In this document: positions 1 through 64,000 of the stretch, one piece after another
Layout: the number at the start of each line of letters is the position of its first letter
How positions within the stretch are numbered: the first letter of the stretch is position 1
Assembly (NCBI GenBank): GCA_050251945.1
Contig: JBFWLW010000004.1
Location: forward strand, 64,001 to 128,000
DNA: 64,000 bases
Direction of reading: 5' to 3'
Origin: Deferribacterales bacterium
GTDB lineage: Bacteria > Chrysiogenota > Deferribacteres > Deferribacterales > Geovibrionaceae
Program-made: the position numbers and the translations under genes
The notes under the pieces: model-generated
Databases searched by the model: none
Told to the model about the DNA's origin: nothing
Seen by the model: the letters and a program-made list of their open reading frames with translations, nothing else

Positions 1-2128
1 TGCCGAACCGCTCTTTCAGATGGCGCAGAAGTTCCGTCACCGCTATTGACGGCACCAGAAGTCTGTTGTCGGTCTCGCTTCTGCCCGTATAGCTCAGATA
101 AAGCCTGTCTTTCGCACTGATGAGAGTTTCAAGGAAAAGATATTTATCGCTCTCCCGCTGGGTTCTGTCGCCTTTGTCCGGTTTTGCGGAGATAAGATCG
201 AATTCAGGCTCGGTCTTGAGTCTGGGGAAAGCGCCGTCGTCCATGCCCAGAACACAGATAACCCTGAAAGGGATGCTCCGCATCGGCAGCATGGCACAGA
301 AGGTGGTTTTTCCCGTGATGAACCCTTTGGAGGTTTTAACTTCATCAAGTTTGCCGGAGATTGTTTCGTAAATCGGTCTGAACGGCATATTTATGCGGCA
401 GTCTTCAGTTTCCGTGCGCACGTCGGCTATCATCTTTGCAATGTTAACGTTTTCGTCAGCGTATTCCGGCTCGGTGCTTAAAAAGCTGTCCGCCATTTCT
501 GAAAGGATTGAACACCATTCGTCGGCTCTGCGTTCGCCATTCAGCATTTTGGAAAAATTTGTGCAGAGTTCCACAAAGCGCATCAAACCGCCAAGCTGTT
601 TCGCCATTGAGAAGGGAACGTCGTTCCCTGCGGCTTCCGTATAAATTGCGCGTCTGCCGCCCTCCGCAAGCCCCAGCGCAAGTCTGCGCATGGCTCTGTC
701 CCATGTGAAAGGGATGTCGGCGGTTATTCCGTCGGCGCGCATTGCCTCCGCGTCGATGCCCCAATAGGCTCCGTTGCGTTCCAGAACCTCCGCCATGTCG
801 CTGACACGGGAGATTGCGAACCTGCCGGATATGACCGGACTTTCAATAAGTTTTATGACCGCTGAAAGGCTGAATTCACCCGTTACGGCTGAAACCAGTT
901 CCGAAAAAACGTTTGCGGTGCGGCTCTCTGCCTTTGCGGGGATGTCCGCTATGGTGTACGGGATGGTCTCCTTTTCTCCGTACGGGTTGTCGAACACCGC
1001 ACGGATGTAAGGTGCATAACGCTGGATGTCCGGTGTCATAACCAGTATATCGGCGGGTGTGATGGTATCGTCGTCAGCCAATGTATCCAGCATGAAATCG
1101 TATAAAACCTGAACCTCGCGCAGGGGATTGTGACATGAATTTATGACGATGGAGCCGTCGGGTGTTATACCGTCCCTTTTGGCAAAGTCGTATATCTCCG
1201 CCTGTATTTCGCCCAGAAGGGTGTTTGCAGGTGGTTCGTCAAAGTATTCGTATCTTATGTTCGCATTGTCGTTGGCTGTGAGGAACTCGAAAAAGTCCCT
1301 GCCCATGGTGCCGAGGTTGTCCAGAAGCGGATGGTTGCGGAACATCATAAGCTCTTCGCGTGTTTTGCCCGTGCGTTTCTCCGCATAGCTTATCTCTCTG
1401 TCAGACATTGAGTCGCCGAAATATTCCGCCGACGGACAGAGCAGGTACAGGTTCACGTCCGTGCCGCCGCTGACAGCAAAAAGAACTTCCATGAAAAATC
1501 GCGGTATCACGCTTATTCCGAATAGATGCACCGTGTCAATATTTGCAAGGTCAACCCTGCCTGCGGAGCAGTCTTTCATAAAATTTCGAAGCACAAATGT
1601 CTTACATCGGTTTTTGTCGGGGAACGCCTCGCTGAAAAGCCACGGCTGCCAGCTTTCGATATTTTTGGTGCGTTCGTGCGCGCCCTGTGTCAGCCAGTCC
1701 TTTACCATTGCGGGTCTGTATATCTGGTACTGGTCAAAGATATCCGCTATCTTCTGCGCCAGTCTGAAGGTTTTTATCTTTCGGGGGTCTTTGCTGATGT
1801 AGTTTATTATTTCGGTGTTTACGCCGTTGTCTTTCGCTTCTGTCAAAATCCTGTATATGCGCCATGTGAGCTGCTGCCTGTCCACCCAGAGGTTTTCCGG
1901 ACCGAAGTGTCTTTCGGCAACTCTCCTTATAAGAGCGGCAGGGAAAAGATAGTCCAGATTTGCGCTGATGCCCGTCTGTTCTGCAAGTTTCAGACCTATC
2001 CAGCGCTGCATACCAGAGGTCTGCACGCAGACGACGGGTTTTCTGAGCGGATGCGCAGGGTCATAGAGCTTTTCGCTCATAATATTTATCAGATTTTTAA
2101 GATTGTTGCCTATATATATGTTGAGCAT
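1..2128 (-). CDS. recC: Exodeoxyribonuclease V gamma subunit (runs off left edge)
   Basis: Manual translation from ATG at 2128: MLNIYIGNNL...VVCVQTSGMQRWIGLKL; later motif FCAMLPMRSIPFRVICVLGMDDGAFPR typical of RecC. Confidence 0.9.
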   Translation of the reverse strand, partial: MLNIYIGNNLKNLINIMSEKLYDPAHPLRKPVVCVQTSGMQRWIGLKLAEQTGISANLDYLFPAALIRRVAERHFGPENLWVDRQQLTWRIYRILTEAKDNGVNTEIINYISKDPRKIKTFRLAQKIADIFDQYQIYRPAMVKDWLTQGAHERTKNIESWQPWLFSEAFPDKNRCKTFVLRNFMKDCSAGRVDLANIDTVHLFGISVIPRFFMEVLFAVSGGTDVNLYLLCPSAEYFGDSMSDREISYAEKRTGKTREELMMFRNHPLLDNLGTMGRDFFEFLTANDNANIRYEYFDEPPANTLLGEIQAEIYDFAKRDGITPDGSIVINSCHNPLREVQVLYDFMLDTLADDDTITPADILVMTPDIQRYAPYIRAVFDNPYGEKETIPYTIADIPAKAESRTANVFSELVSAVTGEFSLSAVIKLIESPVISGRFAISRVSDMAEVLERNGAYWGIDAEAMRADGITADIPFTWDRAMRRLALGLAEGGRRAIYTEAAGNDVPFSMAKQLGGLMRFVELCTNFSKMLNGERRADEWCSILSEMADSFLSTEPEYADENVNIAKMIADVRTETEDCRINMPFRPIYETISGKLDEVKTSKGFITGKTTFCAMLPMRSIPFRVICVLGMDDGAFPRLKTEPEFDLISAKPDKGDRTQRESDKYLFLETLISAKDRLYLSYTGRSETDNRLLVPSIAVTELLRHLKERFG

Positions 2129-2214
2129 TGACCGATTATATCTATATAATCCGCCAAATGAAAGCCCCTGTTGCTTTCGTTTTATGATTTTATTTACTGT
2201 TTGAGGTTGGTGGC

Positions 2215-3531
2215 ATGACTATTTTGAAACCTGATAAAAACCTGAAACCCGTCATGAAACACAGGCTCATTGGTTCCGGGGAGAACCCGGAGTTTCTGTG
2301 CGCCGTTCTGCACGGTATACAGGATGCCGTTCTTCTGCACGACACCAAAGGGAACGTTCTGAGCTATAACGCCAGACTGCTTTCGCTCCTTGGCATCGGA
2401 GATGAACAGATGGCTGAGATGGGAAGTTTTTTTGACTTTTCCGCAGACGACATAAACTTTCAGGCAGGTATGAATTTTTTTGCGGACGCGGTTGAGGGGC
2501 GCGATCAGGTCTTCACATGGCAGATAAAAAAACCTTCGGACAATTATATTCTTGATGCAGAGGTGTTTCTTACCCGTATCAAGTACGGCAGGAAATGGAC
2601 TGTTCTTGCCACAATTAAAGATATTACCGATAAAAAACGCATCGAACAGGAGCTTATCAACTCCGAAAAGAGATACAGACAGCTTGTGGAATATTCCCCC
2701 GACGGCATCGTTATCCACAGGGACGGAGTTATAAAATATATCAACCCCGCAGGAGCCAGAATATTCGGCGGCGCGGCGGAGGATATTCTCGGCTGTGAAG
2801 TTCTGGATTTCTTTCCCGAAGAGAACAGGCAGTCCATAAGCGACAGACTGAAAAAGCTTTATCAGGAAGAGGCTTCCATGCCGATTGCCGAGGCGAAGAT
2901 GCTTCGCAGGGACGGGCGCATTGCCCATGTGGAGTTTGCCGCCATTCCTTTCAGCATGGACGGGCGCTCAGCTGTTCAGGTTGTGATACGCGACATCACA
3001 CAGAAGAAGATTCAGGAAGAATATATCAGATATCTTGCACTGCACGACACGCTGACGGGGCTGCCGAACCGCGACCTTCTCACCGACAGGATATGCCTTG
3101 CCGTTGAACGAAGAAAACGTGACAGGAAAAAGCTGGCTGTTATATACATCGACCTCGACGGATTCAAACCCGTTAACGACACGCTGGGGCATGCTGCGGG
3201 CGATATAGCGCTTAAAATGATAGCCGGAAGGCTGAACGAGGCGATACGCAAATCAGACACCGCGGCACGCATAGGCGGGGACGAGTTTGTCGTTCTTTTG
3301 GAGGCTGTAAGCGAGCGGGAAGAGATTGAGATCATTGCAAAAAGAGTTCTGGACGCCATAAACGAAGAACTTGTCATTGACAGAACTGTCTTTCATATAG
3401 GCGCAAGCATGGGGATAAGTATTTATCCCGATAACAGCAAAGACCATGTTAAACTTATGGCAATGGCAGATAGGGCAATGTATACTGCCAAGAACAGCGG
3501 AAAGAACAGGTTCATATTCAGCGGCGGGTGA
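2215..3531 (+). CDS. PAS-PAS-GGDEF diguanylate cyclase
   Basis: Two PAS/PAC segments, HDTLTGLPNR, intact GGDEF, RxxD I-site (RKSD). Confidence 0.92.
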   Translation: MTILKPDKNLKPVMKHRLIGSGENPEFLCAVLHGIQDAVLLHDTKGNVLSYNARLLSLLGIGDEQMAEMGSFFDFSADDINFQAGMNFFADAVEGRDQVFTWQIKKPSDNYILDAEVFLTRIKYGRKWTVLATIKDITDKKRIEQELINSEKRYRQLVEYSPDGIVIHRDGVIKYINPAGARIFGGAAEDILGCEVLDFFPEENRQSISDRLKKLYQEEASMPIAEAKMLRRDGRIAHVEFAAIPFSMDGRSAVQVVIRDITQKKIQEEYIRYLALHDTLTGLPNRDLLTDRICLAVERRKRDRKKLAVIYIDLDGFKPVNDTLGHAAGDIALKMIAGRLNEAIRKSDTAARIGGDEFVVLLEAVSEREEIEIIAKRVLDAINEELVIDRTVFHIGASMGISIYPDNSKDHVKLMAMADRAMYTAKNSGKNRFIFSGG

Positions 3532-3532
3532 A

Positions 3533-3985
3533 ATGGGAAGAACATACGACATAGCCGATAATCTGGTGAAAATGGCGGAAAGACTGAAATACGGCGACCA
3601 CAGCGCAAAAGATAAAGTGCTGGAATATGCCGGAAAACTCATAAGTGAGGAATTCGGTTCCACCAGCATCTATATGCAGAAACTCGGCATGATCGTTTTC
3701 AGCGCCAGAGACATGAGCGGACTGTCATTTGAAGATGCCAAAGAGGTATCCAAAGATAAATATGTTTTTCAGGAAGGGGTAAAGCGGCTGATTGTGCTTC
3801 TTGAACAGGTGCGCGGATCCATCGGCGAACCTGCAAAGCTTGAAGGCGATTTTATCGTTGTTCAGGCGCGCGACAAAAACAGCCTTGCCCGAATCACATC
3901 GTACATCAAAGCCAAAGGCTATAACACCGTTGTCATCACGGACACGGACGACTGGAAGGAGAAGCTTGACGAGCTTCTGCCGTGA
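3533..3985 (+). CDS. Hypothetical protein
   Basis: ATG at 3533 directly after the DGC stop; 150 aa ORF. Confidence 0.65.
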   Translation: MGRTYDIADNLVKMAERLKYGDHSAKDKVLEYAGKLISEEFGSTSIYMQKLGMIVFSARDMSGLSFEDAKEVSKDKYVFQEGVKRLIVLLEQVRGSIGEPAKLEGDFIVVQARDKNSLARITSYIKAKGYNTVVITDTDDWKEKLDELLP

Positions 3986-4166
3986 AAGGCACATGGATGT
4001 GCCTCTCGGAGACTGATTTATAGGATTTATTCCTTAAATCAGGCGAAGAGTGAGCGCCGCACAGGTTTTACCTGTGCAGAGCGTTAGTATAAAACAATAG
4101 GACGTTGTTTTATACCAAATTGATTGACACGGACGACTGGAAGGAGAAGCTTGACGAGCTTCTGCC
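3941..4166. repeat. 41-bp direct duplication (3941-3981 / 4126-4166) flanking a multi-hairpin insert
   Basis: GACACGGACGACTGGAAGGAGAAGCTTGACGAGCTTCTGCC occurs twice; hairpins such as AGGCACAT-GG-ATGTGCCT and GCACAGGT-TTT-ACCTGTGC lie between. Confidence 0.9.
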
Positions 4167-4176
4167 TTAGTATTTC

Positions 4177-4250
4177 AGATCGCTTCGGGCTAAACCCTCG
4201 CGAAGACAAGAAGCTGTCTCTGCGAGCCGATGTAATCGGCGCGGCAGTCT
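4177..4250. repeat. REP-like inverted palindrome pair
   Basis: AGATCGCTTCG..CCTCGCGAAGAC / GTCTCTGCGAG..GCAGTCT; same family at 51319-51425. Confidence 0.75.
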
Positions 4251-4271
4251 GAAATAATATATTTTTTTGCC

Positions 4272-5138
4272 TTAAATCTGTCTTACCATCCGCATGTTTG
4301 GAATGATTATCCCCGCCATAAGCAGTATCACACCGAATATCTGAAATGCCGCAATCTCCTCTCCGAGAAAGATACCCGCCAGAAGAAGCGTTATCACAGG
4401 CTCAACCGAACTGAATATTGATGTGTAGGCAGCTCCTATCATCTTTAATGCGGCATAAAGAAAGCCCATTGCCATTGCCGAAGGGATAAGCCCCAGCGAT
4501 ACCACGAGTGCAAGCTGCTTCCCTGTTAAACTGTTAAAATCGGCTCCACCGTTTAGAACGGTGTATCCAATCGCAGTGAAGAGCATCACGTAGAATGTTG
4601 CAGCCGTTGAATTCTCAGTTTTGAGAATGTGCTGTGTCACAACCAGATAACTGGAGAAAAGTACCATTGAAAGCAGTGCGTACATTATTCCGGTCATGCT
4701 GAAACTGCGAAGGAAAGCGTCGTAAAACACAAGACAGCAGCCGCCCAATATCAGAAGAACAGATACAAATGAGGACGAGCGGAATTTTTCACGCAGAAAA
4801 ACCAGCGATAAAATAAGAACTGCAAGCGGGTATAGATAAAGTATCAAAGATGCCGTGGATGCAGGGATGTACTCTATCGCTTTAAAAAAAGTGAGGCTTT
4901 GCCCCAGATAAAAGAACAACCCGATAAATGCCGATTTTAATACCAGCGATTTTTTAGGACGCAAAACTTCTCTGTCAAAAACAGCCAGAAATATAAATAA
5001 GATAAGTGTTCCGAAAATGAAGCGCAGCGTCAGCATAGGCACGGACTTAAGCCCCATTTCCATACCCAATTTGCCAAAAATAACCAGCGTTGCATAACAT
5101 GTTGCGGATAATACCGCGACGGCTATTCCTTTGAACAT
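4272..5138 (-). CDS. DMT/EamA family transporter
   Basis: 288 aa, about 10 hydrophobic helices, two EamA-like halves. Confidence 0.88.
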   Translation of the reverse strand: MFKGIAVAVLSATCYATLVIFGKLGMEMGLKSVPMLTLRFIFGTLILFIFLAVFDREVLRPKKSLVLKSAFIGLFFYLGQSLTFFKAIEYIPASTASLILYLYPLAVLILSLVFLREKFRSSSFVSVLLILGGCCLVFYDAFLRSFSMTGIMYALLSMVLFSSYLVVTQHILKTENSTAATFYVMLFTAIGYTVLNGGADFNSLTGKQLALVVSLGLIPSAMAMGFLYAALKMIGAAYTSIFSSVEPVITLLLAGIFLGEEIAAFQIFGVILLMAGIIIPNMRMVRQI

Positions 5139-5403
5139 AAATCATCCCCGTAAGTGAAAAATTATGGATATTCTTATCCCGTTAAAAAGTCAATATAATA
5201 GAATGTTTTGGTCGAGGTTGTTTATAAACATTTGTTCGTAAAGGAGTTTTTAATATAATCCTGCTTAAAAATAAAACTTGATTCGTTTTTTTGTATTATG
5301 TATATTGCATCTCAGAGACATATTCATAACAAGTTAATTACTTTTAATATTGGATTAACAGTCCCCGCAAAAAAATCAAAATAACGTTTTCAATGGAGTT
5401 GAC

Positions 5404-7140
5404 ATGTTAGCTGCACTTTGGTCGCGTATGTGGGATATGCACCACGAGACGAAAGCACTCGTGTTCTTCAGTCCCAAGGCAATGATTATGAAGATGAAAC
5501 AGGCTTCAGTCCATTCACATTCCAATGAAGAGGATGTTGATATTGCTGACGAGATGTCGGCGTCTCCTGCCGAGACTTCGGGAAGGGTACACCCCACGCC
5601 GGGCGGTATGAAAAAGCATGAATCCGGCGGATATACACGCAGACAAATGATGGGACTTTTTCTCGGACCCGTACTGTTTATTCTTGTGCTTGTCCTTCCG
5701 GCTCCCGCAGGAATGAGTGCAGCGGCTCAGAAAATGGCCGCAATCACATTTCTTATGGCGACATGGTGGATGTGCGAGTCACTGCCTATTCCGGCAACCA
5801 GCCTTCTTCCCATTCCGCTGTTTCCGGCGCTCGGACTTCTGTCCACGGCAAAATCGACAACGCCCTATGCAAACCACCTGATATTCCTTTTCATGGGCGG
5901 TTTCATCATAGCCCTGTCCATGCAGAAATGGAACCTGCACAGACGTATAGCCATGAATATCGTTAAGGTCATCGGCTTTTCACCCAGCAGGATAATCCTT
6001 GGTTTCATGGTGGCTACTGCGGCGCTTTCCGCTTTTGTTTCCAACACTGCAACAACAGTTATGATGATGCCCATCGGGCTTGCCATTATCGCACACGTTG
6101 CGGAAGAGGGCAGAAAAGAGGGACTCGACAAGGAAATAGATTTCTCTCCTGAAAAATTTGCATTCGGTCTTAACCTTATGCTTGGTATAGCGTATGCCGC
6201 TTCCATCGGCGGAATCGCAACGCTCATCGGTACGCCACCCAACACTGTTCTTGCAGGTTATCTCAATAAAACATACGGATATGAGATAACGTTTGCAAGC
6301 TGGCTTGTTGTGGGTGTTCCGCTTGTTGTGATCTTTCTGCCGCTCTGCTGGCTGTGGCTTACAAAAATTGCAAACCCCATGAAGCTGAAAAAGGTTCCCG
6401 GCGGACGCGAACTTATTGACGCAGAGCTTAAACAAATGGGTTCGATGAACAAAGGCGAGAGGTATACAGCCATTGTTTTCGGACTGACAGCACTTTGCTG
6501 GATATTTATTAAGCCTGTAGCGTCCCTTTTCCCTGACCCCTCGATGATCACCGATTCCGCTGTTGCAATGATGGGCGCTCTGGTGCTTTTCCTCATTCCC
6601 ATCGACCTGAAAAAGAACAGCTTTGTGATGGACTGGCACTGGGCATCAAAAATGCCGTGGGGTGTTCTTATCCTTTTCGGCGGCGGTCTTGCCATGGCAG
6701 ACGGATTTCAGGCCACAGGGCTTGCTGAGTGGATCGGCGGCCGGGTCAGCCTGATGCAGAACGCGCCTATATTTGTTCTGATCATCGCTGTTACAACGCT
6801 GATAATCTTCCTTACGGAACTTACGTCCAACACAGCCACAGCGGCAATGGTTATGCCGATTCTGTCTGCTGTTGCGATAGGTCTGGGGCAGGATCCGCTT
6901 CTTCTCACCATTCCCGCAGCGATAGCCGCATCATGCGCTTTCATGCTGCCAGTGGCAACACCGCCCAACGCGATAGTGTTTGGTTCCGGTTATGTCACAA
7001 TCCCGCAGATGGTTAGAAGTGGTATTGGTCTGAACATACTTGGTATAGTAATCACTGTGCTTATAGTGTACCTGATAGCGGTTCCAATGTTCGGCATACA
7101 GTTCGGTGTTGTTCCCGACTGGGCGCATATTGTGAAATAA
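5404..7140 (+). CDS. DASS/SLC13 family Na+/dicarboxylate or sulfate symporter
   Basis: SNTATT, GTPPN, TELTSNTATA and PVATPPNA motifs. Confidence 0.92.
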   Translation: MLAALWSRMWDMHHETKALVFFSPKAMIMKMKQASVHSHSNEEDVDIADEMSASPAETSGRVHPTPGGMKKHESGGYTRRQMMGLFLGPVLFILVLVLPAPAGMSAAAQKMAAITFLMATWWMCESLPIPATSLLPIPLFPALGLLSTAKSTTPYANHLIFLFMGGFIIALSMQKWNLHRRIAMNIVKVIGFSPSRIILGFMVATAALSAFVSNTATTVMMMPIGLAIIAHVAEEGRKEGLDKEIDFSPEKFAFGLNLMLGIAYAASIGGIATLIGTPPNTVLAGYLNKTYGYEITFASWLVVGVPLVVIFLPLCWLWLTKIANPMKLKKVPGGRELIDAELKQMGSMNKGERYTAIVFGLTALCWIFIKPVASLFPDPSMITDSAVAMMGALVLFLIPIDLKKNSFVMDWHWASKMPWGVLILFGGGLAMADGFQATGLAEWIGGRVSLMQNAPIFVLIIAVTTLIIFLTELTSNTATAAMVMPILSAVAIGLGQDPLLLTIPAAIAASCAFMLPVATPPNAIVFGSGYVTIPQMVRSGIGLNILGIVITVLIVYLIAVPMFGIQFGVVPDWAHIVK

Positions 7141-7145
7141 CTTTT

Positions 7146-7177
7146 AACGGGGGAGTTTCGGCTCCCCTGTTTTTTTG
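7146..7177 (+). terminator. Rho-independent terminator
   Basis: ACGGGGAG-TTTCGG-CTCCCCTGT followed by a T run. Confidence 0.75.
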
Positions 7178-7239
7178 TTTGTCATAGCTTGACATTTATG
7201 TTTCAGTCTACTATACATATATCTCTTTGAAAAAGAGTT

Positions 7240-7367
7240 CGGGATGTAGCGCACTTGGTAGGTTACTCTGTCTTGGGAACAGGTGGTCGCAGGTTCCGCC
7301 GCAGGCTGGCAAACTTGTTTTGCCATCTTTCGTAGAATGGCAAACTTGCTTTGCCACCATCCTGTCA
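7240..7367 (+). pseudogene. Degenerate tRNA-Pro copy with hairpin repeats inserted in the T-loop
   Basis: Near-copy of 7398-7466, interrupted after GGTTC by two TGGCA-AACTTG(T/C)TT-TGCCA hairpins. Confidence 0.8.
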
Positions 7368-7397
7368 ACAGGATTTGTTTTTATAAATAGTAGAGTT

Positions 7398-7471
7398 CGG
7401 GATGTAGCGCAGCTTGGTAGCGTACCTGTCTTGGGAACAGGTGGTCGCAGGTTCAAATCCTGTCATCCCGA
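7398..7471 (+). tRNA. tRNA-Pro(TGG), prophage integration target
   Basis: Cloverleaf CGGGATG/CATCCCG, anticodon loop CTTGGGA, T-loop TTCAAAT; CCA not encoded. Confidence 0.95.
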
Positions 7472-7474
7472 TTT
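7448..7474 (+). repeat. att core (left junction)
   Basis: CAGGTTCAAATCCTGTCATCCCGATTT, identical to 51109-51135. Confidence 0.95.
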
Positions 7475-7497
7475 ATATTTCCTTTAAAGCCAATGGT

Positions 7498-8682
7498 TTA
7501 GCCGTTGGCTTTTTCATTTGGCACGTTTTTGGCACTTTTAGAAGTTGAATTGAGTATGCTTACACGTTCGGCACTGTCCTTGTTTATCCGGTTGCCGTAG
7601 GTTTTTAGAAGCATCTGAAGTGTGCTGTGTCCGAGCATATTTTTTATCCAGTTGAGTTGTGCGCCGGCTTCTATGAAAAGGCAGGCGAAAGTATGGCGGG
7701 TTTGATAGATGTTGCGGTATTTGATACCCAGAGCTTTTAGACATGGTTCGTAATAAGTTTTTGATACGTTCTGAATCTGGTGGAAAGGCTCACCAAGGTA
7801 TGACGTAAACATCCAGTCAGATTTCATGAATGAATACTGCTTATGTCTTGACAAATACGGATCAAGGCTCGTTTCTATATCTATTGTGCGGCTTTCTTTC
7901 GTCTTAGTGGATTCTTTTATCTGCCCTTTCGTCATTGTCCTGCGGACATGGATTTTGTTTCTTCTAAAATCAATATCGTTCCATTTCATAGCCATTATTT
8001 CCCCGGTGCGCATTCCTGAAAAAAATGCTACAGCAAAGAAAGCGGTCATGTGAGGATGGTGTTTGTCCATCCAGTCAAGGATCAGCTCTATTTCGTCTTG
8101 CTCAAAAGGGTCTATCTCTGCGGACTGCACACGGGGCTTACTCACATAGCCGCATGGGTTCTTATCGAGAATATCATCAGCAACAGCGGTTTTGAATATG
8201 CTTGAGAGCATACCTATCATATTACTCATGGTCTTAGGGGCAATGTCGTATTCACGAATGAACCCTTGAACTGTGGATGCTTTTATATCTGAAATAGGAA
8301 TGTTTTTAAAGTAGTCGCAGAAGATGTTAATGAATCCGGTGTATGTTCGGAGCGTCGAATATGCCAGAGACTTTTCTTTCAATCGTAACCATTGTTGGGC
8401 GTATACTGAAAAGCCGACAGTTTTAGAAGTGTCTGACAAGCTGAACTTTTTCAGGTTTTTAGATTTCGGGAAATAGTCGCCGTATCGAAAAATACCTTCT
8501 TTGATTTTGCGGTCAATTTCGGCAACATAAGCGGATGCAAGGCGACATTGTTGGCAATTACAACCTGTGTTGCCAGTTTCGCACATGTATTTTGTCGGCT
8601 CGAAACAGCGGATGCCCCGATAGACAAAGAATACCCGTATCTGATTTTTCTTTCCTCTGACTTGTGTTCCGCCCATGCCCAT
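7498..8682 (-). CDS. int: Tyrosine integrase with N-terminal arm-binding domain
   Basis: SGMRTGE, YQTRHTFA and LGH...Y catalytic motifs; adjacent to att. Confidence 0.95.
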   Translation of the reverse strand: MGMGGTQVRGKKNQIRVFFVYRGIRCFEPTKYMCETGNTGCNCQQCRLASAYVAEIDRKIKEGIFRYGDYFPKSKNLKKFSLSDTSKTVGFSVYAQQWLRLKEKSLAYSTLRTYTGFINIFCDYFKNIPISDIKASTVQGFIREYDIAPKTMSNMIGMLSSIFKTAVADDILDKNPCGYVSKPRVQSAEIDPFEQDEIELILDWMDKHHPHMTAFFAVAFFSGMRTGEIMAMKWNDIDFRRNKIHVRRTMTKGQIKESTKTKESRTIDIETSLDPYLSRHKQYSFMKSDWMFTSYLGEPFHQIQNVSKTYYEPCLKALGIKYRNIYQTRHTFACLFIEAGAQLNWIKNMLGHSTLQMLLKTYGNRINKDSAERVSILNSTSKSAKNVPNEKANG

Positions 8683-8685
8683 AGA

Positions 8686-8919
8686 TTAAACTGCCTCAGC
8701 ATTCGGCACAAGTAAAAGTTTGATTGCCGGGTAATAGAAGCGAAGCACTTTCTTTTCCATGAAAAAATGCCTGTCCTGCTTTAGCTTGCCATCACGAATC
8801 CACTTTTCTATAGTGTCTTCGCTGATATCAAGCTCTGCCGCGAGCCGTGATTTACTCATAAAGTCCTTTTTGTCGGGCATGATGATTTTGTTAATGACTA
8901 CTGTATCTGTCTGGCTCAT
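8686..8919 (-). CDS. Excisionase-like HTH protein
   Basis: 77 aa winged-HTH pattern (LAAELDISEDTIEKWI) directly upstream of int. Confidence 0.75.
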   Translation of the reverse strand: MSQTDTVVINKIIMPDKKDFMSKSRLAAELDISEDTIEKWIRDGKLKQDRHFFMEKKVLRFYYPAIKLLLVPNAEAV

Positions 8920-9323
8920 TCATTCACCTTTAAAGATGGTTTGGGCGCACGCATCCATGCTATGACCTCGTATTTATCGCCAACATTAAATGTAGCTCTA
9001 TGGGTAGAATATTTTGCAAGCACCACGCCTCCGCATAAAGGCTTTCTTCCTGTTGAAGTACGAATGTAGCTGACAATATATTGGTCGTCGCCGCATGGCT
9101 CTTCATCACCAATATATGATGAAGACCACCCTTTTGAATTATCAAGAAAGTGTTCGGGATAATCCGCTTGTGCGATTATGCGGGTTCTATAGAATTCAAG
9201 CATGGTGCGGGGGTTTGCGTGGTCGATGCTCTTTGTTTTACCATCGCCATGCAGAACAGTGATGAGACAGTTTTTATTTCCCGTATCCGTTCCTGTTGGT
9301 TTGCGCCATATTATACCCATCAC
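8916..9323 (-). CDS. Phage hypothetical protein (DUF551-like C-terminus)
   Basis: Ends VIAWMRAPKP; translationally coupled in the early-left operon. Confidence 0.6.
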   Translation of the reverse strand: MMGIIWRKPTGTDTGNKNCLITVLHGDGKTKSIDHANPRTMLEFYRTRIIAQADYPEHFLDNSKGWSSSYIGDEEPCGDDQYIVSYIRTSTGRKPLCGGVVLAKYSTHRATFNVGDKYEVIAWMRAPKPSLKVNE

Positions 9324-9859
9324 TCACCGCCTTGTTTTCTTCTTAGTGCGCTGAAAAGAAGACTTCTTTCAGCTCTCAGGTTCGCTTTGAAACGATTCAT
9401 AGGACTATCAACCCCATCAAGATAATTCTGTTTCGGGAAAATCACTCTTTCTATTTTTCTTTTTTGGTTAACATACAGTAAGCCCCACCCGTCCAAGATA
9501 TCTGTCAAATCTTCTTGTTTGATAATATCTTCTGGGCATAAAAAAGCTCTATATTGCCCCATCCCTTGTTCGGGATAGGCTCTGAATGTTTTCCTTTTAT
9601 CTGCAAGAAAGTCCGCTCTGCTTGTCTTGCATTCGATAAGAATGGAATAACCGAACTTTATCCCATAAATATCAGGTATCTCTCCAGTTTCGTTAAGGCA
9701 CACAAGCTCTTTTAAAACTATGCCACACCCGAATCCTTTTAGAAACTTTGCTCCAATATCTACAAGCATCTTGTGAGAAAATTCGAGCTTGCCCGATGTA
9801 GGGCATATATCCCTATACCCTAACAATGCTTCTGCTTGGTCGCATAACTGACACATCAC
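9320..9859 (-). CDS. Phage PD-(D/E)XK nuclease-like protein (MmcB-like)
   Basis: EIPDIYG...LIECKTSRADFLAD motif. Confidence 0.7.
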   Translation of the reverse strand: MMCQLCDQAEALLGYRDICPTSGKLEFSHKMLVDIGAKFLKGFGCGIVLKELVCLNETGEIPDIYGIKFGYSILIECKTSRADFLADKRKTFRAYPEQGMGQYRAFLCPEDIIKQEDLTDILDGWGLLYVNQKRKIERVIFPKQNYLDGVDSPMNRFKANLRAERSLLFSALRRKQGGE

Positions 9860-10281
9860 TCACCGCCTTTGAGGGCTTTATCAATAGCTTTATGCGATTC
9901 ACTATCAAGGTCGTGCCCCTCAAAATCCCTCACGAACTCCAATGCCTCCCGCATCCGTGCGTTGTCAGCTCCGAGCTTGATTTTCTCTTCCTGTAAAGTA
10001 ATGTTATAATCAACAAACTCGCCTAACTCAGAATGTTCTATAATGTCGTTCAACTGAACCTTTTCCTCTTCCAGTTCCGCCAGCCGTGCTTTAAGCGCGG
10101 CGTTCTCGGTGGCGAGTGCGTCCTCGACGGGGCGATTATTGACAAGTTCTAAGGCTTGTTCCTCGGTATGAATATAATCACTGATGTAACTGCATTTAAA
10201 GCAATTAACCCACCAGTAATTGTTGTTTCGCTCAATTTTTAATTTACCCCCGCAAAATGGGCATGGTTTAAGCTCGCTCAT
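9856..10281 (-). CDS. Lar family restriction alleviation protein
   Basis: N-terminal ELKPCPFCGG...CFKC. Confidence 0.75.
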   Translation of the reverse strand: MSELKPCPFCGGKLKIERNNNYWWVNCFKCSYISDYIHTEEQALELVNNRPVEDALATENAALKARLAELEEEKVQLNDIIEHSELGEFVDYNITLQEEKIKLGADNARMREALEFVRDFEGHDLDSESHKAIDKALKGGE

Positions 10282-10466
10282 TTCGCACCTCCTGAGATTA
10301 TAAAACCCATGCTTAATATGCCTCCAAGAAAAGCTATAAATCCTATAATAAAAGAAATCCTCTTATGCCTGTAGTCGAACGGAGGATTATGAGGATCGAT
10401 AAAACGCCCATTATAATATATACGGGGTGTCGGTGGTGTTGGGTGCTGTTCTGTGTTTTTGCTCAT
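10278..10466 (-). CDS. Small membrane protein
   Basis: 62 aa, C-terminal hydrophobic helix, coupled stop/start. Confidence 0.55.
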   Translation of the reverse strand: MSKNTEQHPTPPTPRIYYNGRFIDPHNPPFDYRHKRISFIIGFIAFLGGILSMGFIISGGAK

Positions 10467-10618
10467 TTCGCACCGTCCATGATTCCGAATTTTTCTTTCA
10501 GGAATTTAGTTACCGATTCAAATGTGTTAAATACTGAACCCTGAAGACCATAGCTGACGACAAAGCAATTAGACGCAGGAAAGTACCTGACTGTTATTTC
10601 AATATCCTCTCTACTCAT
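10463..10618 (-). CDS. Small hypothetical protein (51 aa, below the ORF-track cutoff)
   Basis: Manual translation MSREDIEITVRYFPASNCFVV...GAK; overlaps both neighbours. Confidence 0.5.
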   Translation of the reverse strand: MSREDIEITVRYFPASNCFVVSYGLQGSVFNTFESVTKFLKEKFGIMDGAK

Positions 10619-11144
10619 CCCCGTCCTCCGTGGTATGCGCTCTTTTCACACGTTCTATCGCCGCAATGGCGAGAGCGGCAATCTGTGTCATACGGCGGCA
10701 ATATTCGTCATGGTCCATGCTTTCTACACCGACTAAATTGTATGCTTTTTTATTGTAAAGATTTATGATTTCGCAAAAATCATCACAAGAGTGTTCATCG
10801 TCGTGGCTGTCTCCCCATTTTTCCCGCTGATGCTCACGTTCTTGTAATATTGCAGTAACGATTTCTTCATTTTCGATAAACGCTTTGATGTTTGGTTTAA
10901 ACTCAAGACATTTTTCGTTAAGGTCGAAAGCGTTTCTGAACATCGTTTCGTAGCCAAGAATGATTCCGTGAAATATCCCATCAACTATCCTGTTGTTCTT
11001 GTGCATAAAGTTTATAAAGTCATCAGCAACCAGCTTTCTATCGTCTGCTGACGCACGCTTAAACCTCATTGCGTGATTATTCAACGAGTGAATAACGTTT
11101 GATGCTTTAATCAAATCTTTTTCTTTAATTGCTACAATCTTCAT
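10611..11144 (-). CDS. Phage hypothetical protein
   Basis: C-terminal ERExQxEKWG..HDD..IAALAIAAIER motif common in phage early genes. Confidence 0.6.
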   Translation of the reverse strand: MKIVAIKEKDLIKASNVIHSLNNHAMRFKRASADDRKLVADDFINFMHKNNRIVDGIFHGIILGYETMFRNAFDLNEKCLEFKPNIKAFIENEEIVTAILQEREHQREKWGDSHDDEHSCDDFCEIINLYNKKAYNLVGVESMDHDEYCRRMTQIAALAIAAIERVKRAHTTEDGDE

Positions 11145-12018
11145 CGTCTATGCCCTCTTTTTCATTCGCCGCCTCGATGTCGTCAAGATGCAATTGGTAT
11201 GCTTCGTAAAGCGTTGCCTTCGCCTCGTCCGGTGCAATATGGGTTCCCGCTATGACTATCTCTGCCTTATGGCGCACCCTTGCGGCTATCAGGTCGATTT
11301 CTTCGGTTGCCTGCTCTTCAAAGCTCTTGCCAGATACTTTGAGTTTGCCTGCGAAGTTTTCCTCAAGCACAGCCTTTAAAAAGTCCCTCACTGCGTCTTT
11401 GTGCAGACTGCCTTTGCCGTGTCCCATAGAAACGGATATATCAATTTTCAGCCCCGAAAGAGTTTCCAGCATCTTGAAGTTTTCGCCGATCTCGCTGTTG
11501 AGAATGTTACCGACAAAATCAGCCGCCGGTGCTTCGATAGAGAGGTTGACCTTGCGGAATATCTCCCAATTCAAGACCTGCGTGTATGCGTCATAGCGAT
11601 AAAGCGGGTGTGTGCCTGCCGATGCGTCCCCGGAAAGCCAGCGCACAAAGTCCGAAAAGTTCGACGCTCTGCCGCCGAGCGTCAGGATGCACCCGTTTTC
11701 TGTGTCGATAAGCCCATAGCTGACATCACCGAGGGAATCGGGCGATTCGACAGCCTCTTGAATTTCGCCTTCTCGGTTGAAGCGGACGGGAAGAAATATC
11801 TTTTCCTTAACGATGCCTACAAGATGGAGCGTTCTGTCTGAAAGTTTGATAGGTTCGTAAACTTTAAACATGAGTTCACAGCCTTTTCCATCAAAAAAGC
11901 CATAGTCCATGCCGCCTGACGACAGCATTTCCAGTTTGAAATCCATATCCTGATAAAAGGTGTCCACTGCGGATTCCAGTTTGTAAAAGTTGATTGTTAC
12001 GTTTTTGCGTTCTGCCAT
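11125..12018 (-). CDS. Possible DUF6731/RexA-RdgC-like protein
   Basis: 297 aa; length and N-terminal VTINFY and C-terminal EIDLI pattern resemble this group. Confidence 0.4.
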   Translation of the reverse strand: MAERKNVTINFYKLESAVDTFYQDMDFKLEMLSSGGMDYGFFDGKGCELMFKVYEPIKLSDRTLHLVGIVKEKIFLPVRFNREGEIQEAVESPDSLGDVSYGLIDTENGCILTLGGRASNFSDFVRWLSGDASAGTHPLYRYDAYTQVLNWEIFRKVNLSIEAPAADFVGNILNSEIGENFKMLETLSGLKIDISVSMGHGKGSLHKDAVRDFLKAVLEENFAGKLKVSGKSFEEQATEEIDLIAARVRHKAEIVIAGTHIAPDEAKATLYEAYQLHLDDIEAANEKEGIDDEDCSN

Positions 12019-12400
12019 TTAAGCACCTTTCTTTGTTTTTTTATTTCCGAGGTCGTCCTCAACAGGCGGCGTCCATGTATTTTGAAAATACACACGAACT
12101 TGTTCTATCTTGTCGTTTGATACCCCCCCCCTGCTGGAGATGTTCAAAGTTTTTCCAGTATTTTTCAGGGAGCGGTTCACAGTAACCTGAACAGCTTCCC
12201 CATCCTCGAATAAGTCCTGCCCTTGTAAAAGAGGGCATTCTTTGAAAGATGGCAAGCCCCTCATATCCGGCTCTTTTTGTCCATGCCACATAAGCCAAAT
12301 GCCCCTGTTCAGGCTTAGGTCTGCCGAGCTTCATGTCAACGTAGCCATAGGGCTGATTCGGGATCGTTATCTGTTTAAGTTCTTCTGCTACTTCTGCCAT
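12019..12400 (-). CDS. Phage hypothetical protein, apparently frameshifted at a G9 tract
   Basis: RBS + ATG at 12400; G9 at 12123-12131; the alternative frame ends TAA directly before the next ATG. Confidence 0.5.
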
Positions 12401-12404
12401 GTCG

Positions 12405-12938
12405 TTACTCCTGTATGATGTAATATCGTGTGTTTCTTGTTTGGATGATTGAATCTTTAATGCTAATGACAATGCTTGTGCGCGCATATGCTCCATCTTC
12501 AGCTCTTCTTTTCCTGTCGGAATATATACGCCCTTCGGCTTTTTGTCCTACCGTTGGGAAGTCTGAAACAACGAGTATTGCGTCATAATGTGCGTCTTTA
12601 AGACAATCAATATTGCTCTTTTCCGAATCGTTATGGGAAGCATTAAGAGCCTTTTTAAGTTCCACTATTTCTTGCTCAAGCTCGGCATAAAGCGGTCTCC
12701 TTACTTTGCCGGAGCGGTAAAACCGCGGTGATTTCTTTTCTGGGACAGGCTTTATGTATTCAAAAAGGTTTCCATTGCGTATCATAGCCGCTATCACCGT
12801 CCCCTGCATGTTGAGAACTACGGCAGCAGGCTTGATTATCCCATTGTTAAAAACTACCGCTCTTTTCTGTTCAGCAAGTTCCGCAAGTCTCTCAAGAGAG
12901 GTTACTTTTGGTTTTTCGTGTTTCATTATGTTTGTCAT
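12405..12938 (-). CDS. Phage hypothetical protein
   Basis: ORF with RBS; C-terminal RTSIV..IQTRNTRY motif. Confidence 0.6.
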   Translation of the reverse strand: MTNIMKHEKPKVTSLERLAELAEQKRAVVFNNGIIKPAAVVLNMQGTVIAAMIRNGNLFEYIKPVPEKKSPRFYRSGKVRRPLYAELEQEIVELKKALNASHNDSEKSNIDCLKDAHYDAILVVSDFPTVGQKAEGRIYSDRKRRAEDGAYARTSIVISIKDSIIQTRNTRYYIIQE

Positions 12939-12990
12939 AGAACCCTCGTATTTTCCTGCGTCTTCCCCCGCCCCAGAACGAGGCGGGAGG

Positions 12991-13284
12991 CTATTCAAAC
13001 GAAACTAAAAGATCAGTCAGTGCGTTATTCATTGACTTGATGCGTGAAAAATATGCGTCATATTGAGCAAGTTTGCGGCGAACCTTACCTTCATTCTCTT
13101 CAGCTTCTGCTCTCATCCTGCGGGCATATGCGAGATCAGATTCAAGAGCGGAACAATAATCACACTTTTCATGCTCAGTTTTTTCACTTTTTTCCTGTAA
13201 ATACTGCAAAACGATTTCATCGATTTGTTCCTTGATGTAATTTGCAACATTTTCATCTGGGACCACTATATTAATAGTAACCAT
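12991..13284 (-). CDS. Phage hypothetical protein
   Basis: 97 aa, GGAGG RBS, CxxC plus coiled coil. Confidence 0.6.
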   Translation of the reverse strand: MVTINIVVPDENVANYIKEQIDEIVLQYLQEKSEKTEHEKCDYCSALESDLAYARRMRAEAEENEGKVRRKLAQYDAYFSRIKSMNNALTDLLVSFE

Positions 13285-13292
13285 AAATCCTC

Positions 13293-13970
13293 CTATAATA
13301 TGTAAACGGGTATTCCGGTTTCGTCCTCTACAGTCCGCTGAAACAGCGGAGCATCGGAATTGCCAGCCGAGAGATGCAGTAGATGTATTTCTTTCACTCT
13401 CGACATGTCGTTTGCCTTGAGCAATTCAAGGCATGTTTCAAGGCTCATGTGTGTTTCCATCAGCCTTTTCCTGCGTGCCGGCTCAAGCTCGGTTATAAGT
13501 TCAAGGCTGTGGTTACACTCAACAGCAACCATTGTCAGACCTTTGAATCGATATTTGATGTAGTGCGTATCTGTTGCAAACATCAGTTTATCTATTCCGT
13601 CTGTTATAAGGAATCCGAGCGGTTCTTTGCAGTCATGCTCCACCGCAAAAGGCAATACAGTGAAGCATCCGACACGAAACTGATTTCCGGCTGTGACTAT
13701 ATTAAGTCTATGTCCAGAAAGTCCGAGCGCAGCCGCCGTTCCAGCAGAAGTATAAAGCTCTACGCCAGCCTTCATGATTTCTTTACACGCTTTCGCATGG
13801 TCTTGGTGTTCGTGGGTAACGAGACAGCCCGAGATTCCCGACAAGCTGAAATCAAGATGCTTCTTGATGCTCGCTATGGATAATCCCGCTTCAATCATGA
13901 TTTTTGTTGTTTGGCTCTGTACGGTGTAAAGATTACCCGCAGAAGAGCTGGCGTATTGCTTAAATGTCAT
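13293..13970 (-). CDS. MBL-fold metallo-hydrolase (putative exonuclease partner of RecT)
   Basis: THEHQDH, HD, ATDT, ECNH and HLS motifs. Confidence 0.88.
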   Translation of the reverse strand: MTFKQYASSSAGNLYTVQSQTTKIMIEAGLSIASIKKHLDFSLSGISGCLVTHEHQDHAKACKEIMKAGVELYTSAGTAAALGLSGHRLNIVTAGNQFRVGCFTVLPFAVEHDCKEPLGFLITDGIDKLMFATDTHYIKYRFKGLTMVAVECNHSLELITELEPARRKRLMETHMSLETCLELLKANDMSRVKEIHLLHLSAGNSDAPLFQRTVEDETGIPVYIL

Positions 13971-14809
13971 CAGTAGGGGTCTTCCTCTGTGTTGTTTTCA
14001 GGAATAACTGTTCCGTCGATTACTGTTTGTACATCGTCTGAACCGTGTTTGATGGGGGAGGTTTCCTGAATATCGATAACGTCAGACTTATTGGCTTTTT
14101 GCCGAGACTCAGCGTAAGGATCATTCACATAGTCGCTGTCACCTGCGAAGGCATTAGCCATCTCAATGCTCATTGGTGCATATTTTGAGAACAAAGCCCT
14201 GATGGGCGTTTTCAGAGCCATACTGTCGAAGTCGGTTTTCCATGCCGAACTTGCAAATTTATAGCTGGGAGAGTATTTTTCTGCATGAGCAATTACGTCT
14301 TCTCTTGTCATGTAAAGGCATTTTTCAAATCCATTCAGGAGTTGAAAATATGCGAAATATCCAGCGATATTGTCACTCTTTTTCTGTCCCGAAAGGTCAA
14401 CCTCCCCCGTCAGTTTGAATGTTCTCGAAAGCTCGCCTTCGTAAACGACATCGGCATTTATAAAGCGGTAAAGACCTGTCCTTTGGGCAAGTTGAATATA
14501 TCCTCTGTAGCCCATGATAAATGTGGGAACCTTTTTATACGCAACGACATAAGCGAATCCGAGCGATTTTTCTATCGGGAGACCAAGCACCGCGGCTTTC
14601 ATACCCTCTTTGATAACATCTCCAGGCTCACACTCCTGAAGGTATTTGTCGTTAGAAAACAGATTCAGAAGAGATGTAGCGAACAGGGCGGATTTTTCGC
14701 CAAGTGCTTTTCTGAACTCGTCCTTTACAGAATCGGCATCGAGAATCATCTTGAATTTTTTGGTTATCGCGTTTGCAGTCGGTGTTTCTGCTATTACTGT
14801 TCCTGCCAT
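13970..14809 (-). CDS. recT: RecT family single-strand annealing recombinase
   Basis: LGFAYVVAY, MGYRGYIQLAQRTG and W..DFDSMALKT motifs. Confidence 0.9.
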   Translation of the reverse strand: MAGTVIAETPTANAITKKFKMILDADSVKDEFRKALGEKSALFATSLLNLFSNDKYLQECEPGDVIKEGMKAAVLGLPIEKSLGFAYVVAYKKVPTFIMGYRGYIQLAQRTGLYRFINADVVYEGELSRTFKLTGEVDLSGQKKSDNIAGYFAYFQLLNGFEKCLYMTREDVIAHAEKYSPSYKFASSAWKTDFDSMALKTPIRALFSKYAPMSIEMANAFAGDSDYVNDPYAESRQKANKSDVIDIQETSPIKHGSDDVQTVIDGTVIPENNTEEDPY

Positions 14810-16665
14810 TATGCCACCTCCAGTGTTTTTGCGTTTGCGTCAACAATCAGCTTTACGAGCTGGGTGTCTATTTCGATGAATCTTGTCACGGCTTCGGAGT
14901 TATCAATAAACACCGGAGCTTGCATTTTGTAGTGTTTTGAAAGTGTGTCTACGATATCCAGCCCGACGTTAATTTCTGCGCCACGGTTAAGCCCGTAACC
15001 GTAAGGAACGCCGTCAAACAGGGTGACGCAGACCTCATTGATACCGCCGTTGACCTGTTGCTCAAAAAGTTTGAAACGTGCGTATTTGAATTTCTCGTTG
15101 ATGCGTTTTTCCAGCATGGAGACTTTTGTTACAACGAACCTGTCTATAAGGAAGAGCGTTTTATCAGTCTTTTCGAGCATAGCCGCGAGTTCCCTTTCTC
15201 TGCTGCGGAGATCGTCAATTTGCACAAGAACCTTGTCTCTGTGCTTTGCGTTCGCGATTTTCTCGTTGACTGCTTTAATCTCTCTTTCCATTTCGGAGGT
15301 ATCAGCGGGTTTGTTTGCCGCAATTTCTGCGTCAAGTTCGGCAAGTCCCGCTTTGATGGCTTCAAGACGTGCGGGCTTGGCAGGAAGCGTAACATTCTCC
15401 AGCGCCGCCTTGGCTTCGTCGGCACTCTTAGTCAGTCTTTCGATTTCTGCGTCAAGTTCGGCAAGTTCCGCTTTGATGGCTTCGCTCTCAGTGATTAATA
15501 GGTCTAGCTCCGCTTTAACAGCTTTCCCGTTTTCAGCATTTGCCTCAAGACCTGCGTTCATTTTGCGCAGGACTTCGGCTTTTGTGGCATTGATTTTATC
15601 TTCTGGTAGAACCTGCCCGCAAGTCGGGCAATCCGTGTCAACAGTGACAGGCTCTTTCAGTTTTTGACGCTCCGCGCGGAGATTTTCGAGTTTTGCCTGT
15701 TTTTCAGAAACCCTTTGCTCGGCAGTCGCAAGTTTTCTTGAAATATCGCTTCTTTTTGATGTGGCGGCATTAACGAGGTTGCGGGCGTTGCCGACAGCCG
15801 TCTGCGCGGCATCTTTTGTCTTTGTGCAGTTGCGTTCATGCTCATACATGAGTTTATCGATTTCGTGCGAAAGTTCTGTTTTTTGGGCGACAAGCTCCGA
15901 AATTCCGCCTGTTGCTTTTGCTGCCTCGATGCGGTTTTCAAGGTTTTCTGCCTCTTTTTTCAGATTAGGAATAGAGTAGTCGCGGTATTCAACAATAGAC
16001 GCTGAAAGTGAATCTATGCGCGCTGGTATTTGCTCTATTTCGTCGTTTGCTTTTTTTCTGTCTGCAAGAAGGACTTTCTTTTCATCATCAAGTTTGCGCT
16101 CAACCCCAGCAAGAGTTGCAAGTTCGGGATTAGAAGCTATTACCTCCGCGTCCGAAAGGTCGCCGACAACTTCCATAAGAATGTCGCGACGCGCGGTCCA
16201 GTGCAGAGCATTGAACGCGGTAACGGATGTGATAAGCCCAAATTTCTTCGTGTCTATGCGCTCGTCCAGCCATTTCTGAAACTCAGTCTGGTTGTGCGGT
16301 ACGCCGTCGATAGTATAGTTAGTTTCATGTCCTTTCATCTCTGACACGCTTGAACCGCGTTGCTTGACCCATTTCTCGATCATGGTGCGGGTAAGCGTGA
16401 CGGGTGAACCGTCAATGTCCAGAACAGCTTCAATAGAGTGTTCGAGACCGTGGACTATTTTTCCGTCTTCCAGCCTTTTTATCTGGAAATCAGCTTTGCC
16501 GTTACTATCCTTCCCAAACAGGAGCCATGAAAAAGCATCCACTATGGTTGTTTTTCCAGTTGCGTTGTCTCCGTGTATCTCGGTGACATTGTCATTGAAC
16601 GTCAGTGAAAGACTGCGGATGCCTTTAAAGTTCCGCATTGAAAGAGACTTGAGAATTATTCTCAT
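14809..16665 (-). CDS. Rad50/SbcC-like AAA ATPase
   Basis: Walker A GDNATGKT, coiled coil with CPTCG hook, Walker B VFIDNSE. Confidence 0.88.
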   Translation of the reverse strand: MRIILKSLSMRNFKGIRSLSLTFNDNVTEIHGDNATGKTTIVDAFSWLLFGKDSNGKADFQIKRLEDGKIVHGLEHSIEAVLDIDGSPVTLTRTMIEKWVKQRGSSVSEMKGHETNYTIDGVPHNQTEFQKWLDERIDTKKFGLITSVTAFNALHWTARRDILMEVVGDLSDAEVIASNPELATLAGVERKLDDEKKVLLADRKKANDEIEQIPARIDSLSASIVEYRDYSIPNLKKEAENLENRIEAAKATGGISELVAQKTELSHEIDKLMYEHERNCTKTKDAAQTAVGNARNLVNAATSKRSDISRKLATAEQRVSEKQAKLENLRAERQKLKEPVTVDTDCPTCGQVLPEDKINATKAEVLRKMNAGLEANAENGKAVKAELDLLITESEAIKAELAELDAEIERLTKSADEAKAALENVTLPAKPARLEAIKAGLAELDAEIAANKPADTSEMEREIKAVNEKIANAKHRDKVLVQIDDLRSRERELAAMLEKTDKTLFLIDRFVVTKVSMLEKRINEKFKYARFKLFEQQVNGGINEVCVTLFDGVPYGYGLNRGAEINVGLDIVDTLSKHYKMQAPVFIDNSEAVTRFIEIDTQLVKLIVDANAKTLEVA

Positions 16666-16694
16666 ATATAATTTACCTCCTTAATATAAACATA

Positions 16695-16767
16695 TGCGGG
16701 TAGGGGGATTTGAACCCGCGACCTCCTGTTCCCAAAACAGGCGCGCTACCAACTGCGCTATACCCAC
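16695..16767 (-). tRNA. Phage-encoded tRNA-Pro(TGG), atypical G1:C72
   Basis: RC: GTGGGTA-TA-GCGC...CCTGT-TTTGGGA-ACAGG...GCGGG-TTCAAAT-CCCCC-TACCCGC-A; one T-stem mismatch. Confidence 0.82.
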
Positions 16768-16770
16768 TTT

Positions 16771-16897
16771 CTACAGAGAGCCGACCAAAGGAATCGAACC
16801 TTGAAAGAACCTAGTAGCTGGCTCGCATGCGGTTATTCCGTACCAGCGTGTTCTTTTTCCACTCGCCATTACGTTGATGGCTTTCGGCTCTCTATAG
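16771..16897 (-). ncRNA. Candidate tRNA-like structured RNA
   Basis: 14-bp closing stem, internal hairpins, AAGG-TTCGATT-CCTT T-arm; abuts the phage tRNA. Confidence 0.55.
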
Positions 16898-17058
16898 AGG
16901 GGCGGTTCAGGTTTCCGCCCCAAAACTTCTTAAAAACAAGTGGCTTTATCTTACTTTTCTGATTAATTTTATTACTACCCGTCGCCGGGGCATGGTCGGG
17001 TGATGAAGCCGCCATAGTTGCCGTGGTCTGCTAAACCGTTAAGCCGTCACCTCCTGCT

Positions 17059-17244
17059 TTATATGAACTCTACGTCGCCGTATGTTTTCTTTGCCCATGT
17101 CTGAAAGTCTTCCGTAACTTCACCCTTCGCCTTCAGCGTCGCATGATGGAGTAGGTTCGGCAGAAGCATCACGCAACGACCGTCAGCCGTGTTTGTCAAC
17201 GGTTTCTGCTTTTTTCGGAGAAACCGTATTATCTGTTTCAGCAT
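17059..17244 (-). CDS. Small phage hypothetical protein
   Basis: GGAGG RBS before ATG at 17244. Confidence 0.5.
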   Translation of the reverse strand: MLKQIIRFLRKKQKPLTNTADGRCVMLLPNLLHHATLKAKGEVTEDFQTWAKKTYGDVEFI

Positions 17245-17531
17245 TTTTAGCCTCCAACTTTGAAAGTCCTCTATCGGATACGAGATGTGATTCGTTCGCA
17301 AAATCAATCAGTTCCGCGTATCGCACCTTGTCTGTAGCTATCGAAATTAAGTGGTAAAGCACCTGCTTTTCGATTCTTTCATCTATACGCATCTTGAGGC
17401 TGCCGCACCAAAGAGGTATTGAAGCGAAATCAAGGTCTGCGCCGCTCAGGTCTGCGCCGCTCGCCGTCATCTTCATCTTCAAGCCACTTTTCGTGGTCGT
17501 CCAAAATCTTTCTTATTTCTTCAGGTGTCAT
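17183..17531 (-). pseudogene. Pentapeptide-repeat protein, frameshifted by repeat collapse
   Basis: MTPEEIRKILDDHEKWLEDEDDGER, then a frame change into ADLSGADLDFASIPLWCGS. Confidence 0.7.
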
Positions 17532-17640
17532 ACCGCCTCCTCATATTCTCTGAACTGGCTTCCGTGCGTACATCGTCCGCAAGCGCCGTTGTTGCACTGT
17601 TCGCAGTGCTGACACTGCTGTTTGATTGGTGTGTGGAGTT

Positions 17641-17838
17641 TCATGCGCCTACCTCCTCTTTCGGCTGAATCTTGTGTCCTATGGAAACGCAAACCCAACA
17701 CCTTGAGGTATGTGGGAGGCTTTTCTGAAACTCAGCAGACTCGACAGCTTTTGCCTGAGTGAACATTTTTTCTTGTTTCAAATGCTCTACTTCTTTCTTA
17801 GTCAGGTCTTTTGCCCATGTCGGGAGTTTTGCTCTCAT
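17641..17838 (-). CDS. First gene of the PL operon, hypothetical
   Basis: GGAGG RBS, CxxC, directly downstream of PL. Confidence 0.6.
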   Translation of the reverse strand: MRAKLPTWAKDLTKKEVEHLKQEKMFTQAKAVESAEFQKSLPHTSRCWVCVSIGHKIQPKEEVGA

Positions 17839-17856
17839 ATCGTCCTCCATGATGGG

Positions 17857-17908
17857 ATGATATAACATTACTGTTAGTCTGTCAACAGTAAATCTAACAG
17901 AAATGTTA
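17857..17908 (-). promoter_or_regulatory. PL promoter with two operators
   Basis: TTGACA-17-TATCAT on the minus strand; TAACA-N4-TGTTA at 17863-17876 and 17895-17908. Confidence 0.8.
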
Positions 17909-17975
17909 TTTATTTTTGCATTATTGTGGTTTGATTGTTTTAGTTATTGATATAGAAAGGAATTAAGATTGAAAA

Positions 17976-18413
17976 TTATTGAGATAAAAAGCGTAAAAGT
18001 TTGTTGATCTCTTTTTCTTTCATGTTTTCATAATTTACGGTGCCGTTGAACCCTTGTGATATGAGAATCTTTTTGCATATTTCTATTTTCTGATTTCTTG
18101 TGGGAATAATAATACTGAGAACAAAAACACTAAGATCATACAACTCGAGTGTTTTCTCGGGCTGCATAAAATCATTAAGTTCATTAAAAGAGATATTTAA
18201 ATGTGTCCGAGTAAATCTTTTAAGCCAGTTTTCAGATTTTCCAATACTTTTAAGTTGATTACGGATGCTTTGAATAGTGTCTTCTCTCCATAATCGTTCC
18301 AAAACAGATTGTGGAAGAAATTTACAGGTTTTACATTGAAATATATTTAGATTACCGCTATTTATACCAATCTGAATAGATTCGTTTCCTGAATTATCCT
18401 GATTTATAATCAT
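17976..18413 (-). CDS. Immunity-region accessory protein with N-terminal N-rich RHIM-like motif
   Basis: AT-rich ORF just downstream of the repressor; starts MIINQDNSGNESIQIGINSGNLN. Confidence 0.7.
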   Translation of the reverse strand: MIINQDNSGNESIQIGINSGNLNIFQCKTCKFLPQSVLERLWREDTIQSIRNQLKSIGKSENWLKRFTRTHLNISFNELNDFMQPEKTLELYDLSVFVLSIIIPTRNQKIEICKKILISQGFNGTVNYENMKEKEINKLLRFLSQ

Positions 18414-18425
18414 CAACACCAGTCA

Positions 18426-18860
18426 TTAAAAAGTTGATAATCTTTTGAACTCATTAAGCCTTTCAAGCAATTTTTCTTTAAATTCATTCGGGGCGTACAC
18501 CAGCATTTCTATAATTTGTGATTCAATATTATCTTTATTAAATGCTTGGCTGTTGTTAAACGTTCCGGAATTTGTTCCAAACTGAATATTGTTATTACCA
18601 GAATTGTTTTGGTTTACCGAGTAGTCCTCAATTTGGATATCTCCAAAAAAATATGATATTGGCAATTCAAGTATGTTTGCTATTTCTACAAGCCTTGGCG
18701 TTGCAATTCCATTCCCTTGCTTAAGACTTCTGTAAAGAGATGCTGGATCAATATTTAATTGATCAGCAAGTTCAGCAATATTCATATCTCTAAGCTTTGC
18801 GCCAGCCCTTATTCTATCACTAATAACATCAAAAATTTCATGCGGTGCATATTTTTTCAT
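18426..18860 (-). CDS. CI-like XRE HTH repressor lacking an S24 peptidase domain
   Basis: HTH_3 pattern (NIAELADQLNIDPASLYR..RLVEIANILELPISYFF), divergent from a cro-like gene. Confidence 0.85.
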   Translation of the reverse strand: MKKYAPHEIFDVISDRIRAGAKLRDMNIAELADQLNIDPASLYRSLKQGNGIATPRLVEIANILELPISYFFGDIQIEDYSVNQNNSGNNNIQFGTNSGTFNNSQAFNKDNIESQIIEMLVYAPNEFKEKLLERLNEFKRLSTF

Positions 18861-18878
18861 AATCAATAATACTCCATA

Positions 18879-18947
18879 TAACATAACTGTTAAATAGCAA
18901 GGATGTTATATTTATATCTTGACAAACTAACACATATGTTATATCTC
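18879..18947. promoter_or_regulatory. OR region: three operators and PR
   Basis: TAACA-N4-TGTTA at 18879-18892, 18895-18908 (1 mismatch) and 18928-18941; TTGACA at 18919. Confidence 0.8.
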
Positions 18948-18963
18948 TAATACAGGAGGACAC

Positions 18964-19164
18964 ATGCAGTTAAAAGAATACATCAAGCAATTTCACGACG
19001 GCAATCTGACAGATTTTAGCAGAGCATCCGGAGTACCACTGATGAATCTATCAAGGTATACAAGGGGCGGAACACCTAGCCCTGAATATATCAAAAAAAT
19101 AGAATCAGTTACGAATGGCAAGGTTTCTCTTGATGATTTCGTCAATAAAAATAAATCCGCTTAG
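18964..19164 (+). CDS. Cro-like regulator
   Basis: 66 aa HTH ending IESVTNGKVSLDDF. Confidence 0.85.
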   Translation: MQLKEYIKQFHDGNLTDFSRASGVPLMNLSRYTRGGTPSPEYIKKIESVTNGKVSLDDFVNKNKSA

Positions 19165-19214
19165 TTAATCGGCAATGTTTACGGATAGTTTAGCGTGAAA
19201 TTGAGAGGACAGTT

Positions 19215-19991
19215 ATGAGCAATATCAAACTCTTTGAACATGAGAGGTTCGGGCAGGTGCGGACACTGACCGATGCAAACGGCGAGCCGTGGTTTCTTGC
19301 ACAGGAAATCACAAGAGTTCTTGGATATCTGAATAATGCAGAGGCAATAAGAACAAACGTTGACGAGGATTGTTTCAGGCAAATCTATATCCCAGAATTA
19401 TCAAACAATTACACTCTTATTAATGAAAGCGGACTTTATTCTTTAATAATGAGGTCTCAAAAAGAAGAGGCAAAAGTCTTCCGCAAATGGGTGACATCCG
19501 AAGTCCTTCCCAGCATCCGCAAGCACGGCGCGTACATGACACCGGATGTTATCGAAAAAACGCTTCTTAATCCAGACTACCTCATTCAGCTTGCAACAAC
19601 ATTGAAAGAATCGCAGGAACAGAACCGGAAACTGAACGAGAAGATTGCCGCCGATGCCGACAAAGTGGCTTTTGCTGAATCGGTGAATAAGACGGTGGAC
19701 AATTTAACCGTCAGAGACTACGCAAAAGTTCTTTATAACGAAAACATCAAGCTCGGTCAGAACAGACTTTTCCACCTGCTCCGCATGAAAGGAATTTTGG
19801 ACAGAGACAATAAGCCATATCAAAAATACATAGATAATGGCTGGTTCGTTCTGAAGCTCTCGACATATCGCAATTCATCCACAGACAACATCATCGAATA
19901 CACTCAACCACGTATCACAGGCAAAGGGCAAATTGCGCTCAGAACCCGCATACTCGCGTGGATATCAGGCGACGAGGCGGTGGGAGAATGA
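19215..19991 (+). CDS. Antirepressor, Bro-N + KilA-C (ANT)
   Basis: INESGLYSLI..FRKWVTSEVLPSIRKHGAY; ITGKGQ. Confidence 0.9.
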   Translation: MSNIKLFEHERFGQVRTLTDANGEPWFLAQEITRVLGYLNNAEAIRTNVDEDCFRQIYIPELSNNYTLINESGLYSLIMRSQKEEAKVFRKWVTSEVLPSIRKHGAYMTPDVIEKTLLNPDYLIQLATTLKESQEQNRKLNEKIAADADKVAFAESVNKTVDNLTVRDYAKVLYNENIKLGQNRLFHLLRMKGILDRDNKPYQKYIDNGWFVLKLSTYRNSSTDNIIEYTQPRITGKGQIALRTRILAWISGDEAVGE

Positions 19992-20088
19992 AAAAGATAG
20001 TTTATCAGTGCCAGAAATGCCATTCGACATTGACCGTTTTGAAGACAGTAAAAATCTGGCTATGCGCAATACGTAAGGAGGATGTGGC

Positions 20089-20382
20089 GTGAAGAAAAAA
20101 GAACTGCTTGCAACAGCAATCATAACAAACGGACAGAAACAAGACGAAATCTGCATTGAAGAGTGTGCAGAGCTTATTCAGGCATTTCAGAAAATTAAGC
20201 GTGTTGATGAATATTCAGCTATGGCTTGCGTTGAACATCTTATTGAAGAGCTTGTGGACGTTGAGATCATGATTGAGCAAATGAAATTGAGGTATCCGTT
20301 TCAGGGTCTCAGGGAGCGGATTGAAACGATGAAATTGAATAGGTTGGCAAGTTCTTTGGGGGTTACTTATGATAATGCATAA
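20089..20382 (+). CDS. MazG-like nucleotide pyrophosphohydrolase
   Basis: EECAELIQ...EELVDVEIMIEQ. Confidence 0.7.
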   Translation: MKKKELLATAIITNGQKQDEICIEECAELIQAFQKIKRVDEYSAMACVEHLIEELVDVEIMIEQMKLRYPFQGLRERIETMKLNRLASSLGVTYDNA

Positions 20383-20677
20383 CCCACTCAGACGCAAACA
20401 GAAGCCCACAGAACAGCAAGAAGAGACAACCGCCGAGCTTTCCTCGACAGTTGACAACACCGTGCGCTACGCCCGTTTATTCTGGTCTGCGATGCTGTTT
20501 TTCGCCGTGGTATTTGGGATTATCTACGCCGACAGATATGTCAGCGCATATGAGACCGACCTTGTTAAGCGCAGGGATATCAGCATTCAGATGATTGAGG
20601 CTATTGAGAGCAAGAACATCGTTTATGTGCCGGTGCCGGAAAGCGTGTACCTAAAGATTACCGAGGCGGGCAAATGA
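20375..20677 (+). CDS. Membrane-anchored hypothetical protein
   Basis: One TM segment. Confidence 0.55.
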   Translation: MHNPLRRKQKPTEQQEETTAELSSTVDNTVRYARLFWSAMLFFAVVFGIIYADRYVSAYETDLVKRRDISIQMIEAIESKNIVYVPVPESVYLKITEAGK

Positions 20678-20777
20678 AAAAATGGTGGCGCGACATTAAT
20701 TACGGTCTCATCGGTGCGTTGGCTTTTGTTGCATATTTCTGGGCGGCAGTAGCAATTCTGATAGTGAGGTGGTCCTG

Positions 20778-21203
20778 ATGGCATTACTTGAAATCAACGG
20801 CGTTTGCCGACTGGCACGCAATCCTGAAATACGCTTTCTCCCAGGTTCTGAAATAGCTATCGCTCAATTTGCAGTAGCATGTTCCGAGAAGTACAAAGAT
20901 AAGGAAAAGACGGCTTACTATGACTGTAAAGCGTGGGGAAAGCTGGCTGAAATCTGCGGTGAATATCTGACAAAAGGGTCAAAAGTGTTTATCCGTGGGA
21001 AACTGGAACAGGAGACATGGGAAGACAAAGACAGCGGCAAGATGCGTTCTAAACACGTTATCCGCATAGACAAACTTGAGTTTTGCGAGAGTAAGAAGGA
21101 CGGCGGAAACCAGAACGCTTTTGACGAACCCGTCAGCGGCGGCGGAATGTCTGAAGACGATATTCCATTCGAATCATATATGAATGGGTTGGTCGCCCCT
21201 TAA
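20778..21203 (+). CDS. ssb: Single-stranded DNA-binding protein
   Basis: OB-fold motifs (AWGKLAEICGEYLTKGSKV), DDIPF near the C-terminus. Confidence 0.92.
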   Translation: MALLEINGVCRLARNPEIRFLPGSEIAIAQFAVACSEKYKDKEKTAYYDCKAWGKLAEICGEYLTKGSKVFIRGKLEQETWEDKDSGKMRSKHVIRIDKLEFCESKKDGGNQNAFDEPVSGGGMSEDDIPFESYMNGLVAP

Positions 21204-21403
21204 ATACAAAACAGTAGAGGCATAGCCCTTTCTGTCCCGCTCGAAATACCACGGAGCATCGGCAAAGCGGGGGCTTGCGGATGTTTCCGTCGGGGCGGCA
21301 TAGATGGGGTTACATAGCGGTTACATGAAAAAATTAATAAATATAAACATTTTGCGTCGCTTATTAAAAATTGAATACAAATGCAGTTACATGAGGTAAG
21401 GCG

Positions 21404-22006
21404 ATGAGAATTTTAAATCTTTTTTCTGGGATAGGCGGCAATAGGGAATTATGGACTAGCAATATAACTGCTGTTGAGGTTGATCCACTAATTGCGGCAG
21501 TATATAGCAATCGCTTTAGTTCTGATACTGTCGTCATTGGAGATGCCTTATCGTTTGTTGAGTTTAACTATAATGATTTTGATTTCATATGGGCAAGCCC
21601 ACCATGCCCATCACACGGACAATATAGGCACAATGTAGGAGTGCTTGGAAAGGGATTCTCTCCAATAATACCCGACATGACATCACTGTATGGATTGATT
21701 ACGTTTTTAAAAACTTACTATAAAGGTTTATGGGCAGTTGAAAATACTATGCCTTATTATGATTTCCTCATAAAACCCACTGTTTTTTTACAGAGACACC
21801 CGATTTGGAGTAATTTTCCTATTCCCCCAAAAAACTTCATGGCTGAAGGAATCAGAGATAAAAATAAAATATCTGATTTCGATGGTTTTGAAATAATTTC
21901 AAAAAGCAAGATTAAGAATAAAAGGCAGGTTATGCGCAATTGTGTAAATCCAGAAATCGGGAAATATGTCTTGGATTGTGCAGTTAGTTATAGAGTTGCG
22001 ATATGA
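21404..22006 (+). CDS. Short C5-cytosine DNA methyltransferase-like protein
   Basis: LFSGIGG (motif I), ASPPC (motif IV), VEN (motif VI). Confidence 0.8.
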   Translation: MRILNLFSGIGGNRELWTSNITAVEVDPLIAAVYSNRFSSDTVVIGDALSFVEFNYNDFDFIWASPPCPSHGQYRHNVGVLGKGFSPIIPDMTSLYGLITFLKTYYKGLWAVENTMPYYDFLIKPTVFLQRHPIWSNFPIPPKNFMAEGIRDKNKISDFDGFEIISKSKIKNKRQVMRNCVNPEIGKYVLDCAVSYRVAI

Positions 22007-22803
22007 TCCCATATTTCAGCAATGACCACGGACAGCTTTTTTGCGGCGACTGCTTAGATATCATGTCAAAAATAGATATTTCTTTTGATGCAGTAATCGC
22101 CGATCAGCCGTATGGAGCGACCGCTTGTAAGTGGGATTCTATTATTCCATTTGTGCCGATGTGGGAAAATATAAATCGTTGCGCTAAAGTTAACGCTGCG
22201 ATAGTTCTTTTTGGTGCAGAACCGTTCAGTTCTGCCTTACGATTGAGTAATTTACGGAATTATAAGTATGATATAATCTGGGACAAAATAAAAGGTACTG
22301 GCTTTTTAAATGCCCGCAGACAGCCGATGCGTAATCATGAATTAATTTCGATATTTTATCGAAAGCAATGTGTTTATAATCCGCAAAAGACAACAGGGCA
22401 TCAGCTTAAAACCTCAAGAAAGAAAGCTTTTTCACAGACCGATGTTTATGGTTTTATGAAAAATGATTGTGAATACAAAAGTGCGGAAAGATATCCCCGC
22501 AGTATCGTTGAGTTTTCGACAGACACTCAGAAAAGTTCGTTACATCCCACGCAAAAACCAATAGCCCTTTATGAGTATTTAATTAAAACGTACACAAATA
22601 AGGGGGATATTGTTCTGGATTTTTGCGCAGGTAGCGGGACTTTGGCTGTGGCGGCTGAAAAATGTGGACGGAAATGGGTCTGTATAGAAAAAGAAGAAAA
22701 ATACTGCGATATCGCTATAAAACGGATTCAGGGAGTGGCTATTGAAGAACCTGCGGATAAACCAGAACTTACAATCGAGGATTTTATCGAGGTGCAGGGA
22801 TGA
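22003..22803 (+). CDS. N4/N6 DNA methyltransferase (beta class)
   Basis: DQPY catalytic variant, HPTQKP, DFCAGSGT. Confidence 0.88.
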   Translation: MIPYFSNDHGQLFCGDCLDIMSKIDISFDAVIADQPYGATACKWDSIIPFVPMWENINRCAKVNAAIVLFGAEPFSSALRLSNLRNYKYDIIWDKIKGTGFLNARRQPMRNHELISIFYRKQCVYNPQKTTGHQLKTSRKKAFSQTDVYGFMKNDCEYKSAERYPRSIVEFSTDTQKSSLHPTQKPIALYEYLIKTYTNKGDIVLDFCAGSGTLAVAAEKCGRKWVCIEKEEKYCDIAIKRIQGVAIEEPADKPELTIEDFIEVQG

Positions 22804-23003
22804 GGCTTGACCAATTAACCCCCTGTGACCGCTTTATTTTGCGCCTGTACAACGGATATGAGGACGAACCTGTGGAAACACGCACGGGCGTATTTAAATG
22901 CGTCTACAGCAGCAATCCTGACTTCTGTGTCGTTGTTTTTGATGGCATTGAGGGCGAACAGTACGAACACTCTCATTATGATGTCGAGAAGATAGAGGGG
23001 TAA
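22800..23003 (+). CDS. Small phage hypothetical protein
   Basis: Coupled ATGA start. Confidence 0.5.
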   Translation: MRLDQLTPCDRFILRLYNGYEDEPVETRTGVFKCVYSSNPDFCVVVFDGIEGEQYEHSHYDVEKIEG

Positions 23004-23008
23004 AGAAG

Positions 23009-23740
23009 ATGCGATGGTTAAAGCATATGACCTGTGCGAACAGGGATGAAAAAATGATGCGCATTATGGACGAATTCGGCGTCGCCGGATACGGGATGTA
23101 TTGGCTTATACTTGAAACTATCGCTGAAAAACTTGATGAAAGTAACGACACTTTTATAGAAATGTCGGTACAAAGCTGGAGAAAACTTACAGGAATTCCA
23201 CCAAAAACTTTGGAAAAATTTCTAAGTTTTTGTCAAGTTTTAGGGTTGTTTGTGGTGAAAAATTCTGAGAATTTAATCAGTGTGGATTGCCCTAACTTAT
23301 TGAAGTATAGGGATGAATACCAAAGGAAACAATCTAAAAAGTCCGGACAAGCACCCGACAAACTCCAACCCAAGAATACAGATACAGATACAGATACAGA
23401 TACAGAAGAAAAAAAGAAACCCCCTATATCCCCCTTTGATGTTTCCTCAATGCCGCTGCCGGAAAAAATTGATCGCGGTGACTGGACAAAGTGGCTTTCA
23501 CACTTCCGAGAATCAACTGGTCGGTATCCATCCGAAGAACAGGCTAATCAGCAAATACGTGATATTTTATATTTTGCCCGCGATGGAACGACCACGGCAG
23601 ATGTGATCTGTTACAACATAGGCGGAGGCTACAAGCGGATTTATAACCCTGCAAAACAGGAATCAGGACAAAAGAGCGCATCAAAAAAAGGCGATATCTC
23701 AGAAGGTGCAAGGAGCTTTTTAAATGCAAAAACAGCTTGA
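23009..23740 (+). CDS. Phage replication initiator
   Basis: MRWLKHM..GYGMYWLILE N-terminus; DTDTDTDTE linker. Confidence 0.78.
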   Translation: MRWLKHMTCANRDEKMMRIMDEFGVAGYGMYWLILETIAEKLDESNDTFIEMSVQSWRKLTGIPPKTLEKFLSFCQVLGLFVVKNSENLISVDCPNLLKYRDEYQRKQSKKSGQAPDKLQPKNTDTDTDTDTEEKKKPPISPFDVSSMPLPEKIDRGDWTKWLSHFRESTGRYPSEEQANQQIRDILYFARDGTTTADVICYNIGGGYKRIYNPAKQESGQKSASKKGDISEGARSFLNAKTA

Positions 23741-24296
23741 TAGGCAAATATTCTTTAAAGGTTTACAGGTTTTATCAGTGCTTCCACAAGGAAAAAATCC
23801 TGTTGATCTCACGGATGAATTCACACTTACAGTTTGGTACGAAGCTCTAGGCGATATTGATAACGATAGCTTCCAGAAAGCGGTGATACTACTGCTCCGC
23901 TCCTCAAAATGGCACCCGGCACCTGTTGATATTCGCAGAGCTGCTGGCTTTATCGAAACCACGGAAAGCGGAAAATCGGATGAAACGGCTATTACTCAGT
24001 GGGAGGAGTTCAGTCGTAAAATCCAGAGTGTTGGGCATCAACGGATGGAACGAATCTGGTACGAAGATAAAAAAGCAGTTTTTGACGATCCAGTAACTGA
24101 TGCTATTGCAAGAACTTTTGCAAAAGAATACGCAATGTCGAACGTCACAGAAGCCGGGAATTGGAGAGCGCGCTTTATCGCAGCATATAACAATTCAAAA
24201 GAACACGGTATTAAAACCGCCGAGGTTCAGAAGATTGGAAATATACTAAGTGGCATGATAGGTCAAAGTGGCAATCTAAAGCTGGTGAAGCCGTGA
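23724..24296 (+). CDS. Helicase loader/inhibitor-like protein
   Basis: WYEALGDI..KWHPAPVDIR; follows the initiator. Confidence 0.6.
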   Translation: MQKQLDRQIFFKGLQVLSVLPQGKNPVDLTDEFTLTVWYEALGDIDNDSFQKAVILLLRSSKWHPAPVDIRRAAGFIETTESGKSDETAITQWEEFSRKIQSVGHQRMERIWYEDKKAVFDDPVTDAIARTFAKEYAMSNVTEAGNWRARFIAAYNNSKEHGIKTAEVQKIGNILSGMIGQSGNLKLVKP

Positions 24297-24691
24297 AAAT
24301 TATAGCATCAGAGCATAATGAACAAGTGTCGCTTTTTCAATGGGCGGCTATGCAGACGGCGAGATACCCGGAACTAGCGCTGATGTTTGCAGTTCCTAAC
24401 GGCGGACTGAGAAACGCCACGGTAGCGGCGAAACTGAAAGCGGAGGGGGTTAAGCCCGGTGTACCTGATATTTTCCTTCCTGTGGTTCGTGGCGGCTATC
24501 ATGGATTGTTCATTGAGATGAAGCGCACCAAAGGCGGCAAGCTGAGTGCGGAACAGGCAAACTGGATAGCCAAGCTTTTAGAGCAGAGATACGCGGTTTA
24601 CAAATGCGAAGGATGGGCAAAAGCGAAAGAGTGTATCGAACAGTACTTAAAACTTGCCCCTGAAAGTGGCAGAAAGGCGGTTTTCCCGTGA
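24293..24691 (+). CDS. VRR-NUC nuclease
   Basis: FAVPNGG, GVPDIFL, FIEMK. Confidence 0.9.
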   Translation: MKIIASEHNEQVSLFQWAAMQTARYPELALMFAVPNGGLRNATVAAKLKAEGVKPGVPDIFLPVVRGGYHGLFIEMKRTKGGKLSAEQANWIAKLLEQRYAVYKCEGWAKAKECIEQYLKLAPESGRKAVFP

Positions 24692-24796
24692 GATATATGC
24701 AAAACAATACCAACGTAGCCCAAGGGGTGCAAAATGCGGCAAAAGGGAAATAAGGGCGAAAGTTTGAAGGGCATGAAAACAAGGGAGGTGTTTTAG

Positions 24797-25039
24797 ATGG
24801 AAACTTCTGAAATTCAATCATTGAAAAACAACGATTTAGCACATTTTATGCCATTAAAGAAAAACTTTACCGTAGAAGAGGTTTCAGTTTATTTTTCATG
24901 TTCCGCTGCAACTATAAAACGAAGGTGCCGTAACGGACAGATTGAAGCTATTAAAATTGGGAAGATATGGAGAATTTCCAGAACAGCTTTATCCGAGTTT
25001 ATCAGATTAAACACGGATAGGGGTCAGCTATCAGATTAA
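24797..25039 (+). CDS. HTH_17/excisionase-like regulator (candidate late regulator)
   Basis: FTVEEVS..TIKRRCRNGQIEAIKIGKIWRI. Confidence 0.75.
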   Translation: METSEIQSLKNNDLAHFMPLKKNFTVEEVSVYFSCSAATIKRRCRNGQIEAIKIGKIWRISRTALSEFIRLNTDRGQLSD

Positions 25040-25056
25040 ACACGGATAGGGGTCAG
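25000..25056. repeat. 28-bp tandem duplication
   Basis: TATCAGATTAAACACGGATAGGGGTCAG at 25000-25027 and 25029-25056. Confidence 0.9.
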
Positions 25057-25354
25057 AGCAATTGGAAAGAGACATGGATTTACTGGAAGAAATCAGACAA
25101 CTGTCCGATGCAATTGATTTTATGCTCAAACATATTGAGTATCAAACAAAAAAGTTTATCAGTAACATACATCATTCCTAACAGATTACACATAAAAAGC
25201 TCGTAACATGCTAATATATAAAACTATTTAGTATTATGTGTAGCTAATACATAGCCTAAAATATGAGAATGCAGACCATAGTAACATATCCGGCACTCAA
25301 ATCAATGTATTTTTAGCCCCAAAATATTTTCTGCAACTTTTTTAATTTTCCCCC

Positions 25355-25383
25355 TTGACAACCCGTGCATTGTACGGTATATT
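25355..25383 (+). promoter_or_regulatory. Strong sigma70 promoter with palindromic operator in the spacer
   Basis: TTGACA-17-TATATT; CCGTGCA-T-TGTACGG at 25363-25377. Confidence 0.8.
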
Positions 25384-25426
25384 TACTTTATCAAGAGCGG
25401 AACAGACCGCAAAAAGGAGCAAGAAA

Positions 25427-25690
25427 ATGAGAAAATTTGAAATAATAAAGACAGAAACAGTAGCCGAAGAAAAAACAACATGGGCACTCGATTGTTTCAA
25501 TGAAGCTCAACCTAGCAAAGATTATGATGCAAGGATTACAAAAAGTTACGTGAGAGCAGAAAGCTTAACAGCTCTTATGGCTGAACTTGAAAAAAACATT
25601 TCTCCTATAGAGAAAGCATTTTCTAAAGTAAAAAGAACCGAAAATACTATTTTTGCAATGTTCACACAAATAACAGCAACTGAAATATAA
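25427..25690 (+). CDS. Small orphan protein, candidate anti-CRISPR/anti-defence
   Basis: AAAAAGGAG RBS, 87 aa, first gene after the promoter. Confidence 0.7.
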   Translation: MRKFEIIKTETVAEEKTTWALDCFNEAQPSKDYDARITKSYVRAESLTALMAELEKNISPIEKAFSKVKRTENTIFAMFTQITATEI

Positions 25691-25777
25691 TCGGAAAAAG
25701 GGCAAATCAACGAAATTGATGATGATGAATTTGAAGATTGAATCACAACGGGATGAACCTCAAAAAAGGAGATAACA

Positions 25778-26050
25778 ATGGCAACTTACAGAGAATACGC
25801 AAAAGAAAACGGACACACAGATGCAGAGATTGAAGAAATGGTAGAAGGTCTTTTCGGCGCAGATGCAGAAATGGTTCTCGCAAGAACCGAAGACGGGAAG
25901 GGTGTTTACAGCGAAGATGAAGGATATCAGAGAACCGAAGATGGAGCGCAAGTTTACAATATGGGCAACGGCTATACTCTATATGTATCAGGAAGCTCTT
26001 ATGACATCGTGGGGCATGATAACGGTGAAACATGGGAACTTGAATACTAA
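25778..26050 (+). CDS. Small highly acidic protein, candidate anti-CRISPR/DNA mimic
   Basis: AAAAAGGAG RBS; about 21 D/E vs 5 K/R in 90 aa. Confidence 0.7.
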   Translation: MATYREYAKENGHTDAEIEEMVEGLFGADAEMVLARTEDGKGVYSEDEGYQRTEDGAQVYNMGNGYTLYVSGSSYDIVGHDNGETWELEY

Positions 26051-26080
26051 AAAAGGCGGCTGTTTAAGCCACCTTTTTTT
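26049..26080. terminator. Bidirectional terminator
   Basis: A6-GGCGGCTG-TTT-AAGCCACC-T7. Confidence 0.7.
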
Positions 26081-26096
26081 GAACTAAGTTCATTTC

Positions 26097-26133
26097 GTTT
26101 CAACTCACAGGGGCGACCGCAATCGCCCCTGAC
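26097..26133 (-). ncRNA. Solitary type I-C-like CRISPR repeat unit (candidate Racr/crRNA-like RNA)
   Basis: RC GTCAGGGGCGATTGCGGTCGCCCCTGTGAGTTGAAAC: GT + 9-bp stem + 11-nt TGAGTTGAAAC tail. Confidence 0.6.
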
Positions 26134-26163
26134 TTTCACAAAGGATAGCACACGGAAAATAAA

Positions 26164-26421
26164 ATGCAAATAAAACTATCAGCGCCAGAACTCAGAAAAA
26201 TTTTTGGACTTACTAACAGGGAGATTTCCGCGGCACTTGGCAAGCCTTTGAGTACCATTGAGCAGCACATGGCGGCGCGGGAATCAGCACGCCACCGGAA
26301 TATGCCTGATTCAGATAAGATGCTGCTCATTTTACGCTACAAAATTATAGAGATGGGATATAATCCCGATAAACTGATAGATGATTTTTTAAGTGAACAC
26401 AATAAAAGCGACGGGGCATAA
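26164..26421 (+). CDS. HTH regulator, Aca-like
   Basis: LRKIFGLTNREISAALGKPLSTIEQHMAA..HRNMP; last gene of the cassette. Confidence 0.65.
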   Translation: MQIKLSAPELRKIFGLTNREISAALGKPLSTIEQHMAARESARHRNMPDSDKMLLILRYKIIEMGYNPDKLIDDFLSEHNKSDGA

Positions 26422-26530
26422 CCCCGCTTTTTTTGTGCCAGAATCTCTATTATTTTAATAAACTCTCGTTTTATCGCTCACATCGTTCTCACCGTCCACA
26501 GAAATTTTTAAGATATGCAATATTAAGGGC

Positions 26531-27019
26531 ATGAATAAAAAGCCTGCTCCTGCGCAAAAAGAGAAAAAAAAGGTCGGAAAGCCCACAAAAATAGGCAATC
26601 TCTTCCTGCCTGCTCTGAAAATGATGTGGAAAAAAGGCTTCACCGATGTTGAGATAGCGCAGGCTTTTGATATAACCGAGCAAACACTCTATAACTATAA
26701 AAAACAATACCCTGAAATTTTTGAGAAAGAAAAAGACTGGAAAGCGGAAGCGGACGCAGCTGTCGAACGCTCTCTTTTTGAGCGCGCCAAAGGTTTTTCG
26801 GCGAAAGAAACAAAAGTCTTTGTTTATAAAGGCGATATAATAACAGAGGATGTTACAACGAACTACCCGCCAGACACGACGGCTTGTATCTTCTGGCTGA
26901 AAAACCGGAAAAAGGATGAATGGCGAGACAGGGCGGAACTTGATCATGGAAGCTCTGATGGCAGTATGACCCCGCAAATCAGCTTCTATTTGCCGGACAA
27001 CGGGAGAGGTGGCGAATGA
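26531..27019 (+). CDS. Terminase small subunit
   Basis: HTH plus ADAAVERSLFERAKG..PPDTTACIFWLKNR. Confidence 0.85.
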   Translation: MNKKPAPAQKEKKKVGKPTKIGNLFLPALKMMWKKGFTDVEIAQAFDITEQTLYNYKKQYPEIFEKEKDWKAEADAAVERSLFERAKGFSAKETKVFVYKGDIITEDVTTNYPPDTTACIFWLKNRKKDEWRDRAELDHGSSDGSMTPQISFYLPDNGRGGE

Positions 27020-28407
27020 AAAACGCCGCCGTTCTTGACGAAAGAGAAATTATAAATATCAGCCCGCAACCGGGACCACAGGAAATGTTTCTGTCGTCTC
27101 CTGCGGACATAGTGATTTATGGCGGGGCAGCTGGGGGAGGCAAAACCTTCGGGCTTTTGTTAGAGCCGCTCCGCCATATCAATAATCCTAAATTCAGCGC
27201 GGTTATATTCCGCCGTACATCAAACCAAATTGATACGGCAGGCGGTTTGCTTGATGAATCAAAAAATCTGTATGCATCTGCTAATGCAACGTTAAAAGTA
27301 GCACCAAACTATCAGTGGCGTTTCCCGAGCGGAGCGAAAGTACAGTTCCGCCACCTGCAATACGAAAACGATTTAATGAGTTGGCAGGGTTCGCAGATTC
27401 CGCTTATTTGCTTCGATGAAGTTACGCATTTCACAAAAAAACAGTTTATTTATATGCTTTCCCGTAACCGCTCAACATGCGGAGTTAATCCGTATATCCG
27501 CTGCACATGCAACCCTGACCCTGACAGTTTTGTTGCGGAAATGATTGAGTGGTGGATAGATCAGGAAACAGGCTTTGCGATCCCCGAGCGTTCCGGAGTT
27601 ATCCGGTATTTTATCGTTATTGATGATGCTTTCGTATGGGCAAGCACGCGTGAAGAACTGACAGAACTTTATCCTTCAAATCAACCTATTTCTTTTACAT
27701 TCATAGCATCAAGTATTTACGATAATAAAATATTGCTCGAGAAAGACCCGAAATATATAGCAAACCTTGATGCTCTTGGCAGAGTTGACAGAGAGAGGCT
27801 TAAGTTTGGCAACTGGAAAATACGTCCGCAATCTGGGCTTATCTTTAAAAGAGAATGGTTTAAGGTTATCGACGCTTCGGAGCTTCCGCCCCTTTCTCTC
27901 CGCAGAACTGCGAGAGCGTGGGATCTGGCGGCAACCGAGAAGACGGAAAACAATGACCCCGATGCAACAGCATCTGTGAAAATGTCGGAATTTGATGGCA
28001 TGTATTACATTGAGCATGTTTCTCATGATTGCATGTCTCCGGCGAAAGTCCGTGATTCAATCAAGAATCTGGCAGGGCTTGACGGCTTCAAATGCACAAT
28101 AAGATTGCCGCAAGACCCCGGACAAGCGGGCAAAGCGCAGGCGGATGATTTTTGTAAACTTCTGACCGGATTTACATTCAGCATAAAGCCCGTTTCTGGT
28201 GATAAAATCACCCGTGCAGCGGGCATATCGGCTCAGGTTGAGCATGGTAAAGTATGTTTAGTTCGTGCGCCATGGAATGAAAAATTCCTGTCAGAGTTGG
28301 AAAATTTCCCGGATGGTGCGCACGATGACATGGTTGATGCGCTTTCCGATGCGTTTGACGAGCTGGCAAGAGATGGCGTTTTCATGGATTACGGAGCGTT
28401 GTTATGA
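27016..28407 (+). CDS. Terminase large subunit
   Basis: YGGAAGGGKT, FDEVTHF, TCNP, WDLA, HDDMVDA. Confidence 0.95.
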   Translation: MKNAAVLDEREIINISPQPGPQEMFLSSPADIVIYGGAAGGGKTFGLLLEPLRHINNPKFSAVIFRRTSNQIDTAGGLLDESKNLYASANATLKVAPNYQWRFPSGAKVQFRHLQYENDLMSWQGSQIPLICFDEVTHFTKKQFIYMLSRNRSTCGVNPYIRCTCNPDPDSFVAEMIEWWIDQETGFAIPERSGVIRYFIVIDDAFVWASTREELTELYPSNQPISFTFIASSIYDNKILLEKDPKYIANLDALGRVDRERLKFGNWKIRPQSGLIFKREWFKVIDASELPPLSLRRTARAWDLAATEKTENNDPDATASVKMSEFDGMYYIEHVSHDCMSPAKVRDSIKNLAGLDGFKCTIRLPQDPGQAGKAQADDFCKLLTGFTFSIKPVSGDKITRAAGISAQVEHGKVCLVRAPWNEKFLSELENFPDGAHDDMVDALSDAFDELARDGVFMDYGALL

Positions 28408-29678
28408 AACTGACGGATATGAAAATAATTGACAGCATCCAAAGCATGTTTAACTCTCTGCTTAATCGCCGTAATCCTCTGCTCACAAATAGACCGAAAC
28501 ATATTAAACTTGACGATACGGTCTTAAACTCTTTATATCTTTCAGGACTTGGTCAAGCAATACTTGATCATAAAGTAGGTGGCGCACTTAAAAACACTCT
28601 GAACTTTGCAGAAAAATCAGATGAAATCATATACGATAAGAAGCTTAAAGAAGCTGTAAAAGAGGCTTGCAGATATCAGATTGCTTTCGGTCGTGGCGTG
28701 ATTTGCATAGTAGAGCATGATAAATCTATATCATCGCCTATCAGCGGCAAAATCGATCTGAAAAGAACCTCATTCAGAGTATTCAGCGGGCAGGACGTAT
28801 CTGTATCAAGTTACGGCATGGATATCACCGATGAACGCTTTTATAAGCCGAAAATGTACATGGTTTACGGCAATCAGTTTCACCATTCAAGAGTGATTGA
28901 TTTCGCTTATAAAAAACCCGTATTTCAAGATCTGCCGCAGTATAACTTCGGTGGGGTTTCAGAATTTGAAATCATATACGAACAGCTTATTAATGACGGC
29001 ATAGTTCAGCGTTCCAGTGCGACTATGGTTGAGAAGGGCGCACGGACTTATTACAAAGTAAAGGGCTTTAAATCTCTTCTGGCGTCAAAACAGGATGCCG
29101 CTCTTTTGCAATATTTCTCCGCAGTGGAGGATTATGCCAGTGTATCGACAGCAACTATCATAGATGCGGAAGACGAAATTACCCCTATATCTCTTAAATT
29201 ACAACATCTTAAGGAGATTGCAGAAGATTCACTCCGCAGAGTAGCGGCGGTAACTCGCATCCCGGTTTCAAGACTTGTTGGTGAAAATGTAAAAGGACTG
29301 AATAGCACCGGCGACAATGAAGACAAGATGTTCTGGGAAGGAATAGCGGACTATCAGGAAAGCTATATATATTGCCCGCTCAATGAGCTTTTCAGCAAGT
29401 GCGGACTTGGCGAAGTTTGGTTTAAAGAGGCTCTGGGTGTCACTGCAACACAGCAGATGGACTATGACGGCAAAGCTCTTGATAATGCCGCTAAAATGAC
29501 AGAGCAAGGCTATACGAAAGAGGCAAAAGAGTATCTGGAAGATAAAGGTGTAATAAAGATAGATACATATAAAAAATTACTTAATCAGCAAAAATCAGAA
29601 AAAGAAATGAATATGCCTGAAACGCCTGAAATTGCTGCAAATCACAATAATCTGGGAAATACGCAGGGGGTAGAATAA
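28404..29678 (+). CDS. Portal protein (DUF1073-like)
   Basis: HHSRVI, IPVSRLVGENVKGLNSTGDNE; follows the terminase. Confidence 0.85.
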   Translation: MKLTDMKIIDSIQSMFNSLLNRRNPLLTNRPKHIKLDDTVLNSLYLSGLGQAILDHKVGGALKNTLNFAEKSDEIIYDKKLKEAVKEACRYQIAFGRGVICIVEHDKSISSPISGKIDLKRTSFRVFSGQDVSVSSYGMDITDERFYKPKMYMVYGNQFHHSRVIDFAYKKPVFQDLPQYNFGGVSEFEIIYEQLINDGIVQRSSATMVEKGARTYYKVKGFKSLLASKQDAALLQYFSAVEDYASVSTATIIDAEDEITPISLKLQHLKEIAEDSLRRVAAVTRIPVSRLVGENVKGLNSTGDNEDKMFWEGIADYQESYIYCPLNELFSKCGLGEVWFKEALGVTATQQMDYDGKALDNAAKMTEQGYTKEAKEYLEDKGVIKIDTYKKLLNQQKSEKEMNMPETPEIAANHNNLGNTQGVE

Positions 29679-30883
29679 TGCCCGATAAAGTACATAGATG
29701 CGTTGAGAAACTTAAAAAGAAAGGCATTCCTGAAGCTAAGGCATGGGCTATCTGCAATGCATCAATCAAAGACAGTACTGAGCATCAGTTTGATATAAAA
29801 TTCACTGATGCTGTGAAGTATAACGCCGAAGAACACAGTCTTGTATCTGTAAGAGATGGAAAACAGATGTACCACAGCTCGGAACTCGGCATAGCTGACA
29901 ACCGCATGATGTCTATTTATCGCTCACCGTACGAAATTGCCTGTCTTTACGATATGCTGGACGGATTGCCGATAACAAATAATCACATTGAAATCGATGG
30001 TGAAGTCCCCGAAGAACTTAAGGCTGGGAAAATTAATACAACAGAGCTGATTGATATTGATGACAAAGCCAACGATGCCACAATAGCTTTGCAACACTCA
30101 GTAATTATCGACAATGCCGATCTGATGCAAGCTATCAAAGACGGCAAAAAAGAATTGTCACTTGGATATACCGCGAAGGTGATCAAAGGACATGATGCAT
30201 ATGACTTTGAGTATGTAAATATAATTCCTCATCACCTCGCCGTAGTTGATGCAGGACGTTGTGGGGCTGTTTGTAGCTTCCTCGACAATAAAACAGATAT
30301 GGAGAGTGCGAATATGGCAGGCGATAAAGAAACTGTCACAGATCAGTTCAAGGCACTTATAAAGGACGCTCAGGGGAAATATAACATGCGTGCCATCATA
30401 GAAATGGTTAACATGTTGCCCGAAATCATCGGAGATATGCCCCTCGACGAACTTAACAAGATTGCGCCTACGTTGGAGAAAATTCTCCAGATGGCACGAC
30501 CAGATAAGGAGGGTCAGAATATGATTGATGCGAAAATTACTGATTCTGACGAGTTTAAACAAGCGGTAAAGGATGCCGCTGACAAACTTGTCAAGGATGC
30601 CGTTATGGAGAAAATGAAAGAACTCCCTAGCGTCATGGCAAAAGCGGGCAAAGTGCTTGATGTTTCATATGATTACGCAGGGAAAACACCTTGCGAAATT
30701 ATGAAGGATTCTGTTGTTGCTCATTACGGCAAAGAACACGGATTCAGGGACGAAGAAATTGGCGTTGCTTTTAAGGCAATCCAAACTAAGCCTGATCACG
30801 GCAAGTTTGTTGACGTAGAGGCGGTCCATACCGACAGAAAACCTTTCGATATCGCTACGATTGGCGATAAGGAGTGGAAATAA
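29678..30883 (+). CDS. Head maturation protease/scaffold (DUF2213-like)
   Basis: PITNNH, ELSLGY, HLAVVDAGRCG. Confidence 0.85.
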   Translation: MPDKVHRCVEKLKKKGIPEAKAWAICNASIKDSTEHQFDIKFTDAVKYNAEEHSLVSVRDGKQMYHSSELGIADNRMMSIYRSPYEIACLYDMLDGLPITNNHIEIDGEVPEELKAGKINTTELIDIDDKANDATIALQHSVIIDNADLMQAIKDGKKELSLGYTAKVIKGHDAYDFEYVNIIPHHLAVVDAGRCGAVCSFLDNKTDMESANMAGDKETVTDQFKALIKDAQGKYNMRAIIEMVNMLPEIIGDMPLDELNKIAPTLEKILQMARPDKEGQNMIDAKITDSDEFKQAVKDAADKLVKDAVMEKMKELPSVMAKAGKVLDVSYDYAGKTPCEIMKDSVVAHYGKEHGFRDEEIGVAFKAIQTKPDHGKFVDVEAVHTDRKPFDIATIGDKEWK

Positions 30884-31344
30884 TGGCTTTCCCAACTATA
30901 GGCAAAGTAGACATTGAAAAAATGGATGCTGGCGAATACATCGGTAACGCTTATGAAATCGATTCGACAGCGACATTTGAAGACGGTTTGAAATTCGGAC
31001 GTGTGGCAAAACTCGATTCCGGCAGTCTTGATAACCTTGATGGTTCATCAACTCCTGTGATTGCCGGTATTGTACTTAGGACAGCATCAAATCCCATAGA
31101 GGATGGATATACCTACACCACTGAAAATACCGTACAAGTTGATTATCTCACAAAAGGACGAGCAACTGTTGAGGTGCTTTCGGGCGAAACCCCGGCGTTT
31201 GGTGATGCCGTTCGTGTTGTGAACGCAGGCGGCGCAACAGACGGTCAGGTCGCAGTAACATCCGCAGCGGGTACAATCTCAATTACTGGATGGCGGTTTA
31301 TCAAATCCGTTAAAACGGGCGTTGCCATTGTGGAGGTGAAATAA
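30883..31344 (+). CDS. Head decoration/cement protein
   Basis: Position before the capsid gene; beta-rich, 153 aa. Confidence 0.65.
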   Translation: MAFPTIGKVDIEKMDAGEYIGNAYEIDSTATFEDGLKFGRVAKLDSGSLDNLDGSSTPVIAGIVLRTASNPIEDGYTYTTENTVQVDYLTKGRATVEVLSGETPAFGDAVRVVNAGGATDGQVAVTSAAGTISITGWRFIKSVKTGVAIVEVK

Positions 31345-32336
31345 TGATTCAGGTCAAAAACCTTTATGATATGAAGTCCTTTGGGGCTTTCATTCAGTCA
31401 ATTCAAGATAAGTCGTTTATTCATCCTCTTGCTGAGAAGTTTACAGATGCTGGGTTTAACGGTGTGACGCTGGCGAGAAACCTCACTCACGTGAGTGCTG
31501 AGACGTTTATGGCTCAATACCCTGACAACGTGTTCTTGAACAATCTGGGTATCACTATCAACAACGAAGGCGGCTACGCAAGAACTATTCAATCACTCCG
31601 CATGAAACCGACAGGCTCATATGAGCTTTCAACCAATGGCGATACTGGAAAAAATATCATTGGCATATCCGGAGATGATTCAGATATCAAAGTTTATAGC
31701 CATGATGCAAAGAGTCGCTGGAATGAAAGAGAGCTGCAAGAAGCTGCTCTGAGCGGTAAAAACCTTGTTCAGCTCTATCTTGAGGCGCATAACGAGGCAT
31801 ATCAGAAGAAACTGGATTACATCGGCTTCATGGGTGCGAAAGGTTCAACCGGACTGCTGAACTATTCCGGTTATACGACTACGGCAGCTGGTAAACTTGC
31901 ATCCGCTATGACGGCGGCTGAGATGTATACGGCTATTTCTGGGCTTATTAACGCTCAATGGGCGGGATGTAAAAACATTATGGCATACAAGGCAAATGTT
32001 GTGCTTATGCCTGATTCTGTCTATAACCGCCTTTCAACAACCGTTTATTCAACGACAGGTGATAATCCCGCATCAGTTCTTGTTGCACTGCAAAAGAACT
32101 TCGCGGGTGTTCAGTTTATAAGCTCTGCAAGGGCGGAAGCTGACCAGCTCGGAGGCACTTCAAAAACGGTGGCATTCTCCAATAATAGAAATGCTATGCA
32201 GTTCAGACTGCCTGTTCCTCTTCGTACAAGCAACATCTTCACAAGAGGATTCAGCTTTGAGGTTGAGGGATATTTCAGCGTTGCTGGCTGTGATTTCCTT
32301 GAAAATACGGCTTTCAGAGGTCTGTCAGGACTTTAA
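31344..32336 (+). CDS. Major capsid protein (DUF2184-like)
   Basis: 330 aa, ELQEA..GLLN pattern, position. Confidence 0.82.
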   Translation: MIQVKNLYDMKSFGAFIQSIQDKSFIHPLAEKFTDAGFNGVTLARNLTHVSAETFMAQYPDNVFLNNLGITINNEGGYARTIQSLRMKPTGSYELSTNGDTGKNIIGISGDDSDIKVYSHDAKSRWNERELQEAALSGKNLVQLYLEAHNEAYQKKLDYIGFMGAKGSTGLLNYSGYTTTAAGKLASAMTAAEMYTAISGLINAQWAGCKNIMAYKANVVLMPDSVYNRLSTTVYSTTGDNPASVLVALQKNFAGVQFISSARAEADQLGGTSKTVAFSNNRNAMQFRLPVPLRTSNIFTRGFSFEVEGYFSVAGCDFLENTAFRGLSGL

Positions 32337-32382
32337 ACAATACGGCGGGGTTTATAGCCCCGCCATAATTTAAGGTGACAAT

Positions 32383-32670
32383 ATGGCAATGTCAGAAAGA
32401 AAAAAATGGCTTATGGAAGAATATGAAAGACTTTCGGATAAGAAAGGTAGCCCTGCAATGACGGAAGAATGGTACGAAGAGAAGATAGCGGAGCTTGTGG
32501 CGGACGAAACAGCAAGATACATGAACGAAAGTGGACATCCGTTTTGCCTGGGTCATAAAACATATGCAATCAACGAAGTTTTCAGCCTTGAATCTCCGCA
32601 ATTGGGCAATCCTAATGTTATGGATCAGTTTAATCACGCCGTAAGCCTTGGCATGTTAAAACAGGTGTAA
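32383..32670 (+). CDS. Phage hypothetical protein
   Basis: ORF after the capsid terminator hairpin. Confidence 0.6.
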   Translation: MAMSERKKWLMEEYERLSDKKGSPAMTEEWYEEKIAELVADETARYMNESGHPFCLGHKTYAINEVFSLESPQLGNPNVMDQFNHAVSLGMLKQV

Positions 32671-32671
32671 T

Positions 32672-33040
32672 ATGGCTCTTATAGATGATTTCAAGACACG
32701 TTTTCCGGAGTTTAACGTAACGGTGGTAAATAGCAGAGTGCCAGTATTGGAGGGTATATATCCGTCCTATTATGGTGATTCATATACTGCCGCAAATAAA
32801 GAAATCATCTTAAACCTTATTGCCCATTTGCTTGTTTTAGATAGCCCTACGAGCGTGTCTACTACTAACAGCTCTGTAAAGAAGTTTGTGACTTCAAAGT
32901 CAACAACATCCAATGGATTGAGCACAGATTATGCAAAACCGGAATCATTAACTTTTCAGCAGGAGTTTTTCTCCTCAACTTCATATGGTCAAAGATTTCT
33001 GTATCTGTCCAGTTTCAACATTGGTGCTAGATATGCTTAA
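32672..33040 (+). CDS. Head-tail adaptor (DUF4054-like)
   Basis: FKTRFPEF..AHLL..TSYGQRF. Confidence 0.8.
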   Translation: MALIDDFKTRFPEFNVTVVNSRVPVLEGIYPSYYGDSYTAANKEIILNLIAHLLVLDSPTSVSTTNSSVKKFVTSKSTTSNGLSTDYAKPESLTFQQEFFSSTSYGQRFLYLSSFNIGARYA

Positions 33041-33350
33041 TCAGATCATTGAAGACGGCGAAAGTATAACTTTTACCTCTATTTTATCATCAGGTGTAGA
33101 TACGAATGGAGATCCGATAACTACGACTGCGACTTATAGCGGCTTCGGATGTCCGTTTGCTTATATGGCTGACGAAATAAACGGCACAAGCATCTTGTCA
33201 ACAGATATCAAAATGCTCTGCACAGTTGATACAGAGCCAAAGCAAGGCTGGAAATGTACGACAAGAAAAGGAACTTTTAGGATTATGCGTGTTATTCCGA
33301 TAAGCGAATCCGGCATAGATGTTCTTTATTCCTGCCAGTTGAGGGTTTGA
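33033..33350 (+). CDS. Head closure protein
   Basis: Position; C-terminal LYSCQLR. Confidence 0.6.
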   Translation: MLNQIIEDGESITFTSILSSGVDTNGDPITTTATYSGFGCPFAYMADEINGTSILSTDIKMLCTVDTEPKQGWKCTTRKGTFRIMRVIPISESGIDVLYSCQLRV

Positions 33351-33352
33351 GT

Positions 33353-33745
33353 ATGAGTAATACTCTCATCCACAAAGCACTCAGAAAAAGATTACAGACT
33401 CTTTCGTATCCGATTGCGTTTGAAAATGTTTCTTTTGCTCCTGCGGACGGAACATTGTATCTGCGGGAAAACTTTCTTCCGGCAAAATCCGTTGACTTGG
33501 TTGTTGGTTTTACAGATGGAGTAAGAGATTTTACGGGCATTTATCAGGTTACGATATGTTCGCCAAGCGGCGGCGGTAAAAGTGTGGCAGATGCGGCGTG
33601 TGACGTTGTGGAAGAGCTTTTCAAGCGTGGATCAATGTTCGATGGAGTGCAGATACTCAAAAGTCCCGACAGGCATAGCGCAAAAATCAGCGGTGCATGG
33701 TTTCTCGCACCCATCAGTATTTATTACAGGAGCTTTATGTCATGA
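33353..33745 (+). CDS. Tail terminator-like protein (DUF4128-like)
   Basis: IAFENVSF..YLRENFLP..GIYQVTI. Confidence 0.75.
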   Translation: MSNTLIHKALRKRLQTLSYPIAFENVSFAPADGTLYLRENFLPAKSVDLVVGFTDGVRDFTGIYQVTICSPSGGGKSVADAACDVVEELFKRGSMFDGVQILKSPDRHSAKISGAWFLAPISIYYRSFMS

Positions 33746-34218
33746 CCTTTGCTGACGAGATTAAGAGAGCATTTCAAAGACAGAAAGAAGCTATTGAGGA
33801 GGTTATGATAAATTCTGTAAAAGAGACCTCTGAAATGGTGATTCTTCGTGACCCTGTTGATACAGGAAAGAACAGAGCAAATATGCAGGCTATGCTGAAT
33901 GGTGAGCCGACAAGCTCGGTAAACTGGCAGGGCGATGACAACGGATTACCGGAAGGCGGCTCTTTGCTTTTACAGTCAATGCTGGGGCGGCAATATGAAG
34001 CTCCCATGCCTTCACCTGCTTCTGATTTTGCCATATCAAGAATGATTCCCGTTGCAGAGCAAGCACCGGGGAATGTTTTTGTTCTGGCAAACCCTGTGAC
34101 ATATACGGAGGATTTGGAACTATACGGTAAATCTCCGCAAGCCCCACAGGGAATGTTTCGCCTTTCGGCGGCGGAATGGCAGAACACGGTAAAAGAAAAC
34201 GTTAATAAAGTTAAATAG
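33742..34218 (+). CDS. Tail completion protein (HK97 gp10-like)
   Basis: PVDTG, LELYGKSPQAPQGMFR. Confidence 0.75.
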   Translation: MTFADEIKRAFQRQKEAIEEVMINSVKETSEMVILRDPVDTGKNRANMQAMLNGEPTSSVNWQGDDNGLPEGGSLLLQSMLGRQYEAPMPSPASDFAISRMIPVAEQAPGNVFVLANPVTYTEDLELYGKSPQAPQGMFRLSAAEWQNTVKENVNKVK

Positions 34219-34232
34219 GGGAGGAATTTAAA

Positions 34233-34901
34233 ATGAGTGATGGTTACACAGCATCCGGCGCAACGATAAGCCTTACTGCATCATTGCCCGCTACAGTTGA
34301 TAGGGCAGGGTTTGAGGCGTTGACAGGTTGGGCGGTAGTGGGCAAAGTAAGAAGCCTTGGCGATCTCAATAATTCTTGGAACACAGCGAGTTTTACACTC
34401 GTTTCTGAAGAGAGAGAGTTCAACAAGAAGACGTTTAAAACATCCGGAGACATGACGCTTACCGTTCTGGCAGGATCCACAGGTCCGGGGCTGACGCTTC
34501 TCGAGGAGGCGTATAATTCAAAAAATGATTACAGCGTGAAGGTTGAGTTCCCGAATGGCGATATTTACTATCTTTACGGCATCGTAATCGGTAAAAATAT
34601 CCCGCTCGGCGATGGCTCGGCAGTTGTTGATAAGCAGAGGACAATCAAGCCAAACAGTGATACTGTTGAAGTTCTGGCTGGCGATAACTACGTTGTGACC
34701 TTTGCGGCAGGAGCGAACGGCTCTCTCATAGGCGACACAAACCAGACCATAGCTTCCGGCGGAAGCACTACGCCCGTTTATGCGGCGGCGGCATCCGGCT
34801 ACGTCTTCAGCGCATGGTCGGACAGTAGCACCGTGAACCCCAGAACACTGACCAATGTCACGGCGAATGCCTCTTTGACTGCCTCGTTTGTAACAGAGTA
34901 A
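34233..34901 (+). CDS. Major tail tube protein with C-terminal Ig-like (Flg_new-type) domain
   Basis: Tube-like N-terminal part; GYVFSAWSD..NPRT..TASF C-terminus. Confidence 0.8.
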   Translation: MSDGYTASGATISLTASLPATVDRAGFEALTGWAVVGKVRSLGDLNNSWNTASFTLVSEEREFNKKTFKTSGDMTLTVLAGSTGPGLTLLEEAYNSKNDYSVKVEFPNGDIYYLYGIVIGKNIPLGDGSAVVDKQRTIKPNSDTVEVLAGDNYVVTFAAGANGSLIGDTNQTIASGGSTTPVYAAAASGYVFSAWSDSSTVNPRTLTNVTANASLTASFVTE

Positions 34902-35010
34902 TCAACACAGGGAGGGCGGCGCGCAGTCGCCCTTTTTTCAACTCACCTCGTCTTGAACTCCCGCTATTTTCGTGTTAGCATACTGCATTTACTATTTACG
35001 AGGTGCAGAT

Positions 35011-35667
35011 ATGAGGAAGATTCTGTTCATAATCATATTGTTATTATATTTAATGGTGCTTTCTGGATGCGGAGCAGCGGTAGCAAAGTACGATTTACTA
35101 TCTCCACAAAGAAACATTCCTGATTTATTTCCTAAAGATCCCGCATCTGTGGTTATTGTAAGAGAAAATGAGAAGCCTGAACTGGGTATAATAAGAATAG
35201 CAAATATTGGTGTTCATGGAAATGGGTATGCCGATAGAGCTTTATTAGAAAACAAATTGATACAGCAGGCGGCATATCTTGGGGCTGATGTTGTAGTTAT
35301 TGTTGGAAGTGAAGTAACAAGAGATGAAACTGTGGGCATTTATAATCAAGGTGTATTTACGTCCTCACAAGTTCAAAGACCTCATTTATATGGGGTCGCA
35401 GGCGTATGGTCAAAAGTTATAATTGGCATACATTTTGACAGTAATGGCAATATCGTCTATGTAAAAAACGCATCCCCCGCTGAAAAAGCAGGATTGAAAG
35501 AGGGACATAAAATATTGGCTATGGATGGTAAGTTTTTTGATCCAAAATCCTATATGCTAGATAACCTTCTTGCCGTTAAAAAACCGGGGGATTCACTCAT
35601 TATAGAATACCTTGATGACCAACAAATAAAAAGAAAAGTAAACGTATTGCTGGAAAGTTTTATGTAA
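35011..35667 (+). CDS. Moron: lipoprotein with C-terminal PDZ domain
   Basis: Lipobox LSGC; SPAEKAGLKEGHKILAMDG PDZ motif; AT-rich. Confidence 0.75.
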   Translation: MRKILFIIILLLYLMVLSGCGAAVAKYDLLSPQRNIPDLFPKDPASVVIVRENEKPELGIIRIANIGVHGNGYADRALLENKLIQQAAYLGADVVVIVGSEVTRDETVGIYNQGVFTSSQVQRPHLYGVAGVWSKVIIGIHFDSNGNIVYVKNASPAEKAGLKEGHKILAMDGKFFDPKSYMLDNLLAVKKPGDSLIIEYLDDQQIKRKVNVLLESFM

Positions 35668-35751
35668 TACCATGACAGAGCGGATGTGAATCGGGATATT
35701 CTTTTTTCTACGTCCTCAATCAGCACTGGGGCGTTAATTAAGAGGTTAAAA

Positions 35752-36255
35752 ATGAGATTTATTCGTAATGCTTTTATTGTTTTAGCTATTTTGTTTATAA
35801 TTCTACAATTAAATACATGGCAAAAACGAGAGTTTATGAAGAAATGGCGTTATTATGAAACTAAAGATGCTATAAGTGAAAAACCTATATATATTGCAAG
35901 TGTTTTTTCTTCAGATTATAAAAGCGAACTTATTATTAGATGTGATAAAGATAAAAAAACTTTTGATGTGTTTATTGATTATGGTCGATATTTAACAGGT
36001 TTAGATAAAATTGAAATAAGATATAGATTTGATCAGGACGATGTTATTAACATGCAATGGTATTTATCTGATAAAAGTAAATCAATATTCTCTCCTGAGC
36101 CATATGTTTTTGCTAAAAAATTAATAAAACATAATAGCTTCATAGTTGAAAATGAAAGTCGTGGTTTTGAAAGAGAAAAAATAATAGCTCAATTTAAATT
36201 AAAAGATGGACATGACAAGATTCAGGAAGTTTACGATAAATGCATAAGAGAATAA
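35752..36255 (+). CDS. Moron: membrane-anchored periplasmic protein
   Basis: N-terminal TM; very AT-rich. Confidence 0.65.
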   Translation: MRFIRNAFIVLAILFIILQLNTWQKREFMKKWRYYETKDAISEKPIYIASVFSSDYKSELIIRCDKDKKTFDVFIDYGRYLTGLDKIEIRYRFDQDDVINMQWYLSDKSKSIFSPEPYVFAKKLIKHNSFIVENESRGFEREKIIAQFKLKDGHDKIQEVYDKCIRE

Positions 36256-36315
36256 AGACAGGCTTTCTTTGAAAAAACTCTTTTCATGCCGCCTAGCAAA
36301 TTTTTGCAACTAAAC

Positions 36316-36344
36316 TTGACACTCCCAACGATATTTGTTATCCT
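36316..36344 (+). promoter_or_regulatory. Promoter of the c4-like/ant operon
   Basis: TTGACA-17-TATCCT with extended TG. Confidence 0.75.
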
Positions 36345-36457
36345 CACGCCAACAACAATCCATTTAGGCGGTCACCGTGCTGATTGAGCGGTAATCCCCT
36401 TTAAAATTTGAATTTTCAAATCATTGCGACTTATGTCGTTTTTTGGTTTGAGAGTGT

Positions 36458-36531
36458 AAAACCCCAGTGTCGCATTGCCGTGAGGCGTGCGGTGGATGTC
36501 CTAAGTGGTCCATTGTTAACACTGGGGTTTT
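36458..36531 (+). ncRNA. c4/CI-like antisense immunity RNA
   Basis: AAAACCCCAGTGT/ACACTGGGGTTTT stem; loop segments complementary to upstream and downstream sites. Confidence 0.65.
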
Positions 36532-36581
36532 GTGTCTAACAAGCACAATGCCCTAAATAATCACTTAGGAGGGGCATTATC

Positions 36582-36830
36582 ATGTCCAAATCTAAAGCCG
36601 TATCCGGCGACACGATCCTTCTCGATATCCAGTATTGCGTGTGCGATGTCTCCGCATCTCTCAAATTCATCATTAAATCCTTGGAAGAGGAAGAGGGTAG
36701 ACTTGGGCAGGTCTCCTGTCTGCTTAATGTTCTGCAAAGAAACCTGCACAAAGCCGAATCAGAGCTGATTGAGTACACCTTTGAAAAGAACATTGTGTAT
36801 CCGGTAGATTGTCGGGAGGTGTCGGCATGA
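36582..36830 (+). CDS. Small icd/kil-position protein upstream of ant
   Basis: RBS overlapped by the antisense target; coupled to ant via ATGA. Confidence 0.6.
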   Translation: MSKSKAVSGDTILLDIQYCVCDVSASLKFIIKSLEEEEGRLGQVSCLLNVLQRNLHKAESELIEYTFEKNIVYPVDCREVSA

Positions 36831-37609
36831 GTGCGGTACAGCTTTTCAACAATGCCGAGTTCGGTCAGGTGCGAATCGTAGACAATGAGGGACAGCCCTA
36901 TTTCGTGGCTGCTGACGTTGCCAAGGTGCTTGGGTATTCAAACCCGAGTGACGCAACACAGAAACATTGCCGGTGTATAGCGAAACACGACATACCCCAC
37001 CCGCAGAATCCTGATAAGGATTTAGAGGTAACCATCATCCCCGAATCAGACGTATACCGTCTTATCATCCGGTCTAAGCTTCCGGCAGCGGAACGGTTTG
37101 AACGGTGGGTTGTTGAAGAGGTGTTACCATCCATTCGCAAGCACGGAGCGTATATGACGCAGGATGTCATAGAAGATGCCCTATTGAACCCTGACACACT
37201 GATCAGACTGGCAACCAACCTGAAGGAAGAGCGGGAGAAACGTCAGGCTCTTGAACAGAAAGTGGAAGCCGATAAAGGAAAGGTAGCCTTTGCCGACAGC
37301 GTTAGCCGGACAGTAGACAACCTGAGCGTGAGGGACTATGCGAAGGTGCTGTGTGATGAAAATATCAACATCGGTGAAAAGCGGCTGTATCACATGCTCC
37401 GGTCGAAGGGGATTCTGGATAAGCAGAATAAGCCGTATCAGCGGTATATCGACAATGGATGGTTTGTTCTGAAACTCTCGACCTACAAGAACTCATCCAC
37501 TGACAACGTGATTGAATATACGCAGTCACGGATAACCGGAAAAGGTCAGATAGCCCTGCGGGAACGAATAGTTCGCTGGCTCGGCGGCGAAGACGCAGAA
37601 AGTTCATAA
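36827..37609 (+). CDS. Second antirepressor, Bro-N + KilA-C
   Basis: IPESDVYRLI..WVVEEVLPSIRKHGAY; ITGKGQ. Confidence 0.9.
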   Translation: MSAVQLFNNAEFGQVRIVDNEGQPYFVAADVAKVLGYSNPSDATQKHCRCIAKHDIPHPQNPDKDLEVTIIPESDVYRLIIRSKLPAAERFERWVVEEVLPSIRKHGAYMTQDVIEDALLNPDTLIRLATNLKEEREKRQALEQKVEADKGKVAFADSVSRTVDNLSVRDYAKVLCDENINIGEKRLYHMLRSKGILDKQNKPYQRYIDNGWFVLKLSTYKNSSTDNVIEYTQSRITGKGQIALRERIVRWLGGEDAESS

Positions 37610-37747
37610 CACGAAGGCGGGGAAACACCCCGCCTCTTTTAATAAAATCAATCAAGATTAATCTTATCGGTCTCTGCGTCCTCTGCGTCCACGCGTTTTT
37701 TAAAAATGTTTTATCTTAGGGGTGTAATAAAACTCCCCGAGGTAGAC

Positions 37748-38224
37748 ATGAAAAAAGAGACCAAAAAGATTTTCACAATTGAAGATGATGCGGTACAGAT
37801 GAAAGATACCGCTATCTTCATTCCCATTCATCCCGTCCACGGGAAAATAGAATCACTTTCAATCACATTCAAAAGTCCGGCAAGTGCCGAGTTTAAGAGC
37901 TATGTCCGCAACAAACAGCTTGAGCTTATTGAGAAAATGACCTTTGACGAAGGAAAGGCAAACAGCGAAGAGGAAACAGACAAGGCAAAAAAAGCAAAAA
38001 TTGCAGAAAACATAGATAACGGAAAAAAAGAAGACATAGCCACGCTGGCAAGCATGGTTGTCTCGTGGGGCGAAGGCTATGTTCAGGACGGCAAAGCCCT
38101 TGAACCCACAAAAGAGAACTGCATGGCTGTGTTCTCCAATCCTAAACTGGACTGGATGTTCGACCAGGCTTTTATGTGGTTCAACAAGAGTGCTAATTTT
38201 TTTACCGAGGACAGCAACGGCTAG
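37748..38224 (+). CDS. Tail assembly chaperone (G-like)
   Basis: Before the tape measure gene; ends ANFF at a T7 slippery site. Confidence 0.75.
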   Translation: MKKETKKIFTIEDDAVQMKDTAIFIPIHPVHGKIESLSITFKSPASAEFKSYVRNKQLELIEKMTFDEGKANSEEETDKAKKAKIAENIDNGKKEDIATLASMVVSWGEGYVQDGKALEPTKENCMAVFSNPKLDWMFDQAFMWFNKSANFFTEDSNG

Positions 38225-38718
38225 AGCAGCGGATATTAATATGTGTCAGGCATATTGCATGGCTGAACGCTGTCCCGGAAGACGATAAAGAGAAGCGAAC
38301 ACGCTACGAGCTGCTGAAAAGAGAGAAGGAACACTTTGAGCAGGACGGCAATCAACCGGAACTTTTAAAGTGTATCCGTCTGCTCATGGAAACACCGAAT
38401 ATACCGGATTCCATGCAAATTTACATGGAATATATGAATGAACTGGGTTTTTTCATTGAAAATGGGTTCGGGATAAGCCCTTTGCCATATGCGGAAATAA
38501 AAGCATGGGCAGAGTTGCAGGAAATAAGCCTGACACCGTTTGAATCAAGACTTCTCAGGCGTATTTCCCATGCATATGTGAGCCAATACAATTCAAGCTC
38601 CAAGCCCGGTTCCGAAAGCCCATACAAGGTTGAGGAACAACGCAAAAGAAAAGATATTTCGGCACAGATTATCCAGACTGAGGGTTTGAAAAATAAAGGA
38701 AAAAAGGGGGAGGAATGA
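38197..38718 (+). CDS. Tail assembly chaperone T-part, expressed by -1 frameshift
   Basis: -1 frame open from T TTT TTT (38197-38203) to TGA at 38718. Confidence 0.72.
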   Translation, partial: FFYRGQQRLEQRILICVRHIAWLNAVPEDDKEKRTRYELLKREKEHFEQDGNQPELLKCIRLLMETPNIPDSMQIYMEYMNELGFFIENGFGISPLPYAEIKAWAELQEISLTPFESRLLRRISHAYVSQYNSSSKPGSESPYKVEEQRKRKDISAQIIQTEGLKNKGKKGEE

Positions 38719-41700
38719 TTGATTTAGCCACGCTGGGCATAAAGATTGACCTTACCTCTCTCAATGACTTTGTAAAAGCATCAGAATCAGCCATCAAGAG
38801 CGCGAATAGCCTTGAAGCGGCTGTCGGCAAGATAGCTCTTAAATCTATGAGTTCCGGCTCTAATGGCGGTTTAAGCGAGACTGCGAAAGCGGCGAAGGAA
38901 GCCGAAAACGCTGTCAGAGAATACCAGAAAACGATGGAGAAGTCCCAAGCTCTCGCATCCAAAACAAATCTCGGAACAAGTTTCAATGAACAGAAAGAGG
39001 CAATACGCCAAGCGGCAGATGAGGCTAAATCATACAGCAGGATTGTTGAAGATTCTCAGAATAGAGCCATAAAGACCAACCTGCGCGTCAGTTTCAACGA
39101 ACAGAAAGAGGCAATAAGAGAGACTGCGCAGGAAGCAAAGAAGTATGGACTATCTTTGCAGTCATTAAATCGTCAACGAAGCTCCGCGCTTATAAGCGAA
39201 TTTAAGCAACAGGCGGTTGTTACAAGACAGGCGCAAAACGTAATAGACAGATATGCCGGAAGTGTCCGCACTCTGGACGGAATACAGGAACATTACAGAC
39301 TTGAACTTGAAAGAGTTCGCCAAGCCTACGCGCTGGCAGGTGGTTCAGCGGAAAGGCTTCAGCTTGCCGAACGAAATCTGGGCGATATTCGCGACCAGCA
39401 GATTGCCAGATGGAAAGCATACAATTCACAGATAACCGGAACTGGCGAAGCGGCACAATTCAGCCGTCACCACCTTATCAACCTTGGTTATCAGCTACAG
39501 GATATTATTGTTGGTTTTACGAGTGGTCAAAGACCGATGACAATCTTTATCCAGCAGGGTGCGCAGGTGGCGGGCATCGCCTCCAATGCTGGGGTTGGAA
39601 TAAAAGGGCTTGCCGCCGCAATGGGAACGCTGGCTCTTTCTGCGGCAAGAGCCAGCGTTGTAATGATGGCAAATCCTTATTTTTTAGCCATAACGACAGT
39701 TGTTGGTGGAGCTACTCTTGCAGTTTCAGCATTTAAAAAAGAATTAAATGATTCTGGAGGTTTTGATTCTTATGTCAATTCTTTAGGATTGTCTATTGAA
39801 CAAATAAATTCTTTTGAAACGGAAATAGAAAAAGCTGGAGGTGTAGGCGTCTCTTTCCGTGATATTATGGGTACATTGTTTGATGAATTAGATTTTACTG
39901 AAGCCAAAAAAGAGTTTGCAGAATTTGGGGTATTTGTTCTTCAAGAAGGTATTAATACATATGTATCATATAAAGCTATTGGCAAGGCAGTCCAGACATA
40001 TTCAAACAGAACATATTTTAACCTTATAGCCAATATGTTCGGTAAAAAAGATCAAATTAAAGATGCCGGCAATGAAGCTACTATGGCGATGTTCGCAGAA
40101 GAACAAAAAATATATGAAAATATAGATAAATTTAAAAAAGAGGTTCAGGAGAGAACAAAAGCAAGATATGATTTAATTTTAACTCCAATAGTTGAATCTA
40201 ATTCTGAAAGACTTACCAACAAAAGCCTGTCTCAAGCTGAACAATATTATAAACAATATCAAGATACTCTTACTGCGATAAGAGCTGAAGCTAAGGTGCA
40301 TAATTTAGGCATATCCTTTCTTCGTGCAAAAGAAGTTGCGGCTTATGATAAATATACTGAACAAATGTCTAAATTGCATGATAAAGAAAGAAGAGATGCG
40401 GAAAGAGCCAATGCGCCATATGAAAGGCGAGCCGACACTATCCGCACATATATTGCCGCTCTCAACATGGAAATCAGCAGAACCGGTATTCTTACAGAAG
40501 AGAGAGAAAGGCTTCAGAAGATAGACCAGCTTGATACGCAGCTCACCAGAAAAGATGAAAAGTTTAAACTCACGGAGAAAGAACGCGAAAGCATCAATGC
40601 TTTACTGCTTCAGCAGCAGCAGGCGGCAAAAATCCAGAAAGAGGTTGACGACCTTTATAATAATTCTTCATCAAAAGCTATTGAAAACTATTATACAAAA
40701 ACTCAATCCGCAAACATAGCTCTCGAAAAAGGGTTTATTACTCAAGAAACATGGGCTGCAATACTCGGTCGCGAGGGAGAAGCATTAAAGAGCGCGACTG
40801 ATAAAGTCTACGCTTATAAAAAAGCACTTGATGAAACGGTCCGTATCTATGACATGTTTGGCGATGATTTGGCGGTTGCAAAAGCTTTAACACCGGAAGT
40901 TAAAGCTGGCATGACAGATGAACAAATCAAAAAAGCTGAACAATATATCAGAACAACAGAAAGCATGGGACGTGTGAATGCTGAACTTGGGAAGATATGG
41001 GAAGAAACAACCGGAAAGGGAGCCGCTTTTGAGGCAAGGATAGAAGCCATTAAGAAAAAGATGGCTGATACTTCTATAACTCTCGAATATTATAATTCGC
41101 TTGAACAGGCAATAAACTCTGAAAAAAACCAAAATAAATTCACTCTTGCCGGAGCAGGGTCAGTATATTCAGAAACACAAGGCAAGATAGATAGCATAGT
41201 CCAGTCTCAGATAGATTGGAATAACGCCTCGAAGGCAGGTCTTGTCACTGCTGATCAATATTTATCTAAAGCTCGCGAACTGTACGCTCAGGAGCTTCAA
41301 CTTGCCGCCCTTCGCGGTGAAAACCTTGACGGGTCGGCAATGACCTATTGGGGTGCTTTCAGCAGCGGTCTTGACCTTTATGCCGCGAACTACGAAGGAA
41401 CGTTTTCCCGTCTTCAAGCAATCGGTCAAAACTTCTTTAATAGCCTCTCTTCCGGTGCTGGCGATGCTTTCTCAAGCATGATAATTGATGGCAATAGCTT
41501 TGGGGATGCAATACAGGAATTAAACAGAACTGTGCTGAGAACTCTTATAAGCTCTCTTGTGCAGGCGGCTATTCAGGCGGCTATCTTTAGGGCTGTTCTG
41601 ACAGGCTCATCTATGGTGGCTATACCGTCGATCTCAAATACTTCAACTGCCACTACGTGGGGAAGTGGCGGGGTTGGTTTTGCTGCCGCAGGCGGGTATA

Positions 41701-42095
41701 TTTCCGGCGCAGGGACAGGCACATCTGATAGCATCCCAATGAGACTTTCTAACGGTGAATTTGTTACAAACGCCCGTGCAACCTCAGAATACCGCCCCTT
41801 GCTTGAAGCAATAAACAGCGGACGCAAGATAACGCCCGCTGACATACCAACCCCGTCAAATCAATCATCCATGGTTGGTAATACCTCTGCCGGTTCGCTT
41901 TCTACGGCTTCTCCGACAATCATAGTCCAATCACCCATAACAGTCAGCGGCAATGGCGATAGGCAGTTAGCCGCCATGCTTGAGCAGACCGCGCGGACAG
42001 CCGCACAGCAAGGCGCACAGATGGGCTACCAGATGGTCTATAAAGACGCAAAAGATAATGGCAGTATCGCTAAAAAAATAAAGGGTAAGGCTTAA
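38715..42095 (+). CDS. Tape measure protein
   Basis: 1126 aa helical; NLGYQLQD..QQGAQ motif; GTGTSDSIP..LSNGEFV. Confidence 0.93.
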   Translation: MIDLATLGIKIDLTSLNDFVKASESAIKSANSLEAAVGKIALKSMSSGSNGGLSETAKAAKEAENAVREYQKTMEKSQALASKTNLGTSFNEQKEAIRQAADEAKSYSRIVEDSQNRAIKTNLRVSFNEQKEAIRETAQEAKKYGLSLQSLNRQRSSALISEFKQQAVVTRQAQNVIDRYAGSVRTLDGIQEHYRLELERVRQAYALAGGSAERLQLAERNLGDIRDQQIARWKAYNSQITGTGEAAQFSRHHLINLGYQLQDIIVGFTSGQRPMTIFIQQGAQVAGIASNAGVGIKGLAAAMGTLALSAARASVVMMANPYFLAITTVVGGATLAVSAFKKELNDSGGFDSYVNSLGLSIEQINSFETEIEKAGGVGVSFRDIMGTLFDELDFTEAKKEFAEFGVFVLQEGINTYVSYKAIGKAVQTYSNRTYFNLIANMFGKKDQIKDAGNEATMAMFAEEQKIYENIDKFKKEVQERTKARYDLILTPIVESNSERLTNKSLSQAEQYYKQYQDTLTAIRAEAKVHNLGISFLRAKEVAAYDKYTEQMSKLHDKERRDAERANAPYERRADTIRTYIAALNMEISRTGILTEERERLQKIDQLDTQLTRKDEKFKLTEKERESINALLLQQQQAAKIQKEVDDLYNNSSSKAIENYYTKTQSANIALEKGFITQETWAAILGREGEALKSATDKVYAYKKALDETVRIYDMFGDDLAVAKALTPEVKAGMTDEQIKKAEQYIRTTESMGRVNAELGKIWEETTGKGAAFEARIEAIKKKMADTSITLEYYNSLEQAINSEKNQNKFTLAGAGSVYSETQGKIDSIVQSQIDWNNASKAGLVTADQYLSKARELYAQELQLAALRGENLDGSAMTYWGAFSSGLDLYAANYEGTFSRLQAIGQNFFNSLSSGAGDAFSSMIIDGNSFGDAIQELNRTVLRTLISSLVQAAIQAAIFRAVLTGSSMVAIPSISNTSTATTWGSGGVGFAAAGGYISGAGTGTSDSIPMRLSNGEFVTNARATSEYRPLLEAINSGRKITPADIPTPSNQSSMVGNTSAGSLSTASPTIIVQSPITVSGNGDRQLAAMLEQTARTAAQQGAQMGYQMVYKDAKDNGSIAKKIKGKA

Positions 42096-42096
42096 T

Positions 42097-42681
42097 ATGT
42101 CGGCTATTGAGTGGACCGCGAGAAAACCAGAGACGCAGGTGTTCACGCCCAATGATGGCAACCGTATCTTCGGTGCTGATTCAGGTTCTCAGACTGTGCT
42201 TGAATACAGCCGTGCATACTGGACAGCAACATTGAGCTATGGCAGTTCTTTAAGTCTACAAGAAGAACGCGCCTTAACATCTATGCTTGGAAAACTTCGC
42301 GGAAGATTCGGAACTATAAAAGTCCCATGCTGGACACGATTTAGAGACGACGATGTAGGCTCAATAACAACCTTGGTAGCGAATAAAGATTCTTTCACCA
42401 TGACGGTTTCAGCTCCCTCCGTATTGTCGCAAAAGATATTTAGCGCAGGGGATTATATCGCCTTCGCAGGTGAGCTTATAGAGGTTCTTGACGATGTTGT
42501 CACGAATGCGGATGGTGTCGGCTCTGTAACCATGCACCGCAGGCTTAGAGCGACGTATTCTTCTGGTACAGCCATAGAATATAAAGAACCTTACTGTGTT
42601 ATGAGGTTAACGGATGTTTACAGTCTCAACCGTGAAAACATAGTCAGCGGAACCAGTCTTTCTTTAATGGAGGCGTTTTGA
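42097..42681 (+). CDS. Distal tail protein-like
   Basis: Position after TMP; W.ATLSY..LRGR. Confidence 0.65.
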   Translation: MSAIEWTARKPETQVFTPNDGNRIFGADSGSQTVLEYSRAYWTATLSYGSSLSLQEERALTSMLGKLRGRFGTIKVPCWTRFRDDDVGSITTLVANKDSFTMTVSAPSVLSQKIFSAGDYIAFAGELIEVLDDVVTNADGVGSVTMHRRLRATYSSGTAIEYKEPYCVMRLTDVYSLNRENIVSGTSLSLMEAF

Positions 42682-43274
42682 TGATAATAGCCCCATACAG
42701 CAATGAATCTCTTGCGATTATCAGTACGGGTAAGTTTAAGGCGTTTTACGCTGCCCGTTTGGATTTTAAAGACGGCGTAACCCGTATCCATACAGACACC
42801 GGAGATATTGTAATCAATGGAGAGACATATAACGGCATCGGGAATTTTGGCAGTGTTGCGGATACTTCGGAAAGCGTTGATTCTAAATCGGCATTGAGTG
42901 TTGAGTTAACCCTTTCGGGGCTTAACGCAGACATAATCAACGAGGCAAACGTTAAGGGTTGCCGAGGCAGAGAAGGCAAATTATTCCTCGTTGTTGTAGA
43001 TGAAAACGGAAATTATGCCGCTGATATAATCATGAGCGGACGTATGGATGCCGCACAAACCAAACTTGGCAAAGACGATTCCGAAAACTCCATTGTTATC
43101 CCTCTTGTTGACAGAATGGCAGAGTGGGAAAACGCAGGAACTAAACGAGTTACCGACGAAAGCCAACAGGCACGAAATAACGGCGACAGAATATTTTATG
43201 CTGTCGGGCAGATGGCTTCATGGCCAATATATTGGGGACAGAAAAAAGACGCTCAGAGTTTTACATATGAATAG
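42678..43274 (+). CDS. Tail tip/hub protein
   Basis: GETYNGIG..LTLSG..TDESQQAR. Confidence 0.65.
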   Translation: MMIIAPYSNESLAIISTGKFKAFYAARLDFKDGVTRIHTDTGDIVINGETYNGIGNFGSVADTSESVDSKSALSVELTLSGLNADIINEANVKGCRGREGKLFLVVVDENGNYAADIIMSGRMDAAQTKLGKDDSENSIVIPLVDRMAEWENAGTKRVTDESQQARNNGDRIFYAVGQMASWPIYWGQKKDAQSFTYE

Positions 43275-43677
43275 AAATCCTGATTGGGCAAAACAACTGC
43301 CCGATAAAATAAAAGACTATATGAACAAGCCATTTCAATGGGGAACAGCGGACTGCTGTGTGTTTATTTGCGATTGCGTTATCGCCACAACAGGGATTGA
43401 CCCTATGGAGCAACACAGGGGGCGGTACAAAACAGCGATCGGTGCGGCTAAGGCTCAAAAAAACTACGGAAGTATAGAAGAAAGCCTTGATAGGTATTTT
43501 GATAGAATAATGCCAAAAATGGTTCAGAGGGGCGACGTATGCACCCATAAGCTTGAGGATGGAACAATCTCTGTGGCTGTCTTTTGGGCAGGCGGCTGGT
43601 GGTGCATGACAGACGAAGGATGCAGGAAGGTGTCCTTGGAACCCATATATACATGGAAGGTCGAAAATGGGAAGTAA
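43267..43677 (+). CDS. NlpC/P60-like tail-tip protein (DUF6950-like)
   Basis: PFQWGTADCC..RGRY..RGD. Confidence 0.7.
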   Translation: MNRNPDWAKQLPDKIKDYMNKPFQWGTADCCVFICDCVIATTGIDPMEQHRGRYKTAIGAAKAQKNYGSIEESLDRYFDRIMPKMVQRGDVCTHKLEDGTISVAVFWAGGWWCMTDEGCRKVSLEPIYTWKVENGK

Positions 43678-46600
43678 GGTTATTGGTGGAATTCAGACAG
43701 CCGCAACAGGAGCTATTCTGGTAGCTTCTCTTATGACTAACCCCGCGGGCTGGGCTATTGCAGCTGGGGCAATAGTCGGTTTCGGCGTAGGTTATCTGAC
43801 AACCAAGAACACATCTCTCAGCCTAGATACATCCCCATCTTCTCAAACAGTCAGAGGCTCTAAAGAACCTGCAAGGTATGCCTTCGGGCGATTCTCTACG
43901 GGCGGTATTCTATTTTTCTGTCAGGAACAATCAGGCGAGCAAGATACAAACGAATGGCTTCACTTGGCGTTTTATATATCAGAAGGTGCTATTACCTCTA
44001 TTGATGAAATATATCTGGATGAAGTTAATATAAATACTTACATAGTATCAAATATTCCAACTTTTGATGTGAATGAAGCAAGCATATCAGAAGGCACGCA
44101 GCGCGTATATAAAGGCAGAGTATATACGGCTTTGCAGAACATGACCGCTCCGCTCCCTATCCCATACACAATCGCGGGATATGATTATTGGGAAAGAGGC
44201 GGCAAAGTTGATGATCTTAACAAGGCTTCGTATGAAGTTCATATAAACAGGACAACTTGCGACCCCTTTATGCTTGAAAACTGCTCGGACTGGCACGACA
44301 GTATGATTGGCAGAAATATTTCATGGGTTCGAGTTTCTATAAAATATTGCGATGAAATATCAAGCCTGCCCACTTTTCGCTTTGTTGGCAAAGGGCTTGC
44401 CGTATATGACCCCAGAACAGACACGACTGAATATTCTGAAAACCCTTCCTTAATCGGAAGACATTATCTGAAAGAAATTCTTAAAACTCCTGATGATGAA
44501 ATCATAGACGAATACTTTATTGAAAGTGCAAATATTTCTGATGAAACCGTCGTTAATGCAGACGGAAGCGCCAGTAAACGTTATGTAATGGGCGGGATTA
44601 TTGGCGATAATGAACGCCGCGCAGACATTATGGGCAAAATTGAAGATTCTTGTGCCGGACATTTTATTCGATTAGGAGGGCGTTGGGGCTTTATAGCGGG
44701 AGCCTACTATGGTCCATATGACTTAACCATCACAGCAGACGATTTTCTCGGAGAAATATCTTTTCAGACCGAGGTGAACAACTCGGATGCTATTAACACC
44801 GTGACAGGAACATTTGTTGATCCTGATTCTTCATGGGAAGAGACCGATTATCCTCAGGCTCAAAATACAGAATGGGCAGATGAGGACGGAACCGAGCTGA
44901 CCGAAGACCTGAACCTGAGTTATGTCAATAATGTTTATCAGGCACAACGTCTTGCGTGGATTAATCTCAAGCAGAGACGTGCGGCATCTGTTGTCAATAT
45001 GAATCTTAATTTTATGGGATATGCCTGCCGTCCCGGAAGGATTGTCAGAATATATCTGCCAAAGCTCAATATTGACGGTGAATTCATCGTTACAAATTGG
45101 TCGATGGGGCTTGAAAACGCATGTCAGGTGGCGTTCCAGTCCTATGACGCGGACATATTCGATGATGCAGTGGGGGAAGCATATGACCCTCTGGGATTTG
45201 TATCTTTGCCAACAGGCGGCCTGGTTGCTCCTTCTGATCTTGCATGGACAGCCTTATTGGAATCTGTCGTTGCGCAAGGTTATTTGTCATGGACACCTCC
45301 GACAGATACGGTTGATTATTATTCGATAACGATCAGAAACACTGATGAAGAAGTGGTTCAGACATATCAGGTCGTTGGAGATACTTCTATCTGTAATGTG
45401 AGCGGCTTAACGGCAGGCACTTACATTATGTCTGTTGCCGCTGTTTCGGGAATTAAGAAATCTGGAGAAACAACCATACTTTCGGACATAAATGTTCCAG
45501 CGACGCCGCAAATTGTAACATATACAAATACTATTGATTCAATAACCATTATACCGTCAAATCCGACAACAAGTATAAACGGCGGGACATATGAATATTG
45601 GTTTTCAATCTCCACTGTAACTAATCCTCTCACTGAGGCTACAAAGCTGGGGCAAGGTTTATCTTTTACAAAACAGAACCTTGCATTCAATACCACATAT
45701 CACTTCTATATCCGCTCGGTTAATGCGTATGGATACAGCGGATTTTATCATCTTGAGGCATCGACCAGTAACGATGTGTCGGCTCTCCTCTCTGCATTAA
45801 CGAATCAAATCACATCCTCTCAGTTGGCTGAGGATTTGCAATCGGCAATAGAGGACTTGCCTAATATAGTGAACGATATTACAGATTTGCAGGGGGATGT
45901 TACGGGCTTAGAAGATAATGTGAACACTCTGCAAGGAATAATAGACGAACTACTCGGCGCACCGGAATATGATGTAAACGAAACATCTATTGATGCTGGA
46001 GAAATACGCACATATGAAGGACATCTGTATCGTGCTGATGTAAATATGACAAGCCCTATCCCTGTACCGACAGACACGGGATATTGGACAGATTTAGGCG
46101 AGTTTACAAGTATTCAGGAACAGTTGGATGAAGTATCCAGCCAGATAGTTACACTTACGGGTATCGTTGATGGTACTGCTCGTAAGACATATGCCCTAAA
46201 TTCTCAATACAGACGTGACGATGGCAGTACCGAACTGGAAACACTTATTGCGAATCTTCGATCTGACGCTCGTTTCGTTGAAGAGGTTCAAGTCAGAGCC
46301 GATGCTGATGAAGCCCTCGCACAAAGGCTGACAACTGCTGAGGCTAGTGTGGATAGCCTCGGTTCTTCTTTGACTGAACTTGAACAGGTAGTAGCAGATA
46401 ATCAATCATCCACCGCCACGGCATTGACAGCTTTGGAATCACAAATAGACACTGCTGAGGGTAATATTGCTGCCAATGCCGGAGCAATAAACAATTTACA
46501 GACGCATGTGAGTAACATAGACGATGAACTCGAATCCACCGCCACGGCATTGACAGCTTTGGAATCAACAGTAATCGACCCCGATACTGGCTTGTCGTCA

Positions 46601-46966
46601 AAAGCCTCTGCACAAGACTTGACAGAAGTATCAACTACTCTTGATTCCGTTCAGGCGCAAAGAACGCTTAAAGTTGCGACACAAGATAGTGAAGGAAGAT
46701 ATGTTCTCGCTGGTATAGCCTTGAGCGCAGACGGAACAGTTTCTCAAAGCAAGATATACATGCTTGCAGATGAAATAGTCCTTTTGAACGAAGAAGATGG
46801 GACAGCCACTACACCATTTATTGTGTCTGGCGGCAATGTTTATATAAACTCAGCGTTTATTAACCAATTAACTGCTTCCACAATAACAGCGACCTCGCTA
46901 ATCCGCTCTTCTGATGGAAAAATGGTTTTAGACTTCACCAATAAAACCATAACAATAACGGTGTAA
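43667..46966 (+). CDS. Central tail fiber/host specificity protein J-like
   Basis: Phage-tail_3-like region, FnIII repeats, coiled coil, DUF1983-like PFIVSGGNVYINSAFI. Confidence 0.88.
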   Translation: MGSKVIGGIQTAATGAILVASLMTNPAGWAIAAGAIVGFGVGYLTTKNTSLSLDTSPSSQTVRGSKEPARYAFGRFSTGGILFFCQEQSGEQDTNEWLHLAFYISEGAITSIDEIYLDEVNINTYIVSNIPTFDVNEASISEGTQRVYKGRVYTALQNMTAPLPIPYTIAGYDYWERGGKVDDLNKASYEVHINRTTCDPFMLENCSDWHDSMIGRNISWVRVSIKYCDEISSLPTFRFVGKGLAVYDPRTDTTEYSENPSLIGRHYLKEILKTPDDEIIDEYFIESANISDETVVNADGSASKRYVMGGIIGDNERRADIMGKIEDSCAGHFIRLGGRWGFIAGAYYGPYDLTITADDFLGEISFQTEVNNSDAINTVTGTFVDPDSSWEETDYPQAQNTEWADEDGTELTEDLNLSYVNNVYQAQRLAWINLKQRRAASVVNMNLNFMGYACRPGRIVRIYLPKLNIDGEFIVTNWSMGLENACQVAFQSYDADIFDDAVGEAYDPLGFVSLPTGGLVAPSDLAWTALLESVVAQGYLSWTPPTDTVDYYSITIRNTDEEVVQTYQVVGDTSICNVSGLTAGTYIMSVAAVSGIKKSGETTILSDINVPATPQIVTYTNTIDSITIIPSNPTTSINGGTYEYWFSISTVTNPLTEATKLGQGLSFTKQNLAFNTTYHFYIRSVNAYGYSGFYHLEASTSNDVSALLSALTNQITSSQLAEDLQSAIEDLPNIVNDITDLQGDVTGLEDNVNTLQGIIDELLGAPEYDVNETSIDAGEIRTYEGHLYRADVNMTSPIPVPTDTGYWTDLGEFTSIQEQLDEVSSQIVTLTGIVDGTARKTYALNSQYRRDDGSTELETLIANLRSDARFVEEVQVRADADEALAQRLTTAEASVDSLGSSLTELEQVVADNQSSTATALTALESQIDTAEGNIAANAGAINNLQTHVSNIDDELESTATALTALESTVIDPDTGLSSKASAQDLTEVSTTLDSVQAQRTLKVATQDSEGRYVLAGIALSADGTVSQSKIYMLADEIVLLNEEDGTATTPFIVSGGNVYINSAFINQLTASTITATSLIRSSDGKMVLDFTNKTITITV

Positions 46967-46967
46967 T

Positions 46968-47618
46968 ATGAGCAAAACATTTTATGCTAATGGCAGTGCA
47001 GGCAAGATGGCGATTATGGATGGAGAATTGGATTTATCTGTAATTAATAATCCTTTGAGCAATATCGATAAACTCTATTTTCATAACAGTTTAGATTATC
47101 TTTATAAAATAGGCTCGGTATCGGGAGTGGCAAATTATCCCTCGTTAAACGGCTCATCATCATGGGTTTCTCTTACTACAGTGCCAATTGGCACATTAGC
47201 ATGGAATGATTCATATGTGCCGATTATCATAGGAAGGGTAAATGGAGTAGAGAACAATGGTTCTGTGTTGGTGCAAAAAAACAGCGAAAGCTCTTTTCGA
47301 TTCGTATCTATTACTTCTTCTTTTGCCTCTGGTGTTTTAACCATAGCAGGAACAGAATTAGCTCTAACAGGGTCTCCTTTAAGCAGTATCAATGTCAATA
47401 TTTCTGCTGATATTTATACTTTTGATTATCCTTCGGAAATGAAGATATGTGATATCTCTACTGATTCAGTTCAATTTGGGAATGGTCGGTTTCGTTCTGA
47501 TAGAGAATATCTTCGATTAGGTACATCTTATCATTACGCTAACTACCAAACCATTGAACTTTCCCAAGACAGTTTTCAATTTTTATCTTCTTTCTCTAAT
47601 CTAGGACTAGATATATGA
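46968..47618 (+). CDS. Tail-tip accessory protein
   Basis: LYFHNSLDYL; follows J. Confidence 0.6.
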   Translation: MSKTFYANGSAGKMAIMDGELDLSVINNPLSNIDKLYFHNSLDYLYKIGSVSGVANYPSLNGSSSWVSLTTVPIGTLAWNDSYVPIIIGRVNGVENNGSVLVQKNSESSFRFVSITSSFASGVLTIAGTELALTGSPLSSINVNISADIYTFDYPSEMKICDISTDSVQFGNGRFRSDREYLRLGTSYHYANYQTIELSQDSFQFLSSFSNLGLDI

Positions 47619-48037
47619 GTTTAATAATAGGCGCTGATAAAATAGAAATAATTCAAGACGGGAATACCGCATTCACAACTGAATCCAGAATGATATATAT
47701 CCATTCAAAGGTTTCATTTAGTTTCACTTTACCAGCTATCCCAGCTGGGACTGCTATTACCCATACGAATTATATGGTAGCGACTATCCCTTATTCTGCC
47801 AATGCTTTATTTGGTTACAGTCTTTTAGGACAACCATACACTAACCCAAATGGTAGCTTTGTATGTTCCGCAGCTTTTTTAAATACCACCATTATCGGCA
47901 TGAGGGTAGTAACTCCATTTGTTAGTGGCACTACCATTTATTTAAGGGACAGTGTTTATTTACGGACAGGAGGGACTAGCCAACTAAATACCTTTACCAG
48001 AAGTCTAACCGTCTATGCAGGCAACTACGACTTATAG
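47615..48037 (+). CDS. Tail-tip accessory protein
   Basis: Beta-rich, coupled start. Confidence 0.55.
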   Translation: MSLIIGADKIEIIQDGNTAFTTESRMIYIHSKVSFSFTLPAIPAGTAITHTNYMVATIPYSANALFGYSLLGQPYTNPNGSFVCSAAFLNTTIIGMRVVTPFVSGTTIYLRDSVYLRTGGTSQLNTFTRSLTVYAGNYDL

Positions 48038-48049
48038 GAGTTAACATAT

Positions 48050-48970
48050 ATGGCAATTTGGATTAACACAGGAACAATCAGCATCTCCGCAGGTGGAACA
48101 ACCATTACGGGAAGCGGTACGAGCTTTCAGACCGGAGGTACTCAGAAAGGGGACATGTTTCAAGCCCCTGACGGCAGAGAATACGAAATTACAAACATCA
48201 CCAGCGATACGCAAATGTCGATTTACAAAGCATATCAGGGAACAAATGTCACTGGCTCAACCAACTGGGATATAATACCTACTCAGGGTTATGTTAAAGC
48301 TCTTGTTGATGAGGTGAGAGAATACGTTGAAACGAATAACACAATAGTTGAAGAAATAGACGGTTCTGGATTATCGGTAGCTCATGGAGGTACGGGGGCC
48401 ACAACTGCAACAGGAGCGAGAACCAACCTTGACGCTCTAGGGAAGACCGAAACCGCGGCAGACAGTGCAAAACTCGGCGGGGTGGCAGCCGGTGCCTATG
48501 CTCAGTTAGCCGCTGTACAAACATTAACCAACAAAACAGTTCCGAATTTAAAATTTTCAAATACCGCATCATCTGATGTAAATACGCTGGATTGGTATGA
48601 GGAGGGGAGTTTTACCCCTGTCGTGATCGGAACCACTACTGCTGGCGTGGGGACTTACACTTATCAAGACGGTAAATACACAAGGATAGGGAACAGAGTC
48701 TTTTTTAACCTTAGATTTAATGTAACAGCTCATACCGGAACTGGGCAAATGCGCATTACAGGATTGCCGTATACACCTACATCTGAGTATGAAGGTGTAT
48801 ATATCGGTTATGCAAACAATATTACTTTTACGGGTACGCAGTTGGGCGGTTATGTAGACTCAGCATCGCTTAATATTACGATCTATGGGATATCCAGTAA
48901 TGCTACTGTTGCATCTATACCCATAGATACGTCGTTTGCATTAATAATATCAGGCTCATATCGAGTTTAG
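48050..48970 (+). CDS. Side tail fiber protein
   Basis: GGTGATTATGARTNL; YEEGSFTP..GKYTRIGNRV..ITGLPY. Confidence 0.8.
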   Translation: MAIWINTGTISISAGGTTITGSGTSFQTGGTQKGDMFQAPDGREYEITNITSDTQMSIYKAYQGTNVTGSTNWDIIPTQGYVKALVDEVREYVETNNTIVEEIDGSGLSVAHGGTGATTATGARTNLDALGKTETAADSAKLGGVAAGAYAQLAAVQTLTNKTVPNLKFSNTASSDVNTLDWYEEGSFTPVVIGTTTAGVGTYTYQDGKYTRIGNRVFFNLRFNVTAHTGTGQMRITGLPYTPTSEYEGVYIGYANNITFTGTQLGGYVDSASLNITIYGISSNATVASIPIDTSFALIISGSYRV

Positions 48971-48979
48971 GAGGATATA

Positions 48980-49204
48980 ATGTTAGAGAAAAAAATAATT
49001 CAACGGACGGTATCTATAGTCGATGCAGGGTGGGGAAAAACGGCAGAAGTATTGTGGGTTGATATGATAGTTGAAACTGTCAGCGACGTTGAAAATGTTT
49101 TATCAGAAAACAATAGGCGTTGTGCGTATGGTGTAGATGATAAAGAGCGTTTTCTCTCAGAGGTTGCGGACGCGGAAAGTTACATAACGATTCTGGGTTG
49201 GTGA
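48980..49204 (+). CDS. Small tail fiber-associated protein
   Basis: GGAGG RBS, follows the fiber gene. Confidence 0.55.
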   Translation: MLEKKIIQRTVSIVDAGWGKTAEVLWVDMIVETVSDVENVLSENNRRCAYGVDDKERFLSEVADAESYITILGW

Positions 49205-49225
49205 TTAAAATAGGGGAGGTGGGGA

Positions 49226-49477
49226 GTGACAGAAAAAGATGCTGAACTTATAGCGAAAAAAGTGGCAGAGGAAATACAGAAAGGGATGTGCAGATGTGGT
49301 CTTAACCATGAGCTTATGCAATATCATGAGGGTGATCATGTATTTATCGGTGAGATACGAAAAGGAATAAGGCTTGGAACAAAAATAGGCATAGGCACCC
49401 TTATCACAGTGGTAACAGGTAGCGCAATAACTGCTTTCGGATACGGCATACGGCATATGCTTAGTGGGGGGAAATGA
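49226..49477 (+). CDS. Putative holin/antiholin
   Basis: Single C-terminal TM, directly before the endolysin. Confidence 0.5.
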   Translation: MTEKDAELIAKKVAEEIQKGMCRCGLNHELMQYHEGDHVFIGEIRKGIRLGTKIGIGTLITVVTGSAITAFGYGIRHMLSGGK

Positions 49478-50040
49478 TGGCGGATTTAAATAAAGCACTT
49501 AAAAAATTGTGGAGCGTTGAGTTCTCAAACAGGGTTGATTTGATGCTTCATACTATCGCGGGAGATAGAGGCGGCATGACGTACAAGGGTATTGCTCGGA
49601 AATATCATCCCGCGTGGGACGGATGGGCGTTTATAGATGCCAACCCGAACCCGGAAATGCTTGAAAAGAACATGGTGCTTCAGGATAAGGTTGAGATGTT
49701 TTACCATCTCAATTTCTGGAACAAGATAAAAGGTGATTCGATAGCATTTCAGGCGGTTGCGGAAGAACTGTTCCTGAGTGCCGTAAACATCGGAATCAAA
49801 AAGGCTGTAATGTTGGCGCAAGAGGTATCTGGCACAAAAATTGACGGAGTATTCGGCGAAAAGACGTTGATGGCTATAAACAATGTTAATGCGTCCGACT
49901 TCTGCGAAAGATACACCGAACTTGAGATGCAATATTACGAGGATATCGTAGAGCGGAAACCGAAACAGAAAAAGTTTTTTAATGGCTGGATTGCAAGAGC
50001 AAATGTAATTAACGGCGATAACGCAGGAGAGATAGCATGA
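49474..50040 (+). CDS. Endolysin, GH108 + PG-binding
   Basis: DRGGMTYKGI; KFFNGWIAR. Confidence 0.88.
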   Translation: MMADLNKALKKLWSVEFSNRVDLMLHTIAGDRGGMTYKGIARKYHPAWDGWAFIDANPNPEMLEKNMVLQDKVEMFYHLNFWNKIKGDSIAFQAVAEELFLSAVNIGIKKAVMLAQEVSGTKIDGVFGEKTLMAINNVNASDFCERYTELEMQYYEDIVERKPKQKKFFNGWIARANVINGDNAGEIA

Positions 50041-50267
50041 CATTCAAAAACCTCATATCGGAAAATGGCGCACAAATAAGCATAGGTAGACTGACATTCT
50101 GGCTGTTGCTCTGCGTATGCCTCTGGTTCTGGCTCCGAGGTGCAGATACGCCAAACACTCTATTTGAGGCATGGGCGGCTATGGTGCTTTATAATCTTGG
50201 AAAAAAAGGTGTCTGGGCTTTTGATAAAATGAGTGAACGCAAGCACGGAGGCAGGAATGTTGAGTAA
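50037..50267 (+). CDS. Putative holin
   Basis: Two hydrophobic segments, SIGRL motif, basic tail. Confidence 0.6.
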   Translation: MTFKNLISENGAQISIGRLTFWLLLCVCLWFWLRGADTPNTLFEAWAAMVLYNLGKKGVWAFDKMSERKHGGRNVE

Positions 50268-50877
50268 AATATATAAGTGGGCGCTTGGTCTTGTTGCCCT
50301 GATCGCGGGAGTTTTGGCGCTCTTGCTCGGCATCCAGACGCAAAAAAATAAGACTTTGGCGGCGGAAGCCAACGAAGCAAAAAAAACCGCGGAGAAAGCC
50401 TCTGAACAGCTTGAGACGGTAAATGCCGCTGTGCAGAAAGCCGAAGAGAAACGGAAAGAGGTTTTGGCGTCAGAAGCATCTTTTGACAACATCAAAAAAG
50501 AAACTGCGGCGGCGGTCGAGACTGTTAAGCCGGCGAAGACAGAGCCGAAAGCGACGCGGCATCTTGGCGGCAAGTGGATTATTGTTTTCGCTATACTGTT
50601 TATGGCTTCCGGGTGCGCATCCAATCTTACAGAGTGCAGGACGCAATATCCATGTCCGGACAATGTTTGCGTGCAAGTCACTCCGCCAACTATCCCTTTG
50701 TTGCCGCGCCCGCAGTCGGCGGATGTTAGCGTTGACTATGATTCCGAACTCAATGGTTATCTTATCACAAATGAGCAATTCGATATCATCGAGGCAAACG
50801 AAGCGGCTCTGAGGGCAACAATAGAAGGATATGAAAAGCTTATCACGGTGTACAATGAATGGCGGCTCCGGCAGTGA
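50257..50877 (+). CDS. Spanin-like protein (i-spanin-like N-half fused to lipobox-bearing o-spanin-like C-half)
   Basis: N-terminal TM + coiled coil; internal KWIIVFAILFMASGC; Pro-rich segment. Confidence 0.6.
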   Translation: MLSKIYKWALGLVALIAGVLALLLGIQTQKNKTLAAEANEAKKTAEKASEQLETVNAAVQKAEEKRKEVLASEASFDNIKKETAAAVETVKPAKTEPKATRHLGGKWIIVFAILFMASGCASNLTECRTQYPCPDNVCVQVTPPTIPLLPRPQSADVSVDYDSELNGYLITNEQFDIIEANEAALRATIEGYEKLITVYNEWRLRQ

Positions 50878-51108
50878 TGTGCAGAGCGCTTCAAGAAGTA
50901 ATCGAGAGGCGGGCGAAAGCTCGCCTTTTTTAATGACCATTTTCGTGATGCCAAGAAAATGGTTCGTCGGAAATTCCAACTATTAAGAATTACTTTATAG
51001 TTCAAAATTTGGCACGCAACTTGGCACGTTTAGAACGGGTATTATCATACATAGGCGGGAATGATTCTGAAAAATAAGGTGTTTTTAACCGCTCTCAGGC
51101 GACCAAAT

Positions 51109-51135
51109 CAGGTTCAAATCCTGTCATCCCGATTT
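51109..51135 (+). repeat. att core (right junction; tRNA-Pro 3' fragment)
   Basis: Identical to 7448-7474. Confidence 0.95.
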
Positions 51136-51278
51136 GAAAAAGGGACATAAGCCGTCTGGCTTGTGTCCCTTTTTAATTTGCAGGATGGCAGGATTGCCCG
51201 AACTTGTTTTGGGCTCAATCATAGCAAATTTAACGTATATTTTTTCATACAGGACATAAACCTTTTGGCTTGTGTCCC

Positions 51279-51463
51279 CAGACTGGTGACAAAGTCAGAA
51301 AAATGCGAGATCGCGTCGTCGATTTATTCGATAAATAGTTTAAAGTGGACTCATTCAGCCTTCGGCTAGTGCTCCTCGCGAAGACAAAATAGTGTCTCTG
51401 CGAGGGTTTTAACCCGAAGCAGTCTAATGTGAGTCTTTGTAAATTTAGTTTGTCAACAAACTG
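51279..51463. mobile_element. MITE with IS1182-like ends and 28-bp palindromic target duplication
   Basis: CAGACTGGTGACAAA...TTTGTCAACAAACTG; AGGACATAAACCTTTTGGCTTGTGTCCC at 51251-51278 and 51464-51491. Confidence 0.7.
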
Positions 51464-51543
51464 AGGACATAAACCTTTTGGCTTGTGTCCCTTTTTAATT
51501 TGCAGGATGACAGGATGCCCGAACTTGTTTCGGGCTGTCCTTA

Positions 51544-52320
51544 TCATTGCCCGGTATTTATTTCCGCAAGGTATTTCTTCGGAGGTTTTCCGAAATTCTT
51601 TTTAAACATCGCGATGAACGCTGTCACCGATTCATAGCCGAGATCCCACGCTATCTGCTGTATGGAATTTCCGGCTTCCAGCTTGCGCAGTGCCGTTGTT
51701 ATCTGGAACTGCTGCCTCCAGTGTCCGAATGTCAGTCCGGTTTCCTTAATTACAAGCCTCGCAAGATTTCTTTCAGACATTCCCATCTTTTTTGCCCATT
51801 GCAGAAGCGTCGTTCTGTCAGCCGGATTTATAGTGAGTGTGTCGGCTATTATGCTAAGCTTTTCGCTGTATGGAATGGGCATGCTGTAACCCGCGACAGG
51901 CAATTGTTCAAGAGTGTGAAGCAAGGCGTTTGAAAACATAAGGTCGCCTGAGTTTTCATAATAGTTTTTTGGCATTTTTGACATATGCAGAACCATTTCC
52001 CGAAGAAGAGAGGATATTCTGAAAAAAGTGCATGTTTCTGCCAGTTTAATTCTTTCCGGATTTATGAATATTAGGCAATACTCTGTGTTCGCTGTCGACT
52101 TTGTTTGGTGGATTACGTTTGCGGGGATAAAAAGAGCGCTCTGCTGCGGAATTATCCATAGGGTATTGTTGATAAGGCAGCTCACATTACCCTTTATATT
52201 GAGAATCAGCTCACATTCCGGATGTGCGTGTGCTTCGCGTATGAAGTCTATATTTCTTGCACGGATGACCGTACGAACTGCGGGACCGCTTTTTTCGTAA
52301 ATAATTGTTTCGTTATACAT
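51544..52320 (-). CDS. AraC family regulator (cupin + HTH)
   Basis: HAHP cupin; IAWDLGYESVTAFIAMFKK. Confidence 0.92.
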   Translation of the reverse strand: MYNETIIYEKSGPAVRTVIRARNIDFIREAHAHPECELILNIKGNVSCLINNTLWIIPQQSALFIPANVIHQTKSTANTEYCLIFINPERIKLAETCTFFRISSLLREMVLHMSKMPKNYYENSGDLMFSNALLHTLEQLPVAGYSMPIPYSEKLSIIADTLTINPADRTTLLQWAKKMGMSERNLARLVIKETGLTFGHWRQQFQITTALRKLEAGNSIQQIAWDLGYESVTAFIAMFKKNFGKPPKKYLAEINTGQ

Positions 52321-52780
52321 GTACCCAGCTCAATAAATAAAATTTGTCATAATAAAGCTATTTGTTGTCAGGATAGTCGGATTGCGCCTGATTTCAACAA
52401 AGATATAATCGTTGCAGATGCTGAATACACTTCGATAGGTAGATGTATAGCAGATAGTGCAAGGAAAATCAAAGGTGAAATCCTGTATTCCGGTCATGGA
52501 ATATGACGAAATTGTCCAGAATCTATGTGGGTTTTACTTTTTTTCTGCCGCGGCTGACGGCGGCGGGTTCCTTAACGGTTTTTTAACTTTTGTATCAGGA
52601 TGCTGACGGAAGGTAATGTTTCATTCCCGTGTAAGCTTCTGTCATGCATAGATTTGTTATGCGGCATTTTCTGTGTCGGATACGCACGGTGGAGGTGTGT
52701 CCGGACTCAAAGGCGGCATATTGAATTCGGCTATTGTTTTTCTTATTGAGAAATAAAGCGAAAAAAATGGAGGCTAATTT

Positions 52781-55120
52781 ATGGCTAAAAGGATTTTATT
52801 TCTTTTGATGCTTGCTTTCACCTGCATGTTTATACTTGCGGGTTGCGGCGGCTCAGACGGCTCTGACGGCAAAGATGCTGACACCTCTGCTATCATTGCT
52901 GAGCTTCAGGCACAGCTTGAAAGCGGACAGATCACTATCCAGCAATATGAGGATGCTATCGCCGCTCTTCAGGCACAGGCAAACTCAGGAAAAGTTGCTC
53001 AGGTGGAATCATGCTCTGTTTGTCACAACGATGTGGCAGAGATACACAAACAAGAAGCCAGCATCGTTATTTCAAGTGTTTCCGCCACTGATAACGGTGA
53101 CGGTACTGCTTCTCTGGACTTCTCGCTCTCCTATGACGGAAGCCCTGTAACTGATATAACTACAGGAACAGTGCTTGCCACTCGTTATGTATATTATAAC
53201 GATGCAACTCAAAATACTGCTATCACTGGAACCGCGACAACAAAAAGAGGTTTCAGACGTTATAACACAGGTATTACGGCTACAGTCACAAACAACGGCG
53301 GCGGCAGCTACAGTGTCGCTTTTGCCGGGCTGAACACAATTCCTGACTTTACCGCAGGCACAACACCTGCTCGTCTGTTTATCTCCGGTTCATCCACAAC
53401 TGCCGGCGGTTTCACTCTTACGGGCGACACCAACGGCGGTGTTCAGGGTGTTTATATCGACAGCACCGGATGCGAAAGATGCCACACCAGCGTATTCGAG
53501 TCATCACACCACGGCGCTTACAGCCCTCAGGGCGACCAGTGTCTCGTTTGTCACTCAAGATATGACGGCGGTACGGATTCTGAAGCCGGTCACAGACTTA
53601 CAAGATATGTTCACGGTATCCACAATTCCGAGAACATGACCGACGGAATATTTGTAAGAAGCTACACAACTGATACAAACGGCAACCGTGTGCCGGTTAC
53701 AACAACTCCTGACGGTGACGATACTTTTGCTGTTGGCTTTCCCACAAAAATGTCAGACTGCGAAGTTTGCCACACAACTCAGGTTGCAGATGTAACTGAC
53801 AACTCTCAGATGAACCTTACTCTCTGCAAATCTTGCCACAGAGGTTCAAAAGACCCATGGCTGACAACGGATGCAGGCTATGCCGATGCCATTGCAGAGG
53901 TCTGGGCGGCTATCCCCATGCCCAACGACGCTATCCGCAGCATCCACACCAACATGACAGAAGCCACCACTTGTGTCAGCGGTTCTTGCCACGGTTCGGC
54001 AGGTAAAGATCTTGCTGATATCCACTCCGGAAAAAGCAAAGCCAGAGAACTTGGTAAAAACATCTATTACTTCACTCCCGAAACTTCAGTAGCAAACGGC
54101 GTGCTGACTGTTACATGGGGTGCATTTGAAGATGCAAACGGAAACGGTACATACGATTCCGGCACGGATACAATGCTTGATGTAACAAACGCCACAGACA
54201 CAACCAAGCCTGTGTTCATGCAGACATACAGCGAAAGAGTTGTTGACGGTGTGATTCAGTCCGACGGCGTGAGAATTCTTGTGGGCTACTATGGACACGG
54301 CACGAAAGACGTTGCCAACTATGAAGGCTTCACAAAAACCAATTTCACAACAACGGATGCAACAGCATCAGGTTACACAACTGTCAACTCCGACGGCAAA
54401 GCTGTGACAAAAATAAAACTCAGCTCAACCATAATGACGCAATACGATGCGACCGAGGGTATTGTGGGCATTATCGGTATCCCGTGGGTTGACGGAGAGA
54501 ACGCTATCGTTAAAAGCGTTGCGAAAGAGTTTACCCTTGCCGACGGCGCAGACCTTGCGTCACCCCGCACGGCTGTTGCAAGCGACTCTAAATGCGACCA
54601 GTGTCACAACACGATAGCTATCCACATGGAAGAAGATGCTTCTTCGGGTCATGGACACACTGCGATAGGCGCTGTTGACGTATGCAGAATATGCCACGTT
54701 CCCAGTGCGGCGGCAGGACATTATCCTCAGCAGTCAAGATCCATCGACTCCTATGTCCACGCAATCCATGAGGGTGAACCCACTTTTGCCTCATATGGTT
54801 CAGAGGCAATTGAGTACCCGAAAAGCACCGCTGACTGCGAAGCATGTCACGATGCCGGAACATATGAAGTACCGGATCAGACAAAATCTCTCGGCGGCGT
54901 AATAAGCGGTTCCGAAGGTGCGAACACAACTGCTGACCAGTTTGTCACAGGTCCCGCGGCAGTGGCATGCGGCGGATGTCACAGAGCTTACCCTGTTATC
55001 ACAGGAAACTCTTCTGACCTTGCAAGCTTCAATGCACACACAAAAACATTCGGCTACAGAGCTGCTCTCAGCGACATGCCCTATGTTGATGTTCTGGACG
55101 TTGTATTCTCGCTGTTTTAA
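52781..55120 (+). CDS. OmcA/MtrC-like decaheme c-type cytochrome lipoprotein
   Basis: Lipobox LAGC; 9 CxxCH + 1 CX4CH; HGIH/HAIH distal His motifs. Confidence 0.85.
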   Translation: MAKRILFLLMLAFTCMFILAGCGGSDGSDGKDADTSAIIAELQAQLESGQITIQQYEDAIAALQAQANSGKVAQVESCSVCHNDVAEIHKQEASIVISSVSATDNGDGTASLDFSLSYDGSPVTDITTGTVLATRYVYYNDATQNTAITGTATTKRGFRRYNTGITATVTNNGGGSYSVAFAGLNTIPDFTAGTTPARLFISGSSTTAGGFTLTGDTNGGVQGVYIDSTGCERCHTSVFESSHHGAYSPQGDQCLVCHSRYDGGTDSEAGHRLTRYVHGIHNSENMTDGIFVRSYTTDTNGNRVPVTTTPDGDDTFAVGFPTKMSDCEVCHTTQVADVTDNSQMNLTLCKSCHRGSKDPWLTTDAGYADAIAEVWAAIPMPNDAIRSIHTNMTEATTCVSGSCHGSAGKDLADIHSGKSKARELGKNIYYFTPETSVANGVLTVTWGAFEDANGNGTYDSGTDTMLDVTNATDTTKPVFMQTYSERVVDGVIQSDGVRILVGYYGHGTKDVANYEGFTKTNFTTTDATASGYTTVNSDGKAVTKIKLSSTIMTQYDATEGIVGIIGIPWVDGENAIVKSVAKEFTLADGADLASPRTAVASDSKCDQCHNTIAIHMEEDASSGHGHTAIGAVDVCRICHVPSAAAGHYPQQSRSIDSYVHAIHEGEPTFASYGSEAIEYPKSTADCEACHDAGTYEVPDQTKSLGGVISGSEGANTTADQFVTGPAAVACGGCHRAYPVITGNSSDLASFNAHTKTFGYRAALSDMPYVDVLDVVFSLF

Positions 55121-55927
55121 CAGTTGACCATGAAAGCTCCGTGCGTATGTGCGGAGCTTTCTTTTAAATATTTTGCTTATACCCGCGGGCAGACGCTGTC
55201 TGTCGGTATGAGAAAAACATACCTGTTTGCACTGGAAGCGGATATGTAAAAAATGTAGCCTCCTTTTGCATTTTTACATAGGTCATTACTTTTAAAAAAT
55301 ATCGTTTCCAGTGCTTCTTTTTTCTTCTTTACAATTTTAACAGAGCAGCCTGTCCGGTTATTATAACAACCGTTATTTTCTTTGTTCCTGCTTATAACTG
55401 TCTTATGAGTGGTGATATTTTCTTGTTTTTGCTGCGGGTTTTTCAAAATTTAAGTGTTTATAAAAAATTAAACACATGTCTCATTGTTAACTTTTTACAC
55501 GAAAGCATATGAGCGGATGTATAATAGGTTGATGTCTAAGATTATATTTCATGAAATATTATAGCATCAATGTTTTTTGAATTAACTATAAGTGATATTA
55601 GTATTTCTAATAGTTTACTGTTAATTTGATATTAACTAAGTTCGTTAATATTTCATAAAAATATTTTATATCTATGTTTTGTATTATTGTTGTATTTTTA
55701 AATATGGCTTTTTGTGATATTGAAATTAACCCTTGAATAAAGCAATAAATGATGTTATCAATCATAGAACATTGTATTATAAAATGAATATAAAAGATGT
55801 TAGAAAATTTAAATGTTTGATTTCAGAAATTTAACCTGAGTGCAGATAAACTCAAACGGGGGTGACGGTTAAACAGGTTTCATGGGTTGACCACCCGCAG
55901 TATCGAAAAATAATGAGGAGGTAATCT

Positions 55928-56182
55928 ATGGAGAAAACTCAAGAACTTTACTGGAAAAAAGTTTTGAGACTGATTCGCAATGTGCTTATCGTGTGGTTCC
56001 TCTGCTCATACGGAGCTGGAATAATGTTCGCAGGCGCGCTGGACAAGATCAAACTCGGCGGATATCCTCTCGGGTTCTGGTTTGCACAGCAGGGTTCAAT
56101 CTACATCTTTGTCGCTCTCATCTTTATCTATGCGAAACTGATGGGCAAGATAGACGAAGAATTTGACGTGGCAGAAGATTAA
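55928..56182 (+). CDS. DUF4212/YjcH-like small membrane partner of ActP
   Basis: GYPLGFWFAQQGSIY. Confidence 0.88.
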   Translation: MEKTQELYWKKVLRLIRNVLIVWFLCSYGAGIMFAGALDKIKLGGYPLGFWFAQQGSIYIFVALIFIYAKLMGKIDEEFDVAED

Positions 56183-56192
56183 GGAGGTGCCT

Positions 56193-57995
56193 ATGAGTCT
56201 GCAAGCAATGACATACCTTGTTGTCGGTCTGACGTTCGCGCTTTATCTTGGAATTGCGTTCTGGTCGCGTGCCGGCAGCACTAAAGAATTCTACGTCGCA
56301 GGCGGCGGCGTTCACCCTGTTATAAACGGTATGGCTACAGGCGCCGACTGGATGTCTGCGGCTTCTTTCATATCCATGGCGGGGATGATAGGTTATATGG
56401 GATACGGCGGAGCGCTGTTCCTTATGGGCTGGACAGGCGGCTACGTTCTTCTGGCGATGCTCCTTGCCCCGTATCTCAGGAAATTCGGAAAGTACACTGT
56501 GCCGGATTTCTTCAAATCACGCTATTATTCAAACACAGCCACAGTTGTTGCCGTTATTTGTCTTTTGGTTGCCTCAACCACATATATTATCGGTCAGATG
56601 ACCGGTGTCGGTGTCGCGTTTTCCCGTTTCCTTGGCGTTTCCAGTCAAATGGGCGTTATAATCGGTATGGCGATAGTGTTTGTTTATGCGGTTTTCGGCG
56701 GTATGAAAGGCATCACGTATACGCAGGTTGCACAGTATTGCGTTCTTATCCTTGCGTATACCATCCCCGCGATATTCATTTCGCTCCAGCTTACGGGTAA
56801 CCCCATTCCCCAGCTTGGTCTCGGCGGTCATTATGTCGGTTCCGATATGGCGCTTCTCACGAAGCTTGACCACATAGTGAACGACCTCGGATTCGGCAAG
56901 TACACCACTGCCGTCCCCGGAAGCAAGCTGAACATGTTCGTTTACACTGTTTCTCTTATGATAGGTACGGCGGGTCTTCCCCACGTTATCATTCGTTTCT
57001 TCACCGTACCGAAGGTTAAGGATGCCCGTTCATCCGCAGGCTGGGCGCTGGTGTTCATAGCCATTCTTTACACAACGGCTCCCTCCGTTGCGGCTATGGC
57101 CCGCCTCAATCTCCATGCCACAATCAACACAGAGGTTAAATCAGGCGGCGATATCTTCGCTCCCGAAGCGAGCATCAGCTATGACACACGTCCCGAGTGG
57201 ATGAAGCGCTGGGAAGTGACAGGACTTCTGAAGTTTGAGGACAAAAACGGTGACGGACGTATCCAGTATTACAACGACACGTCCAAAAACCCTGAATTCC
57301 TTGCGAAGGCTGAAGCGGCAGGCTGGAAAGGCAGCGAGCTTACAGTTAACAACGATATTATGGTTCTTGCCAACCCTGAGATCGCAAAACTCCCCAACTG
57401 GGTAATCGCTCTGGTTGCGGCAGGCGGTCTTGCTGCGGCTCTTTCAACGGCTGCTGGTCTGCTTCTTGCCATTGCATCGGCAATATCGCATGACCTTCTT
57501 AAAAACATGCTGATGAAAGACCTCTCGGATAAGGGTGAACTTATGGCGGGACGTATCGCTATGGCATGTGCAATAGTTGTTGCAGGCTATCTCGGGATGT
57601 ACCCTCCCGACTTTGCGGCGGGAACCGTGGCGATTGCCTTCGGTTTGGCGGCATCGTCAATATTCCCAGCTCTTATGATGGGTATTTTCAGCAAAACCAT
57701 GAACAAACAGGGAGCTGTAGCGGGTATGATAGCCGGTCTGGGATTCACAATGATATATGTGTTTGCCCACACAGGTATATTCTATATTCATGGAACTGAA
57801 TACTGGCAGATATTCGGCAAGAAGGATTTCTTCTTCGGCATATCTCCAAACGCTATCGGAGCCATTGGCGCAGTGGTCAACTTTATAGTGGCATTTGCCG
57901 TTAAAAATATGACGGCGCCTGTGCCGGATCACATAGCGGCTATGGTTGAAAGCGTTCGTATCCCCAAAGGGGCGGGCGGCGCAGTAGACCATTAA
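56193..57995 (+). CDS. actP: Cation/acetate symporter (SSS family)
   Basis: DWMSAASF, GTAGLPHVIIRFFT, LAAALSTAAGLL. Confidence 0.85.
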   Translation: MSLQAMTYLVVGLTFALYLGIAFWSRAGSTKEFYVAGGGVHPVINGMATGADWMSAASFISMAGMIGYMGYGGALFLMGWTGGYVLLAMLLAPYLRKFGKYTVPDFFKSRYYSNTATVVAVICLLVASTTYIIGQMTGVGVAFSRFLGVSSQMGVIIGMAIVFVYAVFGGMKGITYTQVAQYCVLILAYTIPAIFISLQLTGNPIPQLGLGGHYVGSDMALLTKLDHIVNDLGFGKYTTAVPGSKLNMFVYTVSLMIGTAGLPHVIIRFFTVPKVKDARSSAGWALVFIAILYTTAPSVAAMARLNLHATINTEVKSGGDIFAPEASISYDTRPEWMKRWEVTGLLKFEDKNGDGRIQYYNDTSKNPEFLAKAEAAGWKGSELTVNNDIMVLANPEIAKLPNWVIALVAAGGLAAALSTAAGLLLAIASAISHDLLKNMLMKDLSDKGELMAGRIAMACAIVVAGYLGMYPPDFAAGTVAIAFGLAASSIFPALMMGIFSKTMNKQGAVAGMIAGLGFTMIYVFAHTGIFYIHGTEYWQIFGKKDFFFGISPNAIGAIGAVVNFIVAFAVKNMTAPVPDHIAAMVESVRIPKGAGGAVDH

Positions 57996-58056
57996 CAATA
58001 ATATCCCCGCCGGAGTGTTTTCGGCGGGGAACCTTTAAAGTATTAAGGAGTTGCAG

Positions 58057-58434
58057 ATGGTTTTGGATGTCAGTGTGGTTTTAACATGGATACTTTTTCT
58101 AGCGCTTTTTCCCGTTTGTTTCTTCTGGACACGCAGGGCTTACCGTATTTTTATCAGGAAAGATTATTCCGAAGTGGCTCTTAAACGCGGCGAACTTCCG
58201 AAAAACCCTAAGAAATGGGCGCCGTTCACTGGTTTTATAAACCTTGCCGGAGGGCTTGCCGCCGCATGGACGATAGTTGGTGTTCTCTTTCTGGGCTATC
58301 CTTATGAAACATGGTCGGCTCTTGCCGGAAGCACCATCTGGTCGAAAATATTTGCCGATTTCATACTTAGGCAGCAGGCGCATCCATTTGTTTTCGGCAG
58401 GAAAAAGAAAGAGGCTGCGGCTGAATTACAGTGA
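58057..58434 (+). CDS. Hypothetical membrane protein
   Basis: About 3 hydrophobic segments. Confidence 0.65.
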   Translation: MVLDVSVVLTWILFLALFPVCFFWTRRAYRIFIRKDYSEVALKRGELPKNPKKWAPFTGFINLAGGLAAAWTIVGVLFLGYPYETWSALAGSTIWSKIFADFILRQQAHPFVFGRKKKEAAAELQ

Positions 58435-58560
58435 CCATTCCTCAACTCCCTAGATAAATCTGCACAAAAAAAGTCCTCGAAAGGGGACTTTTTTTGTTAA
58501 ACTTAAACAATACCTTTAGGCACATCCTTGTGCCTCCATACAGGATCGGCGGGGTGACAG

Positions 58561-60477
58561 ATGTCGGAAGTTAAAAATTTAAACAAATACTCACCTTTTG
58601 ATAAGATTCCGGAAGATGCCGCCATGGGCATTGTGAACGCATCAAAGGTTGTTCAGTTTCCCATGGGCACTATTATTTTTACGCAGACTGATAAGCCGTC
58701 GGGCTATTTGTATTTCATTGGCAGCGGAAAGATAGATATCATAGTGGAAACGCCGGAAGGCGTGGAGATGATAGTCGATACGCGGTCGCAGGGCGGTTAT
58801 TTCGGATGGACACCTGTATTTACAAACGACGGATACACAGCGGGAGCGCGTGCGGCGGAGGATTCCGTGTGTCTGCTCATCCCGCAGGAGCTGGTGCTTG
58901 AGAATGCGAGAAAGTATCCGGACATTTCCAATTACTTTAACAAAGCCATCTTTTCGCAGGTACGCAAGCTTTACAGGGAGATGGTTGAGCGCAATTCAAT
59001 GGATCCCGCGGCGCAGATGGAGGCATATCCGTTTCAGAAGCGTCTGAACGAAATAATGTCCAGACCCGTTATGACCTGTATGGTTGACGATAGTGTGCAG
59101 AGGGTGGCAGTTAAGATGACGGAAGAGGGTATCGCGGCGCTTGTGGTTACGAACAGGGAAGGGCGCATGGAAGGCATAATTACAGAGCGCGACCTTGTAC
59201 GCAAAGTGCTGGCACGGGATGTGCAGAACCATTCCGCGTTGCCTGTTTCCGATGTGATGACGCGTAATCCGTATTTCATGACTCCTGAAACGTATATGTA
59301 CGAAGCGGCTACATTCATGTTCCGACACGGCATAAGGCATCTGCCGGTGCTGGCAGGCGACGTGATAGCGGGAATAGTTTCAATTCAGGATCTCATGCGG
59401 TTCCGCAGTCAGAAATCCATGTTGCTCGTGGGCGGCGCAAACGAGGCGGAGACCGTGGCGGAGCTGGCGGAAGTTTATAAGGCTATTGTTAAAGTTGCGC
59501 GGGTGCTTCTGGTTGAGAACCGTTCCCACGTTGAAACTATGGAAATACTCTCTTATGTCCATCACAGTGTGATACGCCGCTGTTTCGAGATAGTTAAGCG
59601 TTCCATGCTCGACGACGGCTACGTTATGCCGGATATCCGCTGGTGTTTCCTTATCATGGGCAGCGGCGGGCGGAAAGAGATGCTTTTGGGACCTGATCAG
59701 GATAACGGGTTTCTGTACGATGATTACCCGGAAGAACTGAACGGGGCTGTGGAGGCGTTTTTTGTTCCGTTCTCGGAGAGGCTGGTGACGGCGCTTGCAG
59801 AGGTCGGGTATCATCTCTGTAATGGTAAGGTGATGGTCAACAATCCTGCATGGCGCGGCAGACTGCGCGAATGGCGGGACAGGGTGGCGCGCTGGATTCA
59901 GGTGCCGGAACCCCAAAGGGTGCGGTATTCGTCCATATTCTTCGATTTTATGCCCATTGCGGGCGACAGTTCGCTCTGTTTTGACCTGCGCGAGACAGTG
60001 AGCAAGCTTATCAAAGCAAATCCGCTGTTTCTGTATCAGATGATGGAACTTGACTATAAACATAAGGTGCCGCTGGGTCTGCTGGACAGATTCATTACCC
60101 ATAAGACAGGTGAGCATAAAGGGCTTCTGTCGCTGAAAGAGAACGGAAGCATTTTTATCGTGGACTGTGTGCGTATGTATATGCTGGAACAGGGAATTCA
60201 TGGTGTAAGCACCTTAGACAGGCTGGACAGGCTGGAAGAACTCGGGAAATTCAACAAGGCGACCGCCGATCATGTTAAGGCGGCGTTTGAATCGTTCACA
60301 TATCTGCGTCTGCAAAACGAGATAAAGTGCATAGACCACGGACTTGCACCCAGTCATTTTCTCGACCCTGACAGTTTGACAGAGCAGGAGGCGGAGCTTC
60401 TGAAAGAAGCGTTCAAAGCAGCCGGAAAGTTACAGGATTCCACCAGACGCTATTTTTCAAAGATAATAGGAAGGTAA
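58561..60477 (+). CDS. cNMP-CBS-DUF294 nucleotidyltransferase-like protein
   Basis: cNMP domain, CBS pair, MGSGGRKE..DQDNG. Confidence 0.9.
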   Translation: MSEVKNLNKYSPFDKIPEDAAMGIVNASKVVQFPMGTIIFTQTDKPSGYLYFIGSGKIDIIVETPEGVEMIVDTRSQGGYFGWTPVFTNDGYTAGARAAEDSVCLLIPQELVLENARKYPDISNYFNKAIFSQVRKLYREMVERNSMDPAAQMEAYPFQKRLNEIMSRPVMTCMVDDSVQRVAVKMTEEGIAALVVTNREGRMEGIITERDLVRKVLARDVQNHSALPVSDVMTRNPYFMTPETYMYEAATFMFRHGIRHLPVLAGDVIAGIVSIQDLMRFRSQKSMLLVGGANEAETVAELAEVYKAIVKVARVLLVENRSHVETMEILSYVHHSVIRRCFEIVKRSMLDDGYVMPDIRWCFLIMGSGGRKEMLLGPDQDNGFLYDDYPEELNGAVEAFFVPFSERLVTALAEVGYHLCNGKVMVNNPAWRGRLREWRDRVARWIQVPEPQRVRYSSIFFDFMPIAGDSSLCFDLRETVSKLIKANPLFLYQMMELDYKHKVPLGLLDRFITHKTGEHKGLLSLKENGSIFIVDCVRMYMLEQGIHGVSTLDRLDRLEELGKFNKATADHVKAAFESFTYLRLQNEIKCIDHGLAPSHFLDPDSLTEQEAELLKEAFKAAGKLQDSTRRYFSKIIGR

Positions 60478-60504
60478 TAAAGAAGCCTCTGTTGCCGGAG
60501 GCTT

Positions 60505-60658
60505 TAGTGTTGCTGACAGTCATAATTTCCATTTTTCTCCCTCCTTTAGCAAAAGGAGGGCTGGGGTGGATTTGACTGATGTTTAATCAAAATCCCCCTT
60601 AATCCCCCTTTTCTAAAGGGGGAGATAGAAACGTAAAATCCAGTTTGTCATCAGTCTG
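60505..60658. mobile_element. Degenerate MITE-like element carrying a palindrome pair
   Basis: Right end TTTGTCATCAGTCTG (14/15 match to the 51279 end); flanked by two AAGCCTC..GAGGCTT hairpins. Confidence 0.55.
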
Positions 60659-60685
60659 AAGCCTCCTTTGTCAGAGGCTTTTTAT

Positions 60686-62548
60686 CTATACATTAAACTC
60701 TTTTATCAGGGCGCTGAGGTCTTCCGCCTGCTTTTGAAGGTCGTTTACCGTGTTTGTTATCTCGGAGACAGCGGTTGTGCTTTCGTCTATGCCCGATGCC
60801 AGCACCTGAAAACTGTCGTTAATGTTCTGTATAGCAGAAACCTGCTCTTTGACAGCCACTTCGATGCTGTTGTTGGTTTTGTTCAGTTCGTTTATCGTTT
60901 CGGTTATTTCCGAGAATGACACGCCTGTTTCCTTTGCCGCTTTGAAGACGTTTTCGACCGTCTGAGAAGCCTGTTCCATGTCGGCTGATGCGTATTTTGT
61001 ATCGTTCACCAATGTGTTGATAATTGAGCTTATGCCCTGTATCGCCTGTTGAGTTTTTTCCGCGAGTTTTCTCACTTCGTCTGCAACAACGGCGAACCCG
61101 CGACCGGCTTCGCCCGCTCTGGCTGCCTCAATGGCGGCGTTCAGCGCAAGGAGGTTTGTCTGGTCTGCGATATCGTTGATAACAACGAGTATGTTTCCTA
61201 TCTCTTCAGAGGAGTTGGAAAGCCCTGTTATTGTCTGTGCCAGTTTTTTAGTGTCATGTTCTATCTTATTAATATTTTCCAGCAGGATGTTCAGTTTTTC
61301 TTTTCCGTTGCTGGCGGAGTTGAGGGTTTTTGTGTTTATGCCAGATGAAAGTTCAATGTTGGATATGACATGCTCGGATGATGACGACATCTCCTCCATG
61401 GCTCCTGCGGCGGCTGTCATCTGTTCCGACTGGGAAACGAAGGTTGATGAAAGCTCTTCAGCCGCAGCGGAAAGCTGTGTGTTTCCGGATGTGACGCTGT
61501 GGGAGCTTTCGGTTACGGTTATTATGATGTCGTAAACCTTCTTTTTAAAGCTTTCGAGCAGTTGGGTGATGGTTGTGATCTCGCAGTTGCTCTGTTTTGC
61601 ACTGTCTGTCTTAAGATTTGCAAATATCAGCAGTTCTTTTGTCGTTGAGGTGAGCTTATTTATCAGCGAAATGATATTCATCAGGAGTCCTGATAAAATC
61701 AGGGTGAGCAAAGCCGCGACAGCAACGACTACGGTCAGATTCAGTATCCTGTTCGCCTTTTGTTTCGCGGTTATCTCCGCCGAAAAATCGTTTATGATCT
61801 GGTCTATAGTGATTTCAAGGTCGTGTGCCGCTGCGCGCATTTTGCCCTGAACCCCGTCTGACGACTGGAGACCGAACTCTGTTTCCTGCTGAACGAGCTT
61901 TGTGAAATCTTCTTTATAACTGTCTGACAGGCTCAGCATCTCTGATCTTGTGGTCGGGTCGGAAACGTTGGATTTCACAGAGTTTATGAGAATCTGGAAG
62001 TCTTTGTTAAACGTGTCCAGATATTTCCCTTTGCGGCGGAGCATGAAGTCTTTTTCGTGCCGCCTGAGCATGAGCATGTTCTTTGTTACCTCTGTGAGTC
62101 CCAGTTTGTTTGAAAAATCTTCAACTTTGTGTACTCTTTCGCGCAGGCTTCCGTAATATCCCTGTTCTTCATTGAGACCTATTTTCTTTTTCAAATCGAC
62201 CATTGCTGTGAAATCTGTTTTGTAGTCTGTCAGGTGGGTGTTTATGTCAGACAAAGAGGTGTTTTCGGGGTTCTTTGCCATCAGTTCTTCAAGTTTATCT
62301 TTAAGTACCTGTGAGTGGGTGTCAAATTCGGCGGCATATTGCAGGTCGTTGCGCATCATAAAATCTTTTTCACTCTTTCTCAGAGAAAGCATCTCTGTCT
62401 TTATTTCAAGCGCAGCTTCTTTGTCTTTAAAAAGAGCTGTCAGTTTGTTTGAGCTTGCGATGGTGCTGATAATGATAAGTATCAGACCTGAAAAAACAGT
62501 TAAACCTAATAAAATTATCTTTTTCTTCAGAGACATATTGATTGTCAT
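60686..62548 (-). CDS. Methyl-accepting chemotaxis protein
   Basis: [38 protein letters not shown]. Confidence 0.95.
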
Positions 62549-62733
62549 TGCATTTCTCCTTGTGTCTGTATGCCGTTGAATATCAATTTATAATAATGTG
62601 TATAATTTATGATATTGCAAATATTTTAAAAAGAAAGGGTGATATGAAAGAAAATAAACAGAAATTTGTAAACTGAACCATTATGATATTTAAACAGGAA
62701 AGCCTGCGAATCGGTTCCGCAGGCTTATGGCAG

Positions 62734-63486
62734 TTATCTCAATGTAAAACTGACGGATAAAACTATTGTGATGTCTTCCGTTGGCGCCGGAAGGGGAGCC
62801 GCGTCCAGCACCGCATCTTTTGCGGCATCGTCCAGAATTGAATAGCCGCTCGATTTGTTAACTGAAATTCTTTCAACAGATCCGTTTTTCAATATTCTGA
62901 ACCGAAGATCCGTGACCCCTTTGAGTCCCATCATTTTTGCCTGTCTCGGATAGACCAGTTTGCCGTATATGCTTTTTCTCAGCGAGTCCAGATTTATTCT
63001 CATATAGTTTGAGGCGGCACCCGCACCGCTGTTTTTCGCAGGAGCCTGTTCCTGCGCGCTGTCTTCCGTCGGTTTGCCCACGTATCCGGTGCCTGAAAAC
63101 TGCTCAGGTTTACTGCTTTGCGGCGCTGTCACCGGCACATACTCTTTCATTCCGGTATCACTTACAAGTTTCGGTTCGGACATTTCCACCGGAGCCTGAA
63201 CCTTTTGAGGTACAACAGGCGGGGCGACCACCTTTTCAATTTTTTTCTGCTGAGGCAGAGGTTTTGATTTTGGTTTTGGCGGCATCGGCTCTTTTTTCGG
63301 TAAAACGATCTTTTTTGGTTCTTCCGCAACGGGTTTGCTTTCAGGCTTTTCAATTGTGAATGCCGAAATATCAACGGTTCTGGTGTTATCTTTTGGATGT
63401 TCCAGACTGTTAACACCCAAAATGAAAGCGCCTAAAACCAGTAAGTGAATAGTCAGAGAAACAAAAAAACCTTTCAGATAATTCAT
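62734..63486 (-). CDS. tonB: TonB energy transducer
   Basis: N-terminal TM with SxxxH, Pro/Lys-rich linker, YPRQA..SSGYSILD. Confidence 0.88.
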   Translation of the reverse strand: MNYLKGFFVSLTIHLLVLGAFILGVNSLEHPKDNTRTVDISAFTIEKPESKPVAEEPKKIVLPKKEPMPPKPKSKPLPQQKKIEKVVAPPVVPQKVQAPVEMSEPKLVSDTGMKEYVPVTAPQSSKPEQFSGTGYVGKPTEDSAQEQAPAKNSGAGAASNYMRINLDSLRKSIYGKLVYPRQAKMMGLKGVTDLRFRILKNGSVERISVNKSSGYSILDDAAKDAVLDAAPLPAPTEDITIVLSVSFTLR

Positions 63487-63858
63487 TTATCTTTCCGTTT
63501 GAATACTGACCTTTGAGAATCCACCGTTTTTGAGTACCTCAACGGCGGAAACAAAGGGCTGCACGGTTGCGTCCTTGTCTGCACTTATGAGGATTGGGGT
63601 GTTTTTGTCCTTACCCTCAAGTGCGGCGGGCAGGTTTTCGAGACTGACCATTTTTCCCTCAAGGTAGATGGTTCCGTCCGCTGTCATGTCCAGCGTCATG
63701 GTTTCCGCCGCGGAAGGATTTTCAGCATCCGCGCTGGGCAGATTGACAGGGATTACCCCTCTCACCAGAAAGTTCGCCGTAACCAGAACTATAGTGATGA
63801 GAACCAGCATTATGTCAACCAGCGGTATGACATTGATCTCAACAAAACTATCCTTCAT
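63487..63858 (-). CDS. exbD: ExbD
   Basis: INVIPLVDIMLVL. Confidence 0.92.
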   Translation of the reverse strand: MKDSFVEINVIPLVDIMLVLITIVLVTANFLVRGVIPVNLPSADAENPSAAETMTLDMTADGTIYLEGKMVSLENLPAALEGKDKNTPILISADKDATVQPFVSAVEVLKNGGFSKVSIQTER

Positions 63859-64000
63859 TGCTTATATCCCATCTTGTGAGCATTTTTTTTGTGGTTCCTG
63901 AGAGCGTGTTGTAAAGCACAACCGCAATTATCGCCACGACAAGCCCAACCGCAGTAGCTTTAAGCGCCAGCGAAAGGTTTACCATTATTTTTCCGGTGTC
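63848..64000 (-). CDS. exbB: ExbB (3' end only)
   Basis: Manual translation DTGKIMVNLSLALKATAVGLVVAI..YN. Confidence 0.85.
   Translation of the reverse strand, partial: DTGKIMVNLSLALKATAVGLVVAIIAVVLYNTLSGTTKKMLTRWDISNEG

Follow-up and report, generated by a model that had tools for sequence, protein, structure and literature searches.

In phage lambda, cI lies together with rexA and rexB between the operators OL and OR, and the C-terminal S24 domain of the CI repressor confers cooperativity, loops the operators and mediates RecA-dependent cleavage. Known bacterial amyloid signalling ends, to our knowledge, in cell death, and we know of no accepted explanation for the ORF6C domain, whose role has long been obscure. 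ORF6C (PF10552) is found in antirepressors of the Bro-N/Rha-ORF6C type, as set out in PMC4257102. Bacterial amyloid signalling motifs of the classes BASS1-10 occur in Bell/NLR gene pairs and come in two layouts, all-in-one proteins and adjacent gene pairs, and the RHIM/BASS3/PP group has the signature G-phi-Q-phi-G (10.1101/2020.01.06.895854). BASS11, the Bab/Agp system, is an adjacent-gene motif pair that lies in a prophage and acts in abortive infection (10.1101/2024.11.07.622273). The terms 'HTH' and 'repressor' are absent from the main text of the two latter sources, and, among literature titles and abstract openings that include few subscription papers, neither a repressor sharing such a motif nor ORF6C effector fusions are described.

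The window analysed here, by which we mean the whole stretch of 64,000 nucleotides, encloses a prophage of lambdoid gene order (7498..50040, ends unmapped) with integrase (7498-8682), RecT, replication, terminase, portal, capsid, tail and endolysin genes. Its CI position is held by P0001 (18426..18860, minus strand, 144 aa), which consists of an HTH (residues 18-71; PF01381/PF13443 and PHROG repressor families), an Asn/Gly-rich motif and a C-terminal helix. Twelve nucleotides downstream lies P0002 (17976..18413, minus strand, 145 aa, with an alternative GTG start at 18419), which consists of an N-terminal motif, a helical domain at residues 35-104 and a second small helical part at residues 105-145; the two genes are presumably co-transcribed. 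The pair is placed between two clusters of putative operators. Specifically, the left cluster (17863..17908) has two perfect TAACA-N4-TGTTA palindromes, at 17863-17876 and 17895-17908, that flank a leftward sigma70-like promoter (17885 to 17857), while the right cluster (18879..18941) has sites at 18879, 18895 (one mismatch) and 18928, between the repressor and the cro-like HTH gene (18964..19164, plus strand; domain and PHROG profile matches). The 3.07-Mb genome contains six perfect sites of this pattern, four of them at this locus; as the pattern was derived from the locus itself, any estimate of its chance occurrence is post hoc. The promoter scan taken alone yields no more sites than chance would give (5 found, 7.1 expected). 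Over 27 nt, the two early promoter regions, leftward (17859-17885) and rightward (18919-18945), are inverted copies of each other at 85%.

As in lambda, the repressor has an N-terminal HTH, is transcribed divergently from cro and is flanked by predicted operators, in clusters about 1 kb apart, with an extra downstream gene in the interval, in the position of rexAB. Unlike lambda CI, P0001 has no S24 domain, carrying instead the motif and the helix, and its downstream gene shares the repressor's motif. The profile search gave no Peptidase_S24 match in P0001 even at E<=10, and the stretch after the motif has only about 40 residues, which confirms the sequence-only reading, where a CI-like repressor lacking the S24 autoprotease had been proposed. 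The cassette is AT-rich (GC 0.30-0.33 against 0.43-0.48 in the flanks). Contigs of related phages from four public runs match from 17700 to about 17850-17862, beyond which at least one contig in each of the four runs diverges, so that, starting at the left operator, the relatives differ in their immunity cassette; these contigs leave the two genes of the pair uncovered. The prophage also holds two conventional antirepressor genes, one of the Bro-N/KilAC type (19215..19991, plus strand; profile match), a possible alternative induction route, and one of the Ant family among the tail genes (36809-37609). Elsewhere in the element, a C5-cytosine and an N4/N6 DNA methyltransferase gene lie side by side in the early region (21404-22803), a tRNA-like sequence was recognised by eye on the minus strand of the same region (16696-16770), and a DUF6731 gene with its neighbour at the integrase end (10611-12018) is possibly an accessory or defence pair.

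The motif spans residues 82-102 of P0001 (18555..18617, minus strand) and residues 3-23 of P0002 (18345..18407, minus strand). On the repressor side, it consists of three units of about seven residues, the first two ending in Gly, and is free of Pro and of charged residues; of the motif residues, 67-71% are Asn, Gln, Gly or Ser, and Gly recurs with a seven-residue rhythm. The proposal that the repressor and the adjacent co-oriented gene share an Asn-rich motif is confirmed, as 13 of 21 residues are identical and none of the shuffles reaches the observed score (0/5,000 over the whole neighbour; 0/20,000 over the motif residues only, with composition kept). The same reading had named a decaying DNA duplication and the absence of the motif from homologous neighbours as findings that would overturn it, and neither was found. 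Specifically, 9 of the 13 identical residues use different codons and nucleotide identity over the 25-codon motif region is 41/75, which places the likeness at the protein level and argues against a fresh DNA duplication, and QIG with a following G is invariant in all five rows of an alignment of P0002 and its homologues (A1; 28-87% identity to P0002). The monomer models of P0002 and of the wider family described below leave the motif at pLDDT <50, with domains at 80-95, which suggests that in these predictions the motif does not pack into the monomer fold.

The motif resembles those of RHIM (PF12721), BASS3 and fungal PP in its phi-Q-phi-G core. The RHIM-like label given to it at first holds for this core (IQFG in the repressor, IQIG in the partner) and fails both for the stricter (I/V)Q(I/V/L)G pattern in the repressor (IQFG) and for the Pfam profile: PF12721, with a cut-off of 20 bits, has no match at the locus at E<=10, and its best matches in the own genome (11.7 bits) lie elsewhere, so the RHIM part of the profile scoring that had been suggested as a check came out negative. 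Compared with the RHIM/BASS3/PP signature, N-I-Q-F-G and S-I-Q-I-G fit four of the five positions, the leading Gly being replaced by N or S; moreover, the wider motif family often has QAG, QTG or VAG, so that its core is not fixed, unlike in RHIM, BASS3 and PP.

P0002 has few relatives: two homologues in a set of 5.8 billion proteins, in which P0001 has one, two in a representative library and no usable match in the ESM Atlas, while in GenBank phages the homologue search gave nothing past HTH matches. The known homologues are P0003 (87% identity), P0004 and P0006 (33%) and the partner at L004 (28%); L001 and L002 were rejected as chance matches. Between P0002 and P0003, one of 19 changes falls inside residues 1-25, numbers too small for a test. 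The AlphaFold model of P0002 is helical from 35 to 145, with pLDDT <50 for residues 1-31 and about 87 for 41-90, and a fold search of the PDB with it returned only helical bundles at Z<=7.9 (POU domains and the Red-beta C-terminal domain). Profile searches detected no enzyme or membrane domain in P0002, and PADLOC gave no match. GemA/gp16, considered as a candidate identity for the helical domain, had no support from Pfam.

The helical domain (18102..18311, minus strand) is a probable homologue of the C-terminal domain found in a family of proteins in which a similar motif precedes ORF6C, a link of moderate strength that rests on profile comparison. With the motif excluded, residues 35-104 align with that domain at an hhalign E of 9e-5 (probability 59%), falling to a probability of 36% against the larger alignment A7, and a motif-free family profile ranks P0002 top among 18,607 ORFs of the genome, at E 0.09 only. 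The best viral (BFVD) structural match of the P0002 model is the ORF6C-domain protein A0A8S5M776 (E 0.014), which is also the top match of the motif-ORF6C-C family model (E 8e-14); searching PDB sequences with the family profile yielded no match below E 0.6. P0002 itself has no ORF6C domain, and neither PF10552 nor the ORF6C-family alignment A2 has a match anywhere in its genome. The partner family thus resembles the Bro-N/Rha-ORF6C antirepressors in having ORF6C and differs from them in the motif before it, the unnamed helical domain after it and the lack of Bro-N or Rha, P0002 being reduced to motif and helical domain only.

The wider family was reached through a motif-only DNA scan of viral contigs, with proteins viewed to 260 residues each, in which only L026 of 25 loci was relevant: a gene for an HTH protein that has a coiled coil and a related motif is followed by one whose product has an N-terminal motif and ORF6C. 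From L026, the search arrived at 28 distinct loci after removal of duplicates (L039, L045, L046, L049, L055-L059, L061 and L073). Two of them encode Bro/Ant-type ORF6C proteins with no motif; in each of the remaining 26, as judged by eye, ORF6C is immediately preceded by a Gly/Asn-rich segment, and the complete ones end in a C-terminal helical domain. In the family AlphaFold model, ORF6C and the C-terminal domain reach pLDDT 80-95, with the motif under 50. The motif-ORF6C-helical module is real and recurring, and what is new is the prophage repressor as one of two motif-paired partners; the functions discussed below are putative.

Fourteen of the 26 loci are one-protein fusions, with an HTH (2), HNH (4), TIR (3), Schlafen (2) or unassigned (3) N-terminal domain; of these, one HNH, two TIR and one Schlafen row have Pfam confirmation, and the others were assigned by likeness. 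Apart from the HTH fusions, these are single genes (L051, L054, L065-L071, L052, L053, L064) and candidate undescribed defence proteins, some of the TIR, HNH and Schlafen fusions matching PADLOC candidate models via the enzyme part. Several of the twelve adjoin restriction-modification-like or mobile genes. These nine TIR, HNH and Schlafen loci, together with the activity of the Bab/Agp adjacent-gene motif pair in abortive infection (10.1101/2024.11.07.622273), would suit a toxin-antitoxin or abortive-infection arrangement, in which a toxic partner is held by the repressor via the motif and loss of the repressor harms the cell; we regard this as very unlikely, given that P0002 has neither an enzyme or membrane domain nor a PADLOC match and that, in the fusions, the module is constant and the enzyme variable, which points to a sensor role for the module.

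The other 12 loci have a separate partner gene by a repressor, and in nine of them the repressor carries the motif; hence, the pairing noticed in the window recurs at nine other repressor/partner loci and, within one protein, in the fusions. On the motif HMM, seven of the nine repressors score E<0.01, with L040 at 0.15 and L036 at 1.9. L050 and P0007 belong to Bacteroidota, and the others of the nine resemble them. Six split loci (L047, L048, L050, L060, L062 and L063) were found by motif-free, folded-domain patterns, and a motif HMM built without repressors recognises every one of their six upstream repressors at E<=0.0021, the HTH parts of these being just 21-40% alike. The remaining three stand-alone partners (L041, L074 and L042) lie beside a motif-less repressor, including those of phage RS138 and a Citrobacter Mu-like prophage, which indicates that the partner can exist without the repressor tag. 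At L042 (G012:C1, reverse 873-2034), a motif-less Mu-like repressor is followed by a membrane protein that has motif copies at its N-terminus and by a motif-ORF6C-C protein with two motif copies, in an effector/receptor-like gene order. Split pairs are rare: sampling 400 genomes from the order to which G068 belongs added no new locus, and two phylum samples added 4 (400 genomes) and 3 (250 genomes).

The two HTH fusions, the annotated CI of the cultured Pseudomonas phage Gregale (OR683403.1; L037:2171-2974) and a protein from a same-genus genome (L043), suggest a finite beta-strand complementation, in which the pair is a split Gregale-type repressor that forms a closed dimer or tetramer, with the partner as a constitutive co-repressor and with no polymer or amyloid. 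The short gaps between the genes of split loci (-4 to 23 nt) fit such a split, as does the AlphaFold drawing of the motif as a hairpin of two to three strands, albeit at low confidence. In the family tree, however, the fused-HTH rows are not grouped with the split rows and 12 of 25 inner branches are open, so that the tree neither demonstrates a simple recent fission nor orders fusion and fission; moreover, the same motif stands behind TIR, HNH and Schlafen enzymes, and its composition and Gly rhythm would be more in keeping with ladder stacking than with a globular interface. We hold this explanation to be somewhat doubtful, with real weight nonetheless.

Within the genome that carries the window, the motif was searched among 18,607 stop-to-stop ORFs. 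When the HMM was built from the 26 partner-side segments, leaving out all repressors and window proteins, P0001 came first (E 0.0017), a repressor on contig C12 next (E 0.031) and P0002 fourth. A foreign HMM from 16 proteins, namely the 14 fusions and 2 partners of motif-less repressors, picks exactly the window pair, P0001 and P0002 ranking first and second at 15.4 and 15.2 bits and the next ORF of the genome reaching 7.3; several of its training proteins come from GC-rich-looking loci. These results bear on the view that the motifs are neutral low-complexity linkers, that is, Asn-rich spacers encoded by AT-rich codons, whose likeness stems from composition or old gene conversion. The AT-rich cassette and the disorder of the motif in the models would agree with it, as would the codons in ten other pairs, where 31 of 64 identical motif residues share the codon and 33 use different ones. 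Yet the composition-keeping shuffles never match the observed score, the foreign profile selects this very pair, and the sole invariant columns of a 10-repressor alignment are two motif residues, G88 and N91, so that this view is largely refuted and hardly credible.

Only two of 25 XRE-like ORFs of the genome have the motif, P0001 and the C12 repressor, and both lie in elements with a P0002-like gene. The latter belongs to a satellite-like element (L079, G000:C12:3079-12000) with integrase, antirepressor and excisionase-like genes; its repressor (L079 6841-7275, minus strand) shares both the motif and the C-terminal helix of P0001, and the P0002-like gene, whose product (L078) has a degenerate motif, lies 1 kb away on the opposite strand. 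A same-genus genome (L080, G005:C3) has a C12-like arrangement in which the distance is 1.6 kb and a primase-family gene is present; the L004 partner lies 1.6 kb from a repressor on the opposite strand. In L079 and L080, P0002-like and lipoprotein-like genes adjoin the integrase, on the strand opposite to the repressor. Cross-talk between satellite and prophage in one cell is possible.

Such arrangements would fit separate homo-oligomerisation, in which the repressor loops its operators and the partner acts alone, for instance in rexAB-like superinfection exclusion, the two motifs deriving from an old duplication under the same constraint with no cross-binding. Satellite repressors keep the motif with the partner 1-1.6 kb off on the opposite strand and, in L078, degenerate; partners keep it beside motif-less repressors (L041 and L074); and the position between operators and the low GC of the cassette fit the cargo of an immunity region. 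Weak cognate specificity among related pairs points the same way: the cognate score of nine related pairs is 380 against 360+-11 (p=0.044; pairs not independent, anchors set by hand), and the cognate partner ranks first in only 2 of these 9 rows and 3 of 13 overall, the C12 satellite pair (L078) scoring last of 13. Over all pairs, the cognate excess by permutation reaches p=0.0002 (13 pairs) and p=0.0025 (12, without the window), with hand-set anchors and relatedness uncorrected, so partner-specific matching outside the window locus appears modest on these alignments. Against this explanation stand the motif score of the window pair, 74 with its cognate and at most 52 with any other partner, together with its private extension GxNSG, and the restriction of the motif in the own genome to repressors of partner-bearing elements. 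On balance, we consider it unlikely.

The pair has the layout of the BASS pairs, with a short motif common to the products of collinear, closely spaced genes, located near the C-terminal part of one protein and at the N-terminus of the other, and with one-protein fusions besides. The motif has 21 residues, where BASS membership asks for a shared motif of at least 15 in close collinear genes, the gap is 12 nt, and nine further split loci exist; the module is also tied to TIR and other immunity domains, as in BASS, and lies in a prophage, as does Bab/Agp. Unlike in BASS, the upstream gene encodes a DNA-binding repressor whose motif is internal and followed by a helix, and the downstream module is ORF6C-related; no domain match to a Bell/HeLo-like effector or to an NLR or TPR-GreA/B-C-PIN receptor was found in the pair, which consists of an HTH repressor and a small helical protein. 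In layout, the pair resembles the BASS systems, and by domain content it stands outside BASS1-10 and Bab/Agp. The coexistence of one-protein and two-gene forms parallels the layouts of amyloid signalling motifs (10.1101/2020.01.06.895854).

We prefer a signal-gated, amyloid-type co-assembly, in which a beta-stacking tag couples a sensor-like partner to the repressor, and we give it a little less than an even chance; binding, the amyloid state, the trigger and the direction are all inferred. The suggestion made from the sequence alone, that the neighbour may template or sequester the repressor through the motif, is partly supported. In favour of co-assembly are the codon divergence behind the shared residues, the Gly/Asn-rich segment of all 26 loci that is lacking in the two Bro/Ant-type proteins, the six motif-bearing repressors reached by motif-free patterns, the restriction of the motif to 2 of 25 XRE-like ORFs, the coexistence of the two layouts, the cognate score of the window pair and the disorder of the motif in the models. 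The motif would act as a beta-arch tag, short and self-templating, that supplies one rung of an Asn/Gln/Gly-rich cross-beta stack, the ORF6C/C module a constant sensor and the N-terminal domain a variable output, which in the split form would be the repressor. In the lysogen, both proteins would be made from one transcript, and the repressor would bind the TAACA-N4-TGTTA operators through its HTH, the motif replacing the C-terminal domain of lambda CI for oligomerisation. When the helical domain of the partner encounters its trigger, which is probably a signal of infection or damage in the form of a nucleic acid or a replication protein, the partner would cluster, nucleate the motif and pull the repressor into the stack. 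The repressor would then leave its operators, giving cleavage-independent induction, which we rate slightly ahead of tighter repression because the module would be an alarm in the enzyme fusions. Enzymes of the TIR type are activated by clustering. Speaking against co-assembly are the missing RHIM profile match, the three partners beside motif-less repressors, the small cognate advantage among related pairs, the lack of ORF6C in P0002 with its moderate link to the family, the rarity of split pairs and the two conventional antirepressor genes of the prophage, which could supply induction. A complex prediction with 3+3 motif peptides, scoring 0.02, points neither way.

At its fullest, the proposal is that of a prion-like lysis-lysogeny switch, in which the repressor is captured once an ORF6C-related sensor has nucleated an amyloid rung, the same module drives undescribed single-gene TIR, HNH and Schlafen defence proteins, and the partner could cross-seed and wake the satellite, since the resident satellite repressor has the same kind of motif; taken as a whole, this is a speculative and doubtful picture. 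If true, a matched motif in a transcriptional master switch would extend amyloid signalling to lysogeny control and would provide an induction route for prophages whose repressors cannot self-cleave. Moreover, the ORF6C domain would gain a testable role, and the TIR-, HNH- and Schlafen-motif-ORF6C genes would be candidate one-gene defence proteins.

Follow-up and report, generated by a model that had tools for sequence, protein, structure and literature searches.

In acr-aca operons, small and variable cargo genes follow a strong sigma70 promoter whose core contains an inverted repeat, and a small HTH protein is encoded at the end; such operons are found on mobile elements beside terminase or head genes. 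The inverted repeat in the core promoter is the general Aca site (PMC9410906). The locus described here, located in a 64-kb stretch of DNA from a Deferribacterales bacterium (the window), has all of these traits, its terminal HTH protein being of Aca1/Aca10-like fold. It differs from the described operons in that a terminator and a predicted antisense RNA unit separate the cargo from the HTH gene, in that one related cassette (L079) has exchanged the regulator altogether, and in that the HTH protein of the window does not significantly match any named Aca in sequence.

Among the Racr/SRU elements, RacrIC1, encoded beside acrIC5, inhibits type I-C systems (PMC10651486). The repeat-like element of the window resembles these elements as a solitary intergenic unit in a prophage; it has putative acr neighbours, and neither cas genes nor additional repeats are located close by. 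RacrIC1 forms a bicistronic, co-directional unit with its acr gene (PMC10651486), whereas the element found here is antisense, with a promoter motif and a terminator of its own. Hosts of Racr elements usually, although not universally, carry the matching CRISPR subtype; here, cas1, cas7, cas8c and cse1 had no match in the host genome (99.97% complete). Type I-C crlRNAs, which regulate Nezha and Gabija (bioRxiv 10.1101/2024.12.27.630466), are built of a pseudo-repeat hairpin, an 11-nt handle, a spacer-like part of approximately 16 nt and a 3' hairpin, and the window element shares this build. The crlRNAs are encoded within cas operons of the host and target a promoter site flanked by TTC, while the window element is phage-borne and no target was found for it in the sequences searched (see below). 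The AcrVA2/FinQ family (PDB 7ci1) has a clear homologue in one related cassette (L056/L059) but none in the window.

Judged from the sequence, the locus is on balance probably a two-layer anti-CRISPR module, in which an acr-aca type operon is combined with an independently transcribed, Racr-like decoy RNA for Cas5c/Cascade. The cassette was not the subject of any paper listed in the literature searches; its repeat element could be among those in the SRU tables of PMC10651486.

Anatomy of the cassette and of its relatives

The window contains a temperate siphophage-like prophage with antirepressor, terL, portal, capsid and tail genes in addition to those listed in Table 1. The cassette had been predicted to lie between a late regulator and terS; the upstream gene is HTH_17/excisionase-like and nothing points to late regulation. 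A perfect 28-nt tandem duplication (25000-25056) extends across the 3' end of this gene. The other parts of the original prediction, namely a near-consensus promoter with a palindrome in its spacer, two small ORFs, each behind an RBS, and an 85-aa HTH gene followed by a terminator, were all recovered. Promoter P1 matches the consensus at 11 of 12 positions and is the top of seven sites in 24000-28000, where shuffled sequence yields 7.6 sites at the looser 9/12 bar. The background for the palindrome is 0.17% of sampled genome 15-mers. ORF2 is acidic as described (21 D/E versus 5 K/R, pI 4.05), while the expectation of acidic gene products fails for ORF1, which has no such bias (14 D/E versus 13 K/R).

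Two parts had been missed, a terminator-like hairpin between ORF2 and the HTH gene and a repeat-like element on the minus strand next to it. The ORFs and the HTH gene are in place as expected for a three-gene operon, but it is not a simple one, since this terminator interrupts it before the HTH gene. On the minus strand, the hairpin is fully paired and followed by a T6 tail, while on the plus strand it is mismatched (−10.4 versus −8.3 kcal/mol in the window, −10.5 versus −4.3 kcal/mol in L056).

Table 1. Features of the cassette and of the surrounding prophage, with positions in the window
Feature	Position	Strand	Remarks
Integrase	7498-8682		window prophage
Repressor-like gene	18426-18884		window prophage
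HTH_17/excisionase-like gene	24797-25039		upstream of cassette
Predicted promoter P1	25355-25383	+	TTGACA-17-TATATT
Putative operator	25363-25377		CCGTGCA-T-TGTACGG, 7-1-7 inverted repeat in P1 spacer, 6/7 pairs
ORF1	25427-25690	+	87 aa; RBS AAAAAGGAG
Acidic tail	25691-25741	+	16 codons, in frame past ORF1 stop
ORF2	25778-26050	+	90 aa; RBS AAAAAGGAG
Bidirectional terminator-like hairpin	26049-26079	−	between ORF2 and HTH gene
Type I-C repeat mimic	26097-26133	−	solitary, 37 nt; between ORF2 and HTH gene
Putative antisense promoter P2	26142-26170	−	extended −10 TGCTATCCT (26150-26142); weak −35 TTTGCA overlaps HTH start codon
Aca-like HTH regulator	26164-26421	+	85 aa
Terminator 3' of HTH gene	26412-26434	+	ahead of terS; hairpin 26412-26426 and T tail
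terS	26531 (start)		window prophage

Five such cassettes were found, all in prophage or viral sequence. Besides that of the window, these are a second copy in the host genome (contig C12, where the prophage has another head module), one in contig C3 of congener G005 (the only one of six congeners), and those of the viral contigs L056/L059 and L079, which were obtained by promoter-pattern and stem-pattern searches, respectively. Viral contig L015 carries the same cassette sequence as G005 and was counted once with it, and three of the five cassettes came under a single IMG/VR dataset prefix. Two of the five promoter-pattern matches (L057, L060) were dropped as unrelated promoters, and two of the five stem-pattern matches (L076, L078) because the handle is missing.

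The order is the same in all five cassettes: P1 with its palindrome, cargo, terminator, hairpin element and regulator gene. The P1 frame is kept throughout and occurs at a second site in L059. The cargo, by comparison, is exchanged: of the seven cargo proteins compared, ORF2 and its G005 form are the sole related pair, which gives six families, two of them strongly acidic. The window cassette is very probably a real, modular cassette of the Aca type.

Regulator, operator and cargo proteins

The HTH family comprises four proteins among 74 candidates from a set of 5.8 billion, and was found in two of the 68 genomes of the phylum, with one additional weak partial match. Operators and regulators change together. 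The C12 and G005 cassettes have an identical operator (CCGAATA-A-TATTCGG, 7/7 pairs) and an identical recognition helix (SERAIEMYFS), while the operator of the window is combined with the helix PLSTIEQHMAA. In L056, a 5/7 operator is present at two promoters of the contig and the helix is SVRAVEQYLAA. The L079 cassette has the operator CTGCACA-A-TGTGCAG (7/7), and its regulator slot is occupied by a non-homologous gene (L079 1557-1937) encoding a 126-aa protein with an extra N-terminal domain. HTH identity is weakly hinted for this protein, which is possibly a fusion of the Acr-Aca type. The symmetry of the palindrome is kept while its sequence changes, as cognate operator-repressor pairs predict, and the HTH protein would accordingly be expected to bind the palindrome in P1.

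The structural model of the HTH protein (pLDDT 82.8) is based on a three-sequence alignment. In a fold search against 48,161 chains, Aca10 ranked first (Z 7.6, rmsd 2.1, 55 aligned residues) and Aca1 second (Z 7.2, rmsd 3.0, 63 aligned residues), both with Z below 8 and tied with non-Aca chains, HTHs among them. AcrIF25, the HTH region of AcrIF24, Aca7, Aca2 and Aca11 were found lower in the list, and Foldseek placed Aca10 and Aca1 at ranks 2-3 (E 0.11). The proposed assignment to Aca3-type regulators was not borne out, the HTH profile reaching only E 1.3 with Aca3 and the top fold matches being Aca10 and Aca1 instead. The protein would work in an Aca-like manner.

HTHs of the HigA/MqsA type are also among the fold matches (Z 5.3-5.5), and Aca and antitoxin HTHs are alike (PMC9410906). 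Both points would agree with an ordinary moron or a toxin-antitoxin-like unit, in which the cargo is a toxin or superinfection factor, the HTH protein an antitoxin and no defence is inhibited. That one regulator type is combined with six unrelated families of cargo argues against such a unit, as do the presence of the repeat mimic, the AcrVA2 neighbour described below and the lack of any toxin family match, and it is considered highly improbable.

The neighbourhoods of the HTH homologues, to which the original prediction had pointed, include an AcrVA2 homologue directly behind the HTH gene in one relative. The 317-aa protein encoded 14 nt 3' of the HTH gene in L056/L059 (L059 521-1474) matches AcrVA2 with E 6.7e-21 and keeps the C-terminal HxR motif. 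A homologue of a known Acr is a neighbour of one of the four HTH family members, and a single Acr family is concerned. A further cargo protein of 112 aa (L059 1563-1901) is encoded behind the second promoter, which has the same operator, and both together would form a small regulon. Since FinQ is one of the AcrVA2 homologues and most of these occur without Cas12a (bioRxiv 10.1101/2022.11.29.518452), the link is to inter-element conflict in general.

ORF1 is an orphan, for which only the protein itself was found among three candidates. It had no significant family or PDB match, and Atlas matches were below the bar. The acidic tail in frame past its stop is probably the relic of an earlier cargo gene. 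In a DNA contig of depth 2 (run X2), the start of ORF1 is joined to the 25691-25741 tail via other sequence, which hints at a further cargo variant.

For ORF2, 20 representatives were found at E ≤ 0.001, including some long proteins of repetitive sequence; the family is mostly 66-112 aa in size and has a conserved core. An internal duplication of approximately 16 residues in the ORF2 of the window (25883-25958) is absent from all aligned relatives. Two longer proteins, of 914 and 210 aa, end in the ORF2 domain (P0010 844-914, P0012 131-210). The G005 form, the sole cargo of its cassette, gave a confident alpha-beta model (pLDDT 89.5), for which fold searches returned nothing at E ≤ 0.001 (best Z 4.7); Atlas searches with ORF2 were blank or under the bar. 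No known Acr was matched by ORF1 or ORF2 in Pfam, PHROGs, NCBIfam and PDB sequence searches, or by the fold of ORF2. In an annotated phage collection, an ORF2 relative had no match and the HTH protein one weak match.

Outside the genus, seven ORF2 loci represent five contexts. Inspected by eye, ORF2 comes first after a consensus-like promoter in two of these and is part of a run of small genes in two, while one contig is too short; in three of the five it is located back to back with a terminase-like gene. Neither a repeat mimic nor an obvious HTH neighbour was found near the ORF2 relatives in the five contexts. In unrelated phage-like contigs, the family is again found behind strong promoters, and its contexts fit an early anti-defence gene. 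Inhibition of CRISPR by ORF1 and ORF2 is possible, albeit slightly doubtful. As for the acr-aca cassette originally proposed, the swappable cargo, the joint change of operator and regulator, the fold ranks of Aca10 and Aca1, the AcrVA2 neighbour and the congener spacers (see below) speak for it, while the Aca3 assignment and a link of ORF1 or ORF2 to known Acrs found no support in the searches made.

A type I-C repeat-like element on the minus strand

The element (26133-26097) consists of GU, a stem of 9-10 bp and the 11-nt handle UGAGUUGAAAC. Cas5c reportedly recognises the stem base and the 3' overhang and leaves an 11-nt handle (PMC5965381, PMC8524198), and the determinants of type I-C processing are kept in the element (2-nt 5' overhang, stem base and 11-nt tail). 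Its minus-strand fold has a z of −4.0, and the array repeat of congener G002 folds alike (2 nt, stem, 11 nt) with a 7-bp stem. The final 12 nt of the element are those of the G002 repeat. This 12-mer occurs twice in the host genome, both times in cassettes, with 0.41 occurrences expected genome-wide and 1.5e-4 in 1.1 kb. The other handle variants, TGAATTGAAAC and TGGATTTAAAC, are equal to or one base off the repeat tails of G026, which lie beside a Cas8c fragment. Over the full length, 24 of 37 columns (65%) agree with the G002 repeat, the nearest of the repeats compared here, and the stem of the mimic is longer; SRUFinder, which has a library of 17,823 repeats, requires a repeat identity of at least 90% (PMC10651486).

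Between cassettes, 30 to 37 of the 37 positions of the element are identical, compared to 2 to 9 of the following 11 nt, and conservation falls directly after GAAAC. All 64 of 64 stem cells are paired, with one compensatory pair; covariation in the four rows is not significant (134 of 500 shuffles). A TGnTAnnnT motif ends 7-8 nt ahead of the element in all five cassettes (background 0.2-0.8% per site), which does not amount to five independent events since the cassette copies are related. L079, in which the downstream gene is different, also has this motif, together with a perfect TTGACA. The predicted antisense RNA has a length of about 79-86 nt, and the element is likely to be transcribed and processed as an antisense type I-C repeat mimic.

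The hairpin folds almost equally well on the plus strand, approximately 30 nt before the HTH start, and a handle-less version of the stem is found in an unrelated phage (two of the five stem-pattern matches). Furthermore, type I-C is rare in the phylum, Cas8c being above the cut-off in four of 68 genomes, none of them of this genus. These observations would suit a merely structural hairpin in an Aca-type module, involved in mRNA processing or stability, in translation control of the HTH gene or as a DNA site, with the handle match as a relic or chance. This explanation is quite unlikely considering that the 12-nt identity is located exactly at the 3' boundary of the congener repeat, where so few occurrences are expected in 1.1 kb, that the drop in conservation follows right past GAAAC, and that an oriented promoter motif and the terminator asymmetry are present in five of five cassettes.

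With a transcribed repeat mimic as the preferred reading, the cassette would function in two layers. In the first, P1 would drive the swappable small cargo genes (ORF1, ORF2), directed against CRISPR or other defences, on phage entry or induction. The terminator, weak on the plus strand, would partly be read through, so that the HTH protein is made and, by binding the palindrome located in the spacer of P1, switches this promoter off. In the second layer, an antisense RNA from P2 would start approximately 2 nt before the mimic and end at the shared terminator. Cutting of this RNA by host Cas5c is expected because the stem base and the 11-nt 3' overhang are kept, and the product (handle, 17-23 nt of filler and hairpin) would act as a non-targeting decoy that sequesters Cas5c/Cas7c beyond control by the P1 operator. 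If this holds, the layout suggests how a phage could uncouple a protein response that is transient and autorepressed from an RNA decoy that is driven separately.

The same RNA might act as a crRNA-like guide, the 17-23 nt left after Cas5c cleavage steering host Cascade to a cas, defence or rival-element promoter in order to repress it. The build shared with the published crlRNAs is in line with a guide, as are the filler lengths of 23, 23, 17, 17 and 17 nt, which differ by a 6-nt step. Such a step fits the periodicity of Cas7. Against this, no PAM-flanked seed match was found in the five own elements, hits in ten cas/array loci were as frequent as in shuffles or marginally more so (0-4 versus 0-3), the filler of the window had no match in the host genome, and the fillers are AT-rich and unconserved; a guide is considered unlikely. 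Since the filler is unconserved, a decoy is the better reading, and the chances that the mimic acts in this way appear evenly poised. More tentatively, the element may be a phage-borne, degenerate I-C crRNA mimic which is reduced to the recognition points of Cas5c, is transcribed antisense within an acr-aca operon by a promoter that overlaps the aca start, persists through replacement of cargo and regulator and would add a second layer of CRISPR suppression beyond the reach of the operator.

In Rfam, no family came near its gathering score with the window or the C12 cassette. An RNA model run over the 68 genomes gave more than 100 bits only for the three training cassettes, and the other 29 matches had at most 41 bits; six of these low-scoring matches were inspected and discarded as plain terminators. 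As a model for the mimic, the I-F repeat of G005 is unlike it. A type III repeat of 37 nt has a similar last 10 nt, with a stem ending 8 instead of 11 nt from the end (by eye), and is a lesser alternative. A G/C hairpin after the HTH gene in C12 and G005 was rejected as a second mimic, its loop being inverted between both and the hairpin diverged in L059. This hairpin, absent from the window, resembles type I-E repeats of G041/G042 (L001 8836-8870, L005 1455-1495).

If the reading as an RNA decoy is true, RNA anti-CRISPRs are commoner than identity-based surveys show, since a stem and an 11-nt handle may suffice. Degenerate mimics would be overlooked in SRU searches based on identity, and as a new marker they could point to anti-defence loci; used in this way, the mimic here would flag six candidate cargo families and a new Aca-like family. 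The cassette provides a short list of testable items: one RNA of approximately 85 nt, a new Aca-like regulator whose operators vary naturally, and the six families of small cargo proteins.

CRISPR spacers against the lineage and host setting

The arrays and cas genes of congener G005 are presumably of type I-F and type III, judging from repeat sequence and gene appearance. A set of 55 spacers (27 type I-F, 21 type III and 7 type I-C) was compared with three prophage regions, and 21 spacer-target pairs were better than the best of 20 shuffles, with about eight expected by chance. In the window, clear spacer matches are located at 16955-16986 (30/32, CC PAM), at 20973-21004 (25/32, CC PAM) and at 11849-11876 (27/28, antisense to the gene located there). 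For one of the type III spacers, the top match in each of the three targets (23, 22 and 23 of 29) is within the HTH gene of the cassette, antisense and in frame, but the peptide encoded at this site is a common HTH motif. Spacers against this lineage appear to stem from systems of types I-F and III.

In G005, the cassette prophage on contig C3 adjoins the I-F locus (L048, L049, L051, L052), the spacers of which match it at 27/32 and 25/32 positions with a CC PAM, a possible case of priming-level self-targeting of the neighbouring prophage. In congener G002, which has the I-C array (contig C7, 1-760), cas1, cas7 and cas8c were not found, and the array begins at the contig end. One spacer of this array agrees at 26 of 33 positions with an antirepressor-like gene in the prophage of C12, without a TTC PAM. 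A search of the host genome with a simple array finder gave two loci, one of which is a coding repeat.

Besides the cassette, the window contains a match to Lar-like restriction alleviation proteins (9856-10281) and two genes which by eye are DNA methyltransferase-like (21404-22803), all of this being additional anti-restriction content. A second terminase-like match on the contig of the window (C4, 280888-281466) points to another prophage.

Follow-up and report, generated by a model that had tools for sequence, protein, structure and literature searches.

RNA anti-CRISPRs (Racrs), among them RacrIC1, come from solitary repeat units (SRUs) that look like single CRISPR repeats, and in the available part of the paper describing them Racr RNAs were shown to form dead-end Cas complexes (Camara-Wilpert et al., Nature 2023, PMC10651486). 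According to the same part, RacrIC1 has acrIC5 11 nt upstream of it, both being transcribed from one strand as a bicistronic RNA, and those published I-C SRU rows that were matched are 90.9 to 100% identical to known repeats. The SRU table, as available, labels repeats ending in the tail GTGAGTTGAAAC as I-C and includes one more I-C repeat whose stem base is CAG...CTG. Cas5d reads the stem base and 3' overhang of a repeat and leaves an 11-nt tag (PMC5965381, available part). Viral Cracrs, described with host CreA and CreR, are defined by at least nine PAM-proximal matches to the spacer of host CreA/CreR and, through it, a cas or toxin promoter (bioRxiv 10.1101/2024.10.29.618823, available part).

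A unit resembling these elements is found in the window analysed here, a stretch of 64,000 nucleotides from a Deferribacterales genome (Table 1). Like RacrIC1 and the I-C SRUs, as far as the available part of PMC10651486 describes them, it is a single repeat look-alike, intergenic and in a prophage, with small anti-defence-type genes beside it, a tail ending ...GTTGAAAC and a promoter motif within 250 bp. Unlike RacrIC1, it is antisense to its neighbours, with an extended -10 to itself and a two-way terminator that is shared. In contrast to the high identities of the matched SRU rows, it has only 15 contiguous end positions in common with the nearest real repeat, its stem being longer and the arms swapped. 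Approximately 90% of SRU hosts have CRISPR-Cas (PMC10651486, available part), whereas in the host of this unit (genome 99.97% complete) no Cas1, no Cas5d and no array were found. Neither CAGGGGCGA nor 3300002596 appears in the SRU table as available (PMC10651486). The unit is a new candidate of an already published kind (Racr, including RacrIC1) and not a new principle; its standing as a candidate of that class is well supported.

Table 1. Features of the solitary repeat unit and the surrounding cassette (positions in the window)
Feature	Position	Strand	Basis or remark
Cassette promoter TTGACA-17-TATATT	25355..25383	+	11/12 matches, promoter scan
Payload gene 1, 87 aa, no known family	25427..25690	+	ORF; Pfam, PHROGs
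Payload gene 2, 90 aa, acidic, no known family	25778..26050	+	ORF; Pfam, PHROGs
Two-way intrinsic terminator	26049..26073	-	Hairpin GGTGGCTTAAACAGCCGCC 26073-26055, TTTTTT 26054-26049
Variable linker ('pseudo-spacer') GAAATGAACTTAGTTCAAAAAAA, 23 nt including A-tract	26074..26096	-	Sequence and three-locus alignment
Solitary repeat unit, 37 nt, GTCAGGGGCGATTGCGGTCGCCCCTGTGAGTTGAAAC	26097..26133	-	Minus-strand sequence read and fold
Unit 11-nt tail UGAGUUGAAAC	26107-26097	-	Sequence
Unit stem-loop	26131-26108	-	Preceded by GU
Extended -10, TGCTATCCT (TGcTATCCT)	26142..26150	-	Ends 8 nt before first base of unit
-35-like hexamer TTGCAT	26164..26169	-	3/6 to TTGACA; overlaps ATG of HTH gene on other strand
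HTH gene, 85 aa, aca-like position	26164..26421	+	Sigma70_r4_2 and phrog_7950 matches

The minus strand reads as the earlier note had it: TTGCAT-16-TGcTATCCT, the 37-mer, a 23-nt pseudo-spacer, then a hairpin and U tract, for which a transcript of about 85 nt is predicted. In its predicted fold the 37-mer consists of 2 nt, 10 pairs (one of them U.G) and the 11-nt tail, at -19.0 kcal/mol, a stability that none of 200 shuffles reached, and its stem-loop is a G+C hairpin of 9 to 10 bp. A perfect hairpin of at least 7 pairs followed by the exact 11-nt tail was seen twice, with 0.0013 expected by chance in the whole genome, while the seven other matches to GTGARTTGAAAC in 16 family genomes were all without a hairpin. 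These two copies each stand singly in their own prophage and neither is in an array. The unit in the window is intergenic, with the 90-aa gene on one side and the HTH gene on the other, and adjoins terS/terL; in the other loci the phage context is a gpW-like gene and a portal gene. Cas5d would be expected to cut between 26108 and 26107.

The type I-C likeness claimed for the unit and its tail was borne out by a congener, G012, which has an array of eight full 32-nt type I-C repeats GTCGCACCCCTCGCGGGTGCGTGAGTTGAAAC; it is also the similar repeat in a related CRISPR array that the earlier note had proposed to look for. The G012 repeat (G012:C7, L031) and the unit agree in the 5' GTC, in the C-G pair that closes the stem and in their final 12 nt, GTGAGTTGAAAC. 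The unit is accordingly predicted to have an 11-nt handle identical to that of G012 (TGAGTTGAAAC, ending TTGAAAC). In both, the hairpin stands directly before the tail, and in the unit it is closed by C-G and preceded by GU. The two differ in that the array repeat is 32 nt long and carries a 5-nt loop on a stem of 7 pairs (-12.8 kcal/mol), whereas the solitary 37-nt unit forms 9 to 10 pairs with another stem sequence. The stem is thus longer than in 32-nt repeats, as had been remarked, and the unit lies outside the usual I-C form of about 7 pairs, about 32 nt and an alignable stem; its arms are swapped relative to I-C stems, G-rich on the 5' side and C-rich on the 3' side. Nor does it alternate with spacers, a k-mer scan of the genome having found no array. 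Fifteen type I-C repeats went into a covariance model (R1), whose best match was the unit (19.9 bits, E approximately 9e-4); the tail score is partly circular because the R1 repeats had been gathered through the same tail. Only GUC and tail were aligned, as the stem of the unit is longer and its arms are swapped. From the shared GTC, closing pair and last 12 bases of a same-genus array repeat, the relatedness of the unit to type I-C repeats is supported.

The tail GTGAGTTGAAAC is common in metagenome arrays with differing stems. Scanning metagenomes with the last 20 nt of the G012 repeat gave nine loci, none recognisably from this lineage; one (L057) has an identical repeat in a small array with no cas genes beside it. 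The array in G012 is also without cas genes and lies at a contig start. Among its spacers, the best match in the window's own genome was spacer 6 (G000:C12:7589-7621, 26/33), in frame in an antirepressor-like gene; with an E of 0.19, and preceded by TCA, not TTC, it is too weak to count as a spacer against this genome.

The type I-C cas genes for which a check had been suggested were absent from the host and from the host in the sister species (G011), which carries the unit and has a type I-F and a second system. Cas5d was found in none of the seven genus genomes, nor was I-C Cas7, the latter with a query that had no positive control. Within the family, I-C cas genes were seen only in another genus (the G007 locus).

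In the second prophage of the same genome the unit is exact, and in the sister species it has one change. Only three loci are known, in two species, apart from a viral contig in IMG/VR that is a duplicate, and two of the three are close relatives, which makes for a thin comparative signal. Across these loci the unit is identical at 40/40 and 39/40 positions, compared with 141/226 and 143/226 in the HTH gene; unit and terminator are 97 to 100% identical against 62 to 63% in the adjoining HTH gene, and the linker between them is free to vary. The tail of the unit is as conserved as its stem. In each locus the unit is placed with variable small genes on one side and the HTH gene on the other.

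No array with the 37-mer as repeat was found in 68 phylum genomes (up to 3 mismatches), and exact scans with the last 20 nt found none in one genome for each of 185,579 species or in IMG/VR. A blastn search of GenBank phages and PLSDB plasmids with the 96-nt unit returned three short, chance-level matches (E 0.2 to 0.9). At gathering scores, Rfam matched only two tRNAs in the window; permissive searching of 25950-26250 gave 12 matches, all far below gathering (the best, HrrF, at 26 bits against 77). Rfam is uninformative on the unit, since the real array in G012 likewise has no Rfam match.

Of the promoter proposed for the minus strand, the motif is present and its -10 is kept in 3/3 loci; it was not called by a consensus promoter scan, since TTGCAT agrees with TTGACA at only three of six positions. 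The hexamer lies 16 nt from the extended -10, and the other two loci have TTTCCA in its place, 17 nt before the -10. The TG.TAT..T positions are invariant in all three loci at a fixed 8 nt from GTC, and the adjacent ribosome-binding stretch varies (alignment A1). The same -10 had been pointed out at 36339, and this second TGnTATCCT (36336-36344) is real: it is intergenic, and a perfect TTGACA precedes it by 17 nt, the two together spanning 36317-36344. TGNTATCCT occurs three times in the window against 1.83 expected, which is not significant alone. A search of sequencing runs returned none of RNA and two of DNA, the latter from a single study.

Between tail and hairpin the three loci have linkers of 23, 23 and 17 nt, and outside the conserved AAAAA their identity is 33 to 50% (6/18 to 6/12, with the length change). 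The terminator hairpin that follows, GGUGGCU-UAAAC-AGCCGCC, has 7 pairs and a 5-nt loop before U6, and its U-tract overlaps the stop codon of the plus-strand gene. The minus-strand RNA forms it at -15.0 kcal/mol, with a G.U pair, and the plus-strand RNA less well, at -12.7 kcal/mol, with a C.A mismatch; 31/31 positions, those of the loop among them, are identical in all three loci. No exact copies exist beyond the same three loci in 68 phylum genomes and the same IMG/VR contig; four matches with three mismatches are ordinary gene terminators.

The surrounding cassette resembles acr-aca operons in that a strong promoter, whose spacer holds an inverted repeat, precedes variable small genes and, downstream of them, a small HTH gene. 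It differs from them in that the payload has no known family and that a terminator and an antisense RNA gene stand between payload and HTH gene. The inverted repeat is the imperfect palindrome CCGTGCAtTGTACGG, probably an operator to judge by its sequence and place. At the other two loci the promoter frame is unchanged but the palindrome is another one, ACCGAATAaTATTCGGT; palindrome and HTH protein change together between loci. Exact copies of the leader ACTTTATCAAGAGCGGAACA occur only at the three unit-bearing loci among 16 family genomes. Thus the proposal of a solitary unit in an acr-type cassette holds for the solitary unit, the prophage and the acr-aca-like layout; what it lacks is any homology of the payload to an Acr.

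Neither payload protein had a match in Pfam or PHROGs, for the 90-aa protein there was none in a PDB sequence search, and the Atlas had no usable match to the payload protein; in these searches (PDB for the 90-aa protein only) no homology links the neighbouring small proteins to any Acr. The sister-species locus has a 73-aa homologue of payload gene 2, and the AlphaFold model of the payload protein has a mean pLDDT of 61.4. The HTH protein matches Sigma70_r4_2 weakly (E 2.7e-5, below the cut-off) and phrog_7950, a transcriptional repressor family (E 6.2e-5), and its gene is flanked by terminators on both sides, the downstream one at 26412-26426. In IMG/VR it had one weak locus, and the sister HTH protein had three loci, one on the same contig as L034; a homologous-protein search with the HTH protein returned only the query itself.

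The unit is best read as a solitary repeat, derived from or imitating a type I-C repeat, that forms a stand-alone RNA gene for a decoy (a Racr candidate), a reading to which we give a probability of roughly 0.55. Transcription of the minus strand would start from the extended -10, 1 to 2 nt before GUC, and run as far as the shared terminator; the RNA would then have the predicted length. In a type I-C cell, Cas5d would recognise the hairpin base together with the 3' overhang of 11 nt, features in which the unit has stayed identical to the real repeat of the genus. It would bind the RNA and probably cut after the stem, and the products, a short hairpin and an 11-nt handle with 17 to 23 nt and the terminator hairpin, would have no usable spacer. 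These may sequester Cas5d, probably with a few Cas7 subunits as well, in dead-end complexes, leaving less working Cascade. The RNA gene, which temperate phages of this genus carry, would travel in a mobile cassette whose other parts are a promoter bearing an operator, small genes that vary and the HTH gene.

A rather unlikely alternative is that the RNA regulates the cassette, as an antisense or structured spacer setting the ratio of payload to HTH product, and that its likeness to a repeat is a relic or chance. As no sigma-70-type plus-strand promoter is visible from the terminator to the HTH start codon, the HTH gene is probably read through the terminator, and a minus-strand RNA would be fully complementary to that read-through RNA. 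A regulatory role would also suit the invariance of the terminator loop, which a plain decoy does not need, and the fact that the known hosts are without type I-C. However, it leaves unexplained why tail, closing pair and GU are identical to those of the I-C repeat of the genus, and why the tail is conserved equally with the stem; the expectation by chance is 0.0013 per genome.

It is possible, if quite unlikely, that the unit is a redesigned trap for Cas5d and not a copied repeat. On this account only GU, the closing pair and the 11-nt overhang would have been kept, in a longer and more stable stem with swapped arms, and the invariant terminator hairpin, which has the size of a real stem-loop, could imitate the 3' handle of a crRNA. 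The RNA gene lies antisense to the payload operon and its operator-controlled promoter, so that expression of RNA and protein would alternate. Early in infection the strong promoter would make the proteins and suppress the antisense promoter by collision; in the lysogen the HTH protein would shut the payload promoter, and the RNA would then serve as a cheap, lasting brake on type I-C. SRU searches based on homology would overlook units of this sort, and the class may be larger than the catalogue indicates.

The earlier note had also offered a short guide for Cascade-mediated repression. As a Cracr of this kind, the handle and the 17- to 23-nt linker would direct type I-C Cascade, with no cleavage, to a cas or toxin promoter and the terminator hairpin would replace the 3' handle. 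The unit does share with viral Cracrs and host CreA and CreR a degenerate repeat and a short spacer-like stretch in a phage, in a class that includes I-C (viral Cracrs against I-C loci are reported in the available part of bioRxiv 10.1101/2024.10.29.618823). Handle, short 'spacer' and a 3' hairpin sized like a real stem-loop (7 pairs, 5-nt loop) are all present, and the linker varies from locus to locus, which differing targets would lead one to expect. No target was found, however, in the genomes, G007 locus and two metagenome contigs searched. None of the three linkers has a TTC plus 12-nt seed match in the window's own genome, or a TTC plus 10-nt match (up to one mismatch) in G007, the only I-C cas locus of the family, or in two metagenome contigs with the same tail. 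In 16 family genomes the linker of the window matched the element itself and two further sites, against two for a reversed control, and it has no similarity to the lone repeat unit beside the G012 array. The match by which Cracrs are defined was not found in the own genome, the G007 cas locus, the 16 family genomes or the lone G012 unit. One linker is, moreover, 6 nt shorter, and much of each consists of an A-tract required by the terminator. On the loci covered, a guide function is improbable.

Least credible is a site acting as DNA (a recombination boundary between modules, a packaging or late-control site, or a protein-binding palindrome), which would fit two islands of perfect identity amid diverged flanks and the place of the unit just ahead of packaging and head genes in both phage types, but not the loss of island spacing (18, 18 and 12 columns from unit to terminator), a cassette operator that is a different palindrome elsewhere and co-varies with the HTH protein, or the terminator's G.U against C.A and the fixed extended -10, both of which indicate a minus-strand RNA, and which gives no reason for identity to a crRNA handle.

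If the unit works as the proposed decoy, RNA anti-CRISPRs would extend to the phages of a poorly studied lineage. A phage could then keep only those parts of an I-C repeat that Cas5d reads and swap the rest, and a minimal natural recognition set for Cas5d would be defined. Searches that need approximately 90% identity to known repeats would undercount such RNAs. The antisense placement between payload and HTH gene may also provide a simple system for the timing of RNA and protein counter-defences.

The unit observation was confirmed on reading the sequence: a 37-nt element on the minus strand is preceded by promoter-like hexamers and followed by a linker, a hairpin and a T-tract, and every coordinate given for it in the earlier note was correct. 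The predicted fold of the 37-mer comprises GU, nine Watson-Crick pairs, one U.G pair and an 11-nt single-stranded tail, with an energy (-19.0 kcal/mol) equalled by 0 of 200 shuffles. The terminator is predicted to fold in both directions, at -15.0 kcal/mol with a G.U pair as minus-strand RNA and at -12.7 kcal/mol with a C.A mismatch as plus-strand RNA.

Features of the unit and of the cassette around it (window positions)
Feature	Position	Strand	Basis or remark
VRR-NUC nuclease and HTH_17 protein genes	upstream of cassette promoter	+	gene/family annotation
Strong promoter TTGACA-17-TATATT	25355-25383	+	11/12 consensus positions; imperfect palindrome CCGTGCAtTGTACGG in spacer
Payload gene 1, 87 aa	25427-25690	+	no known family
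Payload gene 2, 90 aa, acidic	25778-26050	+	no known family
TTTTTT tract	26054-26049	-	sequence read
Hairpin GGTGGCTTAAACAGCCGCC	26073-26055	-	sequence read
Linker, 23 bases, A-tract at its end	26096-26074	-	sequence read
37-mer unit GTCAGGGGCGATTGCGGTCGCCCCTGTGAGTTGAAAC	26133-26097	-	sequence read
Extended -10 TGCTATCCT	26150-26142	-	sequence read; 8 bases before unit
-35-like TTGCAT	26169-26164	-	sequence read; 16 bases to -10
HTH gene, 85 aa	26164-26421	+	
Terminator of HTH gene	26412-26426	+	
Small and large terminase genes	after HTH gene and its terminator	+	

The unit is very probably a derivative of a type I-C repeat, judging from its sequence. Comparison with the CRISPR repeats of relatives, proposed in the earlier note, gave a related type I-C repeat when 68 genomes of the phylum were searched for TTGAAAC at array spacing. 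The array lies at the contig start in a genome of the same genus (G012:C7) and has eight full repeats, GTCGCACCCCTCGCGGGTGCGTGAGTTGAAAC, with spacers of 33 to 36 nt. Unit and repeat agree in their first three and last 12 bases and in the C-G pair that closes the stem; the predicted 11-nt Cas5d handle is therefore the same in both. The stems differ, with seven pairs and a 5-nt loop in the G012 repeat (-12.8 kcal/mol) and 9 to 10 pairs in the unit, whose G-rich arm is 5' rather than 3'. According to the part of a review consulted (PMC5965381), Cas5d reads the 3' overhang together with the base of the hairpin, and the tag that it leaves is 11 nt long; the unit retains exactly these parts. The tail GTGAGTTGAAAC is common among metagenome arrays with varied stems. 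In the part of the published table of solitary repeat units (SRUs) covered here (PMC10651486), repeats with this tail are labelled I-C, and one I-C repeat has CAG...CTG stem ends, as in the unit.

Searched with filters off, a covariance model of 15 type I-C repeats placed the unit first among its window matches (E about 9e-4, 19.9 bits; next match E 0.34). This score is partly circular, the repeats having been collected by means of the same tail, and the alignment is confined to GUC and the tail, leaving out the stem. Independently of the model, perfect stems of at least seven pairs end at 2,702 positions per strand in the genome, so that the expectation for any one 11-nt tail following such a stem is 0.0013 occurrences per genome, against two observed. 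Seven other GTGARTTGAAAC matches in 16 family genomes had no hairpin before them.

The host genome has two exact copies of the unit, the second being in another prophage on contig 12 (L002), beside genes for a gpW-like protein and a lambda-type portal. The one copy in a sister species (G011; locus L003) differs at a single base (GAATTG instead of GAGTTG), and an IMG/VR contig has one with the same change, agreeing with the sister-species locus across L034:2700-3400. An array with the unit's repeat was found neither in the 68 phylum genomes (37-mer, ≤ 3 mismatches) nor, with the exact last 20 nt, in 185,579 species (one genome each) or IMG/VR, and no relevant match among GenBank phages or plasmids was obtained by blastn with the 96-nt unit. 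Compared with L002 and L003, respectively, the window locus is identical at 40/40 and 39/40 positions of AAA plus the 37-mer, 31/31 and 31/31 of the terminator with its flanks, 6/18 and 6/12 of the linker (6 nt shorter in L003) and 141/226 and 143/226 of the HTH gene, in a small sample of three loci of which two are close to each other. The positions that stay invariant upstream of it read TGnTATnnT, always 8 nt from GTC of the unit, and the ribosome-binding stretch of the HTH gene varies between loci. Two constrained modules joined by a free linker are the pattern that a minus-strand small RNA gene would leave. The possibility that the unit is a DNA-level site is the faintest of those weighed, as a single site needing fixed spacing is disfavoured by a free linker that changes length among the three loci.

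The minus-strand promoter was not called by a consensus promoter scan, and the 9-mer TGnTATCCT alone is not significant in the window (3 occurrences, 1.83 expected). The second TGnTATCCT cited in the earlier note is real (36336-36344); it lies 17 nt after a perfect TTGACA, which makes TATCCT plausible as a -10 of this phage. That promoter (36317-36344) is close to consensus, TTGACA-17-TATCCT with a TG preceding the -10, and is intergenic, after an ORF ending at 36255.

All genes surrounding the unit are on the plus strand; payload gene 2 is separated from the HTH gene by a hairpin with a T-tract, followed by the unit, which faces the other way. No sigma-70-type plus-strand promoter was seen between this hairpin terminator and the start codon of the HTH gene, so the gene is probably transcribed by read-through. 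The order of palindrome promoter, variable small genes, terminator, antisense unit and HTH gene is kept in all three loci, and within the family the cassette leader matches exactly only there. The payload consists of 87- and 90-aa proteins in the window, a 79-aa protein in L002 and, in the sister species, a 73-aa homologue of the 90-aa protein lacking 16 to 17 of its mid-protein residues. The predicted model of the 90-aa protein is of low confidence (pLDDT 61). The palindrome is CCGTGCAtTGTACGG in the window (25363-25377) and ACCGAATAaTATTCGGT in L002 and L003, whose HTH proteins are alike and different from that of the window. Since palindrome and HTH protein change together, each HTH protein may be the repressor of its own cassette, as an aca-type autoregulator would be. 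Of the protein acr operon claimed earlier, the acr-aca-like architecture stands, but the payload proteins belong to no known family, and it is from the architecture only that they may be taken as Acrs.

Cas1 and Cas5d are absent from the host genome (99.97% complete), leaving the earlier note's search for host type I-C cas genes without a Cas5d. A k-mer scan of that genome found no CRISPR array, only one coding repeat and tandem units of ~100 bp (G000:C5:41060-41750; C10:743-1150; C10:67141-67800; shared GATCGCTTCGGGC...CCTCGCGAAGAC...TCTCTGCGAGGAA), whose lack of unique spacers sets them apart from CRISPR arrays. Cas5d was found in 0/7 genomes of the genus, as was I-C Cas7, in a search run without a positive control. 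G007, of a different genus, was the only genome of the family in which I-C cas genes (cas3-cas5d-cas8c-cas7-cas4) were seen. The G012 array starts at contig base 1, so the absence of cas genes beside it may only reflect incomplete assembly.

Cas1 was detected in 7 of 16 family genomes. The sister species has a complete type I-F locus (L082, C3:208000-227999) with two flanking arrays (repeat GTTCACTGCCGCAyAGGCAGCTTAGAAA) and six frames (334, 1038, 511, 298, 341 and 186 aa) matching cas1, cas2-3, csy1-3 and cas6f in size and order, ~21 kb from its unit-bearing prophage cassette, and a second system with a Cas1 frame of 618 aa. Given this locus and the I-F-type repeat words in arrays beside other Cas1 matches, type I-F appears to be the usual type in the genus. 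In the window, 16955-16982 is matched by a type I-F spacer of G011 (27/28 nt) and 11849-11877 by one from the second array of that genome (28/29 nt; repeat GTTACAGGTCTGTCCGCGAGTGCGCGGGTTGAGAC). Mobile DNA of the window is therefore a target for CRISPR systems in this genus that are not of type I-C.

Spacer 6 of the G012 array resembles G000:C12:7589-7621 (26/33 nt, E 0.19), in frame in an antirepressor-like gene, preceded by TCA not TTC and on the contig of the second unit-bearing prophage. About 190 nt past the decayed last repeat of that array is an extra copy without its first bases (L031 708-835), followed by ~76 nt of unique sequence and a terminator built on the stem of the repeat itself (GCACCC...GGGTGC); it is possibly a host crRNA-like regulatory RNA.

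As described in the part of PMC10651486 covered, Racrs are solitary repeat units, carried by phages and plasmids, that act as decoys, pulling Cas proteins into aberrant subcomplexes; 2,103 viral units are catalogued, and the tested RacrIC1 adjoins acrIC5 in a Bifidobacterium prophage. Such a decoy is the most likely role of the unit (probability about 0.55). Of the crRNA mimic proposed earlier, kinship to type I-C repeats holds through the G012 array, but the hosts are without type I-C. A purely regulatory role internal to the cassette is unlikely. Still less probable is a guide RNA, comparable to the viral crRNA-like guides (Cracr) that, in the part covered, a preprint describes with type I-C cases (10.1101/2024.10.29.618823). 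The guide for Cascade-mediated repression suggested earlier found no linker target with TTC. For all three linkers, TTC plus the 12 nt at the linker's start (every sixth position free) matched nothing in the host genome. Neither the cas locus of G007 nor two metagenome contigs whose repeats end in the same tail contained a match to TTC plus 10 nt (≤ 1 mismatch). Family-wide (≤ 2 mismatches), the window linker matched the element itself and two other sites, against two for a reversed control, and similarity of the linkers to the lone repeat beside the G012 array was no higher than shuffle level. With no match above control in the sequences searched, the guide reading is without support there.

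In the part of the SRU table covered, CAGGGGCGA, 3300002596, Deferribacter, Geovibrio and UBA6793 had 0 occurrences, and the I-C rows found by term search are 90.9 to 100% identical to known repeats, a level below which the unit would fall. The Racr is a kind of element already published, to which the unit would add an unusual member, distinguished by a replaced stem, by its form as an antisense stand-alone gene with a two-way terminator common with the payload operon, and by hosts without type I-C.
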